64,000 nucleotides of DNA from Amphiscolops sp. MND2022 (taxonomy: Eukaryota), in NCBI GenBank assembly GCA_964187785.1, contig OZ076409.1, positions 75,580,001 through 75,644,000 of the forward strand. Direction: 5' to 3'. Made by a program: the position numbers and the translations under genes. The notes beneath the pieces are model-generated. The model ran no database searches. It was not told the origin of the DNA and saw only the letters and a program-made list of their open reading frames with translations. Positions 1 to 64,000 of the stretch are shown here, piece by piece; the first letter of the stretch is position 1, and each line of letters begins with the position of its first letter.

Positions 1-1035
1 TACTGGCATTTTGCCCAAAAAACGCAAAAAGTTGGTCAAAATCTTAGTTTTTTGGTCAAAAAATGGCGTTTTTTCGAAAAAAAATTTTTTCAGAGACAAT
101 TACTCGTAACTGGTTCACCCAGCGCAAAAACGCCTAGCTGATTTATTGTTGGGCGCTTCATGAGGAGTGCGTATACAAATTTTCGTCCAGATCGGAAGAA
201 AAATGACTAAGTATTAGCCGGAATTCGGACGCATTTTTTCGCAAATTTTTGAAAACCTAGTCTATCTCTGCCGTTTTTTGCCCAGATTTTTTTCCAGGTC
301 CTCTCCTAAAGGCCTCCCCTGGCCGGTTTACTTCCCAGAAAAACCAATTGGCCCTAAATACGGAGTTTCAGCGTTCTAGCATTCCCGGGCGAAAAGATGA
401 GGGACTTAGAAAAAATTCAAAATTTTTCAAAAAAATTTTTTTTCGTTTTCCGGCCCCCCAATGAAGGGGAACGACCCCCCAACGAGGATTTTTGGTGAAT
501 TCACGTGGAAAGGCCTTGTTTTGTGGAGCAAATTGCCGTTTAGAGCAACTTTTTATCTTAACTTGACGTTGACCTCTGTCGTTTTGAATTTGATATTAGT
601 ATGTGTTGAGCATGTGAAAAGTTGATGATTTCAGTTGTTCTCTCGTGTTCAAGCCATTGAGATACAAGCGGTAGTGATCAAAATGTGCTTTATCGCACTT
701 TGATGGTGCTTTTGGTGTATTTTGATTCTTTTAAATAATAAGTTGTTCTTTATATATTTGGTGTATTGATTCAAATGAACAAGAAACAGTTGAGTACATT
801 TCATCTCCCCCCTTGTGGGGGAGATGAGGATGTACCCGCTAAATGACACGCACAATGGCCTAATTTTATTTTTATGCGACCTTTTCTAGGCTTTTGCGCA
901 AGCTCACTAAAATTTAGACTGGTTTCCTTTTCTTTTACTCCAAAATTTTCCGTACTAACCACCTTACGCACCACCAGCTCAACGTAACATGTGTAACGTC
1001 AACGCCACACACTCTCACTAACGCCCACCGTCCGT

Positions 1036-1104
1036 GGGCATGCCGAGGCATGCCCTTCGACGACGTATGCAAATAGCGCCACAGGGCGCAAACATTCCCG
1101 CTAG
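1036..1104 (+). other. Monomer 3' terminal signal (example): hairpin GGGCATGCC-GA-GGCATGCCC, TTCGACGACGTAT, variable segment, CTAG
   Basis: Present in 36 copies, e.g. 1036, 2327, 3612, 4903, 6175 ... 61081, 63049. A GC-rich hairpin followed by CTRR is the established Helitron 3' end signature, although the gap here is longer than usual. Confidence 0.8.
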
Positions 1105-4100
1105 GTGCCGGGATTTCCATTCGATAAGGAATTCTGCGCGTGTGGGTAGGGCCCCTGGCGCGCTCCTGTGTTTTCGGTTTTCCTACTCCAAATTCACACC
1201 CCAGTTATCTCCGATCTCGTAAACTATCCATACGATTTGGCTGAAATTTGGCACACGTACCCCCCTCGGCACGGTGAAGATGATTTCCTACTGACGTTTT
1301 TCCCGCTAAACATTTTTTGTTGACCAAAATAACGGTTTTTGGGGTAAAATTTTCAACTTTTTTTAAATTTTATCTTATATCTCGCCACGGGTACACGCTA
1401 GCGCTTCCAAACCTTGCTGACGAAAGTTTGCAAACTGTCTCAGGAATGCTGTGTGAAATTTTCAGCTCAATCGGACTTAAACTCGAGGAGATATAGCGTT
1501 TTTCCGGAGCGGGGGGGTTTCATTTTTCTAACGGTCCAGCTTATCTTTGCCATTTTTTCGAAAATGCACTCGCCTAAAGGCCTCCCCTGGCCGGTTTTAT
1601 TCCCAGCAAAACCATTTGGCCATAAATACGGAGTTTCAGCGTTCCAGCATTCCCGGGCGAAAAGTTGTGGGACTTAGAAAATTTCAAAAATTTTCAAAAA
1701 TTTTTTTTCCGTTATTTGGGCCCCCAAAGTGGGGGAAAAGACCCCCCAACCAGTAAAGCAAGTGAATGCATGTGCAAAGCCCTTGTTTAGAGGAGAAAAA
1801 TGCCGTTTAGAACGTCTTTTTATCTTGGCTCAACGTTGACTTATGACGTTTTGAAGGTGATGTTTGGAGGTGTAAATCACGTGAATAGTAAACGTTATGA
1901 GTATTTATCTGATCTGAAAGCCATTGAGATGCAATATGGTTTGCTCAAAACGTAATTCATGGCAGTTTGGCAATCAATCAACACCCTTTGTTGTCGTTTG
2001 ACATACTTTTTTGTTGTTATAATAAAAATTTTGTGTATTTGTTCATTTTTTTCTCATCAAATAACTTGAAACAGTTGAGTACATTCCATCCCCCCTTCCG
2101 GGGGAGATGAGAATGTACTCGCAAAAAGCAGCGAATTACGGCCCTTACCTTCCCGAGCTACGCAGTATAAGGATTACATATTGGTTCCGACATTTTCATA
2201 GAGTTAAATCTTGGTAATCTGTCTGGATATGCAGAAAAATCAGCACGTGCCTTTTAATACCAAGTTGCTCACAACGACAATTATTTTATATCAACGCCCC
2301 CATATTTATCAACGCCCCCCGTCCGTGGGCATGCCGAGGCATGCCCTTCGACGACGTATACCAAGATATACATCGAGCGCGTTAGCCTAGGTGCCGGGAT
2401 TTCTATTCATTAAAGTATGTTGCGCGTGTGGGTAGGGCCCCTGGCGCGCTCTTGGGTATGGTGTTCACCAGCTAGGAAATAGGGGTCGATTTTTCGGGAT
2501 CTCCTAAACTAGCCACACGATTTGGCTGAAATTTGGCACACGTACCCCCCTCGGCACGGTGAAGATGATTTCCTACTGACGTTTTTCCCGCAAAATTTTT
2601 TTGTTGTCCAAAATAACGGTTTTTGGGGTAAAATTTTGAATTTTTTTTAAATTTTATCTCTTATCTCGCCACCGGTTTACGCTAGCGCTTCAAAACCCTG
2701 CTAAAGAAAGCTTGCAAACTGTCTCAGGAATGCGGTGTGAAATTTTCAGCTCAATCAGACTTAAACTCGGGGAGATATAGCGTTTTTCCGGAGCGGGGGG
2801 TTTCATTTTTCTAACGGTCCAGCTTATCTTTGCCATTTTTTCGAATATGCACTCGCCTAAAGGCCTCCCCTGGCCGGTTTTATTCCCAGCAAAACCATTT
2901 GGCCCTAAATACGGAGTTTCAGCGTTCCAGCATTCCCGGGCGAAAAGTTGTGGGACTTAGAAAAGTTCAAAAATTTTCAAAAAAAATTTTTTCCGTTTTC
3001 CGCCCTCCCCCCCTAGGGGAAAAGACCCCCCAACCAGTAATTTGAGTGAATTCATGTGGAAAGGCCATGTTTAGAGGAGAAAAATGCCGTTTAGAACGTC
3101 TTTTTATCTTGGCTCAACGTTGACTTATGACGTTTTGAAGGTGATGTTTGGAGGTGTAAAGCACGTGAATAGTAAACGTTATGAGTATTTATCTGATCTG
3201 AAAGCCATTGAGATGAATATGGTTTGCTCAAAACGTAATTCATGGCAGTTTGGCAATCAATCAACACCCTTTGTTGTCGTTTGACATACTTTTTTGTTGT
3301 TATAATAAAAAATTTTGTGTATTTATTCATTTTTTTCTCATCAAATAACTTGAAACAGTTGAGTACATTCCATCCCCCCATTCCGGGGGAGATGAGAATG
3401 TACTCGCAAAAAGCACCGAACTACGGCCCTTACCTTCCCGAGCTACGCAGTATAAGGATTACATATTGGTTCCGACATTTTCATAGAGTTAAATCTTGGT
3501 AATCTGTCTGGATATGCAGAAAAACCAGCACGTGCTTTTTTATACCAAGTTGCTTACAACGACAATTATTTTATATCAACGCCCCCATATTTATCAACGC
3601 CCCCCGTCCGTGGGCATGCCGAGGCATGCCCTTCGACGACGTATACCAAGATATACATCGAGCGCGTTAGCCTAGGTGCCGGTGTCTTTTTACACAATGG
3701 GGGAAGTTGCGCGGTTGGGGAGGGTCCCTGACGCGCTTCCGTGAGATCAGGTTTTTCAACTAGTGAAATCGACAAAGAAAATTGAGATCTCGTAAACTAG
3801 CCATACGATTTGGCTGAAATTTGGCACACGTACCCCCCTCGGCACGGTGAAGATGATTCCCTACTGACGTTTTGCTCGCTAAACATTTTTTGTTGACCAA
3901 AATAACGGTTTTTGGGGTAAAATTTTCAACTTTTTTTAAATTTCATCTTATATCTCGGCACGGGTACACGCTAGCGCTTTCAAACCTTGCTGACGAAAGT
4001 TTGCAAACTGTCTCAGGAATGCTGTGTGAAATTTTCAGCTCAATCGGACTCAAACTCGAGGAGATATAGCGTTTTTCCGGAGCGGGGGGGTTTCATTTTT

Positions 4101-7100
4101 CTAACGGTCCAGCTTATCTTTGCCATTTTTTCGAAAATGTACTCGTCTAAAGGCCTCCCCTGGCCGGTTTTATTCCCAGCAAAACCATTTGGCCCTAAAT
4201 ACGGAGTTTCAGCGTTCCAGCATTTCCGGGCGAAAAGTTGTGGGACTTAGAAAATTTCAAAAATTTTCAAAAAATTTTTTTTCCGTTATTTGGGCCCCCA
4301 AAGTGTGGGAAAAGACCCCCCAACCAGTAAAGCAAGTGAATGCATGTGCAAAGCCCTTGTTTGGACAAGAAAAATGCCGTTTAGAACGTCTTTTTATCTT
4401 GACTCAACGTTGACTTATGACGTTTTGAAGGTGATGTTTGGAGGTGTAAAGCAAGTGAATAGTAAACGTTATGAGTATTTATCTGATCTGAAAGCCATTG
4501 AGATGCAATATGGTTTGCTCAAAACGTAATTCATTGCAGTTTGGCAATCAATCAACACCCTTTGCTGTCGTTTGACATACTTTTTTGTTGTTATAATAAA
4601 AAATTTTGTGTATTTATTCATTTTTTTCTCATCAAATAACTTGGAACAGTTGAGTACATTCCATCCCCCCCTTCCGGGGGAGATGAGAATGTACTCGCAA
4701 AAAGCACCGAACTACGGTCCTTACCTTCCCGAGCTACGCAGTATAAGGATTACATATTGGTTCCGACATTTTCATAGAGTTATATCTTGGTAATCTGTCT
4801 GGATATGCCGAAAAATCAGCACGTGCCTTTTAATACCAAGTTGCTCACAACGACAATTATTTTATATCAACGCCCCCATATTTATCAACGCCCCCCGTCC
4901 GTGGGCATGCCGAGGCATGCCCTTCGACGACGTATACCAAGATATGTTCGAGCGCGTTAGCCTAGGTGCCGGGATTTCCATTCGATAAGGAATTCTGCGC
5001 GTGTGGGTAGGGCCCCTGGCGCGCTCCTGTGTTTTCGGTTTTCCTACTCCAAATTCACACCCCAGTTATCTCCGATCTCGTAAACTATCCATACGATTTG
5101 GCTGAAATTTGGCACACAGCTCCGTTGGAACATTGTAAGAACAAATCCCTACTGACGTTTTGCCCGCTAAACATTTTTTGTTGGTCAAAAATGCGATTTT
5201 CCGACAAAATTTTCGACTTTTTTTTCTTTTTCAACTCATATCTCGCCACAGGGTCACGCTAGCGCTTTGCAATCTATGATCCTTTTTTGTTGGGCATTGC
5301 ATGTAGAACACGTATGCCAAATTTGGTGGCAATCGGACTTAAACTCGGGGAGATATATCGATTTTTTAGGTGCATTTTTTGACATTTTTTGCATTTGCTG
5401 ATTTATCTTTGCCGTTTTTTGCCCAGATTTTTTTTGAGACACTCTCCTAAAGACCTCCCCTGGCCAGTTTACCTCCCAGCAAAACCATTTGGCCCTAAAT
5501 ACGAAGTTTCAGCGTTCTAGCAATCCCGGGCAAAAAATTATGGGACTTAGAAGATTTTTTTGAAAACGCAAAATGTGTAAAGTCAACTTCAGGCCTCCCA
5601 AAGTCAAGGAACTTTCACACAACTAGGATTGCAAGTGGATGCATGTGGAAAGTACTGGGATAGACGAGAAAAATGAGCTATAGAACGACTCTGTAGCTTA
5701 ACTTGACGTTGACTTATGATGTTTTGAATGTGTGCTTGCTAAGGGGTCCGAAATTGAAAATTTTTAAAGAAAATTAATATCGTCAAAAATTCATCGGAAT
5801 GCCTGCAATATACAGTAGAGCGTGTTCAATTGTAGCTGACTAATGCATCAACGCCGTTCAAGGTCTTTTAACTCAGTTTCAAAATTTTTTACACTGTATT
5901 ATCCATCCGAGAGATCGAAACAGTTGAGTACATTCCATCTCCCTCCCGGGGGAGATGAGAATGTACTCGCTAAAGTCCAGATACCACAGCCCATATTTGT
6001 TTCTCTGCAACGCCATCTATGCTACTGCACATAACTACTAATCTCAAGACTGAATTTTGCCTTCACTTTGACTTGACATATGCTGAAGATTTGATCCTTA
6101 CAAACATCATCAATACCTGAACAAAACAATCCTAACATCAACGCCCCACACTCATATCAACGCCCACCGTCCGTGGGCATGCCGAGGCATGCCCTTCGAC
6201 GACGTATGACCACTCAAACGCGGTAGCCGCTAGGTGCCGGGATGACTATTCGATAAAGTATTTTGCGCGGTTGGGTAGGGCCCCGTGAGCGCGCCAGGGG
6301 ATAGTGTTAGAACAACAAGGATTTGGGCATCAGTTGGGAGCGATTTTCTAAACTATCCGTACGATTTTGCTCAAATTTGGCATACGTGTTCCTGAGACAG
6401 ATATAAGAACTAATTCCTACTGGCGTTTTGCCCGGAAAATTCAAAAAGTGGGTCAAAATTGAAATTTTCGGCAAAAAAATGCGATTTTTTTTGAAAAATT
6501 TTTTTTGAGAGGCCATATCTTTTTTCAGGGAGCCCGGAGCGGGACGCGTTAAACTGATTATAAACTCTACAGTTCATGGGCTTTACGGAGAACCTAGGCT
6601 CGTTTCGCTCGGACGAATAGTCTTGGAGATATAACGGTATTTTTCGGGAATTTTTTGAAAATTTTTCAACGGTCCAGCTTATCTTTGCCATTTTTTCGAA
6701 AATGTACTCGCCTAAAGGCCTCCCCCTGGCCGAATTTACTCCCAGCAAAACCATTTGGCCCTAAATACGGAGTTTCAGCGTTCCAGCATTTCCGGGCGAA
6801 AAGTTGTGGGACTTAGAAAAATTTCAAAATTTTTCAAAAAAATTTTTTTTTCGTTTTCCGGCCCGCTTTGAAGGGGAAAGGACCCCCCAACCAGTAATTT
6901 GAGTGAATTCATGTGGAAAGGCCATGTTTAGAGGAGAAAAATGCCGTTTAGATCGTCTTTTTTTTTAACCTGTCGTTGACTTATGTTGTTTTGAAGGTGA
7001 TGTTTGGATGTGTGAAGCATGTGAAAAGGTAATTTATTGTGTCTTTAGCTCTTCTAAAAGCCATTGAGATACACGATGTGTGACTCAGAACGTGTTTAAT

Positions 7101-7229
7101 TCTAATTTAGCAATGCATCAACACTTTTTTGTGTCTTTTGACTCTGTTAAAAAAAATTTTTCCGACTAAAATCAAAAATTATTTATAATTATTCACATTT
7201 TTTTTCTGATCTCATGACTCGAAACAGTT

Positions 7230-7273
7230 GAGTACATTCCATCTCCCTTCCCGGGGGAGATGAGAATGTACTC
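7230..7273 (+). other. Second conserved monomer hairpin (example), ~210 bp upstream of the terminal hairpin
   Basis: GAGTACATTC-CATCTCCC-(loop)-GGGAGATG-A-GAATGTACTC: an 18-bp stem with one bulged A. Found in all standard monomers between divergent flanks. Confidence 0.85.
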
Positions 7274-10200
7274 TTTAGAGACCAGGTACTACAGTACTTA
7301 CCTTCCCCGAGCAACGCCCCATAAAAATTGCGTTCTGACACAGATATTTTGACAAAATTTTATCTTTGTAATTTGACTGGAAATGAAGAAAATGCCGCAC
7401 GTGCTCTTTTATATCAAGTATCTTAACAACGCCATCTCTTTTACGTCAACGCCCCATCCTTGAATCAACGCCCACCGTCCGTGGGCATGCCGAGGCATGC
7501 CCTTCGACGACGTATACCAAGATATACATCGAGCGCGTTAGCCTAGGTGCCGGGATTTCCATTCGATAAGGAATTCTGCGCGTGTGGGTAGGGCCCCTGG
7601 CGCGCTCCTGTGTTTTCGGTTTTCCTACTCCAAATTCACACCCCAGTTATCTCCGATCTCGTAAACTATCCATACGATTTGGCTGAAATTTGGCACACGT
7701 ACCCCCCTCGGCACGGTGAAGATGATTTCCTACTGACGTTTTTCCCGCTAAACATTTTTTGTTGACCAAAATAACGGTTTTTGGGGTAAAATTTTCAACT
7801 TTTTTTAAATTTTATCTTATATCTCGCCACGGGTACACGCTAGCGCTTCCAAACCTTGCTGACGAAAGTTTGCAAACTGTCTCAGGAATGCTGTGTGAAA
7901 TTTTCAGCTCAATCGGACTTAAACTCGAGGAGATATAGCGTTTTTCCGGAGCGGGGGGGTTTCATTTTTCTAACGGTCCAGCTTATCTTTGCCATTTTTT
8001 CGAAAATGCACTCGCCTAAAGGCCTCCCCTGGCCGGTTTTATTCCCAGCAAAACCATTTGGCCCTAAATACGGAGTTTCAGCGTTCCAGCATTCCCGGGC
8101 GAAAAGTTGTGGGACTTAGAAAATTTCAAAAATTTTCAAAAATTTTTTTTCCGTTATTTGGGCCCCCAAAGTGGGGGAAAAGACCCCCCAACCAGTAAAG
8201 CAAGTGAATGCATGTGCAAAGCCCTTGTTTAGAGGAGAAAAATGCCGTTTAGAACGTCTTTTTATCTTGGCTCAACGTTGACTTATGACGTTTTGAAGGT
8301 GATGTTTGGAGGTGTAAATCACGTGAATAGTAAACGTTATGAGTATTTATCTGATCTGAAAGCCATTGAGATGCAATATGGTTTGCTCAAAACGTAATTC
8401 ATGGCAGTTTGGCAATCAATCAACACCCTTTGTTGTCGTTTGACATACTTTTTTGTTGTTATAATAAAAATTTTGTGTATTTGTTCATTTTTTTCTCATC
8501 AAATAACTTGAAACAGTTGAGTACATTCCATCCCCCCTTCCGGGGGAGATGAGAATGTACTCGCAAAAAGCAGCGAATTACGGCCCTTACCTTCCCGAGC
8601 TACGCAGTATAAGGATTACATATTGGTTCCGACATTTTCATAGAGTTAAATCTTGGTAATCTGTCTGGATATGCAGAAAAATCAGCACGTGCCTTTTAAT
8701 ACCAAGTTGCTCACAACGACAATTATTTTATATCAACGCCCCCATATTTATCAACGCCCCCCGTCCGTGGGCATGCCGAGGCATGCCCTTCGACGACGTA
8801 TACCAAGATATGTTCGAGCGCGTTAGCCTAGGTGGCCGTGTCTTTTCGACGTGCTTTTACATCGAGGAGTGGGTAGGGCCCCGCGACGACCTAGAAGAAT
8901 TGGATGCTCACCGAAACGTGCAGAATTCTACGAGATCTCATAGTTTGAGCCATACGATTTTTCTGAAATTTGGCATGTTGCCTGGAATTGGTGAGTAGGT
9001 AAAACGTGTAGGAGGTGATTTTTCCCAAATTCCACTGTGAGACGAGATATGGGCAAATAACGGTCCCAAAAATGGCAAAAATGCACTTTTTTTAACTTTG
9101 TCAGCCCATATCTCGTTCCCAGGTGCCCGGAGCGGGACGCGTTAAGCTGAATATAAACTCTAGGGTGTTGAGGCTGTACGGGGAAGTCAGGCCCGTTCCG
9201 ATCGGACTTGTAGTCTTGGAGAAATAACGGTATTTTTGGGGAACCTTTTCTAACGGTCCAGCTTATCTTTGCCATTTTTTCGAAAATGTACTCGCCTAAA
9301 GGCCTCCCCCTGGCCGAATTTACTCCCAGCAAAACCATTTGGCCCTAAATACGGAGTTTCAGCGTTCCAGCATTCCCGGGCGAAAAGTTGTGGGACTTGG
9401 AAAATTTTCAAAAATTTTCAAAAATTTTTTTTTCGTTTTCCGGGCCCCCAATGAAGGGGAAACGACCCCCCAACCAGTATTTTGAGTGAATTCATGTGGA
9501 AAGCCCTTGTTTTGACGAGAAAAGTACCGTTTAGAACATCTTTTTATCTTGACTCAACGTTGACTTATGACGTTTTGAATGTGATGTAAGGATGTAGGAG
9601 GCATGTGATAAGTTGATGTTTTGAGTCTTTATCTCAAATGAAAGCGGTTGAGATGCAAGCTGTCCTGCTCAAAACGTCTTTCGTTGTAATTTTCCAGTGC
9701 ACCAATACCCTTTGGTGTCATATAAACATTCTTTTCGTCGATATATTAACAATTTTAATGTATTTATTCCAATTTTTATTATCTTTTAACTCAAAACAGT
9801 TGAGTACATTTCATCTCCCTTTCGGGGGAGATGAGAATGTACTCGCTAAAGACCTAGCGCCATGACCAAAAGTTTGAAACCCACGTTTTTTATCTTCTTA
9901 CAGACTTGTTTTTGTATTTTTTCGGAATTTTTTAAAAATTAAAATACTTGAAATACATTACTTGACTTTACTACCACAATCCACCTCCAACGTCAACGCC
10001 CCCTTGCTTGCATCAACGCCCACCGTCCGTGGGCATGCCGAGGCATGCCCTTCGACGACGTATGCCAAATGCCCAGTGCCACGCAGTCATTATCGCTAGG
10101 TGCCGGTGTTTTTTTACACAATGGGGGAAGTTGCGCGGTTGGGGAGGGTCCCTGACGCGCTTCCGTGGTATCGGGTCTTTCAACCGATGAAAACGACATA

Positions 10201-13200
10201 AAAAATTGGGATCTCGTAAACTAGCCATACGATTTGGCTGAAATTTGGCACACGTACCCCCCTCGGCACGGTGAAGATGATTCCCTACTGACGTTTTTCT
10301 CGCTAAACATTTTTTGTTGACCAAAATAACGGTTTTTGGGGTAAAATTTTGAATTTTTTTTAAATTTCATCTTGTATCTCGCCACGGGTTTACGCTAGCG
10401 CTTCCAAACCTTGCTGACGAAAGCTTGCAAACTGTCTCAGAAATGCGGTGTGAAATTTTCAGCTCAATCGGACTCAAACTCGGGGAGATATAGCGTTTTT
10501 CCGGAGCGGGGGGGTTTCATTTTTCTAACGGTCCAGCTTATCTTTGCCATTTTTTCGAAAATGCACTCGCCTAAAGGCCTCCCCTGGCCGGTTTTATTCC
10601 CAGCAAAACCATTTGGCCCTAAATACGGAGTTTCAGCGTTCTAGCATTCCCGGGCGAAAAGTTGTGGGACTTAGAATTTTTCAAAAATTTTCAAAAATTT
10701 TTTTTTCCGTTATTTGGGCCCCCAAAGTGGGGGAAAGCACCCCCCAACCAGTAAAGCAAGTGAATGCATCTGGAAAGCCCTTGTTTAGACAAGAAAAATG
10801 GCGTTTAGAATGTCTTTTTATCTTAACTTGACATTGACTTTTGTCGTTTTGAAGGTGACCGTTAGATACAGAAAATTGATATTTTGAGTATTTATCCCAT
10901 CTGAAAGCCATTGAGATACAACATGTTTTGCTCAAAACGTGTTTCATTGCAGTTCCGCTGTCCATTGACACCCTTTGATGTCTTTTGACGTAATTTTCTT
11001 TTCTATAATAACAATTTTTTGTGTATTTATTCATTTTTTTCTCATCAAATAACTTGAAACAGTTGAGTACATTCCATCTCCCTTCCCGGGGGAGATGAGA
11101 ATGTACTCGCTAAAGGTCAGGAACTACGGTCTATATCTTCCACAACACAAAAGCAATTGAAAATTGTTTCAGTTTGTCGCAGAAAACTTTTCTTTTTGCA
11201 CTCAGTGACTCGGCAAAGTGAACGATTTTGACCCATATTGAATCTTACTTTACCACAACTCATCTCTAACGTCAACGCCCCCCACACACATCAACGCCCC
11301 CCGTCCGTGGGCATGCCGAGGCATGCCCTTCGACGACGTATAACAAAATATATTCGAACGCGGTAGCCGCTAGGTGGCCGTGTCTTTTCGACGTGCTTTT
11401 GCATCGAGGAGTGGGTAGGGCCCCGCGACGACCTAGAAGAATTGGATGCTCACCGAAACGTGCAGAATTCTACGAGATCTCATAGTTTGAGCCATACGAT
11501 TTTTCTGAAATTTGGCATGTGGCCTGGAATTGGTGAGTAGGTAAAACGTGTAGGAGGTAATTTTTCCCAAATTCCATTGTGAGAGGAGATATGGGCAAAT
11601 AACGGACCCAAAAATGGGGAAAATGCACTTTTTTCAAGTTTGTCAGCCAAAATCTCATTTCCAGGTGCCCGTAGCGTCCCGCACGTGGACGTCAATATTG
11701 CTCAGCGCTGTTAGAGGAGTGCGTGGACAAATTTTGGTTGAAATCGGACGAAAACGTGAGGAGAAATTAACGGTTTTCCGGGTGTTTCCGGGTTAAAATT
11801 TTTAACGGTCCAGCTTATCTTTGCCATTTTTTCGAAAATGTACTTGCCTAAAGGCCTCCCCCTGGCCGAATTTCCTCCCAGCAAACCCATTTGGCCCTAA
11901 ATACGGAGTTTCAGCGTTCCAGCATTTCCGGGCGAAAAGTTGTGGGACTTAGAAAAATTTCAAAATTTTTCAAAAAATTTTTTTTCGTTTTCCGGGCCCC
12001 CAATGAAGGGGAACGACCCCCCAACCAGTATTTTGAGTGATTGCATATCGAAAGCCCTTGTTTTGACGAGAAAAATACCGTTTCGAACATCTTTTTATTT
12101 TAACTTGGCGTTGACTTATGACGTTTTGAATGTGATGTTAGGATGTGTGAGGCATGTGAAAAGTTGATGTTTTGAGTATTTATCTCATGTGAAAGCGATT
12201 GAGATACAAGCTGTTTCGCTCAAAACGGGTTTCATCGTAATTTCGCAGTGCATCATTGACCTTTGTTGTCTTTTGAAGAATTTTTTCTTCATATAACAAC
12301 AATTTTGGTGTGTTTCTTCCAATTTTTCTCATCTTCTAATTTGAAACAGTTGAGTACATTTCATCTCCCTTTCGGGGGAGATGAGAATGTACTCGCTAAA
12401 AACCTAGTGCTTTTGCGCCGCAATGTTTGCAAAAGTTGTTATTATTGCTGTTCCATCAGCATTTTCTAACTGACTTTTTTAAAACTATCAATTAACTTGA
12501 AGTACATTACTTGAACTTACTACTAATACCATACATCTCTAACGACAACGCACCCTGCTTGCATCAACGCCCACCGTCCGTGGGCATGCCGAGGCATGCC
12601 CTTCGACGACGTATGCCAAATACCAAATGCCACGCTGTCATTATCGCTAGGTGGCCGTGTCTTTTCGACGTGCTTTTGCATCGAGGAGTGGGTAGGGCCC
12701 CGCGACGACCTAGAAGAATTGGATGCTCACCGAAACGTGCAGAATTCTACGAGATCTCATAGTTTGAGCCATACGATTTTTCTGAAATTTGACATGTGGC
12801 CTGGAATTGGTGAGTAGGTAAAACGTGTAGGAGGTAATTTTTCCCAAATTCCATTGTGAGAGGAGATATGGGCAAATAACGGACCCAAAATTGGGGAAAA
12901 TGCACTTTTTTCAAGTTTGTCAGCCAAAATCTCATTTCCAGGTGCCCGTAGCGTCCCGCACGTGGACGTCAATATTGCTCAGCGCTGTTAGAGGAGTGCG
13001 TGGACAAATTTTGGTTGAAATCGGACGAAAACGTGAGGAGAAATTAACGGTTTTCCGGGTGTTTCCGGGTTAAAATTTTTAACGGTCCAGCTTATCTTTG
13101 CCATTTTTTCGAAAATGTACTTGCCTAAAGGCCTCCCCTTGGCCGAATTTCCTCCCAGCAAACCCATTTGGCCCTAAATACGGAGTTTCAGCGTTCCAGC

Positions 13201-16200
13201 ATTTCCGGGTGAAAAGTTGTGGGACTTAGAAAAATTTCAAAATTTTTCAAAAATTTTTTTTTCGTTTTCCGGGCCCCCAATGAAGGGGAACGACCCCCCA
13301 ACCAGTATTTTGAGTGATTGCATATCGAAAGCCCTTGTTTTGACGAGAAAAATACCGTTTCGAACATCTTTTTATTTTAACTTGGCGTTGACTTATGACG
13401 TTTTGAATGTGATGTTAGGATGTGTGAGGCATGTGAAAAGTTGATGTTTTGAGTCTTTATCTCATGTGAAAGCGATTGAGATACAAGCTGTTTCGCTCAA
13501 AACGGGTTTCATCGTAATTTCGCAGTGCATCATTGACCTTTGTTGTCTTTTGAAGAATTTTTTCTTCATATAACAACAATTTTGGTGTGTTTCTTCCAAT
13601 TTTTCTCATCTTCTAATTTGAAACAGTTGAGTACATTTCATCTCCCTTTCGGGGGAGATGAGAATGTACTCGCTAAAAACCTAGTGCTTTTGCGCCGCAA
13701 TGTTTGCAAAAGTTGTTATTATTGCTGTTCCATCAGCATTTTCTAACTGACTTTTTTAAAACTATCAATTAACTTGAAGTACATTACTTGAACTTACTAC
13801 TAATACCATACATCTCTAACGACAACGCACCCTGCTTGCATCAACGCCCACCGTCCGTGGGCATGCCGAGGCATGCCCTTCGACGACGTATGCCAAATAC
13901 CAAATGCCACGCTGTCATTATCGCTAGGTGCCGGTGTTTTCTTCACTTTTGAGGAAGTTGCGCGTGTGGGTAGGGCCCCTGGCGCGCTCCGTTGTCCCTG
14001 TGTTTACATCTTAGAAAATTTGAAAAAAAAATTGAGATCTCGAGAACTCTCCTAACGATTTGGCTAAAATTTTGCATGCGGCTTCCTATAACAATTCTAA
14101 GAACTAATCCCTAGTGGCGTTTTGCCCGGAAAATTTTTTTTGTTGACTTATTCACAATTTTAGGTCCGAAAAATGGCGTTTTTTCGAAAAATTTTTTTTC
14201 AAGAGCCCATATCTCACTCCCAGTTGCCCGGAGCGATTCGTACGTGGACGTGATATTGCTGGGCACTTCATCAGGAGTCCGTATACAAATTTTCGTCTAA
14301 ATCGGATAAAAATTGACTAAGTAATAGCCGCAAAACGGACGCATTTTTCCGACATTTTTCGAAAACCTAGTCTATCTCTGCCGTTTTTTGCCCAGATTTT
14401 TTTTGAGACACTCTCCTAAAGACCTCCCCTGGCCGGTTTACCTCCCAGCAAAACCATTTGGCCCTAAATACGAAGTTTCAGCGTTCTAGCATTCCCGGGC
14501 GAAAAGTTGTGGGACTTAGAAAAAATTTTTGAAAACGCAAAATGTGTAAAGTCAACTTCAGGCCTCCCAAAGTCAAGAAACTTCCACACAACTAGGATTG
14601 CAAGTGAATGCATGTAGAAAGTACTCGAATAGACGAGAAAAATGAGCTATAGAACGACTCTGTAGCTTAACTTGACGTTGACTTATGACATTTTGAGTGT
14701 GAGCTTGCTTTGTGATAAAAAATGCAAAACATGAAAATGGAAGCAAAGTCTCGTCGAAAACCCATCGGAACACGTTTAATTCATCCCAGAGCGGTTTATT
14801 TACTGCTGTCTAATGCAGCAACACCATTCAAGATCATTTGACTCATTTTTATAAGTTTTGATTTTGTCTTATTCATCCGATAGCACAAAACAGTTGAGTA
14901 CATTCCATCTCCCCTCCGTGGGAGATGAGAATGTACTCGCTAAAGTCCAGGTACTACAGCCCATATTTGTTTTTATGCGATGCTCTTTATGCTAGTGAGC
15001 ATATGTGTTAATCTTTTAACTGAATTTTTTTTCGTCTGTACTTTGATTTTGACTTGACATATACTGAACGTTTTGTCCTTACAACATACGCATGACTAAC
15101 GTCAACGCCCCATCCTTGCATCAACGCCCACCGTCCGTGGGCATGCCGAGGCATGCCCTTCGACGACATATAGCCAAATATATTCGAACGCGGTAGCCGC
15201 TAGGTGGCCGTGTCTTTTCGACGTGCTTTTGCATTGAGGAGTGGGTAGGGCCCCGCGACGACCTAGAAGAATTGGATGCTCACCGAAACGTGCAGAATTC
15301 TACGAGATCTCATAGTTTGAGCCATACGATTTTTCTGAAATTTGGCATGTGGCCTGGAATTGGTGAGTAGGTAAAACGTGTAGAAGGTAATTTTTCCCAA
15401 ATTCCACTGTGAGAGGAGATATGGGCAAATAACGGACCCAAAAATGGCAAAAGTGCACATTTTTCAACTTTGTCAGCCAATATCTCTTTTCCAGGTGCCC
15501 GTAGCGTTCCGCACGTGGACATCAATATTGCTCAGCGCTGTTGGAGGAGTGCGTGGACAAATTTTGGTTGAAATCGGACTTAAACTTGACGAGAAATTAA
15601 CGGTTTTTTGGGCGTTTCCGGGGTAAATTTTTTAACGGTCCAGCTTATCTTTGCCATTTTTTCGAAAATGTACATGCCTAAAGGCCTCCCCCTGGCCGAA
15701 TTTACTCCCAGCAAACCCATTTGGCCCTAAATACGGAGTTTCAGCGTTCCAGCATTCCGGGGCGGAAAGTTGTGGGACTTGGAAAAATTTCAAATTTTTT
15801 TCAAAATTTTTTTTCCCGTTTTCCGGGCCCCCAATGAAGGGGAACGACCCCCCAACCAGTATTTTGAGTGAATTCATGTGGAACGCCCATGTTTGGAGGA
15901 GAAAAATGCCGTTTAGAACATCTTTTTATCTTAACTTGACATTGACTTATGACGTTTTGAATGTGATGTTAGGATATATGAAGCATGTTAAAAGTTGAAG
16001 TTTTGAGTCTTTATCTCATCGGAAAACCATTGAGATACAAGCAGTTTTGCTAAAAACGATTTTCATTGTAGGTTAGCAGAGTATTAGTACACTTTGATGT
16101 CATTTGAGTATTTTTTTCTTCTATATAATAACTGTTTTTATGTATTTATTCCAATTTATCTCATCTTTTAACATCAAGCAGTTGAGTACATTTCATCTCC

Positions 16201-19200
16201 CTTTCGGGGGAGATGAGAATGTACTCGCTAAAAAACTAATGCTTTGGCGCCAATGTTTGGATGGGAAGTTTTCTATGCTTTGAAAAAAGTTATTTTTAAT
16301 TACTTGATTTTTTAAAACAATAATTAACATGAAGTACATTACTTGCTCCTACTACTACCACCATACATCTCTAACGTCAACGCCCCCTGCTTGCATCAAC
16401 GCCCCATCGTCCGTGGGCATGCCGAGGCATGCCCTTCGACGACGTATGCCAAATGCCCAGTGCCACGCAGTCTTTCCCCGCTAGGTGCCGGGATTTCCAT
16501 TCGATAAGGAATTCTGCGCGTGTGGGTAGGGCCCCTGGCGCGCTCCTGTGTTTTCGGTTTTCCTACTCCTAAATAGACCCCCTGAATTCCGGGATCTCCC
16601 AAACTATCCATACGATTTGGCTGAAATTTGGCACACGTACCCCCCTCGGCACGGTGAAGATGATTTCCTACTGACGTTTTTCCCGCTAAACATTTTTTGT
16701 TGACCAAAATAACGGTTTTTGGGGTAAAATTTTGAACTTTTTTTAAATTTCATCTTATATCTCGCCACGGGTACACGCTAGCGCTTCCAAACCTTGCTGA
16801 CGAAAGTTTGCAAACTGTCTCAGGAATGCTGTGTGAAATTTTCAGCTCAATCGGACTTAAACTCGAGGAGATATAGCGTTTTCCCGGAGCGGGGGGGTTT
16901 CAATTTTCTAACGGTCCAGCTTATCTTTGCCATTTTTTCGAAAATGCACTCGCCTAAAGGCCTCCCCTGGCCGGTTTTATTCCCAACAAAACCATTTGGC
17001 CCTAAATACGGAGTTTCAGCGTTCCAGCATTCCCGGGCGAAAAGTTGTGGGACTTAGAAAAGTTCAAAAATTTTCAAAAAAAAATTTTTCCGTTATTTGG
17101 GCCCTCAAAGTGGGGGAAAAGACCCCCCAACCAGTAAAGCAAGTGAATGCATGTGGAAAGCCCTTGTTTAGACGAGAAAAATGCCGTCTAGAACGTCTTT
17201 TTATCTTAACTTGACATTGACTTTTGTCGTTTTGAAGGTGACCGTTAGATACGGAAAATTGATGTTTTGAGTATTTATCCCATCTGAAAGCCATTGAGAT
17301 ACAACATGTTTTGCTCAAAACGTGTTTCATTGCAGTTTCGCTGTCCATTATCACCCTTTGGTGTCTTTTCACGTAATTTTCGTTTCTATAATAACAATTT
17401 TTTTGTGTATTTATTCATTTTATTCTCATCAAATAACTTGAAACAGTTGAGTACATTCCATCTCCCTTCCCGGGGGAGATGAGAATGTACTCGCTAAAGG
17501 TCAGGAACTACGGTCTATATCTTCCACAACACAAATGGGATTGCAAATGGTTTCAGTTTGTCGCAGAAAACTTCTTTTTGCCCTCTGTGACTCGACAAAA
17601 TGAACGTTTCTTACTTACTTTGAAACTCAGCATACCACAACTCATCTCTAACGTCAGCGCCCCCCTACTTGCATCAACGCCCACCGTCCGTGGGCATGCC
17701 GAGGCATGCCCTTCGACGACGTATACCAAGATATACCTGGAGCGCGGTAGCCGCTAGGTGCCGGTGTTTTTTTACACAATGGGGGATGTTGCGCGGTTGG
17801 GGAGGGTCCCTGACGCGCTTCCGTGGTATCGGGTCTTTCAACCGATGAAAACGACATAAAAAATTGGGATCTCGTAAACTAGCCATACGATTTGGCTGAA
17901 ATTTGGCACACGTACCCCCCTCGGCACGGTGAAGATGATTCCCTACTGACGTTTTTCCCGCTAAACATTTTTTGTTGACCAAAATAACGGTTTTTGGGGT
18001 AAAATTTTCAACTTTTTTTCAATTTCATCTTATATCTCGCCACGGGTACACGCTAGCGCTTCCAAACCTTGCTGACGAAAGTTTGCAAACTGTCTCAGGA
18101 ATGCGGTGTGAAATTTTCAGCTCAATCGGACTCAAACTCGAGGAGATATAGCGTTTTTCCGGAGCGGGGGGGTTTCATTTTTCTAACGGTCCAGCTTATC
18201 TTTGCCATTTTTTCGAAAATGCACTCGCCTAAAGGCCTCCCCTGGCCGGTTTTATTCCCAGCAAAACCATTTGGCCCTAAATACGGAGTTTCAGCGTTCC
18301 AGCATTCCTGGGCGAAAAGTTGTGGGACTTAGAAAAGTTGAAAAATTTTCAAAAAAATTTTTTCCGTTATTTGGGCCCTCAAAGTGGGGGAAAAGACCCC
18401 CCAACCAGTAAAGCAAGTGAATGCATGTGGAAAGCCCTTGTTTAGACGAGAAAAATGCCGTTTAGAACGTCTTTTTATCTTAACTTGACATTGACTTTTG
18501 TCGTTTTGAAGGTGACCGTTAGATACGGAAAATTGATGTTTTGAGTATTTATCCCATCTGAAAGCCATTGAGATACAACATGTTTTGCTCAAAACGTGTT
18601 TCATTGCAATTTCGCTGTCCATTATCACCCTTTGATGTCTTTTCACGTAATTTTCGTTTCTATAATAACAATTTTTTGTGTATTTATTCATTATTTTCTC
18701 ATCAAATAACTTGAAACAGTTGAGTACATTCCATCTCCCTTCCCGGGGGAGATGAGAATGTACTCGCTAAAGGTCAGGAACTACGGTCTATATCTTCCAC
18801 AACACAAAAGGGATTGCAAATGGTTTCAGTTTGTCGCAGAAAACTTCTTTTTGCCCTCTGTGACTCGACAAAATGAACGTTTCTTACTTACTTTGAAACT
18901 CAGCATACCACAACTCATCTCTAACGTCAGCGGCCCCCCTACTTGCATCAACGCCCACCGTCCGTGGGCATGCCGAGGCATGCCCTTCGACGACGTATAC
19001 CAAGATATACCTGGAGCGCGGTAGCCGCTAGGTGCCGGGATTTCTATTCGATAAAGTATGTGGCGCGTGTGGGTAGGGTCCCTGGCGCGCTCTTGGGTAT
19101 GGTGTTCACCAGCTAGGAAATAGGGGTCGATTTTTCGGGATCTCCTAAACTAGCCACACGATTTGGCTGAAATTTGGCACACGTACCCCCCTCGGCACGG

Positions 19201-22200
19201 TGAAGATGATTTCCTACTGACGTTTTTCCCGCAAAATTTTTTTTGTTGTCCAAAATAACGGTTTTTGGGGTAAAATTTTGAATTTTTTTTAAATTTTATC
19301 TTATATCTCGCCACCGGTTTACGCTAGCGCTTCAAAACCCTGCTAAAGAAAGCTTGCAAACTGTCTCAGGAATGCGTTGTGAAATTTTCAGCTCAATCGG
19401 ACTTAAACTCGGGGAGATATAGCGTTTTTCCGGAGCGGGGGGGTTTCATTTTTCTAACGGTCCAGCTTATCTTTGCCATTTTTTCGAAAATGCACTCGCC
19501 TAAAGGCCTCCCCTGGCCGGTTTTACTCCCAGCAAAACCATTTGGCCCTAAATACGGAGTTTCAGCGTTCCAGCATTCCGGGGCGAAAAGTTGTGGGACT
19601 TAGTAAATTTCAAAAATTTTCAAAAAATTTTTTTTTCGTTATTTGGGCCCCCAAAGTGGGGGAAAAGACCCCCAACCAGTAATTTGAGTGAATTCATGTG
19701 GAAAGGCCATGTTTAGCGGAGAAAAATGCCTTTTAGATCGTCTTTTTATTTTAACCTGTTGTTGACTTATGTTGTTTTGAAGGTGATGTTTGGATGTGTG
19801 AAGCATGTGAAAAGGTAATTTTTCGTGTCTTTATCTCTTCTAAAAGCCATTGAGATGCAATCTGTTTTGCTCAAAACGTAATTCAACGCAATTTGGCAGT
19901 CAATGAACACAATTTGGTGTCTTTTGTTATATTTTTCTGTTGATATAATAAAAAATTTTGTGTCTTTATTCATTTTTTTTAAATAAAATAACTTGAAACA
20001 GTTGAGTACATTCCATCCCCCCTTCCGGGGGAGATGGAAATGTACTCGCTAAAAGCCGCGAACAAGAGCCCATACCTTCCTGCGGTACGCAGTATAAAGA
20101 TTGCATGTTGGTTCCGACTTTTTGGTAGTGTTATATCTTGGTAATTTGACTGAATATGGAGAAAAATCAGCACGTGCTCTTTTATAGCAAGTTGCTGACA
20201 ACGACAATTTTTATTTATCAACGCCCCCATATTTATCAACGTCCCCCGTCCGTGGGCATGCCGAGGCATGCCCTTCGACGACGTGCACCAAGATATACCC
20301 CAAGCGCGTTAGCCTAGGTGCCGGGATTTCTATTCGATAAAGTATTTTGCGCGGTTGGGTAGGGCCCCGTGAGCGCGCCAGGGGATTGTGTTAGAACAAC
20401 CGGAAATTCGGCATACGATTTTGACAATTTTCTAAACTATCCATACGATTTGGCTCAAATTTGGCATACGGGTTCCTGAGACAGATATAAGAACTAATTC
20501 CTACTGGCGTTTTGCCCGGAAAATTTTTTTTGTTGCCCAAAATAGAAATTTTCGGCAAAAAAATGCGATTTTTTTTGAAAATTTTTTTTTGAGAGGCCAT
20601 ATCTTTTTTCAGGGTGCCCGGAGCGGGACGCGTTAAACTGATTATAAACTCTACGGTTCATGGGCTTTACGGAGAACCTAAGCTCGTTTCGCTCGGACAA
20701 ATAGTCTGGGAGATATAACGGGATTTTTCGGGAATTTTTTGAAAATTTTTCTAACGGTCCAGCTTATCTTTGCCATTTTTTTCAAAAATGCACTCGCCTA
20801 AAGGCCTCCCCTGGCCGGTTTTATTCCCAGCAAAACCATTTGGCCCTAAATACGGAGTTTCAGCGTTCCAGCATTCCCGGGCGAAAAGTTGTGGGACTTA
20901 GAAAAATTTCAAAATTTTTCAAAAAATTTTTTTCCGTTTTCCGCCCTCCCCCCCGAGGGGAAAAGACCCCCAACCAGTAATTTGAGTGAATTCATGTGGA
21001 AAGGCCATGTTTAGAGGAGAAAAATGCCGTTTAGATCGTCTTTTTATTTTAACCTGTCGTTGACTTATGTTGTTTTGAAGGTGATGTTTGGATGTGTGAA
21101 GCATGTGAAAAGGTAATTTATTGTGTCTTTAGCTCTTCTAAAAGCCATTGAGATACAAGGTGTAGCACTCAGAACGTGTTTAATTCTAAATTAGCAATGC
21201 ATCAACACTTTTTGTGTCTTTGGACTCTGTTAAAAAAATTTTTCCGACTAAAATCAAAAATTATTTATAATTATTCACATTTTTTTTCTGATCTCATGAC
21301 TCGAAACAGTTGAGTACATTCCATCTCCCTTCCCGGGGGAGATGAGAATGTACTCTCTAAAGACCAGGTACTACAGTACTTACCTTCCCCGAGCAACGCC
21401 CCATAAAAATTGCGTTTTGATCATTCTATTTTGACATAATTCTATCTTTGTAATTTGACTGGAAATGAAGAAAATCCGCACGTGCTCTTTTATATCAAGT
21501 ATCTTAACAACGCCATCTCTTTAACGTCAACGCCCCATAGTTCACATCAACGCCCACCGTCCGTGGGCATGCCGAGGCATGCCCTTCGACGACGTATGCC
21601 AAAGATATTCCCGAGCGCGTTAGCCTAGGTGCCGGGATTTCTATTCGATAAAGTATGTGGCGCGCCTTGGGTAGGGTCCCTTGCGCGCTCTTGGGTATGG
21701 TGTTCACCAGCTAGGAAACAGGGGTCGATTTTTCGGGATCTCGTAAACTAGCCACACGATGTGGCTGAAATTTGGTACACGTACTCCCCTCGGCACGGTG
21801 AAGATGATTTCCTACTGACGTTTTTCCCGCAAAATTTTTTTTGTTGTCCAAAATAACGGTTTTTGGGGTAAAATTTTGAATTTTTTTTAAATTTTATCTT
21901 ATATCTCGCCACCGGTTTACGCTAGCGCTTCAAAACCCTGCTAAAGAAAGCTTGCAAACTTTCTCAGGAATGCGGTGTGAAATTTTGAGCTCAATCGGAC
22001 TTAAACTCAGGGAGATATAGCGTTTTTCCGGAGCGGGGGGGTTTCATTTTTCTAACGGTCCAGCTTATCTTAGCCATTTTTTCGAAAATGTACTCACCTA
22101 AAGACCTCCCCTGGCCGGTTTTATTCCCAGCAAAACCATTTGGCCCTAAATACGGAGTTTCAGCGTTCCAGCATTCCCGGGCGAAAAGTTGTGGGACTTA

Positions 22201-25200
22201 GAAAAATTCAAAAATTTTCAAAAAAATTTTTTTCCGTTTTCCGCCCTCCCCCCCTAGGGGAAAAGACCCCCCAACCAGTAATTTGAGTGAATTCATGTGG
22301 AAAGGCCATGTTTAGACGAAAAATTGCCGTTTAGAACGTCTTTCTATCTCAACCTGACATTGACTTATGAAGCTTTAAAGGTGATGTTTGGACGTGTGAA
22401 GCATGTAAAAAAAGGAATTTTTTTGATTTTATTTCATCAGAAAGTCATTGAATCACACGCTGTGAAGCCCAGAGCGTGGTTTCTAATAGTTTGGTATCGT
22501 TTAAACGCATTTTGGTGTCTTTTTACTCTGTTTAAAAAACTTTTCTCCTGAAAATTAATAAATTTTGATTACTTTTCTTACTTTCCATTAATTTTTTTTT
22601 CTTATATTTTTACTTGAAACAGTTGAGTACATTCCATCTCCCTTCCCGGGGGAGATGAGAATGTACTCGCAAAAAGCCGCGAACTACGGCCCATACCTTC
22701 CCGAGATACGCAGTATAAAGATAACATAATGGTCCAGACATTTTAATGGAGTTGTATCTTGGTAATATGTCTGGATTTGCAGAAAAATCAGCACGTGCCA
22801 TTTTATACCAAGTTGCTCGCAACGACAATTAATTTAAATCAACGCCCCCCACAAAAATCAACGCCCCCCTGTCCGTGGGCATGCCGAGGCATGCCCTTCG
22901 ACGACGTGCACCAAAATATGCCCCGAGCGCGGTAGCAGCTAGGTGCCCGGATTTCTATTCATTAAAGTATGTTGCGCGTGTGGGTAGGGCCCCTGGCGCG
23001 CTCTTGTGTCCCTGTTCTCATAACTGCAATTTCCGGCAGCATTCTGAGCGATTTTCTAAACTATCCATACGATTCGGCTGAAATTTGGCACACGCACTCC
23101 CCTCGGCACGGTGAAGATGATTTCCTACTGACGTTTTTCCCGCAAAATTTTTTTTGTTGTCCAAAATAACGGTTTTTGGGGTAAAATTTTGAACTTTTTT
23201 TAAATTTCATCTTATATCTCGCCACGGGTTTACGTTAGCGCTTCAAAACCCTGCTAAAGAAAGCTTGCAAACTGTCTCAGGAATGCGGTGTGAAATTTTC
23301 AGCTCAATCGGACTTAAACTCAGGGAGATATAGTGTTTTTCCGGAGCGGGGGGGTTTCATTTTTCTAACGGTCCAGCTTATCTTTGCCATTTTTTCGAAA
23401 ATGCACTCGCCTAAAGGCCTCCCCTGGCCGGTTTTATTCCCAAGAAAACCATTTGGCCCTAAATACGGAGTTTCAGCGTTCCAGCATTCCCGGGCGAAAA
23501 GTTGTGGGACTTAGAAAAGTTCAAAAGTTTTCAAAAAATTTTTTTTCCGTTTTCCGCCCTCCCACCCTAGGGGAAAAGACCCCCCAACCAGTAATTTGAG
23601 TGAATTCATGTGGAAAGGCCATGTTTAGAGGAGAAAAATACCGTTTAGATCGTCTTTTTATCTTTATTCAACGTTGACTTATGACGTTTTGAAGGTGATG
23701 TTTGGAGGTGTGAAGCACGTGAAAAGTAAACGTTATGAGTACTTATCTGATCTGAAAGCCATTGAGATGCAACCTGTTTTGCTCAAAACGTAATTCATAT
23801 CAGTTTGGTAGTCAATCAACACCCTTTGTTGTCATTTGACATCTTTTTTTGTTGATATAAGAAAAAATTTTGTGTATTTATTCATTTTTTTCTCATCAAA
23901 TAACTTGAAACAGTTGAGTACATTCCATCCCCCCTTCACGGGGGAGATGAGAATGTACTCGCAAAAAGCCCCGAACTACGGCCCTTACCTTCCTGAGCTA
24001 CGCAGTATAAAGATTGCATATTGGTTCCGACATTTTGATAGAGTTAAATCTTGGTAATCTGTCTGGGTATGCAGAAAAACCAGCACGTGCTTTTTTATAC
24101 CAAGTTGCTCACAACGACATTTATTTTATATCAACGCCCCCATATTTATCAACGCCCCCCGTCCGTGGGCATGCCGAGGCATGCCCTTCGACGACGTATA
24201 CCAAGATATACTTCGAGCGCGTTAGCCTAGGTGCCGGGATTTCTATTCGTTCGAGTATGTGGCGCGTGTGGGTAGGGCCCCTGGCGCGCTCTTGTGTTTC
24301 GGGTTTTCCTACTCCTAAACCGGGTTCAGATTTTCGGGATCTCGTAAACTAGCCATACGATTTGGCTGAAATTTGGCACACGTACCCCCCTCGGCACGGT
24401 GAAGATGATTCCCTACTGACGTTTTGCCCGCTAAACATTTTTTGTTGACCAAAATAACGGTTTTTGGTGGAAAATTTTTGATTTTTTTTAAATTTCATCC
24501 TATATCTCGCCACGGGTTTACGCTAGCGCTTCAAAATCTTGCTGACGAAAGTTTGCAAACTGTCTCAGGAATGCGGTGTGAAATTTTCAGCTCAATCGGA
24601 CATAAACTCGGGGAGATATCGCGTTTTTCCGGAGCGGGGGGGTTTCATTTTTCTAACGGTCCAGCTTATCTTTGCCATTTTTTCGAAAATGCACTCGCCT
24701 AAAGGCCTCCCCTGGCCGGTTTTACTCCCAAAAAACCATTTGGCCCTAAATACGGAGTTTCAGCGTTCTAGCATTCTCGGGCGAAAAGTTGTGGGACTTA
24801 GAAAATTTCAAAAATTTTCAAAAAAAAATTTTTTTGTTATTTGGGCCCCCAAAGTGGGGGAAAGGACCCCCCAACCATTAATTTGAGTGAATGCATGTGC
24901 AAAGCCCTTGTATAGAGGAGAAAAATGCCGTTTAGAACGTCTTTTTATCTTTACTCAACGTTGACTTATGACGTTTTGAAGGTGACCGTTAGATATGGAA
25001 AATTGATGTTTTGAGTATTTATCTCATCTGAAAGCCATTGAGATACAACATGTTTTGCTCAAAACGGGTTTCATTGCAGTTTCGCTGTCTATTAACACCC
25101 TTTGGTGACTTTTGACATATTTTTGCTTTTATATAAAACCAATTTTTTGTGCATTTTTTTCTTTTTTTTTTCATCTAATATCTTGAAACAGTTGAGTACA

Positions 25201-28200
25201 TTCCATCTCCCTTCCCGGGGGAGATGAGAATGTACTCGCTAAAAGCCAAGAACTACGGCCAATACCTTCCCGAGCTACGCACTACAAATATTGCATATGC
25301 ATGCAGACCTTTTGATACATTTTTATCTTTGTAGATTGACTGGAAAAACCGAAAACTCTGTCCTGATTATACAAAGTTTCCTCACAACGACACATGTTTA
25401 CGTCAACGCCCCATAGTTCTTATCAACGCCCCCCGTCCGTGGGCATGCCGTGGCATGCCCTTCGACGACGTGCACCAAAATATATTCGAGCGCAGTAGCA
25501 GCTAGGTGCCGGGATTTTCTATTCGACAAGTTTGCGCGCCTTGGGGAGGGTCCCTTTGCGCGCTTTAAGATCCAGGTGTTTCCAACTCCTAAACGGGCAT
25601 GTGATTTCGACGATCTCCTAAACTAGCCATACGATTTGGCTGAAATTTGGCACACGTACCCCCCTCGGCACGGTGAAGATGATTTCCTTCTGACGTTTTT
25701 CCCGCTAAACATTTTTTGTTGACCAAAATAACGGTTTTTGGGGTAAATTTTTGAACTTTTTTTAAATTTCATCTTATATCTCGCCACGGGTACACGCTAG
25801 CGCTTCCAAACCTTGCTGACGAAAGTTTGCAAACTGTCTCAGGAATGCTGTGTGAAATTTTCAGCTCAATCGGACTTAAACTCGTGGAGATATAGCGTTT
25901 TTCCGGAGCGGGGGGGTTTCGTTTTTCTAACGGTCCAGCTTATCTTTGCCATTTTTTCGAAAATGCACTCGCCTAAAGGCCTCCCCTGGCCGGTTTTATT
26001 CCCAACAAAACCATTTGGCCCTAAATACGGAGTTTCAGCGTTCCAGCATTCCCGGGCGAAAAGTTGTGGGACTTAGAAAATTTCAAAAATTTTCAAAAAA
26101 TTTTTTTTCCGTTATTTGGGCCCCCAAAGTGGGGGAAAAGACCCCCCAACCAGTAAAGCAAGTGAATGCATGTGGAAAGCCCTTAGTTAGATGAGAAAAA
26201 TGGCGTTTAGAACGTCTTTTTGTCTTGGCTCAACGTTGTCTTATGACGTTTTGAAGGTGACCGTTAGATACGGAAAATTGATGTTTTGAGTCTTTATCCC
26301 ATCTGAAAGCCACTGAGATACAACATGTTTTGCTCAAAACGTATTTCATTGCAGTTTCGCTGTCCATTAACACCATTTGGTGTCTTTTGACGTATTTTTC
26401 TTTTCTATAATATCATTTTTTCTGTGTATTTATTCATTTGTTTTTCATCAAATAACTTGAAACAGTTGAGTACATTCCATCTCCCTTCCCGGGGGAGATG
26501 AGAATGTACTCGCTAAAGGCCGCGAACTACGGTCTATATCTTACCCAACACAAAAGAGATTGAAAATTGTTTCATTTTGTGGAAAAAGTTCTTCTTTTTG
26601 TACACTGTGACTCGACAAAGTGAACGTTTCTTACCTATTTTGAAACTTCCCTCACCAAAAACCATCTCTAACGTCAGCGCCCCCCTATTTGCATCAACGC
26701 CCCCCGTCCGTGGGCATGCCGAGGCATGCCCTTCGACGACGTATACCAAGATAAAACTGGAGCGCGGTAGCCGCTAGGTGCCGGTGTTTTTTTACACAAT
26801 GGGGGAAGTTGCGCGGTTGGGGAGGGTCCCTGACGCGCTTCCGTGGTATCGGGTCTTTCAACCGATGAAAACGACATAAAAAATTGGGATCTCGTAAACT
26901 AGCCATACGATTTGGCTGAAATTTGGCACACGTACCCCCCTCGGCACGGTGAAGATGATTCCCTACTGACGTTTTGCTCGCTAAACATTTTTTGTTGACC
27001 AAAATAACGGTTTTTGGGGTAAAATTTTCAACTTTTTTTAAATTTCATCTTATATCTCGCCACGGGTTTACGCTAACGCTTCCAAACTTTGCTGACGAAA
27101 GTTTGCCAACTGCCTCAGGAATGCTGTGTGAAATTTTCAGCTCAATTGGACTTGAACTCGGGGAGATATAGCGTTTTTCCGGAGCGGGGGGGTTTCATTT
27201 TTCTAACGGTCCAGCTTATCTTTGCCATTTTTTCAAAAATGCACTCGCCTAAAGGCCTCCCCTGGCCGGTTTTATTCCCAGCAAAACCATTTGGCCCTAA
27301 ATACGGAGTTTCAGCGTTCTAGCATTCCCGGGCGAAAAGTTGTGGGACTTAGAAAATTTCAAAAATTTTCAAAAAAATTTTTTCCGTTATTTGTGCCCCC
27401 AAAGTGGGGGAAAGCACCCTCCAACCAGTAAAGCAAGTGAATGCATGTGTAAAGCCCTTGTTTAGAGGAGAAAAATGCCGTTTAGAACGTCTTTTTATCT
27501 TGGCTCAACGTTGACTTATGACGTTTTGAAGGTGATGTTTGGAGGTGTAAAGCACGTGAATAGTAAACGTTATGAGTTTTTATCTGATCTGAAAGCCATT
27601 GAGATGCAATATGGTTTGCTCAAAACGTAATTCATGGCAATTTGGCAATCAATCAACACCCTTTGTTGTCGTTTGACATACTTTTTTGTTGTTAAAATAA
27701 AAAATTTTGTGTATTTATTCATTTTTTTCTCATCAAATAACTTGGAACAGTTGAGTACATTCCATCCCCCCCTTCCGGGGGAGATGAGAATGTACTCGCA
27801 AAAAGCACCGAACTAGGGCCCTTACCTTCCCGAGCTACGCAGTATAAGGATTACATATTGGTTCCGACATTTTCAAGAGTTAAATCTTGGTAATCTGTCT
27901 GGATATGCAGAAAATCAGCACGTGCCTTTTAATACCAAGTTGCTCACAACGACAATTATTTTATATCAACGCCCCTATATTTATCAACGCCCCCCGTCCG
28001 TGGGCATGCCGAGGCATGCCCTTCGACGACGTATACCAAGATATGTTCGAGCGCGTTAGCCTAGGTGCCCGGATTTCTATTCGATAAAGTATGTGGCGCG
28101 CCTTGGGTAGGGTCCCTTGCGCGCTCTTGGGTATGGTGTTCACCAGCTAGGAAACAGGGGTCGATTTTTCGGGATCTCCTAAACTAGCCACACGATTTGG

Positions 28201-31200
28201 CTGAAATTTGGCACACGTACTCCCCTCGGCACGGTGAAGATGATTTCCTACTGACGTTTTTCCCGCAAAATTTTTTTTGTTGTCCAAAATAACGGTTTTT
28301 GGGGTAAAATTTTCAACTTTTTTTAAATTTTATCTTATATCTCGCCACGGGTTTACGCTAGCGCTTCAAAACCCTGCTAAAGAAAGCTTGCAAACTGTCT
28401 CAGGAATGCGGTGTGAAAATTTCAGCTCAATCGGACTCAAACTCAGGGAGATATAGCGTTTTTCCGGAGCGGGGGGGTTTCATTTTTCTAACGGTCCAGC
28501 TTATCTTAGCCATTTTTTCGAAAATGTACTCGCCTAAAGACCTCCCCTGGCCGGTTTTATTCCCAGCAAAACCATTTGGCCCTAAATACGGAGTTTCAGC
28601 GTTCCAGCATTCCCGGGCGAAAAGTTGTGGGACTTAGAAAAATTCAAAAATTTTCAAAAATTTTTTTTTCGGTTTTCCGCCCTCCCCCCCGAGGGGAAAA
28701 GACCCCCCAACAAGTAATTTGAGTGAATTCATGTGGAAAAGCCATGTTTAGAGGAGAAAAATCCCGTTTAAATCGTCTTTTTATCTTTATTCAACGTTGA
28801 CTTATGACGTTTTGAAGGTGATGTTTGGAAGGTGTGAAGCACGTGAAAAGTAAACGTTATGAGTATTTATCTGATCTGAAAGCCATTGAGATGCAATCTG
28901 TTTTGCTCAAAACGTAATTCATATCCGTTTGGTAGTCAATCAACTCCCTTTGTTGTCATTTGACATCTTTTTTTGTTGATATAAGAAAAAATTTCGTGTA
29001 TTTATTCATTTTTTTCTCATCAAATAACTTGAAACAGTTGAGTACATTCCATCCCCCCTTCACGGGGGAGATGAGAATGTACTCGCAAAAAGCCCCAAAC
29101 TACGGCCCTTACCTTCCTGAGCTACGCAGTATAAAGATTGCATATTGGTTCCGACATTTTCATAGAGTTATATCTTGGTAATCTGTCTGGATATGCAGAA
29201 AAACCAGCACGTGCTTTTTTATACCAAGTTGCTTACAACGACAATTATTTTATATCAACGCCCCCATATTTATCAACGCCCCCAGTCCGTGGGCATGCCG
29301 AGGCATGCCCTTCGACGACGTATACCAAGATATACATCGAGCGCGTTAGCCTAGGTGCCGGGATTTCTATTCATTAAAGTATGTTGCGCGTGTGGGTAGG
29401 GCCCCTGGCGCGCTCTTTTATTTCGGGTACACCTACTCCAAATTCACGATGTGATTTCGACGATCTCGTAAACTAGCCACACGATTTGGCTGAAATTTGG
29501 CACACGTACCCCCCTCGGCACGGTGAAGATGATTTCCTACTGACGTTTTTCCCGCTAAACATTTTTTGTTGACCAAAATAACGGTTTTTGGGGTAAAATT
29601 TTCAACTTTTTTTAAATTTCATCTTATATCTCGCCGCGGGTACACGCTAGCGCTTCCAAACCTTGCTGACGAAAGTTTGCAAACTGTCTCAGGAATGCTG
29701 TGTGAAATTTTCAGCTCAATCGGACTCAAACTCAGGGAGATATAGCGTTTTTCCGGAGCGGGGGGGTTTCATTTTTCTAACGGTCCAGCTTATCTTAGCC
29801 ATTTTTTCGAAAATGTACTCGCCTAAAGACCTCCCCTGGCCGGTTTTATTCCCAGAAAAACCATTTGGCCCTAAATACGGAGTTTCAGCGTTCCAGCATT
29901 CCCGGGCGAAAAGTTGTGGGACTTAGAAAAGTTCAAAAATTTTCAAAAAAAATTTTTTCCGTTATTTGGGCCCCCAAAGTGGGGGAAAAGACCCCCCAAA
30001 CAGTAAGGCAAGTGAATGCATGTGCAAAGCCCTTGTTTAGAGGAGAAAAATGCCGTTTAGAACGTCTTTTTATCTTGGCTCAACGTTGACTTATGACGTT
30101 TTGAAGGTGATGTTTGGAGGTGTAAAGCACGTGAATAGTAAACGTTATGAGTATTTATCTGATCTGAAAGCCATTGAGATGCAATATGGTTTGCTCAAAA
30201 CGTAATTCATGGCAGTTTGGCAATCAATCAACACCCTTTGTTGTCGTTTGACATACTTTTTTGTTGTTATAATAAAAAATTTTGTGTATTTATTCATTTT
30301 TTTCTCATCAAATAACTTGAAACAGTTGAGTACATTCCATCCCCCCCTTCCGGGGGAGATGAGAATGTACTCGCAAAAAGCACTGAACTACGGCCCTTAC
30401 CTTCCCGAGCTACGCAGTATAAGGATTACATATTGGTTCCGACATTTTCATAGAGTTAAATCTTGGTAATCTGTCTGGATATGCAGAAAAACCAGCACGT
30501 GCTTTTTTATACCAAGTTGCTCACAACGACATTTATTTTATATCAACGCCCCCATATTTATCAACGCCCCCCGTCCGTGGGCATGCCGAGGCATGCCCTT
30601 CGACGACGTATACCAAAATATGTTCGAGCGCGTTAGCCTAGGTGCCGGGATTTCTATTCGTTCGAGTATGTGGCGCGTGTGGGTAGGGCCCCTGGCGCGC
30701 TCTTGTGTTTGGGGGTTTCCTACTTCTAAATCACGTTCAGATTTCCGGGATCTCGTAAACTATCCATACGATTTGGCTGAAATTTGGCACACGTACCCCC
30801 CTCGGCACGGTGAAGATGATTTCCTACTGACGTTTTTGCCGCTAAACATTTTTTGTTGACCAAAATAACGGTTTTTGGTGGAAAATTTTTGATTTTTTTT
30901 TAAATTTTATCTTATATCTCGCCACGGGTCCACGCTAGCGCTTCCAAACCTTGCTGACGAAACCTCGCAAACTGTCTCAGGAATGCTGTGTGAAATTTTC
31001 AGCTCAATCGGACTTAAACTCGGGGAGATATAGCGTTTTTCCGGAGCGGGGGGGTTTCATTTTTCTAACGGTCCAGCTTATCTTTGCCATTTTTTCGAAA
31101 ATGCACTCGCCTAAAGGCCTCCCCTGGCCGGTTTTACTCCCAAAAAAACCATTTGGCCCTAAATACGGAGTTTCAGCGTTCTAGCATTCCGGGGCGAAAA

Positions 31201-34200
31201 GTTGTGGTACTTAGTAAATTTCAAAAATTTTCAAAAATTTTTTTTTCGTTATTTGGGCCCCCAAAGTGGGGGAAAAGACCCCCCAACCAGTAATTTGAGT
31301 GAATTCATGTGGAAAGGCCATGTTTAGCGGCGAAAAATGCTTTTTAGATCGTCTTTTTATTTTAACCTGTTGTTGACTTATGTTGTTTTGAAGGTGATGT
31401 TTGGATGTGTGAAGCATGTGAAAAGGTAATTTTTTGTGTCTTTATCTCTTCTAAAAGCCATTGAGATGCAATCTGTTTTGCTCAAAACGTAATTCAATGC
31501 AATTTGGCAGTCAATGAACACAATTTGGTGTCTTTTGTTATATTTTTCTGTTGATATAATAAAAAATTTTGTGTCTTTATTAATTTTTTTTAAATAAAAT
31601 AACTTGAAACAGTTGAGTACATTCCATCCCCCCTTCCGGGGGAGATGGAAATGTACTCGCTAAAAGCCGCGAACAAGAGCCCATACCTTCCTGCGCTACG
31701 CAGTATAAAGATTGCATGTTGGTTCCGACTTTTTGGTAGTGTTATATCTTGGTAATTTGACTGAATATGGAGAAAAATCAGCAAGTGCTCTTTTATAGCA
31801 AATTGCTGACAACGACAATTTTTTTATATCAACGCCCCCATATTTATCAACGCCCCCCGTCCGTGGGCATGCCGAGGCATGCCCTTCGACGACGTATACC
31901 AAAATATGCGTTAGCGCGGTAGCCGCTAGGTGGCCGCGTCTTTTGTCGAACTTTAACCATGGAGGCGCGGGTAGGGTCCTGCGCCGACTTAGTGCCTTTA
32001 CTATGATACAAAAATAGGTACCTGAGTAAACGATCTCGAAGATGAGCCGTCAGAAATTCCTGAAAATTTGCATGTGGCCCCCAATTGGCGAGCATATGAA
32101 AAGTGTAGGAGGTCATTTTTCCCAAATTCCACTGTGAGACGAGATAAACGCGAAAAATGAGGTAAAAAATGGACCTATTTTTGATAAATTTTGCAATATC
32201 TCGTTCCAGAGGCATCGGAGGTACCGTATACCTGACGTGGAAAATGCTCGGCATGTGAAGGGGGTTACGTGGACAAATTTTCGTCCAAATCGGATAAAAA
32301 TTGACAGAGTAATAACAAATTTTTTTGTGCATTTTGGCGACTTTTTCAGAAAACCCAGTTTATCTCTGCCGTTTTTTGCCCAGATTTTTTTCTAGAACCT
32401 CTCCTAAAGGCCTCCCCTGGCCGGTTTACCTCCCAAAAAAACCATTTGGCCCTAAATACGAAGTTTCAGCGTTCTAGCATTCCCCAGTGAAAAGTTATGG
32501 GACTTAGAACTTTTTCAAAAATTTTCAAAATTTTTCTAAAAAAGTTCAAGCCGCCCAAAGTGAAGAAACTTCCACACAACTAGTATTGCAAGTGAATGCA
32601 TGTGGAAAGCCCTGCACTTGACGAGAAAAATGCCGTTTAGAACGTCTTTTTATCTTAACTTGATGTTGACTTATGATCTTTTGAGTAGCGTATAACACGT
32701 GATCACAGTAGTGAAAATCCTAATTTTCAATAATTTTCAAACAATAACGCATGAAACGAACCTGGAAAAGGTTCCGATGGGTCAGTTGGGATGTCTGAAG
32801 CATGTGTACTTTTCCGTAGTGTATAGCGGATGTATTTGGGACTTATTAGAAATTGTGATATATTTTATACAAGTCTTTGTTTCTCTTAGAATCTTATGCA
32901 GTTGAGTACATTCCATCTCCCTCTCAGGGGAGATGTGAATGTACGTTTGCCAAACGCCTTGTAAAGCTCACAAATTAGATGGATTCAAATAACTAAACAA
33001 GTGTGATTTGCGTTTGCCGAACCACTGCGACAAAATATCCTAAATCTATAGCGAGATTGTATGGTTTTTGTATTTAGTGTTTCGTCTTGTGTAGCCGACT
33101 TCCACATCCAAATATCAACGCCCGCCGTCCGTAGGCATGCCGAGGCATGCCTTTCGACGACGTATGCCAAATACCCAATGCCACACAGTCTTTTCCCGCT
33201 AGGTGCCGGGATTTCTATTCGATAAAGTATGTGGCGCGCCTTGGGTAGGGTCCCTTGCGCGCTTTTGGGTATGGTGTTCACCAGCTAGGAAATAGGGGTC
33301 GATTTTTCGGGATCTCCTAAACTAGCCACACGATTTGGCTGAAATTTGGCACACGTACTCCCCTCGGCACGGTGAAGATGATTTCCTACTGACGTTTTTC
33401 CCGCAAAATTTTTTTTGTTGTCCAAAATAACGGTTTTTGGGGTAAAATTTTGAATTTTTTTTAAATTTTATCTTATATCTCGCCACGGGTTTACGCTAGC
33501 GCTTCAAAACCCTGCTAAAGAAAGCTTGCAAACTGTCTCAGGAATGCGGTGTGAAATTTTCAGCTCAATCGGACTTAAACTCGGGGAGATATAGCGTTTT
33601 TCCGGAGCGGGGGGGTTTCATTTTTCTAACGGACCAGCTTATCTTAGCCATTTTTTCGAAAATGTACTCGCCTAAAGACCTCCCCTGGCCGGTTTTATTC
33701 CCAGCAAAACCATTTGGCCCTAAATACGGAGTTTCAGCGTTCCAGCATTCCCGGGCGAAAAGTTGTGGGACTTAGAAAATTTCAAAAATTTTCAAAATTT
33801 TTTTTTTTCGGTTTTCCGCCCTCCCCCCCGAGGGGAAAAGACCCCCAACCAGTAATTTGAGTGAATTCATGTGGAAAGGCCATGTTTAGAGGAGAAAAAT
33901 CCCGTTTAAATCGTCTTTTTATCTTTATTCAACGTTGACTTATGACGTTTTGAAGGTGATGTTTGGAGGTGTGAAGCACGTGAAAAGTAAACGTTATGAG
34001 TATATATCTGATCTGAAAGCCATTGAGATGCAACCTGTTTTGCTCAAAACGTAATTCATATCAGTTTGGTAGTCAATCAACACCCTTTGTTGTCATTTGA
34101 CATCTTTTTTTGTTGATATAAGAAAAAATTTTGTGTATTTATTCATTTTTTTCTCATCAAATAACTTGAAACAGTTGAGTACATTCCATCCCCCCTTCAC

Positions 34201-35760
34201 GGGGGAGATGAGAATGTACTCGCAAAAAGCCCCAAACTACGGCCCTTACCTTCCTGAGCTACGCAGTATAAAGATTGCATATTGGTTCCGACATTTTGAT
34301 AGAGTTATATCTTGGTAATCTGTCTGGGTATGCAGAAAAACCAGCACGTGCTTTTTTATACCAAGTTGCTTACAACGACAATTATTTTATATCAACGCCC
34401 CCATATTTATCAACGCCCCCCGTCCGTGGGCATGCCGAGGCATGCCCTTCGACGACGTATACCAAGATATGTTCGAGCGCGTTAGCCTAGGTGGCCGGGA
34501 ACTTTTTTTCCTGCATTTTTCTGTCCAATTGGGGGAGGGGCCCCAAGTGGCTGTTATCCGGTTTTACTACCTACCCTAAACACGCTCAAAAAATGACGAT
34601 CTCGAAAACCACCCCTTAGATTTTCCTGAAACTTTGCATACAGGCTTAGAATCAAATCCTAAGAACTATTTCCTACTGGCGTTTTTCTGAATTTTTTCAA
34701 AAAGTTGGTCAAAAATGCAACAAAAGTTGCCAATGGACATAAAAAACGCAACTTTTCGACTTTGAGGGCTTATAACTTTTTCCAGAGTGCCCGGAGCAAT
34801 TCGTACAGTAAGAACAATATTGCTCAGCATTGTTGGAGGAGTGCGTGGACAAATTTGGGGTTGAATTGGATGAAAATTGACTGAGAAATAAACGAAAATT
34901 TTGGTGCATTTGTTGCAAATACCAGTTTATCTCTGCCATTTTCGCCCAAAATTTTTCCCAGAGCCTTTACAGGAGGCAACCCCTGCCCAAATTTCTGCCG
35001 AGCAAACCCATTTGGCCCTAAATACGAGGTTTCAGCGTTCTAGCATTTCCTGGCAAAAAGTTGTGGGACTCAGAAAAATTTCAAAAAAACGCACAAATTG
35101 TAAAAATTAACTTCTGGCGTCCCAAAGTCAAAAAACTTTCACACAACTAGTATTGCAAGTGAATGCATGTGGAAAGTACTTGCATAGACGAGAAAAATGA
35201 GCTATAGAACGACTCTGTAGCTTAATCTGACGTTGACTTATGACATTTTGAGTGTGAGCTTCCTATAGGATTTTAATGTCAAAAATGAGATTTTGTAAGT
35301 CATGTCTAATCAAAAACTCATCGGAATACGTTCAATCATCCCCATAGCTGTTCAATTACAGTGGCTCAGTAGAGCAACGCCATTTAATGTCCTTGGACCC
35401 ATTTTGAAAATTTTCCTTACCGTCTTATTCGTCCGATATCACGAAACAGTTGAGTACATTCCATCTCCCCCCTTGTGGGGGAGATGAGAATGTACTCGCC
35501 AAAGACCTGATACAGTGGCCCATATTGAGTTTTATTTGACTTTTCTCACGATATTGCACACGGATAGCTGTGTTTGGTAAAAGTTTTCCTTTGCACAATG
35601 TCTCCAGAAGCTAAACCACTTCTTTAGCTTACACTTCTACTCAAACATCACTAACGTCAACGCCACATACTCGCATCAACGCCCACCGTCCGTGGGCATG
35701 CCGAGGCATGCCCTTCGACGACGTATGCCAAATAGCGCCACCTGGCGCCCCCAATTTCCG

Positions 35761-38700
35761 CTAGGTGGTCGGGTATTTTTTTTTACTCGTATATGACGTT
35801 TGCGAGGCTTTGGGGAGGGCCCCGTGCCGAGCCTGTTCCGAAAATCGCCACATGTAGAAATCTGGCACTAAAATGCGAGATCTCAAAAAGTAGCCGTTAG
35901 AATTCTCTGAAATTTTGCATGTGGCTCCTAATCAATGAGTAATGAAAAAGTGTAGGAGTGACGGTTGCTGAAAAAATTGTCTTTGTTGCACTTTTTGCGC
36001 ATTTTTTGTCGCATTGTTGCGTTTTTTATGTCATTTTCGACTTTTCAAGCAAAAACTCATGGATGCTTTGTTCCTAGCGCATCAAGTGTGGTGCACGAAA
36101 AGTTGCAGCATCTCCAAGTGCGTATGCTGAGAAAATTTGGTTGCCGTCGGGTTACCCCCCACAGAGCTAGAGGGGTACTTCCGGTTATTTTTGACCCCCT
36201 AAATTAGCTAAACTGCTAATTTTTGTAATGAAGCCGTAGATTTAGCGTGTCCGCACCCTGCTGAAGTTTTGTTAAACATTTTGAGAGAGACCCAATGACA
36301 TGTGTTCAGTTCACCCCCGATCACCCCCTTGACCGGAAATGAACGTTTTTGTGCACTTTCAGACCGGATGTCTCCATTTTCACCGGTAAGGAGGCCTTGT
36401 ACGACCAACTAGCAGGATATCAAAATTGAAGTATAACCCAGGGTCAACTTAATGACCACGTGTTGTCCAGTCATGGGTTTCACTTTGACCGGAAATGGGC
36501 TCAAAACCCCACTTTTAGTAGTTTTTTATCAATTTGAATAGTGTTTGGTCCACATTCAGGTGGCGTAAGTCACTTGCACCAGTGTGAGTATCAACTGCAT
36601 GTTCCCTGCGTAGACGTAACTGACACTGTCAGATACCGGAAGTAACCCCATGTGACCGGAAGTGGTCAATTTTGACCGGAAATGGTCCAAAAAGTAGCGT
36701 AAAAGCAGTTTTTCACTACTTTTTAGGGACAATTTTTTACTTTTTTTCAATCTGAATGCCTCCTTTATACTACCAAAGCTAACATCGTTGCCTGTTTTGC
36801 TAAAGATTTGACAATTGATTACCTTTATCAACCCCGATAGCCTTCCAAGTTGACCTTGGGTCAATCTTGAAGGCTATCTATACCTAAAACGAAAAATCGA
36901 GATAAGTTGTTTTCTCCATTACGTTGATAATTTTTCCTTGATGTCAAATTGTTAAGCAAAGACTTTTAAGCAAATTAATGATCTGAATCTTGTTCAGAGG
37001 TCTCACCCTGAGGAAGATTATTTGAGATTGAAGTAAACTGAGAATGAGGTTAGTATTTGTCAACATCAGAGAATCTTATCAACGCCCACCGTCTGTGGGC
37101 ATGCCGAGGCATGCCCTTCGACGACGTATGCCAAATAGCGCCACAGGGCGCCCACACTTTTGCTAGGTGGTCGGGGTGTGTTTCCCAGCCGTTTTTGCCG
37201 CGCGGGGAGGGACCCGTTCAGCGGCCCTGGTAATTCAAAATGTACATTCAAAAAGTGACCACCCTGAAAGCGATTTCGAAACCCACCCGTAGAATCCCTC
37301 TGAATTTTTGCATACACCTCCGTATAACAGATGTAAGAAAAAGTCAGCAAGGGCGTTTTCAGTTCTAAACGGGGAATGTTGACCAAAAAGCGCAATTTAT
37401 GTCCAAAAAAATGCAATTTTTCGACTTTTTTATTTTTGACGGTCAACAGCTCTTTTCCAGATGCCCGCCCAAGTCATAAACCGGAGAGAGCTTTTGTTGG
37501 GCACTTCGTGAAGAATCTTCAGGGTGATATTCATTTCAATCGTATTTCCTGACGTTGACTTTTATGGGACGCAATTAGGTGACAAATTGGGTGAAAAAAC
37601 GCAATTTTGGTACTCAAGGGCTCATAACTCGTTACAGAGTCAGTTTAGCAAGTTCATTTATATTTACGTTTTTGTTGTCTATCTATAAACAAACAATTAG
37701 GCAGAGACAAAATTTTCTGTGAAACATCGTGAAAAAAAGATATCACAGGTGTAAAAAACGCAAAAAATGTACTTTTTCGGATTTCGTGGAAAAAATTCAA
37801 AAAAGTCGCATCTACCGGCTGTTTCAGGTAGCGGGGTTTTTATTGCAGTTAATAGCTTACCTTTAGCAGTCATTTACTTGGATGGTTTTTGATTTTGATG
37901 AATTGCATGAAAACTTTCATTTTTTGCCTCACCAATATTGACACCCACGACTACAGTCGATTTTTCGAAATCACGTATTTAACTGGATATAACGTTTTTC
38001 CTGTGCGTTTTACGGTCCTCACACAGGGGTGCAAAATTGTTCCCCGTTTTGAACAGAGGGCATATGGTGAGTTTAGAGTAATTTGAAACGTTTTTGAAAT
38101 GTCCAGAGATGAACAAATTTACGGTTTTTTTGCCCACAAAACACTATTTTACGAAACCCAACACGTTTTGCCAAAAAAGACAAACTTCGTCCACACAACT
38201 TAGATTGCAAGTGGATGCATGCGAAGAGCACTTGAAATGACGAGAAAAATGAGCTATAGAACGTTCCTTTACGACCACCTGACGTGGACTTAAGATAATT
38301 TGAAAAATCACAAAAAAGAACAACGGTTCCAAAACAATCAGTTTGTAGTAAATGGCCAAAAACTCCATACACAACCCTCCGCGCAAGATAGTGTACGAGT
38401 ACGTTTTTATAACCAGTGAGCAGTGCAACAAATAAGCAAAAGTAAAACTTTATGTAGAAAATCGTCGGGAAAAGAAAAACGGGATTTTATATCACATTTA
38501 GGTGACAAAATTCAAAAATCAGTCTATCCATGGCATTTTCCTTAATATTTTTCGACAATACATCCACACTGGGTAAAATCTGCCTAAAATTGTGCCTACT
38601 AATACTATTTGATCATTTGGCCGCAAATTGAGCGTTCTAGTTTCCCCAGTCAAAAATTATGGGACTTCGAAATTTTTCAAAATTTTCATTTTTCAACAAA

Positions 38701-41700
38701 ATTTCAACTTCAGGCCTCCCAAAGGTAAGAAAAACCCACACAACTAGGATTGCAAGTGGATGCATGTGGAAAGTACTTGAATAGACGAGATTAATGGGCT
38801 TTAGAACGTCTCTCTATCGTATTTTGACGTTGACTTATGATGTTTTGAATGTGAGTTTGCTAAGGGGTCGAGAAGTCAAAGTGTAAAAGTGGAACATATG
38901 TCTCGTCGAAAACTCATCGGTATACATGCAATGAACCCCAATCACCCTCAATTACAGATGACTAGTGCAACAACGTCTGTCAAGGACATTTTTTGATAAG
39001 TGTCAAAATCACTACTAAATTCAGTTAGTAAGAAACTCTTGGGTACATTCTCATCTCTCCCCATCGGGGGAGATGAGAATGTACTTGCTAAAACGGTATC
39101 TTTTGTTTTCATGCGAGACATTATGTGCTTCGGCACATAGAAAACTTTGTGTTGTCTGACTTTTCGTATATACGTTAATTTTTCATGAATTTTCTCGTCA
39201 TTACGTAACAAAAACTTTCTACCATTCACCTTTAACTTTAGATTCCTAATAATAAATTTAGACTCCTGTCGTCGAAAAACATACTGAGGCATGTTTTTCG
39301 ACGACGTATGCCGAAACATAAATGCGAACAAAATTGCTGAATTTCAGAATCAGTGACAAACAATTTTGACTATTTGACATATGGTAGCTTTTTATATGGA
39401 TCTTACACATCACTGATATTTCACAACATTCCAGCTGACGCCCACAATCCAACATCAACGCCCATCGTCTGTGGGCATGCCGAGGCATGCCCTTCGACGA
39501 CGTATGGCTAATACCTTCAACGACGCCCCCACCTTCCCCCGTCTAGGTGGAGGTTATTTTATAATAATTAATGTGTTTTTTTCCGGAGTTTGTGGCTTTG
39601 GAAAAAACAAAAGGCGAGAAATTGGGCACTCCGGGCTGAACCGTATACACTCAAAATTCGCCCAATATTTATACGATCTCGAAACCCAGCCGTACGATTT
39701 GGCTGAAAATTTGCATGCGGCTAAAAAAGCAGATTCTAAGAACTATTTCCTGCTGACATTTTTTTGAAATTTTTGTGTACGTTTCCCCCCCGCCCCCTAA
39801 AGGGGTCAATTTTCCCCAATTTTGCACTTATGAGTCAAATTCTCAAAACTGGTGGATCTGAGCGTGTTCCCGGCGGGGACAACTTTTAACAAGCGCTCTT
39901 CAGTAGACCTGTTTGACTTTTTACTTTGGTGGTACGTTCACCCCCCAAGGAGGAAATGATGTTTTTGTGACTTCCGGTCGAGACTTTTTTCACCCAAAAA
40001 ATCGAAATTAGCCAGTTTTGAGCAGGAAGGAGTGGATTTAAAGTGTCTGTACCCTGCTAAAAATTTGTTGGGCGTGTGGCGGCACATCTAATACCAAAAC
40101 CGGTTTTCACCCCCAAACCCCCCTTGTGACCAAAATTCACCCAACTTTTTTTTTACCTCTGTTTGTAGTTTTTTTTACGAATTTTCGTCTTTTCAATCGG
40201 TGAAGAGTTGAATTAGGGGCTGCTGATAGGTTACCAAAGTTCAAGTACACTTGGAGTGCAACTGAGTGACCCTTTTTGGGCCTCTCGTGTGTTCGGCAAT
40301 GACCGGAAGTGCTATAAACCCCCCTTTTTTGACGTTTGTTGACCTTCATACTCGCGCTTAGATGAAGTTTATATCGCGCAAATCCTACAAACCAGTATTA
40401 GGATGACATGCTAGCCAACTAGAGAGCAATAAGGAAAACTATACTATACCGGAAGTAACCCCCCTTGACCGGAAGTTGTCATTTTTGACCGGAAATTGTC
40501 CAAAACCTAGCGTGAGAGCAGTTTTTCATTGCTTATAAAGTCAACTTTTTACTTTTTTCAATCTGCGCGAGCTTGGCTTCAGGTTCGTTAGTGTTGCCCG
40601 TGCACACTGCAACAAATATACATCTGTAAAATTTTCGCTATAATATTGTCGGAGAGAGAAATAACGGGTTTTTGGGATTTTTTTTCCAAAAATATTAGTC
40701 TATGTCTGTCATTTTTACCCAACGTTATTGAACAGTAGAACCACAGGGGTTAGTCTTTGCCCAAATATATGCCTAACAAAACCACTTGTCCCAGTGGTTG
40801 CAGTTTGAGCGTTCTAGCTTTGCCTGGTCACAAGTTAGGGGACTTGAAAAAGTTTCCAAATTATTTCCGAAGTTTTTTTCTAAACGTCACGTCTCCCAAA
40901 GTTAGGAAACTTCCTCACAACTACGACTACAAGTGAATGCATGTGGTAAGACCTATAAATGGAGATAAAAACTCCGTTTAAAACGTCTCTTTATCGTAAC
41001 GTGACGTTAAGAGGTGTTGCTTTGAATATGAGTTTGTTAAAGCGTCGAGAAGTAAAAGTGTGTAAATGGAATCTTTGTCTCGATAAATAATCATCACAAT
41101 ACATGCGATGAACCCCAATTACCCTCAGTTTCAGTTGCTTAGTACACCAACGTCTTTTAAGGACCTTTTATCTATTTTGAAAAGTGTCGAAATCATTATT
41201 AATATCAGTTATCAAGAAACACTTGAGTACATTCTCATCTCTCCCCATCGGGTGAGATGAGAATGTTCTTGCTAAAAGCCAGGTACTACGGCCCCCTTTT
41301 GTTTTAATGCGATGCATTCTCTGCTTTAGCACATAGATATTTTATTTCACCTGATTGTTTGTATACTCTCTGACTTGCTGTTACAAATCTCTCGTCATTA
41401 CTTTACATAAATATACAACCAAAAATCATTATCGTCAACGCCACATACATTTAGACGCCCACCATTCCGTAGGTAAGTCGAGGCATACCATTCGATTACG
41501 TATGTCAAAACGCAAACGCGAAAAAAAGTGGTGAAAATCTGAAACAGAGACAAACAATTTTGACTATTTGACATATGGTAGGTTTTAATATGGGAGTTAC
41601 ACATCACTGACATTTCACAACATTCCAGCTGACGCCCACATACCAACATCAACGCCCACCGTCCGTGGGCATGCCGAGGCATGCCCTTCGACGACGTATG

Positions 41701-41737
41701 CCAATTTCTGTATATCTACACCCACCCGCGGTAGCAG
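35761..41737 (+). repeat. Three atypical long monomers (1402, 2380, 2195 bp) with the same termini but divergent or expanded interiors
   Basis: Bounded by hairpin+CTAGGTG at 35761, 37163, 39543 and 41738. Interiors are only partly alignable to the standard monomer. Confidence 0.8.
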
Positions 41738-42592
41738 CTAGGTGGCCGCGTCTTTTAGATGGACTTTTAGCCCTGAGGCGCGGGTAGGGTCCTGCGCCGA
41801 CCTGGTGAAAATATACTCCTGGCAAATGGCCCGAATCGGAGACGATCTCAAAACTGGCCCGTACGATTTTCCTGAAAATTTGCATGTGGCCCCCAATTGG
41901 CGAGCAATGAAAAAGTGTAGGAGGTCATTTTCTCCTGGTTTCATTGTGAGACGAGATATATGAAAAAAACGGACCCCAAAATGACGAAATTTTCACTTTT
42001 TGACCATTAATGCAGCATTATCTCCCCGGACAATGCTCGGAGCAAAATTTGTCAGGACCCAAACTTACAACAGACTGTTAGAGCAGTGCACACAGTAATT
42101 TTGAAGGAAATCCGATAATCACATGTTGAGAAATTAACGATTTTCCGACAAAATTTTTTGCATTTGCAGTCTATCTCTGCCGTTTTTTGCCCTGATTTTT
42201 TTCCAGACCCTCTCCTAAAGACCTCCCCTGGCCGGTTTACCTCCCAAAAAAACCATTTGGCCCTAAATACGAAGTTTCAGCGTTCTAGCATTCCCCAGTG
42301 AAAAGTTATGGGACTTAGAATTTTTTCAAAAATTTTCAAATTTTTTCTAAAAGAGTTCAGACCGCCCAAAGTGAAGAAACTTCCACTCAACTAGTATTGC
42401 AAGTGAATGCATGTGGAAAGTACTCGGTAGGGCGAGAAAAATGCGCTATAAAACGTCTCTCTATCTTAACTTGACGTTGACTTATAATGTTTTGAGTATG
42501 AGCTTGCTAAGGCGTCCGAAAGTCAAAATTTGAAAATGGAGTTATTTGACTGCACAAATTCCTATAAAGTAGGTGATTTAGTTATTATAAAC

Positions 42593-42963
42593 CTAAAACA
42601 CCGATGTACGGAGCGTTTAGGGTCATAGGCGATACGTTTCGTTAAAATATCTTTCTAAGAACATTTTTTTAAAAGGTTTTTTTGGCTAGGATTTTTTCTT
42701 AGGTCTTTTTCCATAGGTTATAGGTGTAGGTTATAGGTTAGGCTTTTTCTAAGGTCCTTTTTTGCTTTCCCTGTTTCTAAAACACGGACTTCCGGAGCGT
42801 TTAGGATCATAGGCGATACGGTTCGTTAAAATAACTTTCTAAGAAAATCTTTTTTCGTTACGTTTTTTTTGTCTAGGATTTTTTTCTTTGTTTTTTTTCC
42901 ATAGGTTATAGGTGTAGGTTATAGGTTAGGCTTTTTCTAAGGTCCTTTTTTGCTTTCCCTGTT
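42593..42963 (+). repeat. Two imperfect ~184-bp direct repeats with TAGG-rich microrepeat, in the 5' region of the autonomous element
   Basis: Copies start at 42593 and 42777 (CTAAAACAC...GGAGCGTTTAGG.TCATAGGCGATACG). Both contain ATAGGTTATAGGTGTAGGTTATAGGTTAGG. Confidence 0.9.
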
Positions 42964-44512
42964 CACAGCATAGTTTGTTTTTAGTGGCAGAAGAAGACGA
43001 CGACGACCAAGCATACGAGTTTTTCTTTTTTTTCTGGGTTTTCTTGGGGTTAATGGCTATCCCGAAACCAGTGGCTCCTGCTCGAGGGCTTCTCGGGTGC
43101 TGGTTTCGTGTATGGGGTTATCCCCCCCCAGTAGGTAACCTCTGCCCAAATTTTCAATCGTCCCTCGTAATTCGCATTTTGCCGGTGTCTTTTTTTTACG
43201 GGCGTTTCGTCGAAAAAAAGATAGAATTTTTCTCGGAACCGGCAAAATCGAAAAATCAACCACCAAAAATAAAAGACGTCGAGAAATCAATCAGAGTTAT
43301 CGGGCGTCCAGTTGCTACAAAGAAGAAGTACAGACTAACCTTGCTTCAGTTTCAGGTGCCAGTCAATCAAGCTCAAGATGTCTTTTTTGTAACTTATTAA
43401 ATAGTCCATAAAATTTTTGAAGTTAGGAAAATTTTCAAAGGTTAGTTTTTTTTTAAATTTTGAATGAAAAATATGTGCCAGTGAGTTTAAAAGTAATAAA
43501 ATCAATAAATATCAAGTAACCCAACTTGCGGTTTCACTGTCCTAATTTTCTTCAGTTTTAGTTTACATATGAAGATGCGCCGTTCCGATACGTAACTTTT
43601 TTTCTAAATCGAATTCGCTGAGACTATTATATCCGCGCATCGTTCATACGGTCGTTATTGAGCATAAATTATGCTCATTGAAAAAATGCGTGATCGTCGT
43701 CGCTCAATTTCTACGTGTTTTTATTGTTTGTTATCTTTAATGAAGTCTTATATTTTATCAATTCTCTGCGGGATCTATGCCACTATATCACTTTTACCTA
43801 AAAATATTTTTCGACAATTGGTTTTCCGCATCAAATTAATCAACTCTTTGGTTGTTTGACGAACCTGTTTTTCATTTTGATCGGATTGTTACGTTTTCGT
43901 CTAATTGTACAATTTTGACACCTAGTTTCAAATACAATTTAGACAAAAATTAGAATTTTCGGAAGCATTTTTGATGCCGCAGAGATAACAGATTCAATGT
44001 AAAAGCTATGTATACAAATGACTTTGTACCTGATGCACTAGAGAATGAATTCCACCAATAAACGACTTAAAACCTCTTGTACTGTATGTTTGATGCATGT
44101 TTATTTTATACTGAGAGTCTGGAAGGTCTTGAAATGTCACGAGATCAATATCGATTTTTTTCTAAGGCCTTTCTATCAGCTACCTTTATATTTCACTACA
44201 GAAAACCTTGTTCAAAACTACATAGACTCTAACGTTTGTCTAATTTTAAATAGAATTTTGTACAGTGGTGAACGAAAAACCTTTGTCAAAACATAGTAGA
44301 TTTATTTTCGGCTTCTAAATAACGTAAAAAATCGCATTTTAGGTTTCAAATTACTTTTATAACTGTCTTCTCTTTCACTCTCAGGTAGTTTCCGAACGTT
44401 TTGAAATAAATACTTGCCAAATTTGATTCAGTTTTCGTGAACATAGCTAATCGGATGGTTAAAATTTCGCTTGCCTTTGATCTCCTTTCATGGTGTCTTG
44501 AAAATCTGAGTC

Positions 44513-45557
44513 ATGAACAAAGTAATCTTGGGACTCTTTTTTAGAGCCATGATGACCAAATTTCTGAAGTTGTGGTTGCTGCGAAGTGGGATAGAATGGA
44601 ATCCTGGACCGAAGAGGAAAACGAATAGATGTCCGAAGTGCGCAAAATGCAATCAATTTGTTGCTTCTTCTGGTGTTTGCAATACTTGTGATTACCAACC
44701 CATTGTCCAAGTGTTTGAGGCACAGCCCGATTCAGCCCAACCGCTATCGACACAAGTACCATTGGCAGATACACAGGTTGATTCACTTACACAACAAGCT
44801 GCCAGTATGGCCCTGTTTCAGCATATAAATTCTGCCTTCAATATCAACGCAGCAGGCATCCAGAATTTGCTTGAGGCTGGTTATATCTTTGGATACTTCG
44901 ATTCCCCCAGACCTCCATTATTTTCTCATACGGAAACCAATTTACTTAAATATCAAATTGCAGAATTGCAGAACGTTCATGGAGACGGAGCTTGCTTGTT
45001 TAACGTGTTTTCCCTTTTATTGTTTGGAAATGAGACTGCAGCCACCAACATCAGACGCAAGATTTGTGAGGTTATGCCAACAATAAATTTCCCAGCTGGG
45101 ACATTATATGCCAATGGATCTGTTTGCACGACTGTTGAAGAGTATTTAAAGTCCAGCTCCATGCGTTATCGTTATGCTTACGGAGGAGACGCTGAAGTTG
45201 CAACATTCTGCAGTTTGACCAAATTATCAGTTGTTGTTTACGTTGCAACCATTAATGGTTGGGTTGTGTATTGCGATCCTCATTCAGAACAACCACCAGA
45301 AACAGGTCCCCATGTTTTTTTGTACCTTGAAGGGAACCACTTCCAGCTTGTCACCAGGATGGACTACACTGGGGTTGCATTTGAACACGATGACAACATT
45401 CCGAAAAGCTCACATCGACCGAAGACTACTTCAACTACAACTTCCTTGTCCTGCAGTTCCTCAGCAATTAACAAAACATTCCCTTGTCCACATCCATTTA
45501 CCCCTGCAGCTGCCAATGAAACATGCCATCAGCCTTTAGCTTCAAACTCTGCTCCAG
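44513..45557 (+). CDS. RepHel exon 1: 2A-like motif, CxxC zinc knuckle and OTU-family cysteine protease domain
   Basis: VHGDGACLFNVFS matches the OTU Cys box (GDGxCLF). Also YGGDAEV and YLEGNHFQLV (His box), and CPKCAKC...CNTC. OTU domains are known accessory domains of some animal Helitrons/Helentrons. Confidence 0.8.
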
Positions 45558-48500
45558 GTAATAGTTTAAATTACTCGAAATAATTTTTCAACATGGTCCG
45601 TATAAGCATCAGCTTCGATAAATATAGTTGGTTGAAACATTATTTACTCACAAATTGTATATCAACAGTTTAAATGATTTTGACGAATTGTTTCATTTGG
45701 ATAGCGCTTATTGAGTTGTTCACTTTTTCTATATATTCGTTATTTTTGTCGTTTAGATTGTCCATTAGCGTATCAGACAAACAACATTGACTACCAGTTC
45801 GATGCTCCGAAGTTTACCAATTTGACACAGTTCAAGAATTTCGACATCGATTGTCCAACGTCCAATCTAGCCAATATAGTATGGAGCAATATTGTTTGCC
45901 CCGAATCGTGTGATAAATGTGGAAGATGTTCGACAACGTACTATCCGCTCAAACTTACGAAGACAAATTCAGAAACTTTGAAGCTTCGCAAATTCGGTTT
46001 GCAAATGAAAAAAACCGGTTACGTGGATTTATGTGAGTGTTGTGTGCACTACGTGTCTGACGTGAAACCAAGATGGAGAGAAGTTTGGCCCAGTGTTCTC
46101 TTCACGTTCTTTTTTGGAGATCGGACTTTACTCAAGTTTTCAAGTAACAAGCAATTTTTCAGTGTCTTTCCGTATCAAATACAGGCATCATGGTTGAACT
46201 ATGCCAAAAGTTTTTGGAGTGACTTTGAAATGCGTCCAATATTTCGTGATTTAACACGCAACATCAACCATTTTACTGATCTTATCGAGTCGTTCAAGGG
46301 AAGAAACTACATTGAAGCAATGAATTCTTATGCTTATCCCTCAATCAGATGTTTTTGTGGCGCTTCCTCATACATTGATGACTACGGAATTATTCCCTTC
46401 CAACATCTGCTGAATTTTCTCGATCGAACATTTACAACTTTCGAAGCAAACCACAAAAAATTTTTGTGTGCAATCAGAAGTGACTACTTCGACATTTGTG
46501 ATTCGAAAATAGTTTTCGAGTTAAGACCATCAGTCAGTGTGGAACATGAATTGGGACTAGTTTTGTTAACTTGTAAGCAGCACGATGGTGGGTCGGCTCT
46601 CAAACTAGTCCATGTAGCACGCCATCCGCTTGTCGGCAATCTTTCTCACCCTCATTGTGACCGTTTAGCACCAGTGGCTTCCTCCATGAGAGAAGCAACA
46701 ATAATGAAAATTGGAGAATTTTCTAACACATGGTCCATTTCCAAATCAGTAGCTGGAAGGGACGGTGCAGGATCTTTAGTGCTTCATTCTGAACGAAATT
46801 TTGCAGTTAAAAGTCAGGCATTGATTCCTGCCCTGGAGTCAACGTTCCTCAATAATCGCAACGACATGATTGGCAACATGCAGCAAATTGCTTCAGAAAA
46901 TCATTTGCCTCAACATTTGGTGTCCAGCTGGTTTCGTCAGTACAAGTCACCAGAATATCAAGATTGTTTGCAAAGTGCAACGGTGATGCCCATGTCCACA
47001 ATTAAAAAGTTTAAAGACTTATACGAGACAACAGACCAGCTCCTTGATCAACTTCGAGACGTCAAAAAAGTTGCTTTAACTTCGTCTTCAAGCTCTGCTG
47101 ATTTTCCACAGCTTCTGCTACCAACGACGAAATTGTGCGAATGTGATGTTGGAGTTGCAGTAGTTGTGTTCTTTTTTCTGAACATCCCACCTTTTGCAGA
47201 ATGCGCAATCTTGAACAACAAAAGCCCTGCTCTCGACGCGATCTTCCAAATTGTCTTACAAATGAACGACCCCCGAGAGAAAATTACGGAATTAATTGAC
47301 AATTTGTTTGCTACTACATCAGCATCAAATACCCAAGATTTTCCCACATTTCTTACTTCGTTCTTTTCACAATTACAAATTTCATATGTTACTGTCGTTG
47401 AATCAGTCCAAAGTATTCAAAATGTGGGGACAGAAGTTTATGTTGTCGTTGTTGTTTCGAAGAGAAACTTGAACCTTGATTTACCATTACTGATTTCCCT
47501 CCACGCTCATGCAGCACAGTACAAACTTCTTGCTCTCGACGGAACGAGTGATCGAAGAGGTGTCATTTATTACAAGGAACGCATTTCTGACATCATTTGG
47601 ACTGTTGATTTGAGAAGCCAGAATTTGTCCAAAATTTCACAATTTTCTGTTAAAGCAAATTGCAGATACGCTCTGTACATACGATGTGACGGCAAAAATG
47701 TATCATCATTCGCCTTATCTGACGACATTGAAGCTGTCAAGTGTCCTGACCATAAACTACCATTTTGCGTAGAAGTTCCCAAAACACAATACCTCTGCTC
47801 TTTTGACACGAAGTGTTCCAATAAAGTATCTTGGAGATGTCCTGTCGAAGACTGTGGTTTTTCATTGTGTAAAAAACACCATACACAGCATAACGAAATT
47901 GAAAACATCGACTCAAAACTTGTAATTCGTACTCTTCCTGATTTGAGCTTTCGTGCCCCAACTGCTTCAACAAGTTCTTTTCTACATCTTGACACCGATT
48001 CTGGTGCTACGCACGTTGCTATGCAAAATGATGTCAACTTTGGAGACAATATTGTCTCCATGCACGCCCTACTCAATGATGTTTCAAGCGTGTTGAAACG
48101 ATGCGATCCCATCCAAGCAAGCAGACGTTTGAAACGTTTCTTTCAGCGTTTTCTATGCTTACATCCTTCATCCTCAACATCTTTGATACAAATCGAATCC
48201 CTCGTTTTTCCTTCAATCTTTTTTCATCAACAGTATGATGGCTCGTTTCCTGGTGCCATACCGTTTTTCTTGTACAGTGATGAAAACGACTGTCGAACGT
48301 TCGGTTACCAAAGCCTTCTGCAGCATTTTCAAACCCGACTTTCTGATCCTACGCTGCTCACGTCATCTAATGCCAAATACATACAGTTTGCTGCTGATAC
48401 CCTGCTGAATTTGAATCTGAAAGGCAAACATACGCAAGATTATATCAAACGCGGCATACAAAGCATTGAGCTCGATCAAAAGAGAAATTTGTTTGAAAAT

Positions 48501-51500
48501 TCATGCAACACTTTCTCTTCCGACACAGAGATGAGAGTGGACGAATTAGCAGCAGCTATGCGATCGAACCCAGTTACTTTATTTTTGACTCTTTCTTGTA
48601 ATCAGAAAGGTCAACCCGGAGTATCACCGTTGAAAAGAGCTGTCGATATCAATTTCCAAAATGCTTCCCCCGAAGAACGCAAAAGTGCTAACCAAGCCTA
48701 CATGACTACTTTTGTGCGGAACTGGAGTCGCGCTGTAAAATTTTTAATTCAACTGCTCCTTCGTTCATCAGAAAATCTTCTTGGCAAAATACACAAATTT
48801 TGGGGACGAGCTGAGTTTCAAAGTTTAGCTGGTAATTTGCAGCACTACCACTTCCTCATCTGGCTAACTGATGGATCTATTGATAAATTCGATTTGGTTC
48901 AATGTTCAGAGAAACACATTTTGCAAGCTCTGTTGAAAATTGCTGACTCATCATTAAATATTATAGACGACCAAACGCAACTCTACCAGCTATACGATGA
49001 GTGCCTTCAATTCCACACCCATAGTTGTGAAAAAGCGAAATGGCGATGCATGAAGAGGAGAGACCTTGAAGGCAACAAAATTTGTAGGACGCCGCCATAT
49101 CCACCTTCCCACGTTCATTGGCTAATGCCCATCCATACACAGTATCCACATGAAGCCCTTAAAGTACTTGAAACACTTGATTTGGCGGAAAGGATTCCTG
49201 GAACACTTTTTGGACTTCGACCTGCTGGGGAACTGAAATGTGAAAAATTTATGTACGCAGCAAGCAAAGGAGAGCACATCATACCAACTTGTGGTGTTTT
49301 GTTCTGTTTGACACGTTCTAGTACAAATTTACTTTTAACAACTGAACGATTTGCATGTAGCTATTTATCCAGTTACACTTCAAAAACCGAGGAGCACGCA
49401 GACGGGTCAATTCTGCCGGCAACAGACGGGAAGTCTTTTCGACTTAGAATTGATGCAATCCAAAACAAACACCTGGCCTCTGTTCGAATTTTAAATCAGT
49501 TGGATAAACAACAGCAGCGTGATGTTGAAAAAGTAGACTGTCGACTGGTCTCTCTTACAGAAAGCGTTTTTTGGACCTTGGGATTACCTTACGTAATTAC
49601 TAACATGGCTTTTGTACATGTTCAAAATGTTCCACCTGAATTGCGCTATGTACGGAAGACCACAGACCGCAGATCTTTTCCGAATACGAATTACATTACC
49701 TTCCGTGACGACGTCCCTAACCTACAAGATTTCCAGAAACTCACGTTTCATCAAATTGTTATGGCCCAAGACTTAGAGTTTTCAGGACAAGGAGATGAAT
49801 GTATGACATCATTCAGTTTGAGACCTCCGGAACTGATGTGTGTTACTAATGTGGAACTATTCTACAATTGGTTCACGTTTGAGCGTTCTAAAGAGAAAAT
49901 AGACAAGCTCAAAATTCTTTTCAAAAATGACATCTTTAAACCTTGGATTAACGCTCGCGGATGGCTCATAAAACTTCGACCGAGTGCCATCGAGAGTTTC
50001 CGAACATTTCTTTTGACTAATAATGACAATCAGTACACAGCTGCGAGAGACTACAACCTGCAAATTGTTAACCTCGTCGAACGGAGCGCTCATTACAGAG
50101 ACAAATATGTATGCCAAGATAGTAACATCTCTAAGCACAATGCAGAGGTTGTTTTTGCAACAGTGCATCCCAGACGAACTGTGAATTTCTTAGTTGCTTT
50201 CGTGCTGAGATTTGGAAATTTTGAAACAGAGTTAGAATTGTTTCAAACAGATTCTTTGATCCAATCTTACGTTACTGCTGGACTCCTGACTGAAAAAGAA
50301 GATTACACAGAAGACGACTTGAAAATCTTGATGAATACTTATGTTAAAAAAGAACTCAAGTATATACCAGGAGGTGCCCTAAGTTTCAGTGGCAAACTTT
50401 TGTCTGCTAGAAGAGCCTTCTCATTGCTGTTGAATTTACAAAGCACCGACAATTTAGAAGCACCAGTCGTTTTAATCTCTGAAATGAGGGAAAAAGTGAA
50501 TAACACTGTGGATAGTTTCTTGAAGAAAAATGAAGAGGACATATTTTTATCTCTGCAACGCCTGAAGATACCAAACCTTCCAACTTGTTTAAATTCACGC
50601 AACAGAACTTCATTATGGTTACCGATTCTTCCTTGCGAAAACGGCCAGAGTTCAACGTCTAAAAAAGAACAGATGGACATTATCAAACACTTGCTAAACG
50701 CTATAAACAGAGTCATCTGTGGTCAGAGCAACGAATTGAAAAACAACCACGTGATCATAGGTAAGGTGATTCATTTTTGTAAATCATAAGTTCCGCAATC
50801 AAATAACTTCTACAACCCATTCTTTTTTTCCTAGGGCCACCTGGATCAGGAAAAAGCCATATCTGTGGTGTTGCTATGGCTTATGCACAGTGCAACGGTC
50901 TGGTTACTTATTTAACCAGTCTCGCTTCCAGACGTGCAGCACAGCTTGGCGGAGAGCACCTACATCGTCTCTTTTGTATTTCAGTCAAAAAGTTACCTGC
51001 AACAGAGCTGGCAAAAGAAGCATTTTCAAAACTGGAGAATGACTTAAAAAGAAAAATGTTTCTGGAACAACTACAGGTGTTGATTGTCGAAGAAGTAAGT
51101 CTCATCCAAGCAGAGCTCTGGGCCACAATTGATTTGCTATTGCAGTTTATAAAAGGCAACGAACTACCTTTTGGAGGAGTTTTAGTTATCGCCAATGGAG
51201 ATTGCTGCCAGTGTCCGAACGTTTCTGGTTACGACGTTTTTCAATCATGCAGCCTTTTATTCACCACTGAATTTCACTTTTTGAACGAATTTGTCAGAAT
51301 GCATGACCCTCATGGCAAGGAAGTTCTACAGCTGCTGGAGGAACGACCTGTGGCGCCAGCTTCTATCGATCGTATCTGTGAACTACTACTTGAGCACTGC
51401 CAGTTTCACGACTCATGGGACACAGTTGACAACAAAATGATTATGAAAGTTTTTGGAAAAAAATCTGCGGAGCGACAATCTTTGATGGACCATGAAACAA

Positions 51501-52585
51501 ACATTCGAGATACAGGAGCAGCATATTCAATTGCAACATCGACAGATGAGATGTGTGTCAGCAATTCAAACGTGTGGCGCCTTGCCGATAATAATTCTAC
51601 CATCAGTCTTTTAAATAAAAAATGCAGAGAGCCCAAAAATCTCATTCTCTATGATAGGGCAGTGCTAAGACTTACCCGAAACTGCGACCACTCTTCACAG
51701 GGTGACTTATTTGTACTGGACTATCATGGAACCACAGACTCGACATTGTCAGTGTACAAAGCGCCAAATCAGAATTTAATAACAAGAGACAACTTGACCA
51801 ATGGTTTGTACAAGCAATGGTCAAAATTCGTCATCACTCGGGGCATCGGTTTCAGTGTTGCCTGCCGAACTGGTTGTGTACGCAGAATTCAGTTTCCCTT
51901 TTGCAACTACGTCGCGCTTACTGTTCACAAACTGATGGGCGATACATTTCCGAACCTAGCGACGTCAATCTCAGCCTCAGAAAATAAGTACTCGCTGTGG
52001 CTCACTTCCCAAATATATGTTATTATCAGTAGGGTAAGACATTTGTCATCATTACATTTCGTTGGAGGAAAGACACAGATAAAAAGTGCTATTGTCAAAG
52101 TCCTGAGCACTAAACATCATCATGAAGAATCGATTTACAATTTTATGAAACAACTGAAGAACAATAAAAAACAGTCTGCAGCTACACATGTTCCCTGCAC
52201 TGCTTATTTACGCAATCATTTCGAAGTTCCCGCTACTGCTAACGGTTTCGTTTTTCTACTTGTTAGTATGATTGACAAAACGTTTACCACATTTATAATC
52301 GAAGAGACGAACAAGAGTTTATCAGACACGTTGCGCCTTTACAACTCGACTAAAGATGACTCACTACTAACTGGACAGCCTTGGGCTATGGGATATTTTA
52401 TCTGGCACTTTACCAATGACACCGAGAGACACCAATGCAGATATGATTTGCAAAGACTATCAAATTTGAGGACTAAGAACTTTACAACATTTGCTGAAGA
52501 AACTCAAAAACATGTTGACACCTTTTACCCCCATTTGTATGTTTGTATAACTGGTCAAGTTATAAATATTGATCGCATTGACTGA
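44513..52585 (+). CDS. RepHel transposase, predicted join(44513..45557,45757..50760,50835..52585), ~2599 aa: OTU cysteine protease, Cys-rich region, HUH Rep, SF1B Pif1-like helicase, GIY-YIG-like tail
   Basis: Three consecutive ORFs (356, 1692, 569 aa) join in frame through two phase-1 GT-AG introns; the spliced length is 7800 nt. The start could be a slightly later Met (44549/44552). Confidence 0.85.
45558..45756 (+). other. Spliceosomal intron 1 of RepHel (199 nt, phase 1)
   Basis: CAG|GTAATA donor and T-rich tract ...TTTAG|AT acceptor. Removal fuses the OTU and Rep ORFs in frame (G+AT = Asp). Confidence 0.75.
45757..50760 (+). CDS. RepHel exon 2: Cys-rich N-region and HUH (Y2) replication-initiator domain
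   Basis: ESLVFPSIF; motif 1 PVTLFLTLSCN (~48570-48603); motif 2 RAEFQSLAGNLQHYHFLIW (~48807-48863); QFHTHSC; motif 3 YLSSYTSK (~49362-49385). These match Helitron Rep motifs. Confidence 0.9.
50761..50834 (+). other. Spliceosomal intron 2 of RepHel (74 nt, phase 1)
   Basis: TAG|GTAAGG donor and TTCTTTTTTTCCTAG|GG acceptor. Removal creates VIIGPPGSGKS (Walker A). Confidence 0.92.
50835..52585 (+). CDS. RepHel exon 3: Pif1-like SF1 helicase plus C-terminal GIY-YIG-like segment
   Basis: Walker A GPPGSGKS is formed across the splice junction. Also LIVEEVSLI (Walker B), PFGGVLVIANGDCCQCPNV, RIQFPF...ALTVHKLMGDT and SQIYVIISRVR. Confidence 0.9.
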
Positions 52586-53106
52586 TGTTTATTACAAAAT
52601 ATTAAAAATTGTTGCTTTCATTACTATATGAAAAAAAAAACAACGTGCTTGAGCAAATCAGAGAAAATTAGAAAAAGACAATTAAAAAAAGAAAAAAGAC
52701 TCAACAAGCTCTTGCTACATGTAATTTAATCTTGTAGCCCTTGAATTGTTTTCTTTCTTTTTATCTTCAATACGTACAACAGGAAGCTATTTTCGAATAC
52801 TTTAACAGAATTTGCCTTTACTTACTTTTTTTATCCGCAAATCAAATTTAACTAAGATGGGTTGATTTGAAAATATAAATGTGTCGTTTTTGTCCGAAAT
52901 TTTCCTTGAAAATTGCAATTGAAATGAACATAAAGTTCGAGACTGCTTAAAGGAAAACAAAGCGAGATTTGCAGACTTCAACGCCAGAATAACTCCTTAC
53001 TTCTTCTTTACAGCTTTTTATCTCTGGAGCGTATTCTTTGGTTATCATTTATCAAACATTTTCAACATTCCTTATCTGGTAGAATTAAAGACTTACTCTT
53101 TTTCAG

Positions 53107-53567
53107 ATGAAACCCTCAGCAAGTAACCCCGTTGTGGGACAAAATCAAGCCTTTTTATCCATTAAACTGTTCAAGTTGGATGATTCAACAACTTCAAGCA
53201 AACAAGAAATAAAGCAAATGATACAGTCAACTCTTGTCTCCGAGGGGTATAAAAACTTCACGGTGAAAGTTGTTTCTCTCAAGCGGCTGGTGGTTTATAT
53301 CAACTTTGTTCGCGCTGAGGTTATTAGACACGATTGTCATTCAAATTACTGACATTTTGTTAATGTTTCACAAGTTTCTTTTTTTCACAGCCAGCATTGA
53401 AGTTATTCTCGCACATTCAATCAGGACTTCTAAATGAACTTGGTGTTCAAGCTGAGAAATCGAATGCACAAGTTAGAAATCCCGTCTTTCGTGACACAAT
53501 CAAGCGCAAGCATCAAAACCAATTCCGCAACAGAAGTTGCCCTATGCATCCGTGCAACAAAAATTAA
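53107..53567 (+). CDS. Small accessory gene, join(53107..53319,53391..53567), ~129 aa, possibly RRM-like fold
   Basis: A 71-nt phase-0 intron (GAG|GTTATT ... TTTTTTCACAG|) joins two open frames: ...VVYINFVRAE|PALKLFSHIQSG... The ATG directly follows an acceptor-like TTTTTCAG, so an upstream exon is possible. The fold call is pattern inference only. Confidence 0.55.
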
Positions 53568-55086
53568 TACTTTGCATCTATCTAAAGATCGTATGATGTG
53601 TTAATCTTTCCATTTCTTCATTCTAATTGAACTTCGCCCCGATAGTGTCTTATTTCACTGCACATTGAAGCCATCGAAAAATTTTCACAATACTAATAGA
53701 TGTTTTTTTATGTTCTGATGTTTACTTTGTATGAGGTATCCAATCGGATTAGTTTTTTGAAACTAACATAGTGCGTTTGATAAAATGCATGTGGAAATCT
53801 TTCGATGGCTTTGTGAAAAACTTTATGAGAAATTTCAAACGAAGAACTTTTGCTGAAAATTTCTATTTACTGCTGTGCATTTAATGAAATGTTTTTTGAA
53901 CTATTTTGCAACTGTTCTTGTTTGAAATTAGTAATGTTTTTCACTGCTTCTTTACATTATTTCCAACATTATTGCTGAACAGTTACTTTCACTGAATCAT
54001 TGAGCGCCAACAGTACCTCATCGTCCATCCGATTGTGGATTCCTGAAACTTCTTTTGTGCTCTAACAATGAGTGCCATAATTAGAAAAAATAGTACATTG
54101 ATTTATTTGTTCCGTTCTGGCATATTTTTGAAATTTCAGCACTGTTGTTAGAGCTTGAAAGAAGTTAGATGCCAATGGTAACACCCTGGTAAATCAAGCA
54201 GTCTCGAACTTCCAAAGAGTTTTTTAATTGTCTGAAAGCATGGGTTTGAAATGAAACGTTTCTTATTTTTTGGACTACATACAAAGAATAATTTTAGTTT
54301 GAACAACCAGCTAGACATCATAGCTTTACCAAACGTTTTCATGTAGAATAATTGTTTACTAAGACAGAGTGGAGCATTTTTTGAGAAAAAAATGCGACTT
54401 CATGAAACTTGGACTCAATTTTACTCCGTTCGTCTTGTTAACGATGATGCGCAATCTCAAACTGAAGTATAAAATGAAAGAAAAGAGTATTCACTACATT
54501 TTTCAATCAACATAACATCCTAAAATGTCAAATCAGAGGGCGGTTCCATTTTACGTTCACTTTCAAGCTATGATAAGAAACAATTGAAAAGGCAATTATT
54601 CATTTCTATCGAAGTTGATTCTAACTTCAATTGAAGTTACCAAATCAATTTACAATTGTGACTTTTTGGATTTGCGTTTCACTTTCGTACTTCTTCATAC
54701 CAGCTTGGAGCACACTTTTTGTGATGTGGCAATCTTTCTAAAGCTATGAGCTCAAAGAGACATACTGAAAATCATATGTCATGTTACTGGAATTGGACAA
54801 GAAAACTCATTCATTCTTGACTCGAAAAGTTTACTCATCTCGCATCTTCCTTTTACTCAATTCTAATCACGGCAGTTTTGTGTAACGGCTTTTAATTTAT
54901 TGTCAATTCCCTTTTGTTGCCATCATAACTGCCTGTAAATGTCATATATGATCTTGCGTCATGCATTCAGTGGTGTTTTTTTTCAGTGTTCTTTGTCAAC
55001 ATTTACAGAATCTTCAGTATCTTCCCACCGATATACAAAATCTTCAATATTCCTATCTATTCATCAACAAAACATCGCTTCCAAAA

Positions 55087-56145
55087 ATGAACTCCGGGTT
55101 TTTCAAAAGCTCCGAATCTCTGGAAAGATGCATGGAAAAATTGGGGCGATTCGAGGACATAACTTTCGGTCAATTTACAACTGACTCGCCCAAGCCGATG
55201 CGGTTCAAGATAAAAGCTACCTATCTGTACGCGAGTAAGTCGCAAAAAAAGTACAGAACTTTCCAACCCGCGCGAGGAAATTTAACCCAAGTAAATAAAG
55301 AGGTGACCACGTTTGATCGTTTCCTTCTATTGGGCATTCCAGGCACGCCTCATGTGATGATAAGTTTTCTGAAAACACCTGCTGCTACCAAACAAAATCT
55401 CCGATTCAATAATCACTTCGCTCCAGGCACAGATGTGTTCGTTATAATGCCTCGTCTTGCTTCATACCTGGCGCCTCAAAACCCAGAGTTTGTTACTAAC
55501 GACCCAATTATTCCTGTCCCTACTCCTTCAACAGCCACAATAATTGTTATGCCTCCTGCTGATGTAGATGCACCGAACTATACATGTTTTGATTTCGTCA
55601 CATCTACCTTAAATATATTCGCCGCAACACCGCAAGATAATGTTTGCACCGGGACATTCTGCGATGCCCAAACCAATAATGCTAGTTGTGCTTGCACAAT
55701 GTGTGACACTCATAAACACTGGGCGTTGGGAGTTACGTTCACTTGCGACGAATTCCAAGATATCGCGAGGGACCACGTGACATTGACATCTTCTAAAACT
55801 TCAGGAGTCTTCATCGCTAACGAGAAGCTGCAATGGCCCCTGACCAACGACACGATAGATCCCTTTGATTTGGACGACGCTGTTAGTATTTCTTCAGATA
55901 TCGGCAAAAATTGTGACTTGGAACTTAGTATGTGAAAAATTTGTTTTCAGGTGCGCAATTTAGCAGCACTTGTTAATGCCAAACAAGGATTTCGTATGAA
56001 AGGCTGGTTTAAGCCAGCAGTCACGGAAAACGGTATAACTCAGGAAACCTTCTCACTTCATGTCTGTTATCTGGCTCCCAATGGACCTCTCCTTCCGTCA
56101 CAAAGAGCAGCTTTATACAAAGATGGTAATATACTCACTTCTTGA
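55087..56145 (+). CDS. Accessory gene, join(55087..55881,55951..56145), ~329 aa, with Cys cluster; function unknown
   Basis: A 324-aa ORF and a 64-aa ORF join via a 69-nt phase-0 intron (GCT|GTTAGT ... TTGTTTTCAG|GTG). Contains CTGTFCD...CACTMC. Start Met uncertain (54961 vs 55087). Confidence 0.7.
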
Positions 56146-57252
56146 TTCATTTAGATCTACTCATAAACAGTAGAAATACTCTCGACATACCCTTTCATAT
56201 CCACAATAACTGTACACAAAATCAGAGTGCATTTTCTCATCGGCATTTTGTTATTGTTCAGGCACAGAATCAGAAGCTGAAGAAGCCAATCCATCGAAAA
56301 TACCACGGAAAGAGTCGTCTACTTGTCCAAAAGTGGATTGAAAATTAGCATCTGACACATTCTTGAATACTTCGTGGACAGTTGAAGTTACAATGACTTT
56401 AAAAACATTGATATTATTGTGCATTATTTGTTATTCAACAAATGCTGAACATGTGCATTATTTGATTTACAAAAAGTGCTGGATGTGTGCATTATCTGAA
56501 TATCAACAAGTGCTTGTTTTCCGCTTTATCTTCTACATGATTTAGTTATTTGTTATGAAACTTCTACAATAAGTTCTTTTCCAATTAGAATTCATGCTGT
56601 ACATGGTTTCTTATACTTTCTGTGATTAAAACCATTTGTTTAATTTAGTTATTTAACAACTAACAGTTTTGTTATTATTTCGTTTTCAACACAACACCCT
56701 TGCAGTAATCTTGAAATAAATAAGAAAGTTTACCAGGGGAACTTTTCCGTTGATTATACTACTGCCATTGACGCTAATTAAATTTAATCAAGGTTTTGTG
56801 TAGACCTACTAGCTGAATGCAACGAATTTCGCTTTTTAGATAAAGTTCCCGATTTAGTTACGTATGGTAAACGAACAAAATGTTGACATTTTTATATTCA
56901 GATTCAAATATCAAGTATTTCATGAGCTTTAAGACCGCCTCCTGGTCTCAATCTTTCCAAAAAACGTTAAAGTGTAAACTGTGAATCAATTCAGTTGAAC
57001 CAACAGCTATAAAGAATGTGTCTTTGATCTAGTAAAAACAGGTACCAACAAAAAACCCAAGTTTTGATGTAGCATCCATGGCAGTACTTTTTTTGCAAAA
57101 TCAACCTTGATAACACTTTTAAAAATTCCCTAAAATCAAATGCTCACATCAGCTCTGTAGCAAGTTTGCGAGTAATAACTTCCCAGTTTTCTCCAACGTT
57201 GCCTTTCTGAAAAGTACCGCAGCTGACGCTACGTACAACGCCCACCGTCCGT

Positions 57253-57322
57253 AGGCATGCCGAGGCATGCCTTTCGACGACGTATGCCAAATACCCAATG
57301 CCACGTCGTCTTTCCCCGCTAG
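57253..57322 (+). other. 3' terminal hairpin and CTAG of the autonomous element
   Basis: AGGCATGCC-GA-GGCATGCCT followed by TTCGACGACGTAT...CCCG-CTAG, immediately after non-repeat element sequence. Confidence 0.8.
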
Positions 57323-60300
57323 GTGGCCGTGTCTTTTCGACGTGCTTTTGCATCGAGGAGTGGGTAGGGCCCCGCGACGACCTAGAAGAATTGGATGCTC
57401 ACCGAAACGTGCAGAATTCTACGAGATCTCATAGTTTGAGCCATACGATTTTTCTGAAATTTGGCATGTGGCCTGGAATTGGTGAGTAGGTAAAACGTGT
57501 AGGAGGTAATTTTTCCCAAATTCCATTGTGAGAGGAGATATGGGCAAATAACGGACCCAAAAATGGGGAAAATGCACTTTTTTCAAGTTTGTCAGCCAAT
57601 ATCTCATTTCCAGGTGCCCGTAGCGTTCCGCACGTGGACGTCAATATTGCTCAGCACTGTTAGAAGAGTGCGTGGACAAATTTTGGTTCAAATCGGACTG
57701 AAACTTGGCGAGAAATTAACGGTTTTTTGGGCAATTCCGGGGTAAATTTTTTAACGGTCCAGCTTATCTTTGCCATTTTTTCGAAAATGTACTTGCCTAA
57801 AGGCCTCCCCTGGCCCAATTTCCTCCCAAAAAAACCATTTGGCCCTAAATACGAGGTTTCAGCGTTCCAGCATTTCCGGGCGAAAAGTTGTGGGACTTAG
57901 AATTTTTTCAAAAATTTTCAAATTTTTTTTTCGTTATTTGGGCCCCCAAAGTGGGGGAAAGGACCCCCCAACCATTAATTTGTGTGAATGCATGTGCAAA
58001 GCCCTTGTTTTGACGAGAAAAATACCGTTTCGAACATCTTTTTATTTTAACTTGGCGTTGACTTAGGACGTTTTGAATGTGATGTTAGGATGTGTGAGGC
58101 ATGTGAAAAGTTGATGTTTTGAGTCTTTATCTCATGTGAAAGCGATTGAGATACAAGCTGTTTCGCTCAAAACGGGTTTCATCGTAATTTCGCAGTGCAT
58201 CATTGACCTTTGTTGTCTTTTGAAGAATTTTTTCTTCATATAACAACAATTTTGGTGTGTTTCTTCCAATTTTTCTCATCTTCTAATTTGAAACAGTTGA
58301 GTACATTTCATCTCCCTTTCGGGGGAGATGAGAATGTACTCGCTAAAAACCTAGTGCTTTTGCGCCGCAATGTTTGCAAAAGTTGTTATTATTGCTGTTC
58401 CATCAGCATTTTCTAACTGACTTTTTTAAAACTATCAATTAACTTGAAGTACATTACTTGAACTTACTACTAATACCATACATCTCTAACGACAACGCCC
58501 CCCTGCTTGCATCAACGCCCACCGTCCGTGGGCATGCCGAGGCATGCCCTTCGACGACGTATGCCAAATGCCCAGTGCCACGCAGTCATTCTCGCTAGGT
58601 GCCGGGATTTCTATTCGATAAAGTATGTGGCGCGTTTGGGTAGGGTCCCTGGCGCGCTCTTGTGTTTGGGGGTTTCCTACTTCTAAATCACGTTCAGATT
58701 TCCGGGATCTCGTAAACTAGCCATACGATTTGGCTGAAATTTGGCACACGTACCCCCCTCGGCACGGTGAAGATGATTCCCTACTGACGTTTTGCCCGCT
58801 AAACATTTTTTGTTGACCAAAATAACGGTTTTTGGGGTAAAATTTTGAACTTTTTTTAAATTTCATCTTATTTCTGGACAGGGGTTTACGCTAGCGCTTC
58901 AAAACCTTGCTGATGAAACCTTGCAAACTGTCTCAGGAATGCTGTGTGAAATTTTCAGCTCAATCGGACTTAAACTCAGGGAGATATAGCGTTTTTCCGG
59001 AGCGGGGGGGTTTCATTTTTCTAACGGTCCAGCTTATCTTTGCCATTTTTTCGAAAATGTACTCGCCTAAAGGCCTCCCCTGGCCGGTTTTATTCCCAGC
59101 AAAACCATTTGGCCCTAAATACGGAGTTTCAGCGTTCCAGCATTCCCGGGCGAAAAGTTGTGGGACTTAGAATTTTTCAAAAATTTTCAAAAATTTTTTT
59201 TTCCGTTATTTGGGCCCCCAAAGTGGGGGAAAGCACCCCCTAACCAGTAAAGCAAGTGAATGCATGTGGAAAGCCCTTGTTTAGACAAGAAAAATGGCGT
59301 TTAGAATGTCTTTTTATCTTAACTTGACATTGACTTTTGTCGTTTTGAAGGTGACCGTTAGATACAGAAAATTGATATTTTGAGTATTTATCCCATCTGA
59401 AAGCCATTGAGATACAACATGTTTTGCTCAAAACGTGTTTCATTGCAGTTCCGCTGTCCATTGACACCCTTTGATGTCTTTTGACGTAATTTTTTTTTCT
59501 ATAATAACAATTTTTTTGTGTATTTATTCATTTTTTTCTCATCAAATAACTTGAAACAGTTGAGTACATTCCATCTCCCTTCACGGGGGAGATGAGAATG
59601 TACTCGCTAAAGGTCAGGAACTACGGTCTTTATCTTCCACAACACAAAAGAGATTGCAAATTTTTTTCAGTTTGTTGCAGAAAACTTCTTTTTGCACTCT
59701 GTGACTCGACAAAGTGAACGTTTCTTACTTACTTTGAATCTCACCATACCACAACTCATCTCTAACGTCAACGCCCCTCACACACATCAACGCCCCCCGT
59801 CCGTGGGCATGCCGAGGCATGCCCTTCGACGACGTATAGCAAAATATATTCGAACGCGGTAGCAGCTAGGTGGCCGGAAATTTTTTTTTTCAGCAAAATC
59901 TTTGCCATTGGGGGAGGGGCCCCGGATGGCCAGTAGTTCGGCTTGGCTACCTGCAAAATCAGGTACAAAAAAACACGATCTCAAAATTGGCCCGTCAGAA
60001 TTCGCTCATTTTTTGCATGCGGCCCTAGAATCAATACATAAAAACAAAGTCCTGCTGACGTTTTGCCCAAAAAACATTTTTTGTTGACCAAAAATAACAT
60101 TTTTCATTCCAAAATGACCGTTTTTTCACATTTTTCAAATTTGAGAGCTCATATCTCGTTCCCAAGTGCCCGGAGCGGTTCGCCCGTGAAATGCAATATT
60201 GCTCAGCGTTGTTAGCGGAGTGCGTGGACAAATTTTGGTCCAAATCGGACTTAAACTCGGGGAGATATAAACGGATTTTTGGGGGTTTCCGGGGTAAATT

Positions 60301-63300
60301 TTTTAACGGTCCAGCTTATCTTTGCCATTTTTTGGAAAATGTACTCGCCTAAAGGCCTCCCCCTGGCCGAATTTACTCCCAGCAAAACCATTTGGCCCTA
60401 AATACGGAGTTTCAGCGTTCTAGCATTTCCGGGCGAAAAGTTGTGGGACTTAGAAAAAATTCAAAATTTTTCAAAAAAAATTTTTTTTCGTTTTCCGGCC
60501 CCCCAATGAAGGGGAACGACCCCCCAACTAGGATTTTTGGTGAATCCATGTGAAAGGGTCTTGTTTAGTGGAGAAAAATGCCGTTTAGAGCGACTTTTTA
60601 TCTTAACTTGACGTTGACTTATGTCGTTTTGAATTTGATATTAGTATGTGTTGAGCATGTGAAAAGTTGAATATTTCAGTTGTTCTTTCGTGTTAGCCCT
60701 TGAGATACAAGCTGTAGTGATCAAAATGTGATTTTTCGCAGTTTCGTGGTGCTTTTGGTGTAATTTGATTCTTTTGGGTAAAAAGTTGTTCTTTATATAT
60801 TGACAATTTTGGTGTATTGATTCAAATGAACATGAAACAGTTGAGTACATTTCATCTCCCACTTGGGGGAGATGAGAATGTACTCGCTAAAGTCCTAGTA
60901 CTATGGCCCGTTTTTGTTTTTTTCAGACGTAGATACTGCCAACGGATACTTTTTGTTGGTGCAACTTTCCTGTGCACAATGTCTTTAGAAGCTAGAAAAC
61001 TCTATGCCTCTAGCTTACTTCTCCTACAAATTCGTCACCGACGTCAACGCCACGCACTCTCACTAACGCCCACCGTCTGTGGGCATGCCGAGGCATGCCC
61101 TTCGACGACGTATGCCAAATAGCGCCACAGGGCGCCCAATTTTGTCTAGGTGCGGGGGGGAAACCCCAACAAAAATTTTGGAGGATTCGGGTAGGGTCCT
61201 GAATCCGAGTTCAGTGCTGCCAGCTTTCGTTAAGAAAATTTGGATAGGATTCGGGATCTCGTGATCTAACCATAGGATTTTAAAGTTGGAGCGGCCCCCA
61301 CCAGATTTTCCGAAAATTAGCGCCCCCCACCGGGTTCCATACCCCGGAAAATTTTTTTCTGGCCACACGGGCGACCGTTAGGGGGTCATTTTAGGGGTAA
61401 AATTCATATTGGGCCACATAACTTTTTTTCTGTTGATTTAAAACTTTGGGACCCTGCTAAAAGTTTCTTGACCGTGTTGCAGGGGCCCCGGAGGTCCAAA
61501 CCAAATTTTTCTATCTTGAAGCTATCTCCAAGTACCCCCCCGCTCAAACCGTTATTTTTCCGGAAACGCCGGTTTTTGACCCGGAAGGAGTCGTCTGAGC
61601 GCGGGGTCGTTAGGTGATGTATTGGGGACGGCCTTGAGACGAAGTGGGGGACAAGTAGTTTGCCAACCTCAGTTTACCCCCCGGACGGGAAATGACCGTT
61701 ATATGAGCGGCAAAAATGTCCCCCTCCACGTTTTACCGCTATTTCCGGTGTGAAGGAGTGGGAGTAGCGCGTCGGGTGCCATATATCAAAAGTAGGTTTA
61801 AACAAGGACCTATCGGAAACATGTGGTTTGGGACCCCCTGGACCAACCCGTTAGCGGGAAATGGGGCTTCCGCCTCCTTTTTTTACGGTTAAAAACGTAA
61901 AATGGGCATTGAGGGGTAAATATCTCGTGAACGCGTGGAGCTACGGTGTCCATCACTACTACAAGGTTTCATGCCCATCATATGGTGCCTTCAGGGGGGC
62001 AAACAGATTTCCGCTATCTATCACCGTTACGGACTTGGCCCCCCAGCCTAAGCGCTAAGTGACCGGAAATGTCACTTTTTGAGCCCAAAGGGTCGGTCCC
62101 AGCCAGGGAACGTTAGGTAACTTATTGTAGTACTCATTGAGATGAGTTGGGGGACATAGTTTCAGTCACCCCCCGTTACCCCTTAAGACCGGAAATGACC
62201 GTTATGTGAGTAAATTTGCCGTTTTTGTCCTATTTGAAGGGCATTTAGATGCGGAAGGAGTGGTAATAGGTGCTTGGACACTATATGAGGTAAGGGAGGA
62301 TATGAGGCGAGCATTCGGAAATAACCGTTATGTTGACCCCAAAGTCCCCCTGGTACCGTAAACGACCGGAAATGGTCAAATTTTCTGTTTATAGGGTACA
62401 AATGTTTGGTATTTTGTAGATAAAAGTATCTATTAGGTGTTTCGACGGTCTGCAGTAGTGAACATAGTCATGAAACCTTGTGGGGGGTAACGGTATATAG
62501 CACCGGAAGTCCAAACCGTTGGAGACAGGATAGGTTTTTTGGTTTTAAAATGTCTTTCGGCGTACTTTTGTCGACTATTAAGGACTACTTTTAAAAATTA
62601 AAGTTTTTCCATATAGTTTTAGAGACTCCGAAACCTCAACCAACATAACCGTTACCTCATGATAGCCTTTCAAGTTGGCCTGGTGTCAACTTGGAAGGGC
62701 TATCCTTCAAAAATCGTCAATCAAGTGTGTTTTTGGGTATGTTTGTATCATTTTAGAATCAAATAGAAGCTTCAAGAAAAGTTTGCCAACGACAAAAACT
62801 ATGTCGTGATGATTCCGTTATTAGAATAATAGTTAGCAAATTGTTGAGAAAATTGATTTTTTCCATATAAAATGTGTCCTAATTGCCAGGAAACCTATTT
62901 AACTAACAAATGGTATTGATTGGAATGTATGTAACAGATTTATAAAAGTTCAAATTGATTATTACCTTTCAATATGGAAGCTGAAACGTAATATTTTAGT
63001 TTAATTAACGTCAACGCCACACACTTTACATCAACGCGCACCGTCTGTGGGCATGCCGAGGCATGCCCTTCGACGACGTATGGCAAATCCCTTCTAACGA
63101 CGCCCGTACATCCCGGGCTAGGTGCCGGGATTTCTATTCGATAAGGAATTCTGCGCGTGTGGGTAGGGCCCCTGGCGCGCTCCTGTGTTTTGGGTTTTCC
63201 TACTCTAAATTCACACATCGGTTATCTCGGATCTCGAAAACTAGCCACACGATTTGGCTGAAATTTGGCACACGTACCCCCCTCGGCACGGTGAAGATGA

Positions 63301-64000
63301 TTCCCTACTGACGTTTTGCCCGCTAAACATTTTTTGTTGACCAAAATAACGGTTTTTGGTGGAAAATTTTTGATTTTTTTTAAATTTCATCTTATATCTC
63401 GCCAAGGGTTTACGCTAGCGCTTCAAAACCTTGCTGACGAAAGTTTGCAAACTGTCTCAGGAATGCGGTGTGAAATTTTCAGCTCAATCGGACAAAAACT
63501 CGGGGAGATATTGCGTTTTTCCGGAGCGGGGGGGTTTCATTTTTCTAACGGTCCAGCTTATCTTTGCCATTTTTTCGAAAATGCACTCGCCTAAAGGCCT
63601 CCCCTGGCCGGTTTTACTCCCAAAAAAACCATTTGGCCCTAAATACGGAGTTTCAGCGTTCTAGCATTCTCGGGCGAAAAGTTGTGGGACTTAGAAAATT
63701 TCAAAAATTTTCAAAAATTTTTTTTTTGTTGTTTGGGCCCCCAAAGTGGGGGAAAGGACCCCCCAACCATTAATTTGAGTGAATGCATGTGCAAAGCCCT
63801 TGTATAGAGGAGAAAAATGCCGTTTAGAACGTCTTTTTATCTTTACTCAACGTTGACTTATGACGTTTTGAAATTGACCGTTAGATATGGAAAATTGATG
63901 TTTTGAGTATTTATCTCATCTGAAAGCCATTGAGATACAACATGTTTTGCTCAAAACGGGTTTCATTGCAGTTTCGCTGTCTATTAACACCCTTTGGTGA
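57319..64000 (+). repeat. Same monomer array, right block (continues past the window end)
   Basis: Junctions at 57319, 58595, 59866, 61146, 63118 (spacings 1276, 1271, 1280, 1972). Same anchor blocks and orientation as the left block. Confidence 0.95.
61146..63117 (+). repeat. Atypical 1972-bp monomer with unrelated, GC-richer interior
   Basis: Same terminal hairpin (63049) and junctions, but lacks the standard core blocks. Shares GACCGGAA motifs and an alternative hairpin with 35761-37162. Confidence 0.8.

Follow-up and report, generated by a model that had tools for sequence, protein, structure and literature searches.

Along a 64,000-nucleotide stretch of genomic DNA (the whole stretch analysed, hereafter the window), identical upstream segments are followed by different downstream modules, and the change of neighbour falls within the heptanucleotide CTAGGTG. 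The question raised by this locus is what the word is, and why neighbours should reassort at it. The original prediction held it to be a site of nicking and rejoining. On sequence grounds, CTAG^GTG (the caret marks the break) is the seam at which the end of one GTG...CTAG unit meets the start of the next, in what appears to be a divergent Helitron-like family, and we hypothesize that chromosomal self-targeting at existing seams is probably the main builder of their mixed, one-directional arrays. The units have defined ends, insert at CTNG^DT without duplicating the target, meet in a seam that itself matches that target, stand beside near-random neighbours, and include distant families that have this seam in common.

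Units of the array and the word that joins them

The window is a head-to-tail array of non-coding units of about 1.28 kb together with one 15.6-kb unit that holds a gene. Its features are as follows:

1..41741, + strand: array of non-autonomous units of 1.27-1.40 kb, with one of 2.38 kb; continues to the left of the window
1105..2390, + strand: non-autonomous unit GTG...CTAG of 1,286 bp, which ends at the examined junction
2077..2120, + strand: internal conserved palindrome of the 1.28-kb units (switch index, defined below, 0.03-0.26)
2327..2346, + strand: subterminal 9-bp right-end hairpin, 38-59 bases before the unit end
2387..2393, + strand: unit junction CTAG^GTG, with the break between 2390 and 2391
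2430..2441, + strand: left-end motif GGG(T/G)AGGG, some 39 bases in from the 5' end
1101 to 63118, + strand: the other 35 junctions of the window
41742..57322, + strand: autonomous unit of 15,581 bp with the same ends, GTG...CTAG
57323..64000, + strand: array resumes with units of 1.27, 1.28 and 1.97 kb and extends to the right of the window

CTAGGTG occurs 36 times on the + strand, at the places quoted in the original prediction, where about three occurrences are expected from composition; it is found once on the - strand, and its spacing is mostly 1.27-1.31 kb. The tail ACATCGAGCGCGTTAGC precedes three different heads (at 2387, 3672 and 7543), the tail GTTCGAGCGCGTTAGC precedes different heads at 4962, 8828, 28061 and 34487, and the further pairings that had been pointed out (12647 with 13924, and 17754 with 19028) are present as well. 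Upstream of each heptamer stands a variable tail with the conserved hairpin, and downstream of it a variable head with the GGG(T/G)AGGG motif. All 36 hairpin-bearing tails in the window run into CTAGGTG, and the bases at -1 and +1 are variable; the invariance is therefore not circular. Outside the window position 3 of the word varies, since 170 hairpin tails gave 163 CTAGGTG, 3 CTGGGTG and 4 without a junction. Tails ending in CTTG (rare) and CTGG are found in arrays, and position 3 of the CTNG end travels with the tail.

The array at 1..41741 comprises several families in near-random order. In 226 units from several arrays, the hairpin is present in 218 (with a variant in which G-C is replaced by an A-T pair in 22 of 215 copies), and the GGG(T/G)AGGG motif in 220 of 226, covering all families. 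Terminal inverted repeats were not detected, the longest match in 226 units being 4-9 bases and not above that of shuffled heads. Non-coding units of 1.28 kb, though strongly different in their remaining parts, retain the palindrome and further invariant blocks. Degenerate internal copies of the hairpin tail lie at 39255-39320 and 41455-41510, in units of 2.2-2.4 kb, with no CTAG after them.

The linkage test proposed with the prediction was run, and the expected sharp drop at CTAGGTG was borne out. In 29 adjacent unit pairs from the window, the correlation between distances at informative columns to the left and to the right has its global minimum at the heptamer (rho -0.01 to -0.04 for three sizes of column window); with the smallest size (15 columns) two internal places are nearly as low (0.05 and 0.07), so that the units are mosaic inside too. 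A switch index (1 denoting free reassortment) was computed over 100 adjacent pairs from several arrays. Out of 147 units with lengths of 1.26-1.32 kb, the 125 that could be aligned were used and 22 divergent ones were dropped. The index is 0.86 across exactly the heptamer, against a median of 0.11 and a maximum of 0.54 elsewhere. The prediction was to be given up if linkage decayed no faster at CTAGGTG than at other conserved blocks, and longer blocks of this kind gave 0.26-0.33. Internal switching has lesser peaks, 0.42 and 0.54, at unit consensus columns of about 120-150 and 680-720; the palindrome at 2077..2120 was considered as a reassortment point and rejected on its index of 0.03-0.26.

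Association between head and tail types, measured in 226 units from eight stretches, is strong within a unit, where the two lie 1-15 kb apart (NMI 0.76 vs 0.52 shuffled, z=25.7), and weak across the junction (NMI 0.57 vs 0.52 shuffled, z=4.9); neighbours have the same head type in 18% of cases vs 13% expected. The heptamer is thus the main reassortment point, with others inside units, and the shuffling is incomplete. The weaker internal mosaicism would come from ordinary recombination between units. The original argument that seven bases are too short for homologous exchange is insufficient alone, as the flanking units are homologous; what counts is that exchange is concentrated at the heptamer and not in conserved blocks of 19 and 36 bases.

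Unit ends, target sites and the candidate transposase

Dispersed copies, compared with unoccupied versions of the same loci, define the ends. One unit within a repeat reads GTCC[GTG...CTAG]TTC, and 5 of 5 paralogues have the empty site GTCC^TTC; a second reads CTTG[GTG...CTAG]ATT, again with an empty CTTG^ATT in 5 of 5 paralogues; and a third site is empty in 7 of 7 other loci. Filled and empty sites differ by no target-site duplication. The insertion at GTCC^TTC has no base in common with its target, which identifies GTG and CTAG as the ends and leaves no duplicated base, and for the same reason (no base shared with either end) the heptamer was rejected as a tyrosine-recombinase overlap or a target duplication. 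The empty sites place the break between G4 and G5 of CTAGGTG and so support the proposed role of this unit boundary as the nick/rejoin site, which, from HUH chemistry, it very probably is. The conception of the heptamer as one recognition word gave way, however: it consists of the 3' end of one unit, CTAG, and the 5' end of the next, GTG.

Thirteen targets of full-length dispersed units or short arrays, taken from 60 fetched edges and two earlier loci (the remaining fetched edges were truncated, longer than the fetch, or inside arrays), give the consensus CTNG^DT, with C in 12/13, T in 13/13, any base, and G in 12/13 before the break, and A, G or T and then T (13/13) after it. Three of the 13 have a verified empty site, and one (L124) is the end of another repeat. 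The tetranucleotides are CTAG, CTTG, CTCG, CTGG and GTCC; right edges have T at +2 in 54 of 57 and C at +1 in 0 of 57. None of the 13 targets is A^T, and a preference for T^T is likewise absent. The dispersed targets being CTNG^DT, the junction CTAG^GTG itself matches the target.

Other determinants were considered and rejected. The element's own end does not guide the target as a rule, for a CTAG-ended unit stands after CTTG and after GTCC, and a CTTG-ended array after CTGG; nor does the sequence spanning the junction fold in a special way, z being -0.3 to -2.3 in five regions of this kind, with the hairpin alone constant. A search with one head class for left edges at non-CTAG targets returned, as its sole match, a copy already known.

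About 39 of the 60 fetched dispersed right ends (L068-L123) look 5'-truncated, many to 15-200 bases, in a sample selected on tails and with lengths that depend on an incomplete tail library. These copies have a precise join of CTAG to DT and no CTNG at the left, which suggests that the 3' join was made first or survives better. One of them, L110 (G000:C4:63901824), is flanked by a target duplication of 10-12 bases starting at the nick, the one convincing case of a duplication in the 39. Another dispersed repeat has CTGG at its end and TT beyond it (the left flank of L124; also L046, L073, L092 and L115), and one short array begins exactly where this repeat stops; the repeat may be a relative, its end having been used as a target.

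The autonomous unit carries a candidate transposase gene:

44513..52585, + strand: predicted transposase gene in three exons, 2,599 aa, with GT-AG introns at 45558-45756 and 50761-50834

The spliced frame has no internal stop; we infer the splicing from the sequence and from single-ORF homologues. The order of the predicted protein is OTU-like domain, HUH-Y2 Rep, Pif1 helicase and a degenerate GIY-YIG-like C terminus, and it is collinear with single-ORF relatives of OTU-Rep-helicase order. ORFs of the 15,581-bp interval match Helitron_like_N (PF14214, E 1e-7) and PIF1 (PF05970). The window protein has intact EFQ..HxH and YxxxY motifs, which most of 54 long relatives have too, and the GIY-YIG-like C-terminal domain, degenerate in the window copy, is found in 41 of these 54. 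The modelled Rep region resembles the Helraiser transposase in fold (7LCC; Foldseek E 5e-5; Z 14.0, rmsd 3.8 over 212 residues); in sequence, the Rep gives no match to Helraiser at E<=10 and the helicase a weak one. Profile searches, in which divergence could hide matches, found neither DUF6570 nor AP endonuclease in the window ORFs or in 29 relatives. The clade is large (245 clusters at E<=1e-10); a protein atlas yielded Helitron_like_N clusters only. One metagenome contig, too short to hold unit ends, carries a Rep that is 72% identical. Downstream of the transposase lies a second ORF (54961-55935, 324 aa) with a Cys-rich end and without a Pfam match, followed by short frames.

Relation to known rolling-circle elements

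By analogy, the element appears to work like a Helitron with IS91-type target choice. The broad features of Helitron-like elements are present, namely a two-tyrosine HUH Rep, a fused Pif1-like helicase and no target duplication. With HLE1 elements, and Helraiser in particular, as they are described in PMC4778049, PMC5876387 and PMC13404089, it shares the combination of HUH-Y2 Rep and Pif1 helicase, the Rep fold, a 3' hairpin, the CTAG end and the lack of target duplication, as well as precise right-to-left end junctions and head-to-tail arrays, including tandem and centromeric ones. The 3' arrangement of HLE1 (a hairpin and then CTRR) is found here in the CTAG and CTGG ends; the 5' TC is replaced by GTG, and the A^T target, at which Helraiser inserts (PMC4778049), by CTNG^DT. 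It follows from this target that the junction here is itself a target, whereas the canonical CTAG^TC is not an A^T site. The elements also differ from canonical Helitrons in a hairpin 38-59 bases from the end, in families mixed at random, and in the C-terminal GIY-YIG-like domain.

An OTU domain upstream of the Rep, a likeness to HLE2 (Helentron/Helitron2), is reported for both HLE1 and HLE2 (PMC11417382); the terminal inverted repeats and T^T target of HLE2 are not features of the present elements. The HELIANO survey, as cited here, distinguishes two clades and a few unclassified clusters, and gives GIY-YIG in one moss HLE2 family only, where it was captured (PMC11417382). Self-insertion of Fusarium HLE2 is reported anecdotally, as nested copies and not exactly at junctions (PMC5148889). 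The nearest precedent for site-specific insertion, compared by description, is the Paramecium Helitrons, which form a clade outside HLE1 and HLE2, have long ORFs and insert with site specificity and orientation bias, with an end, CCAA, that resembles their target (PMC13085455). That target is a host telomeric repeat (PMC13085455), whereas here it is the elements' own junction, and the flanks are ordinary host DNA or other units and not telomeric repeats; GIY and OTU do not appear in the main text of that paper (PMC13085455).

The bacterial IS91 family offers a Y2 HUH enzyme, no target duplication and a tetranucleotide target resembling the terminal cleavage site (PMC13181058), with the targets CTTG, GTTC, GTCC and CTCG, all having T in second place (PMC13181058). 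Its members are small and without a helicase (PMC13181058), in contrast to the 2,599 aa and helicase found here, and megabase mixed arrays are not described for the family in the parts of that account cited here (PMC13181058). Replitrons resemble the present elements as eukaryotic HUH transposons with apparent short direct repeats at their ends (PMC10288648), but have a Y1 Rep without helicase (PMC10288648), and the apparent repeat here is composed of host target and element end. A new clade is not established by these comparisons, since the elements are set apart from HLE1 and HLE2 by features and not by a tree.

Growth of mixed one-directional arrays

A 31-base word from the hairpin is found 4,022 times in the 1.07-Gb genome, in clusters. 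For one tail class, 1,870 of 1,938 ends lead into GTG(G/C) and 68 into other bases, a few sequence contexts falling outside the search patterns. On C1, each of 18 samples taken between 70.7 and 76.2 Mb proved to be array in + orientation, and two samples beyond are non-array; this one-directional array is about 6 Mb long, contains 32 Rep matches, all +, and starts after a host CTAG, array left edges being host CTAG and CTTG. Units of 1.0 to 15.6 kb alternate in the arrays, and four autonomous units within arrays, with Rep 34, 40, 42 and 100% identical, each begin with GTG and end with CTAG. The autonomous unit of the window has 99% identical copies elsewhere, with other neighbours. Internal CTNG^DT sites number 486 in 226 units, and none of the 226 junctions derives from one; only 21 of the internal sites have the form CTAG^DT, so that part of the bias toward junctions comes from a simple preference for CTAG. 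Internal insertions do occur, as in the dispersed array L119, and copy counts reflect amplification and survival besides targeting.

These arrays could grow by the following route. The HUH transposase would nick and rejoin single strands at CTAG^GTG. From the chemistry of Helraiser, whose circle is cleaved on the + strand exactly where right end meets left end (PMC5876387), and of IS91, the + strand would be peeled from the nick at this seam and form a circle that has CTAG^GTG at its junction once more, and this circle would be joined into a target nicked after CTNG. As every left end in an array follows CTAG, the site at which the transposase starts would double as a perfect target, so that one site could serve both as donor origin and as target. 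Insertion may be focused on seams if the enzyme binds the conserved left-end motif or the right-end hairpin, and each insertion would turn one seam into two.

Against this route stands an explanation with the same nick site, in which mixed multimers are assembled off the chromosome (by circles joining circles at junctions, or by capture of a left end by another unit's right end) or lifted out of arrays already present by read-through of right ends, and go into CTNG^DT sites as blocks. Families are indeed mixed already in short dispersed arrays of 2-8 units (L078, L089, L113, L124; L010/L011), and end bypass is established for Helraiser (PMC4778049). Residual linkage across junctions fits as well: the z of 4.9, the 18% vs 13% of like heads, and flanks that are moderately alike in 3/22 comparisons (2.5% background) indicate that some units moved or were duplicated together. 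The same 22 comparisons, made on 11 near-identical pairs (19 of 226 units have a near-identical partner), yielded no near-identical flank, which argues that long blocks are seldom copied intact, and a 6-Mb array in one orientation would need repeated in-register joining at the chromosome. We therefore regard off-chromosome assembly as the chief rival to chromosomal self-targeting, though an unlikely one. Somewhat less likely again is growth of the arrays by host recombination, with Rep nicks at the junction shuffling units through template switches or precise excisions and without true integration of circles. The internal mosaicism shows that recombination is active, and a nick would free a 3' end exactly at the seam; such a process would poorly unite families that have little in common beyond their ends (1.0-15.6 kb; Rep 34-42% identical), and integration is demonstrated by the precise insertions at dispersed sites.

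For tandem Helitrons, which have been described before, the published explanation is rolling-circle concatemers (PMC5148889, PMC5876387). Applied here, concatemers of single elements mixed later by unequal crossing-over would agree with some single-type runs, but predict that neighbours are alike, that each tail is followed by its own head, and that breakpoints are scattered across homologous sequence. Near-identical neighbours are found in 0 of 218 cases and moderately alike ones in 9 of 218 (5.6 expected), and switching peaks at the heptamer, so that this reading is largely refuted and very improbable. That the assembly joined repeat copies at random is the least credible of all: the joins fall at one heptamer and not in long shared blocks, mixed arrays lie between unique host flanks with a clean target, and the ends are confirmed by empty sites.

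A rolling-circle transposon whose seam matches its target is more than a satellite boundary. If self-targeting at seams is the builder, it would be a route from transposon to megabase tandem array without concatemers or unequal crossing-over, with the element creating its own harmless target, and the enzyme would be a eukaryotic rolling-circle transposase with a preferred site, which bears on the open question of target choice by Helitron-like enzymes. A landing site that regenerates after a scarless insertion of 1-15 kb could serve DNA stacking, and intact, 99% identical autonomous copies are available for reconstitution. The clade is invisible to tools that seek TC...CTRR or inverted repeats, and a search of the open literature (subscription journals, Repbase reports and bioRxiv supplements lying outside it) found no junction-targeting or self-targeting Helitron and no GIY-YIG clade. 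It is an even call whether these elements represent an undescribed, widespread Rep-helicase-GIY-YIG clade whose junction is its own preferred target, that is, eukaryotic integron-like cassettes in which dozens of families, autonomous as well as non-autonomous, with one landing site doubling at each insertion, grow into megabase one-directional domains.

The samples of the 6-Mb array on C1 (L160-L177) vary, consisting mostly of 1.28-kb units, or of 2.0-kb units, or of units without the hairpin. Near a contig end, G000:C2:102.0-103.9 Mb holds 16 Rep matches, the first eight - and the last eight +, as if two arrays stood back to back; further Rep clusters lie at C1:3.5, C3:2.5-3.8 and C9:3.4 Mb.
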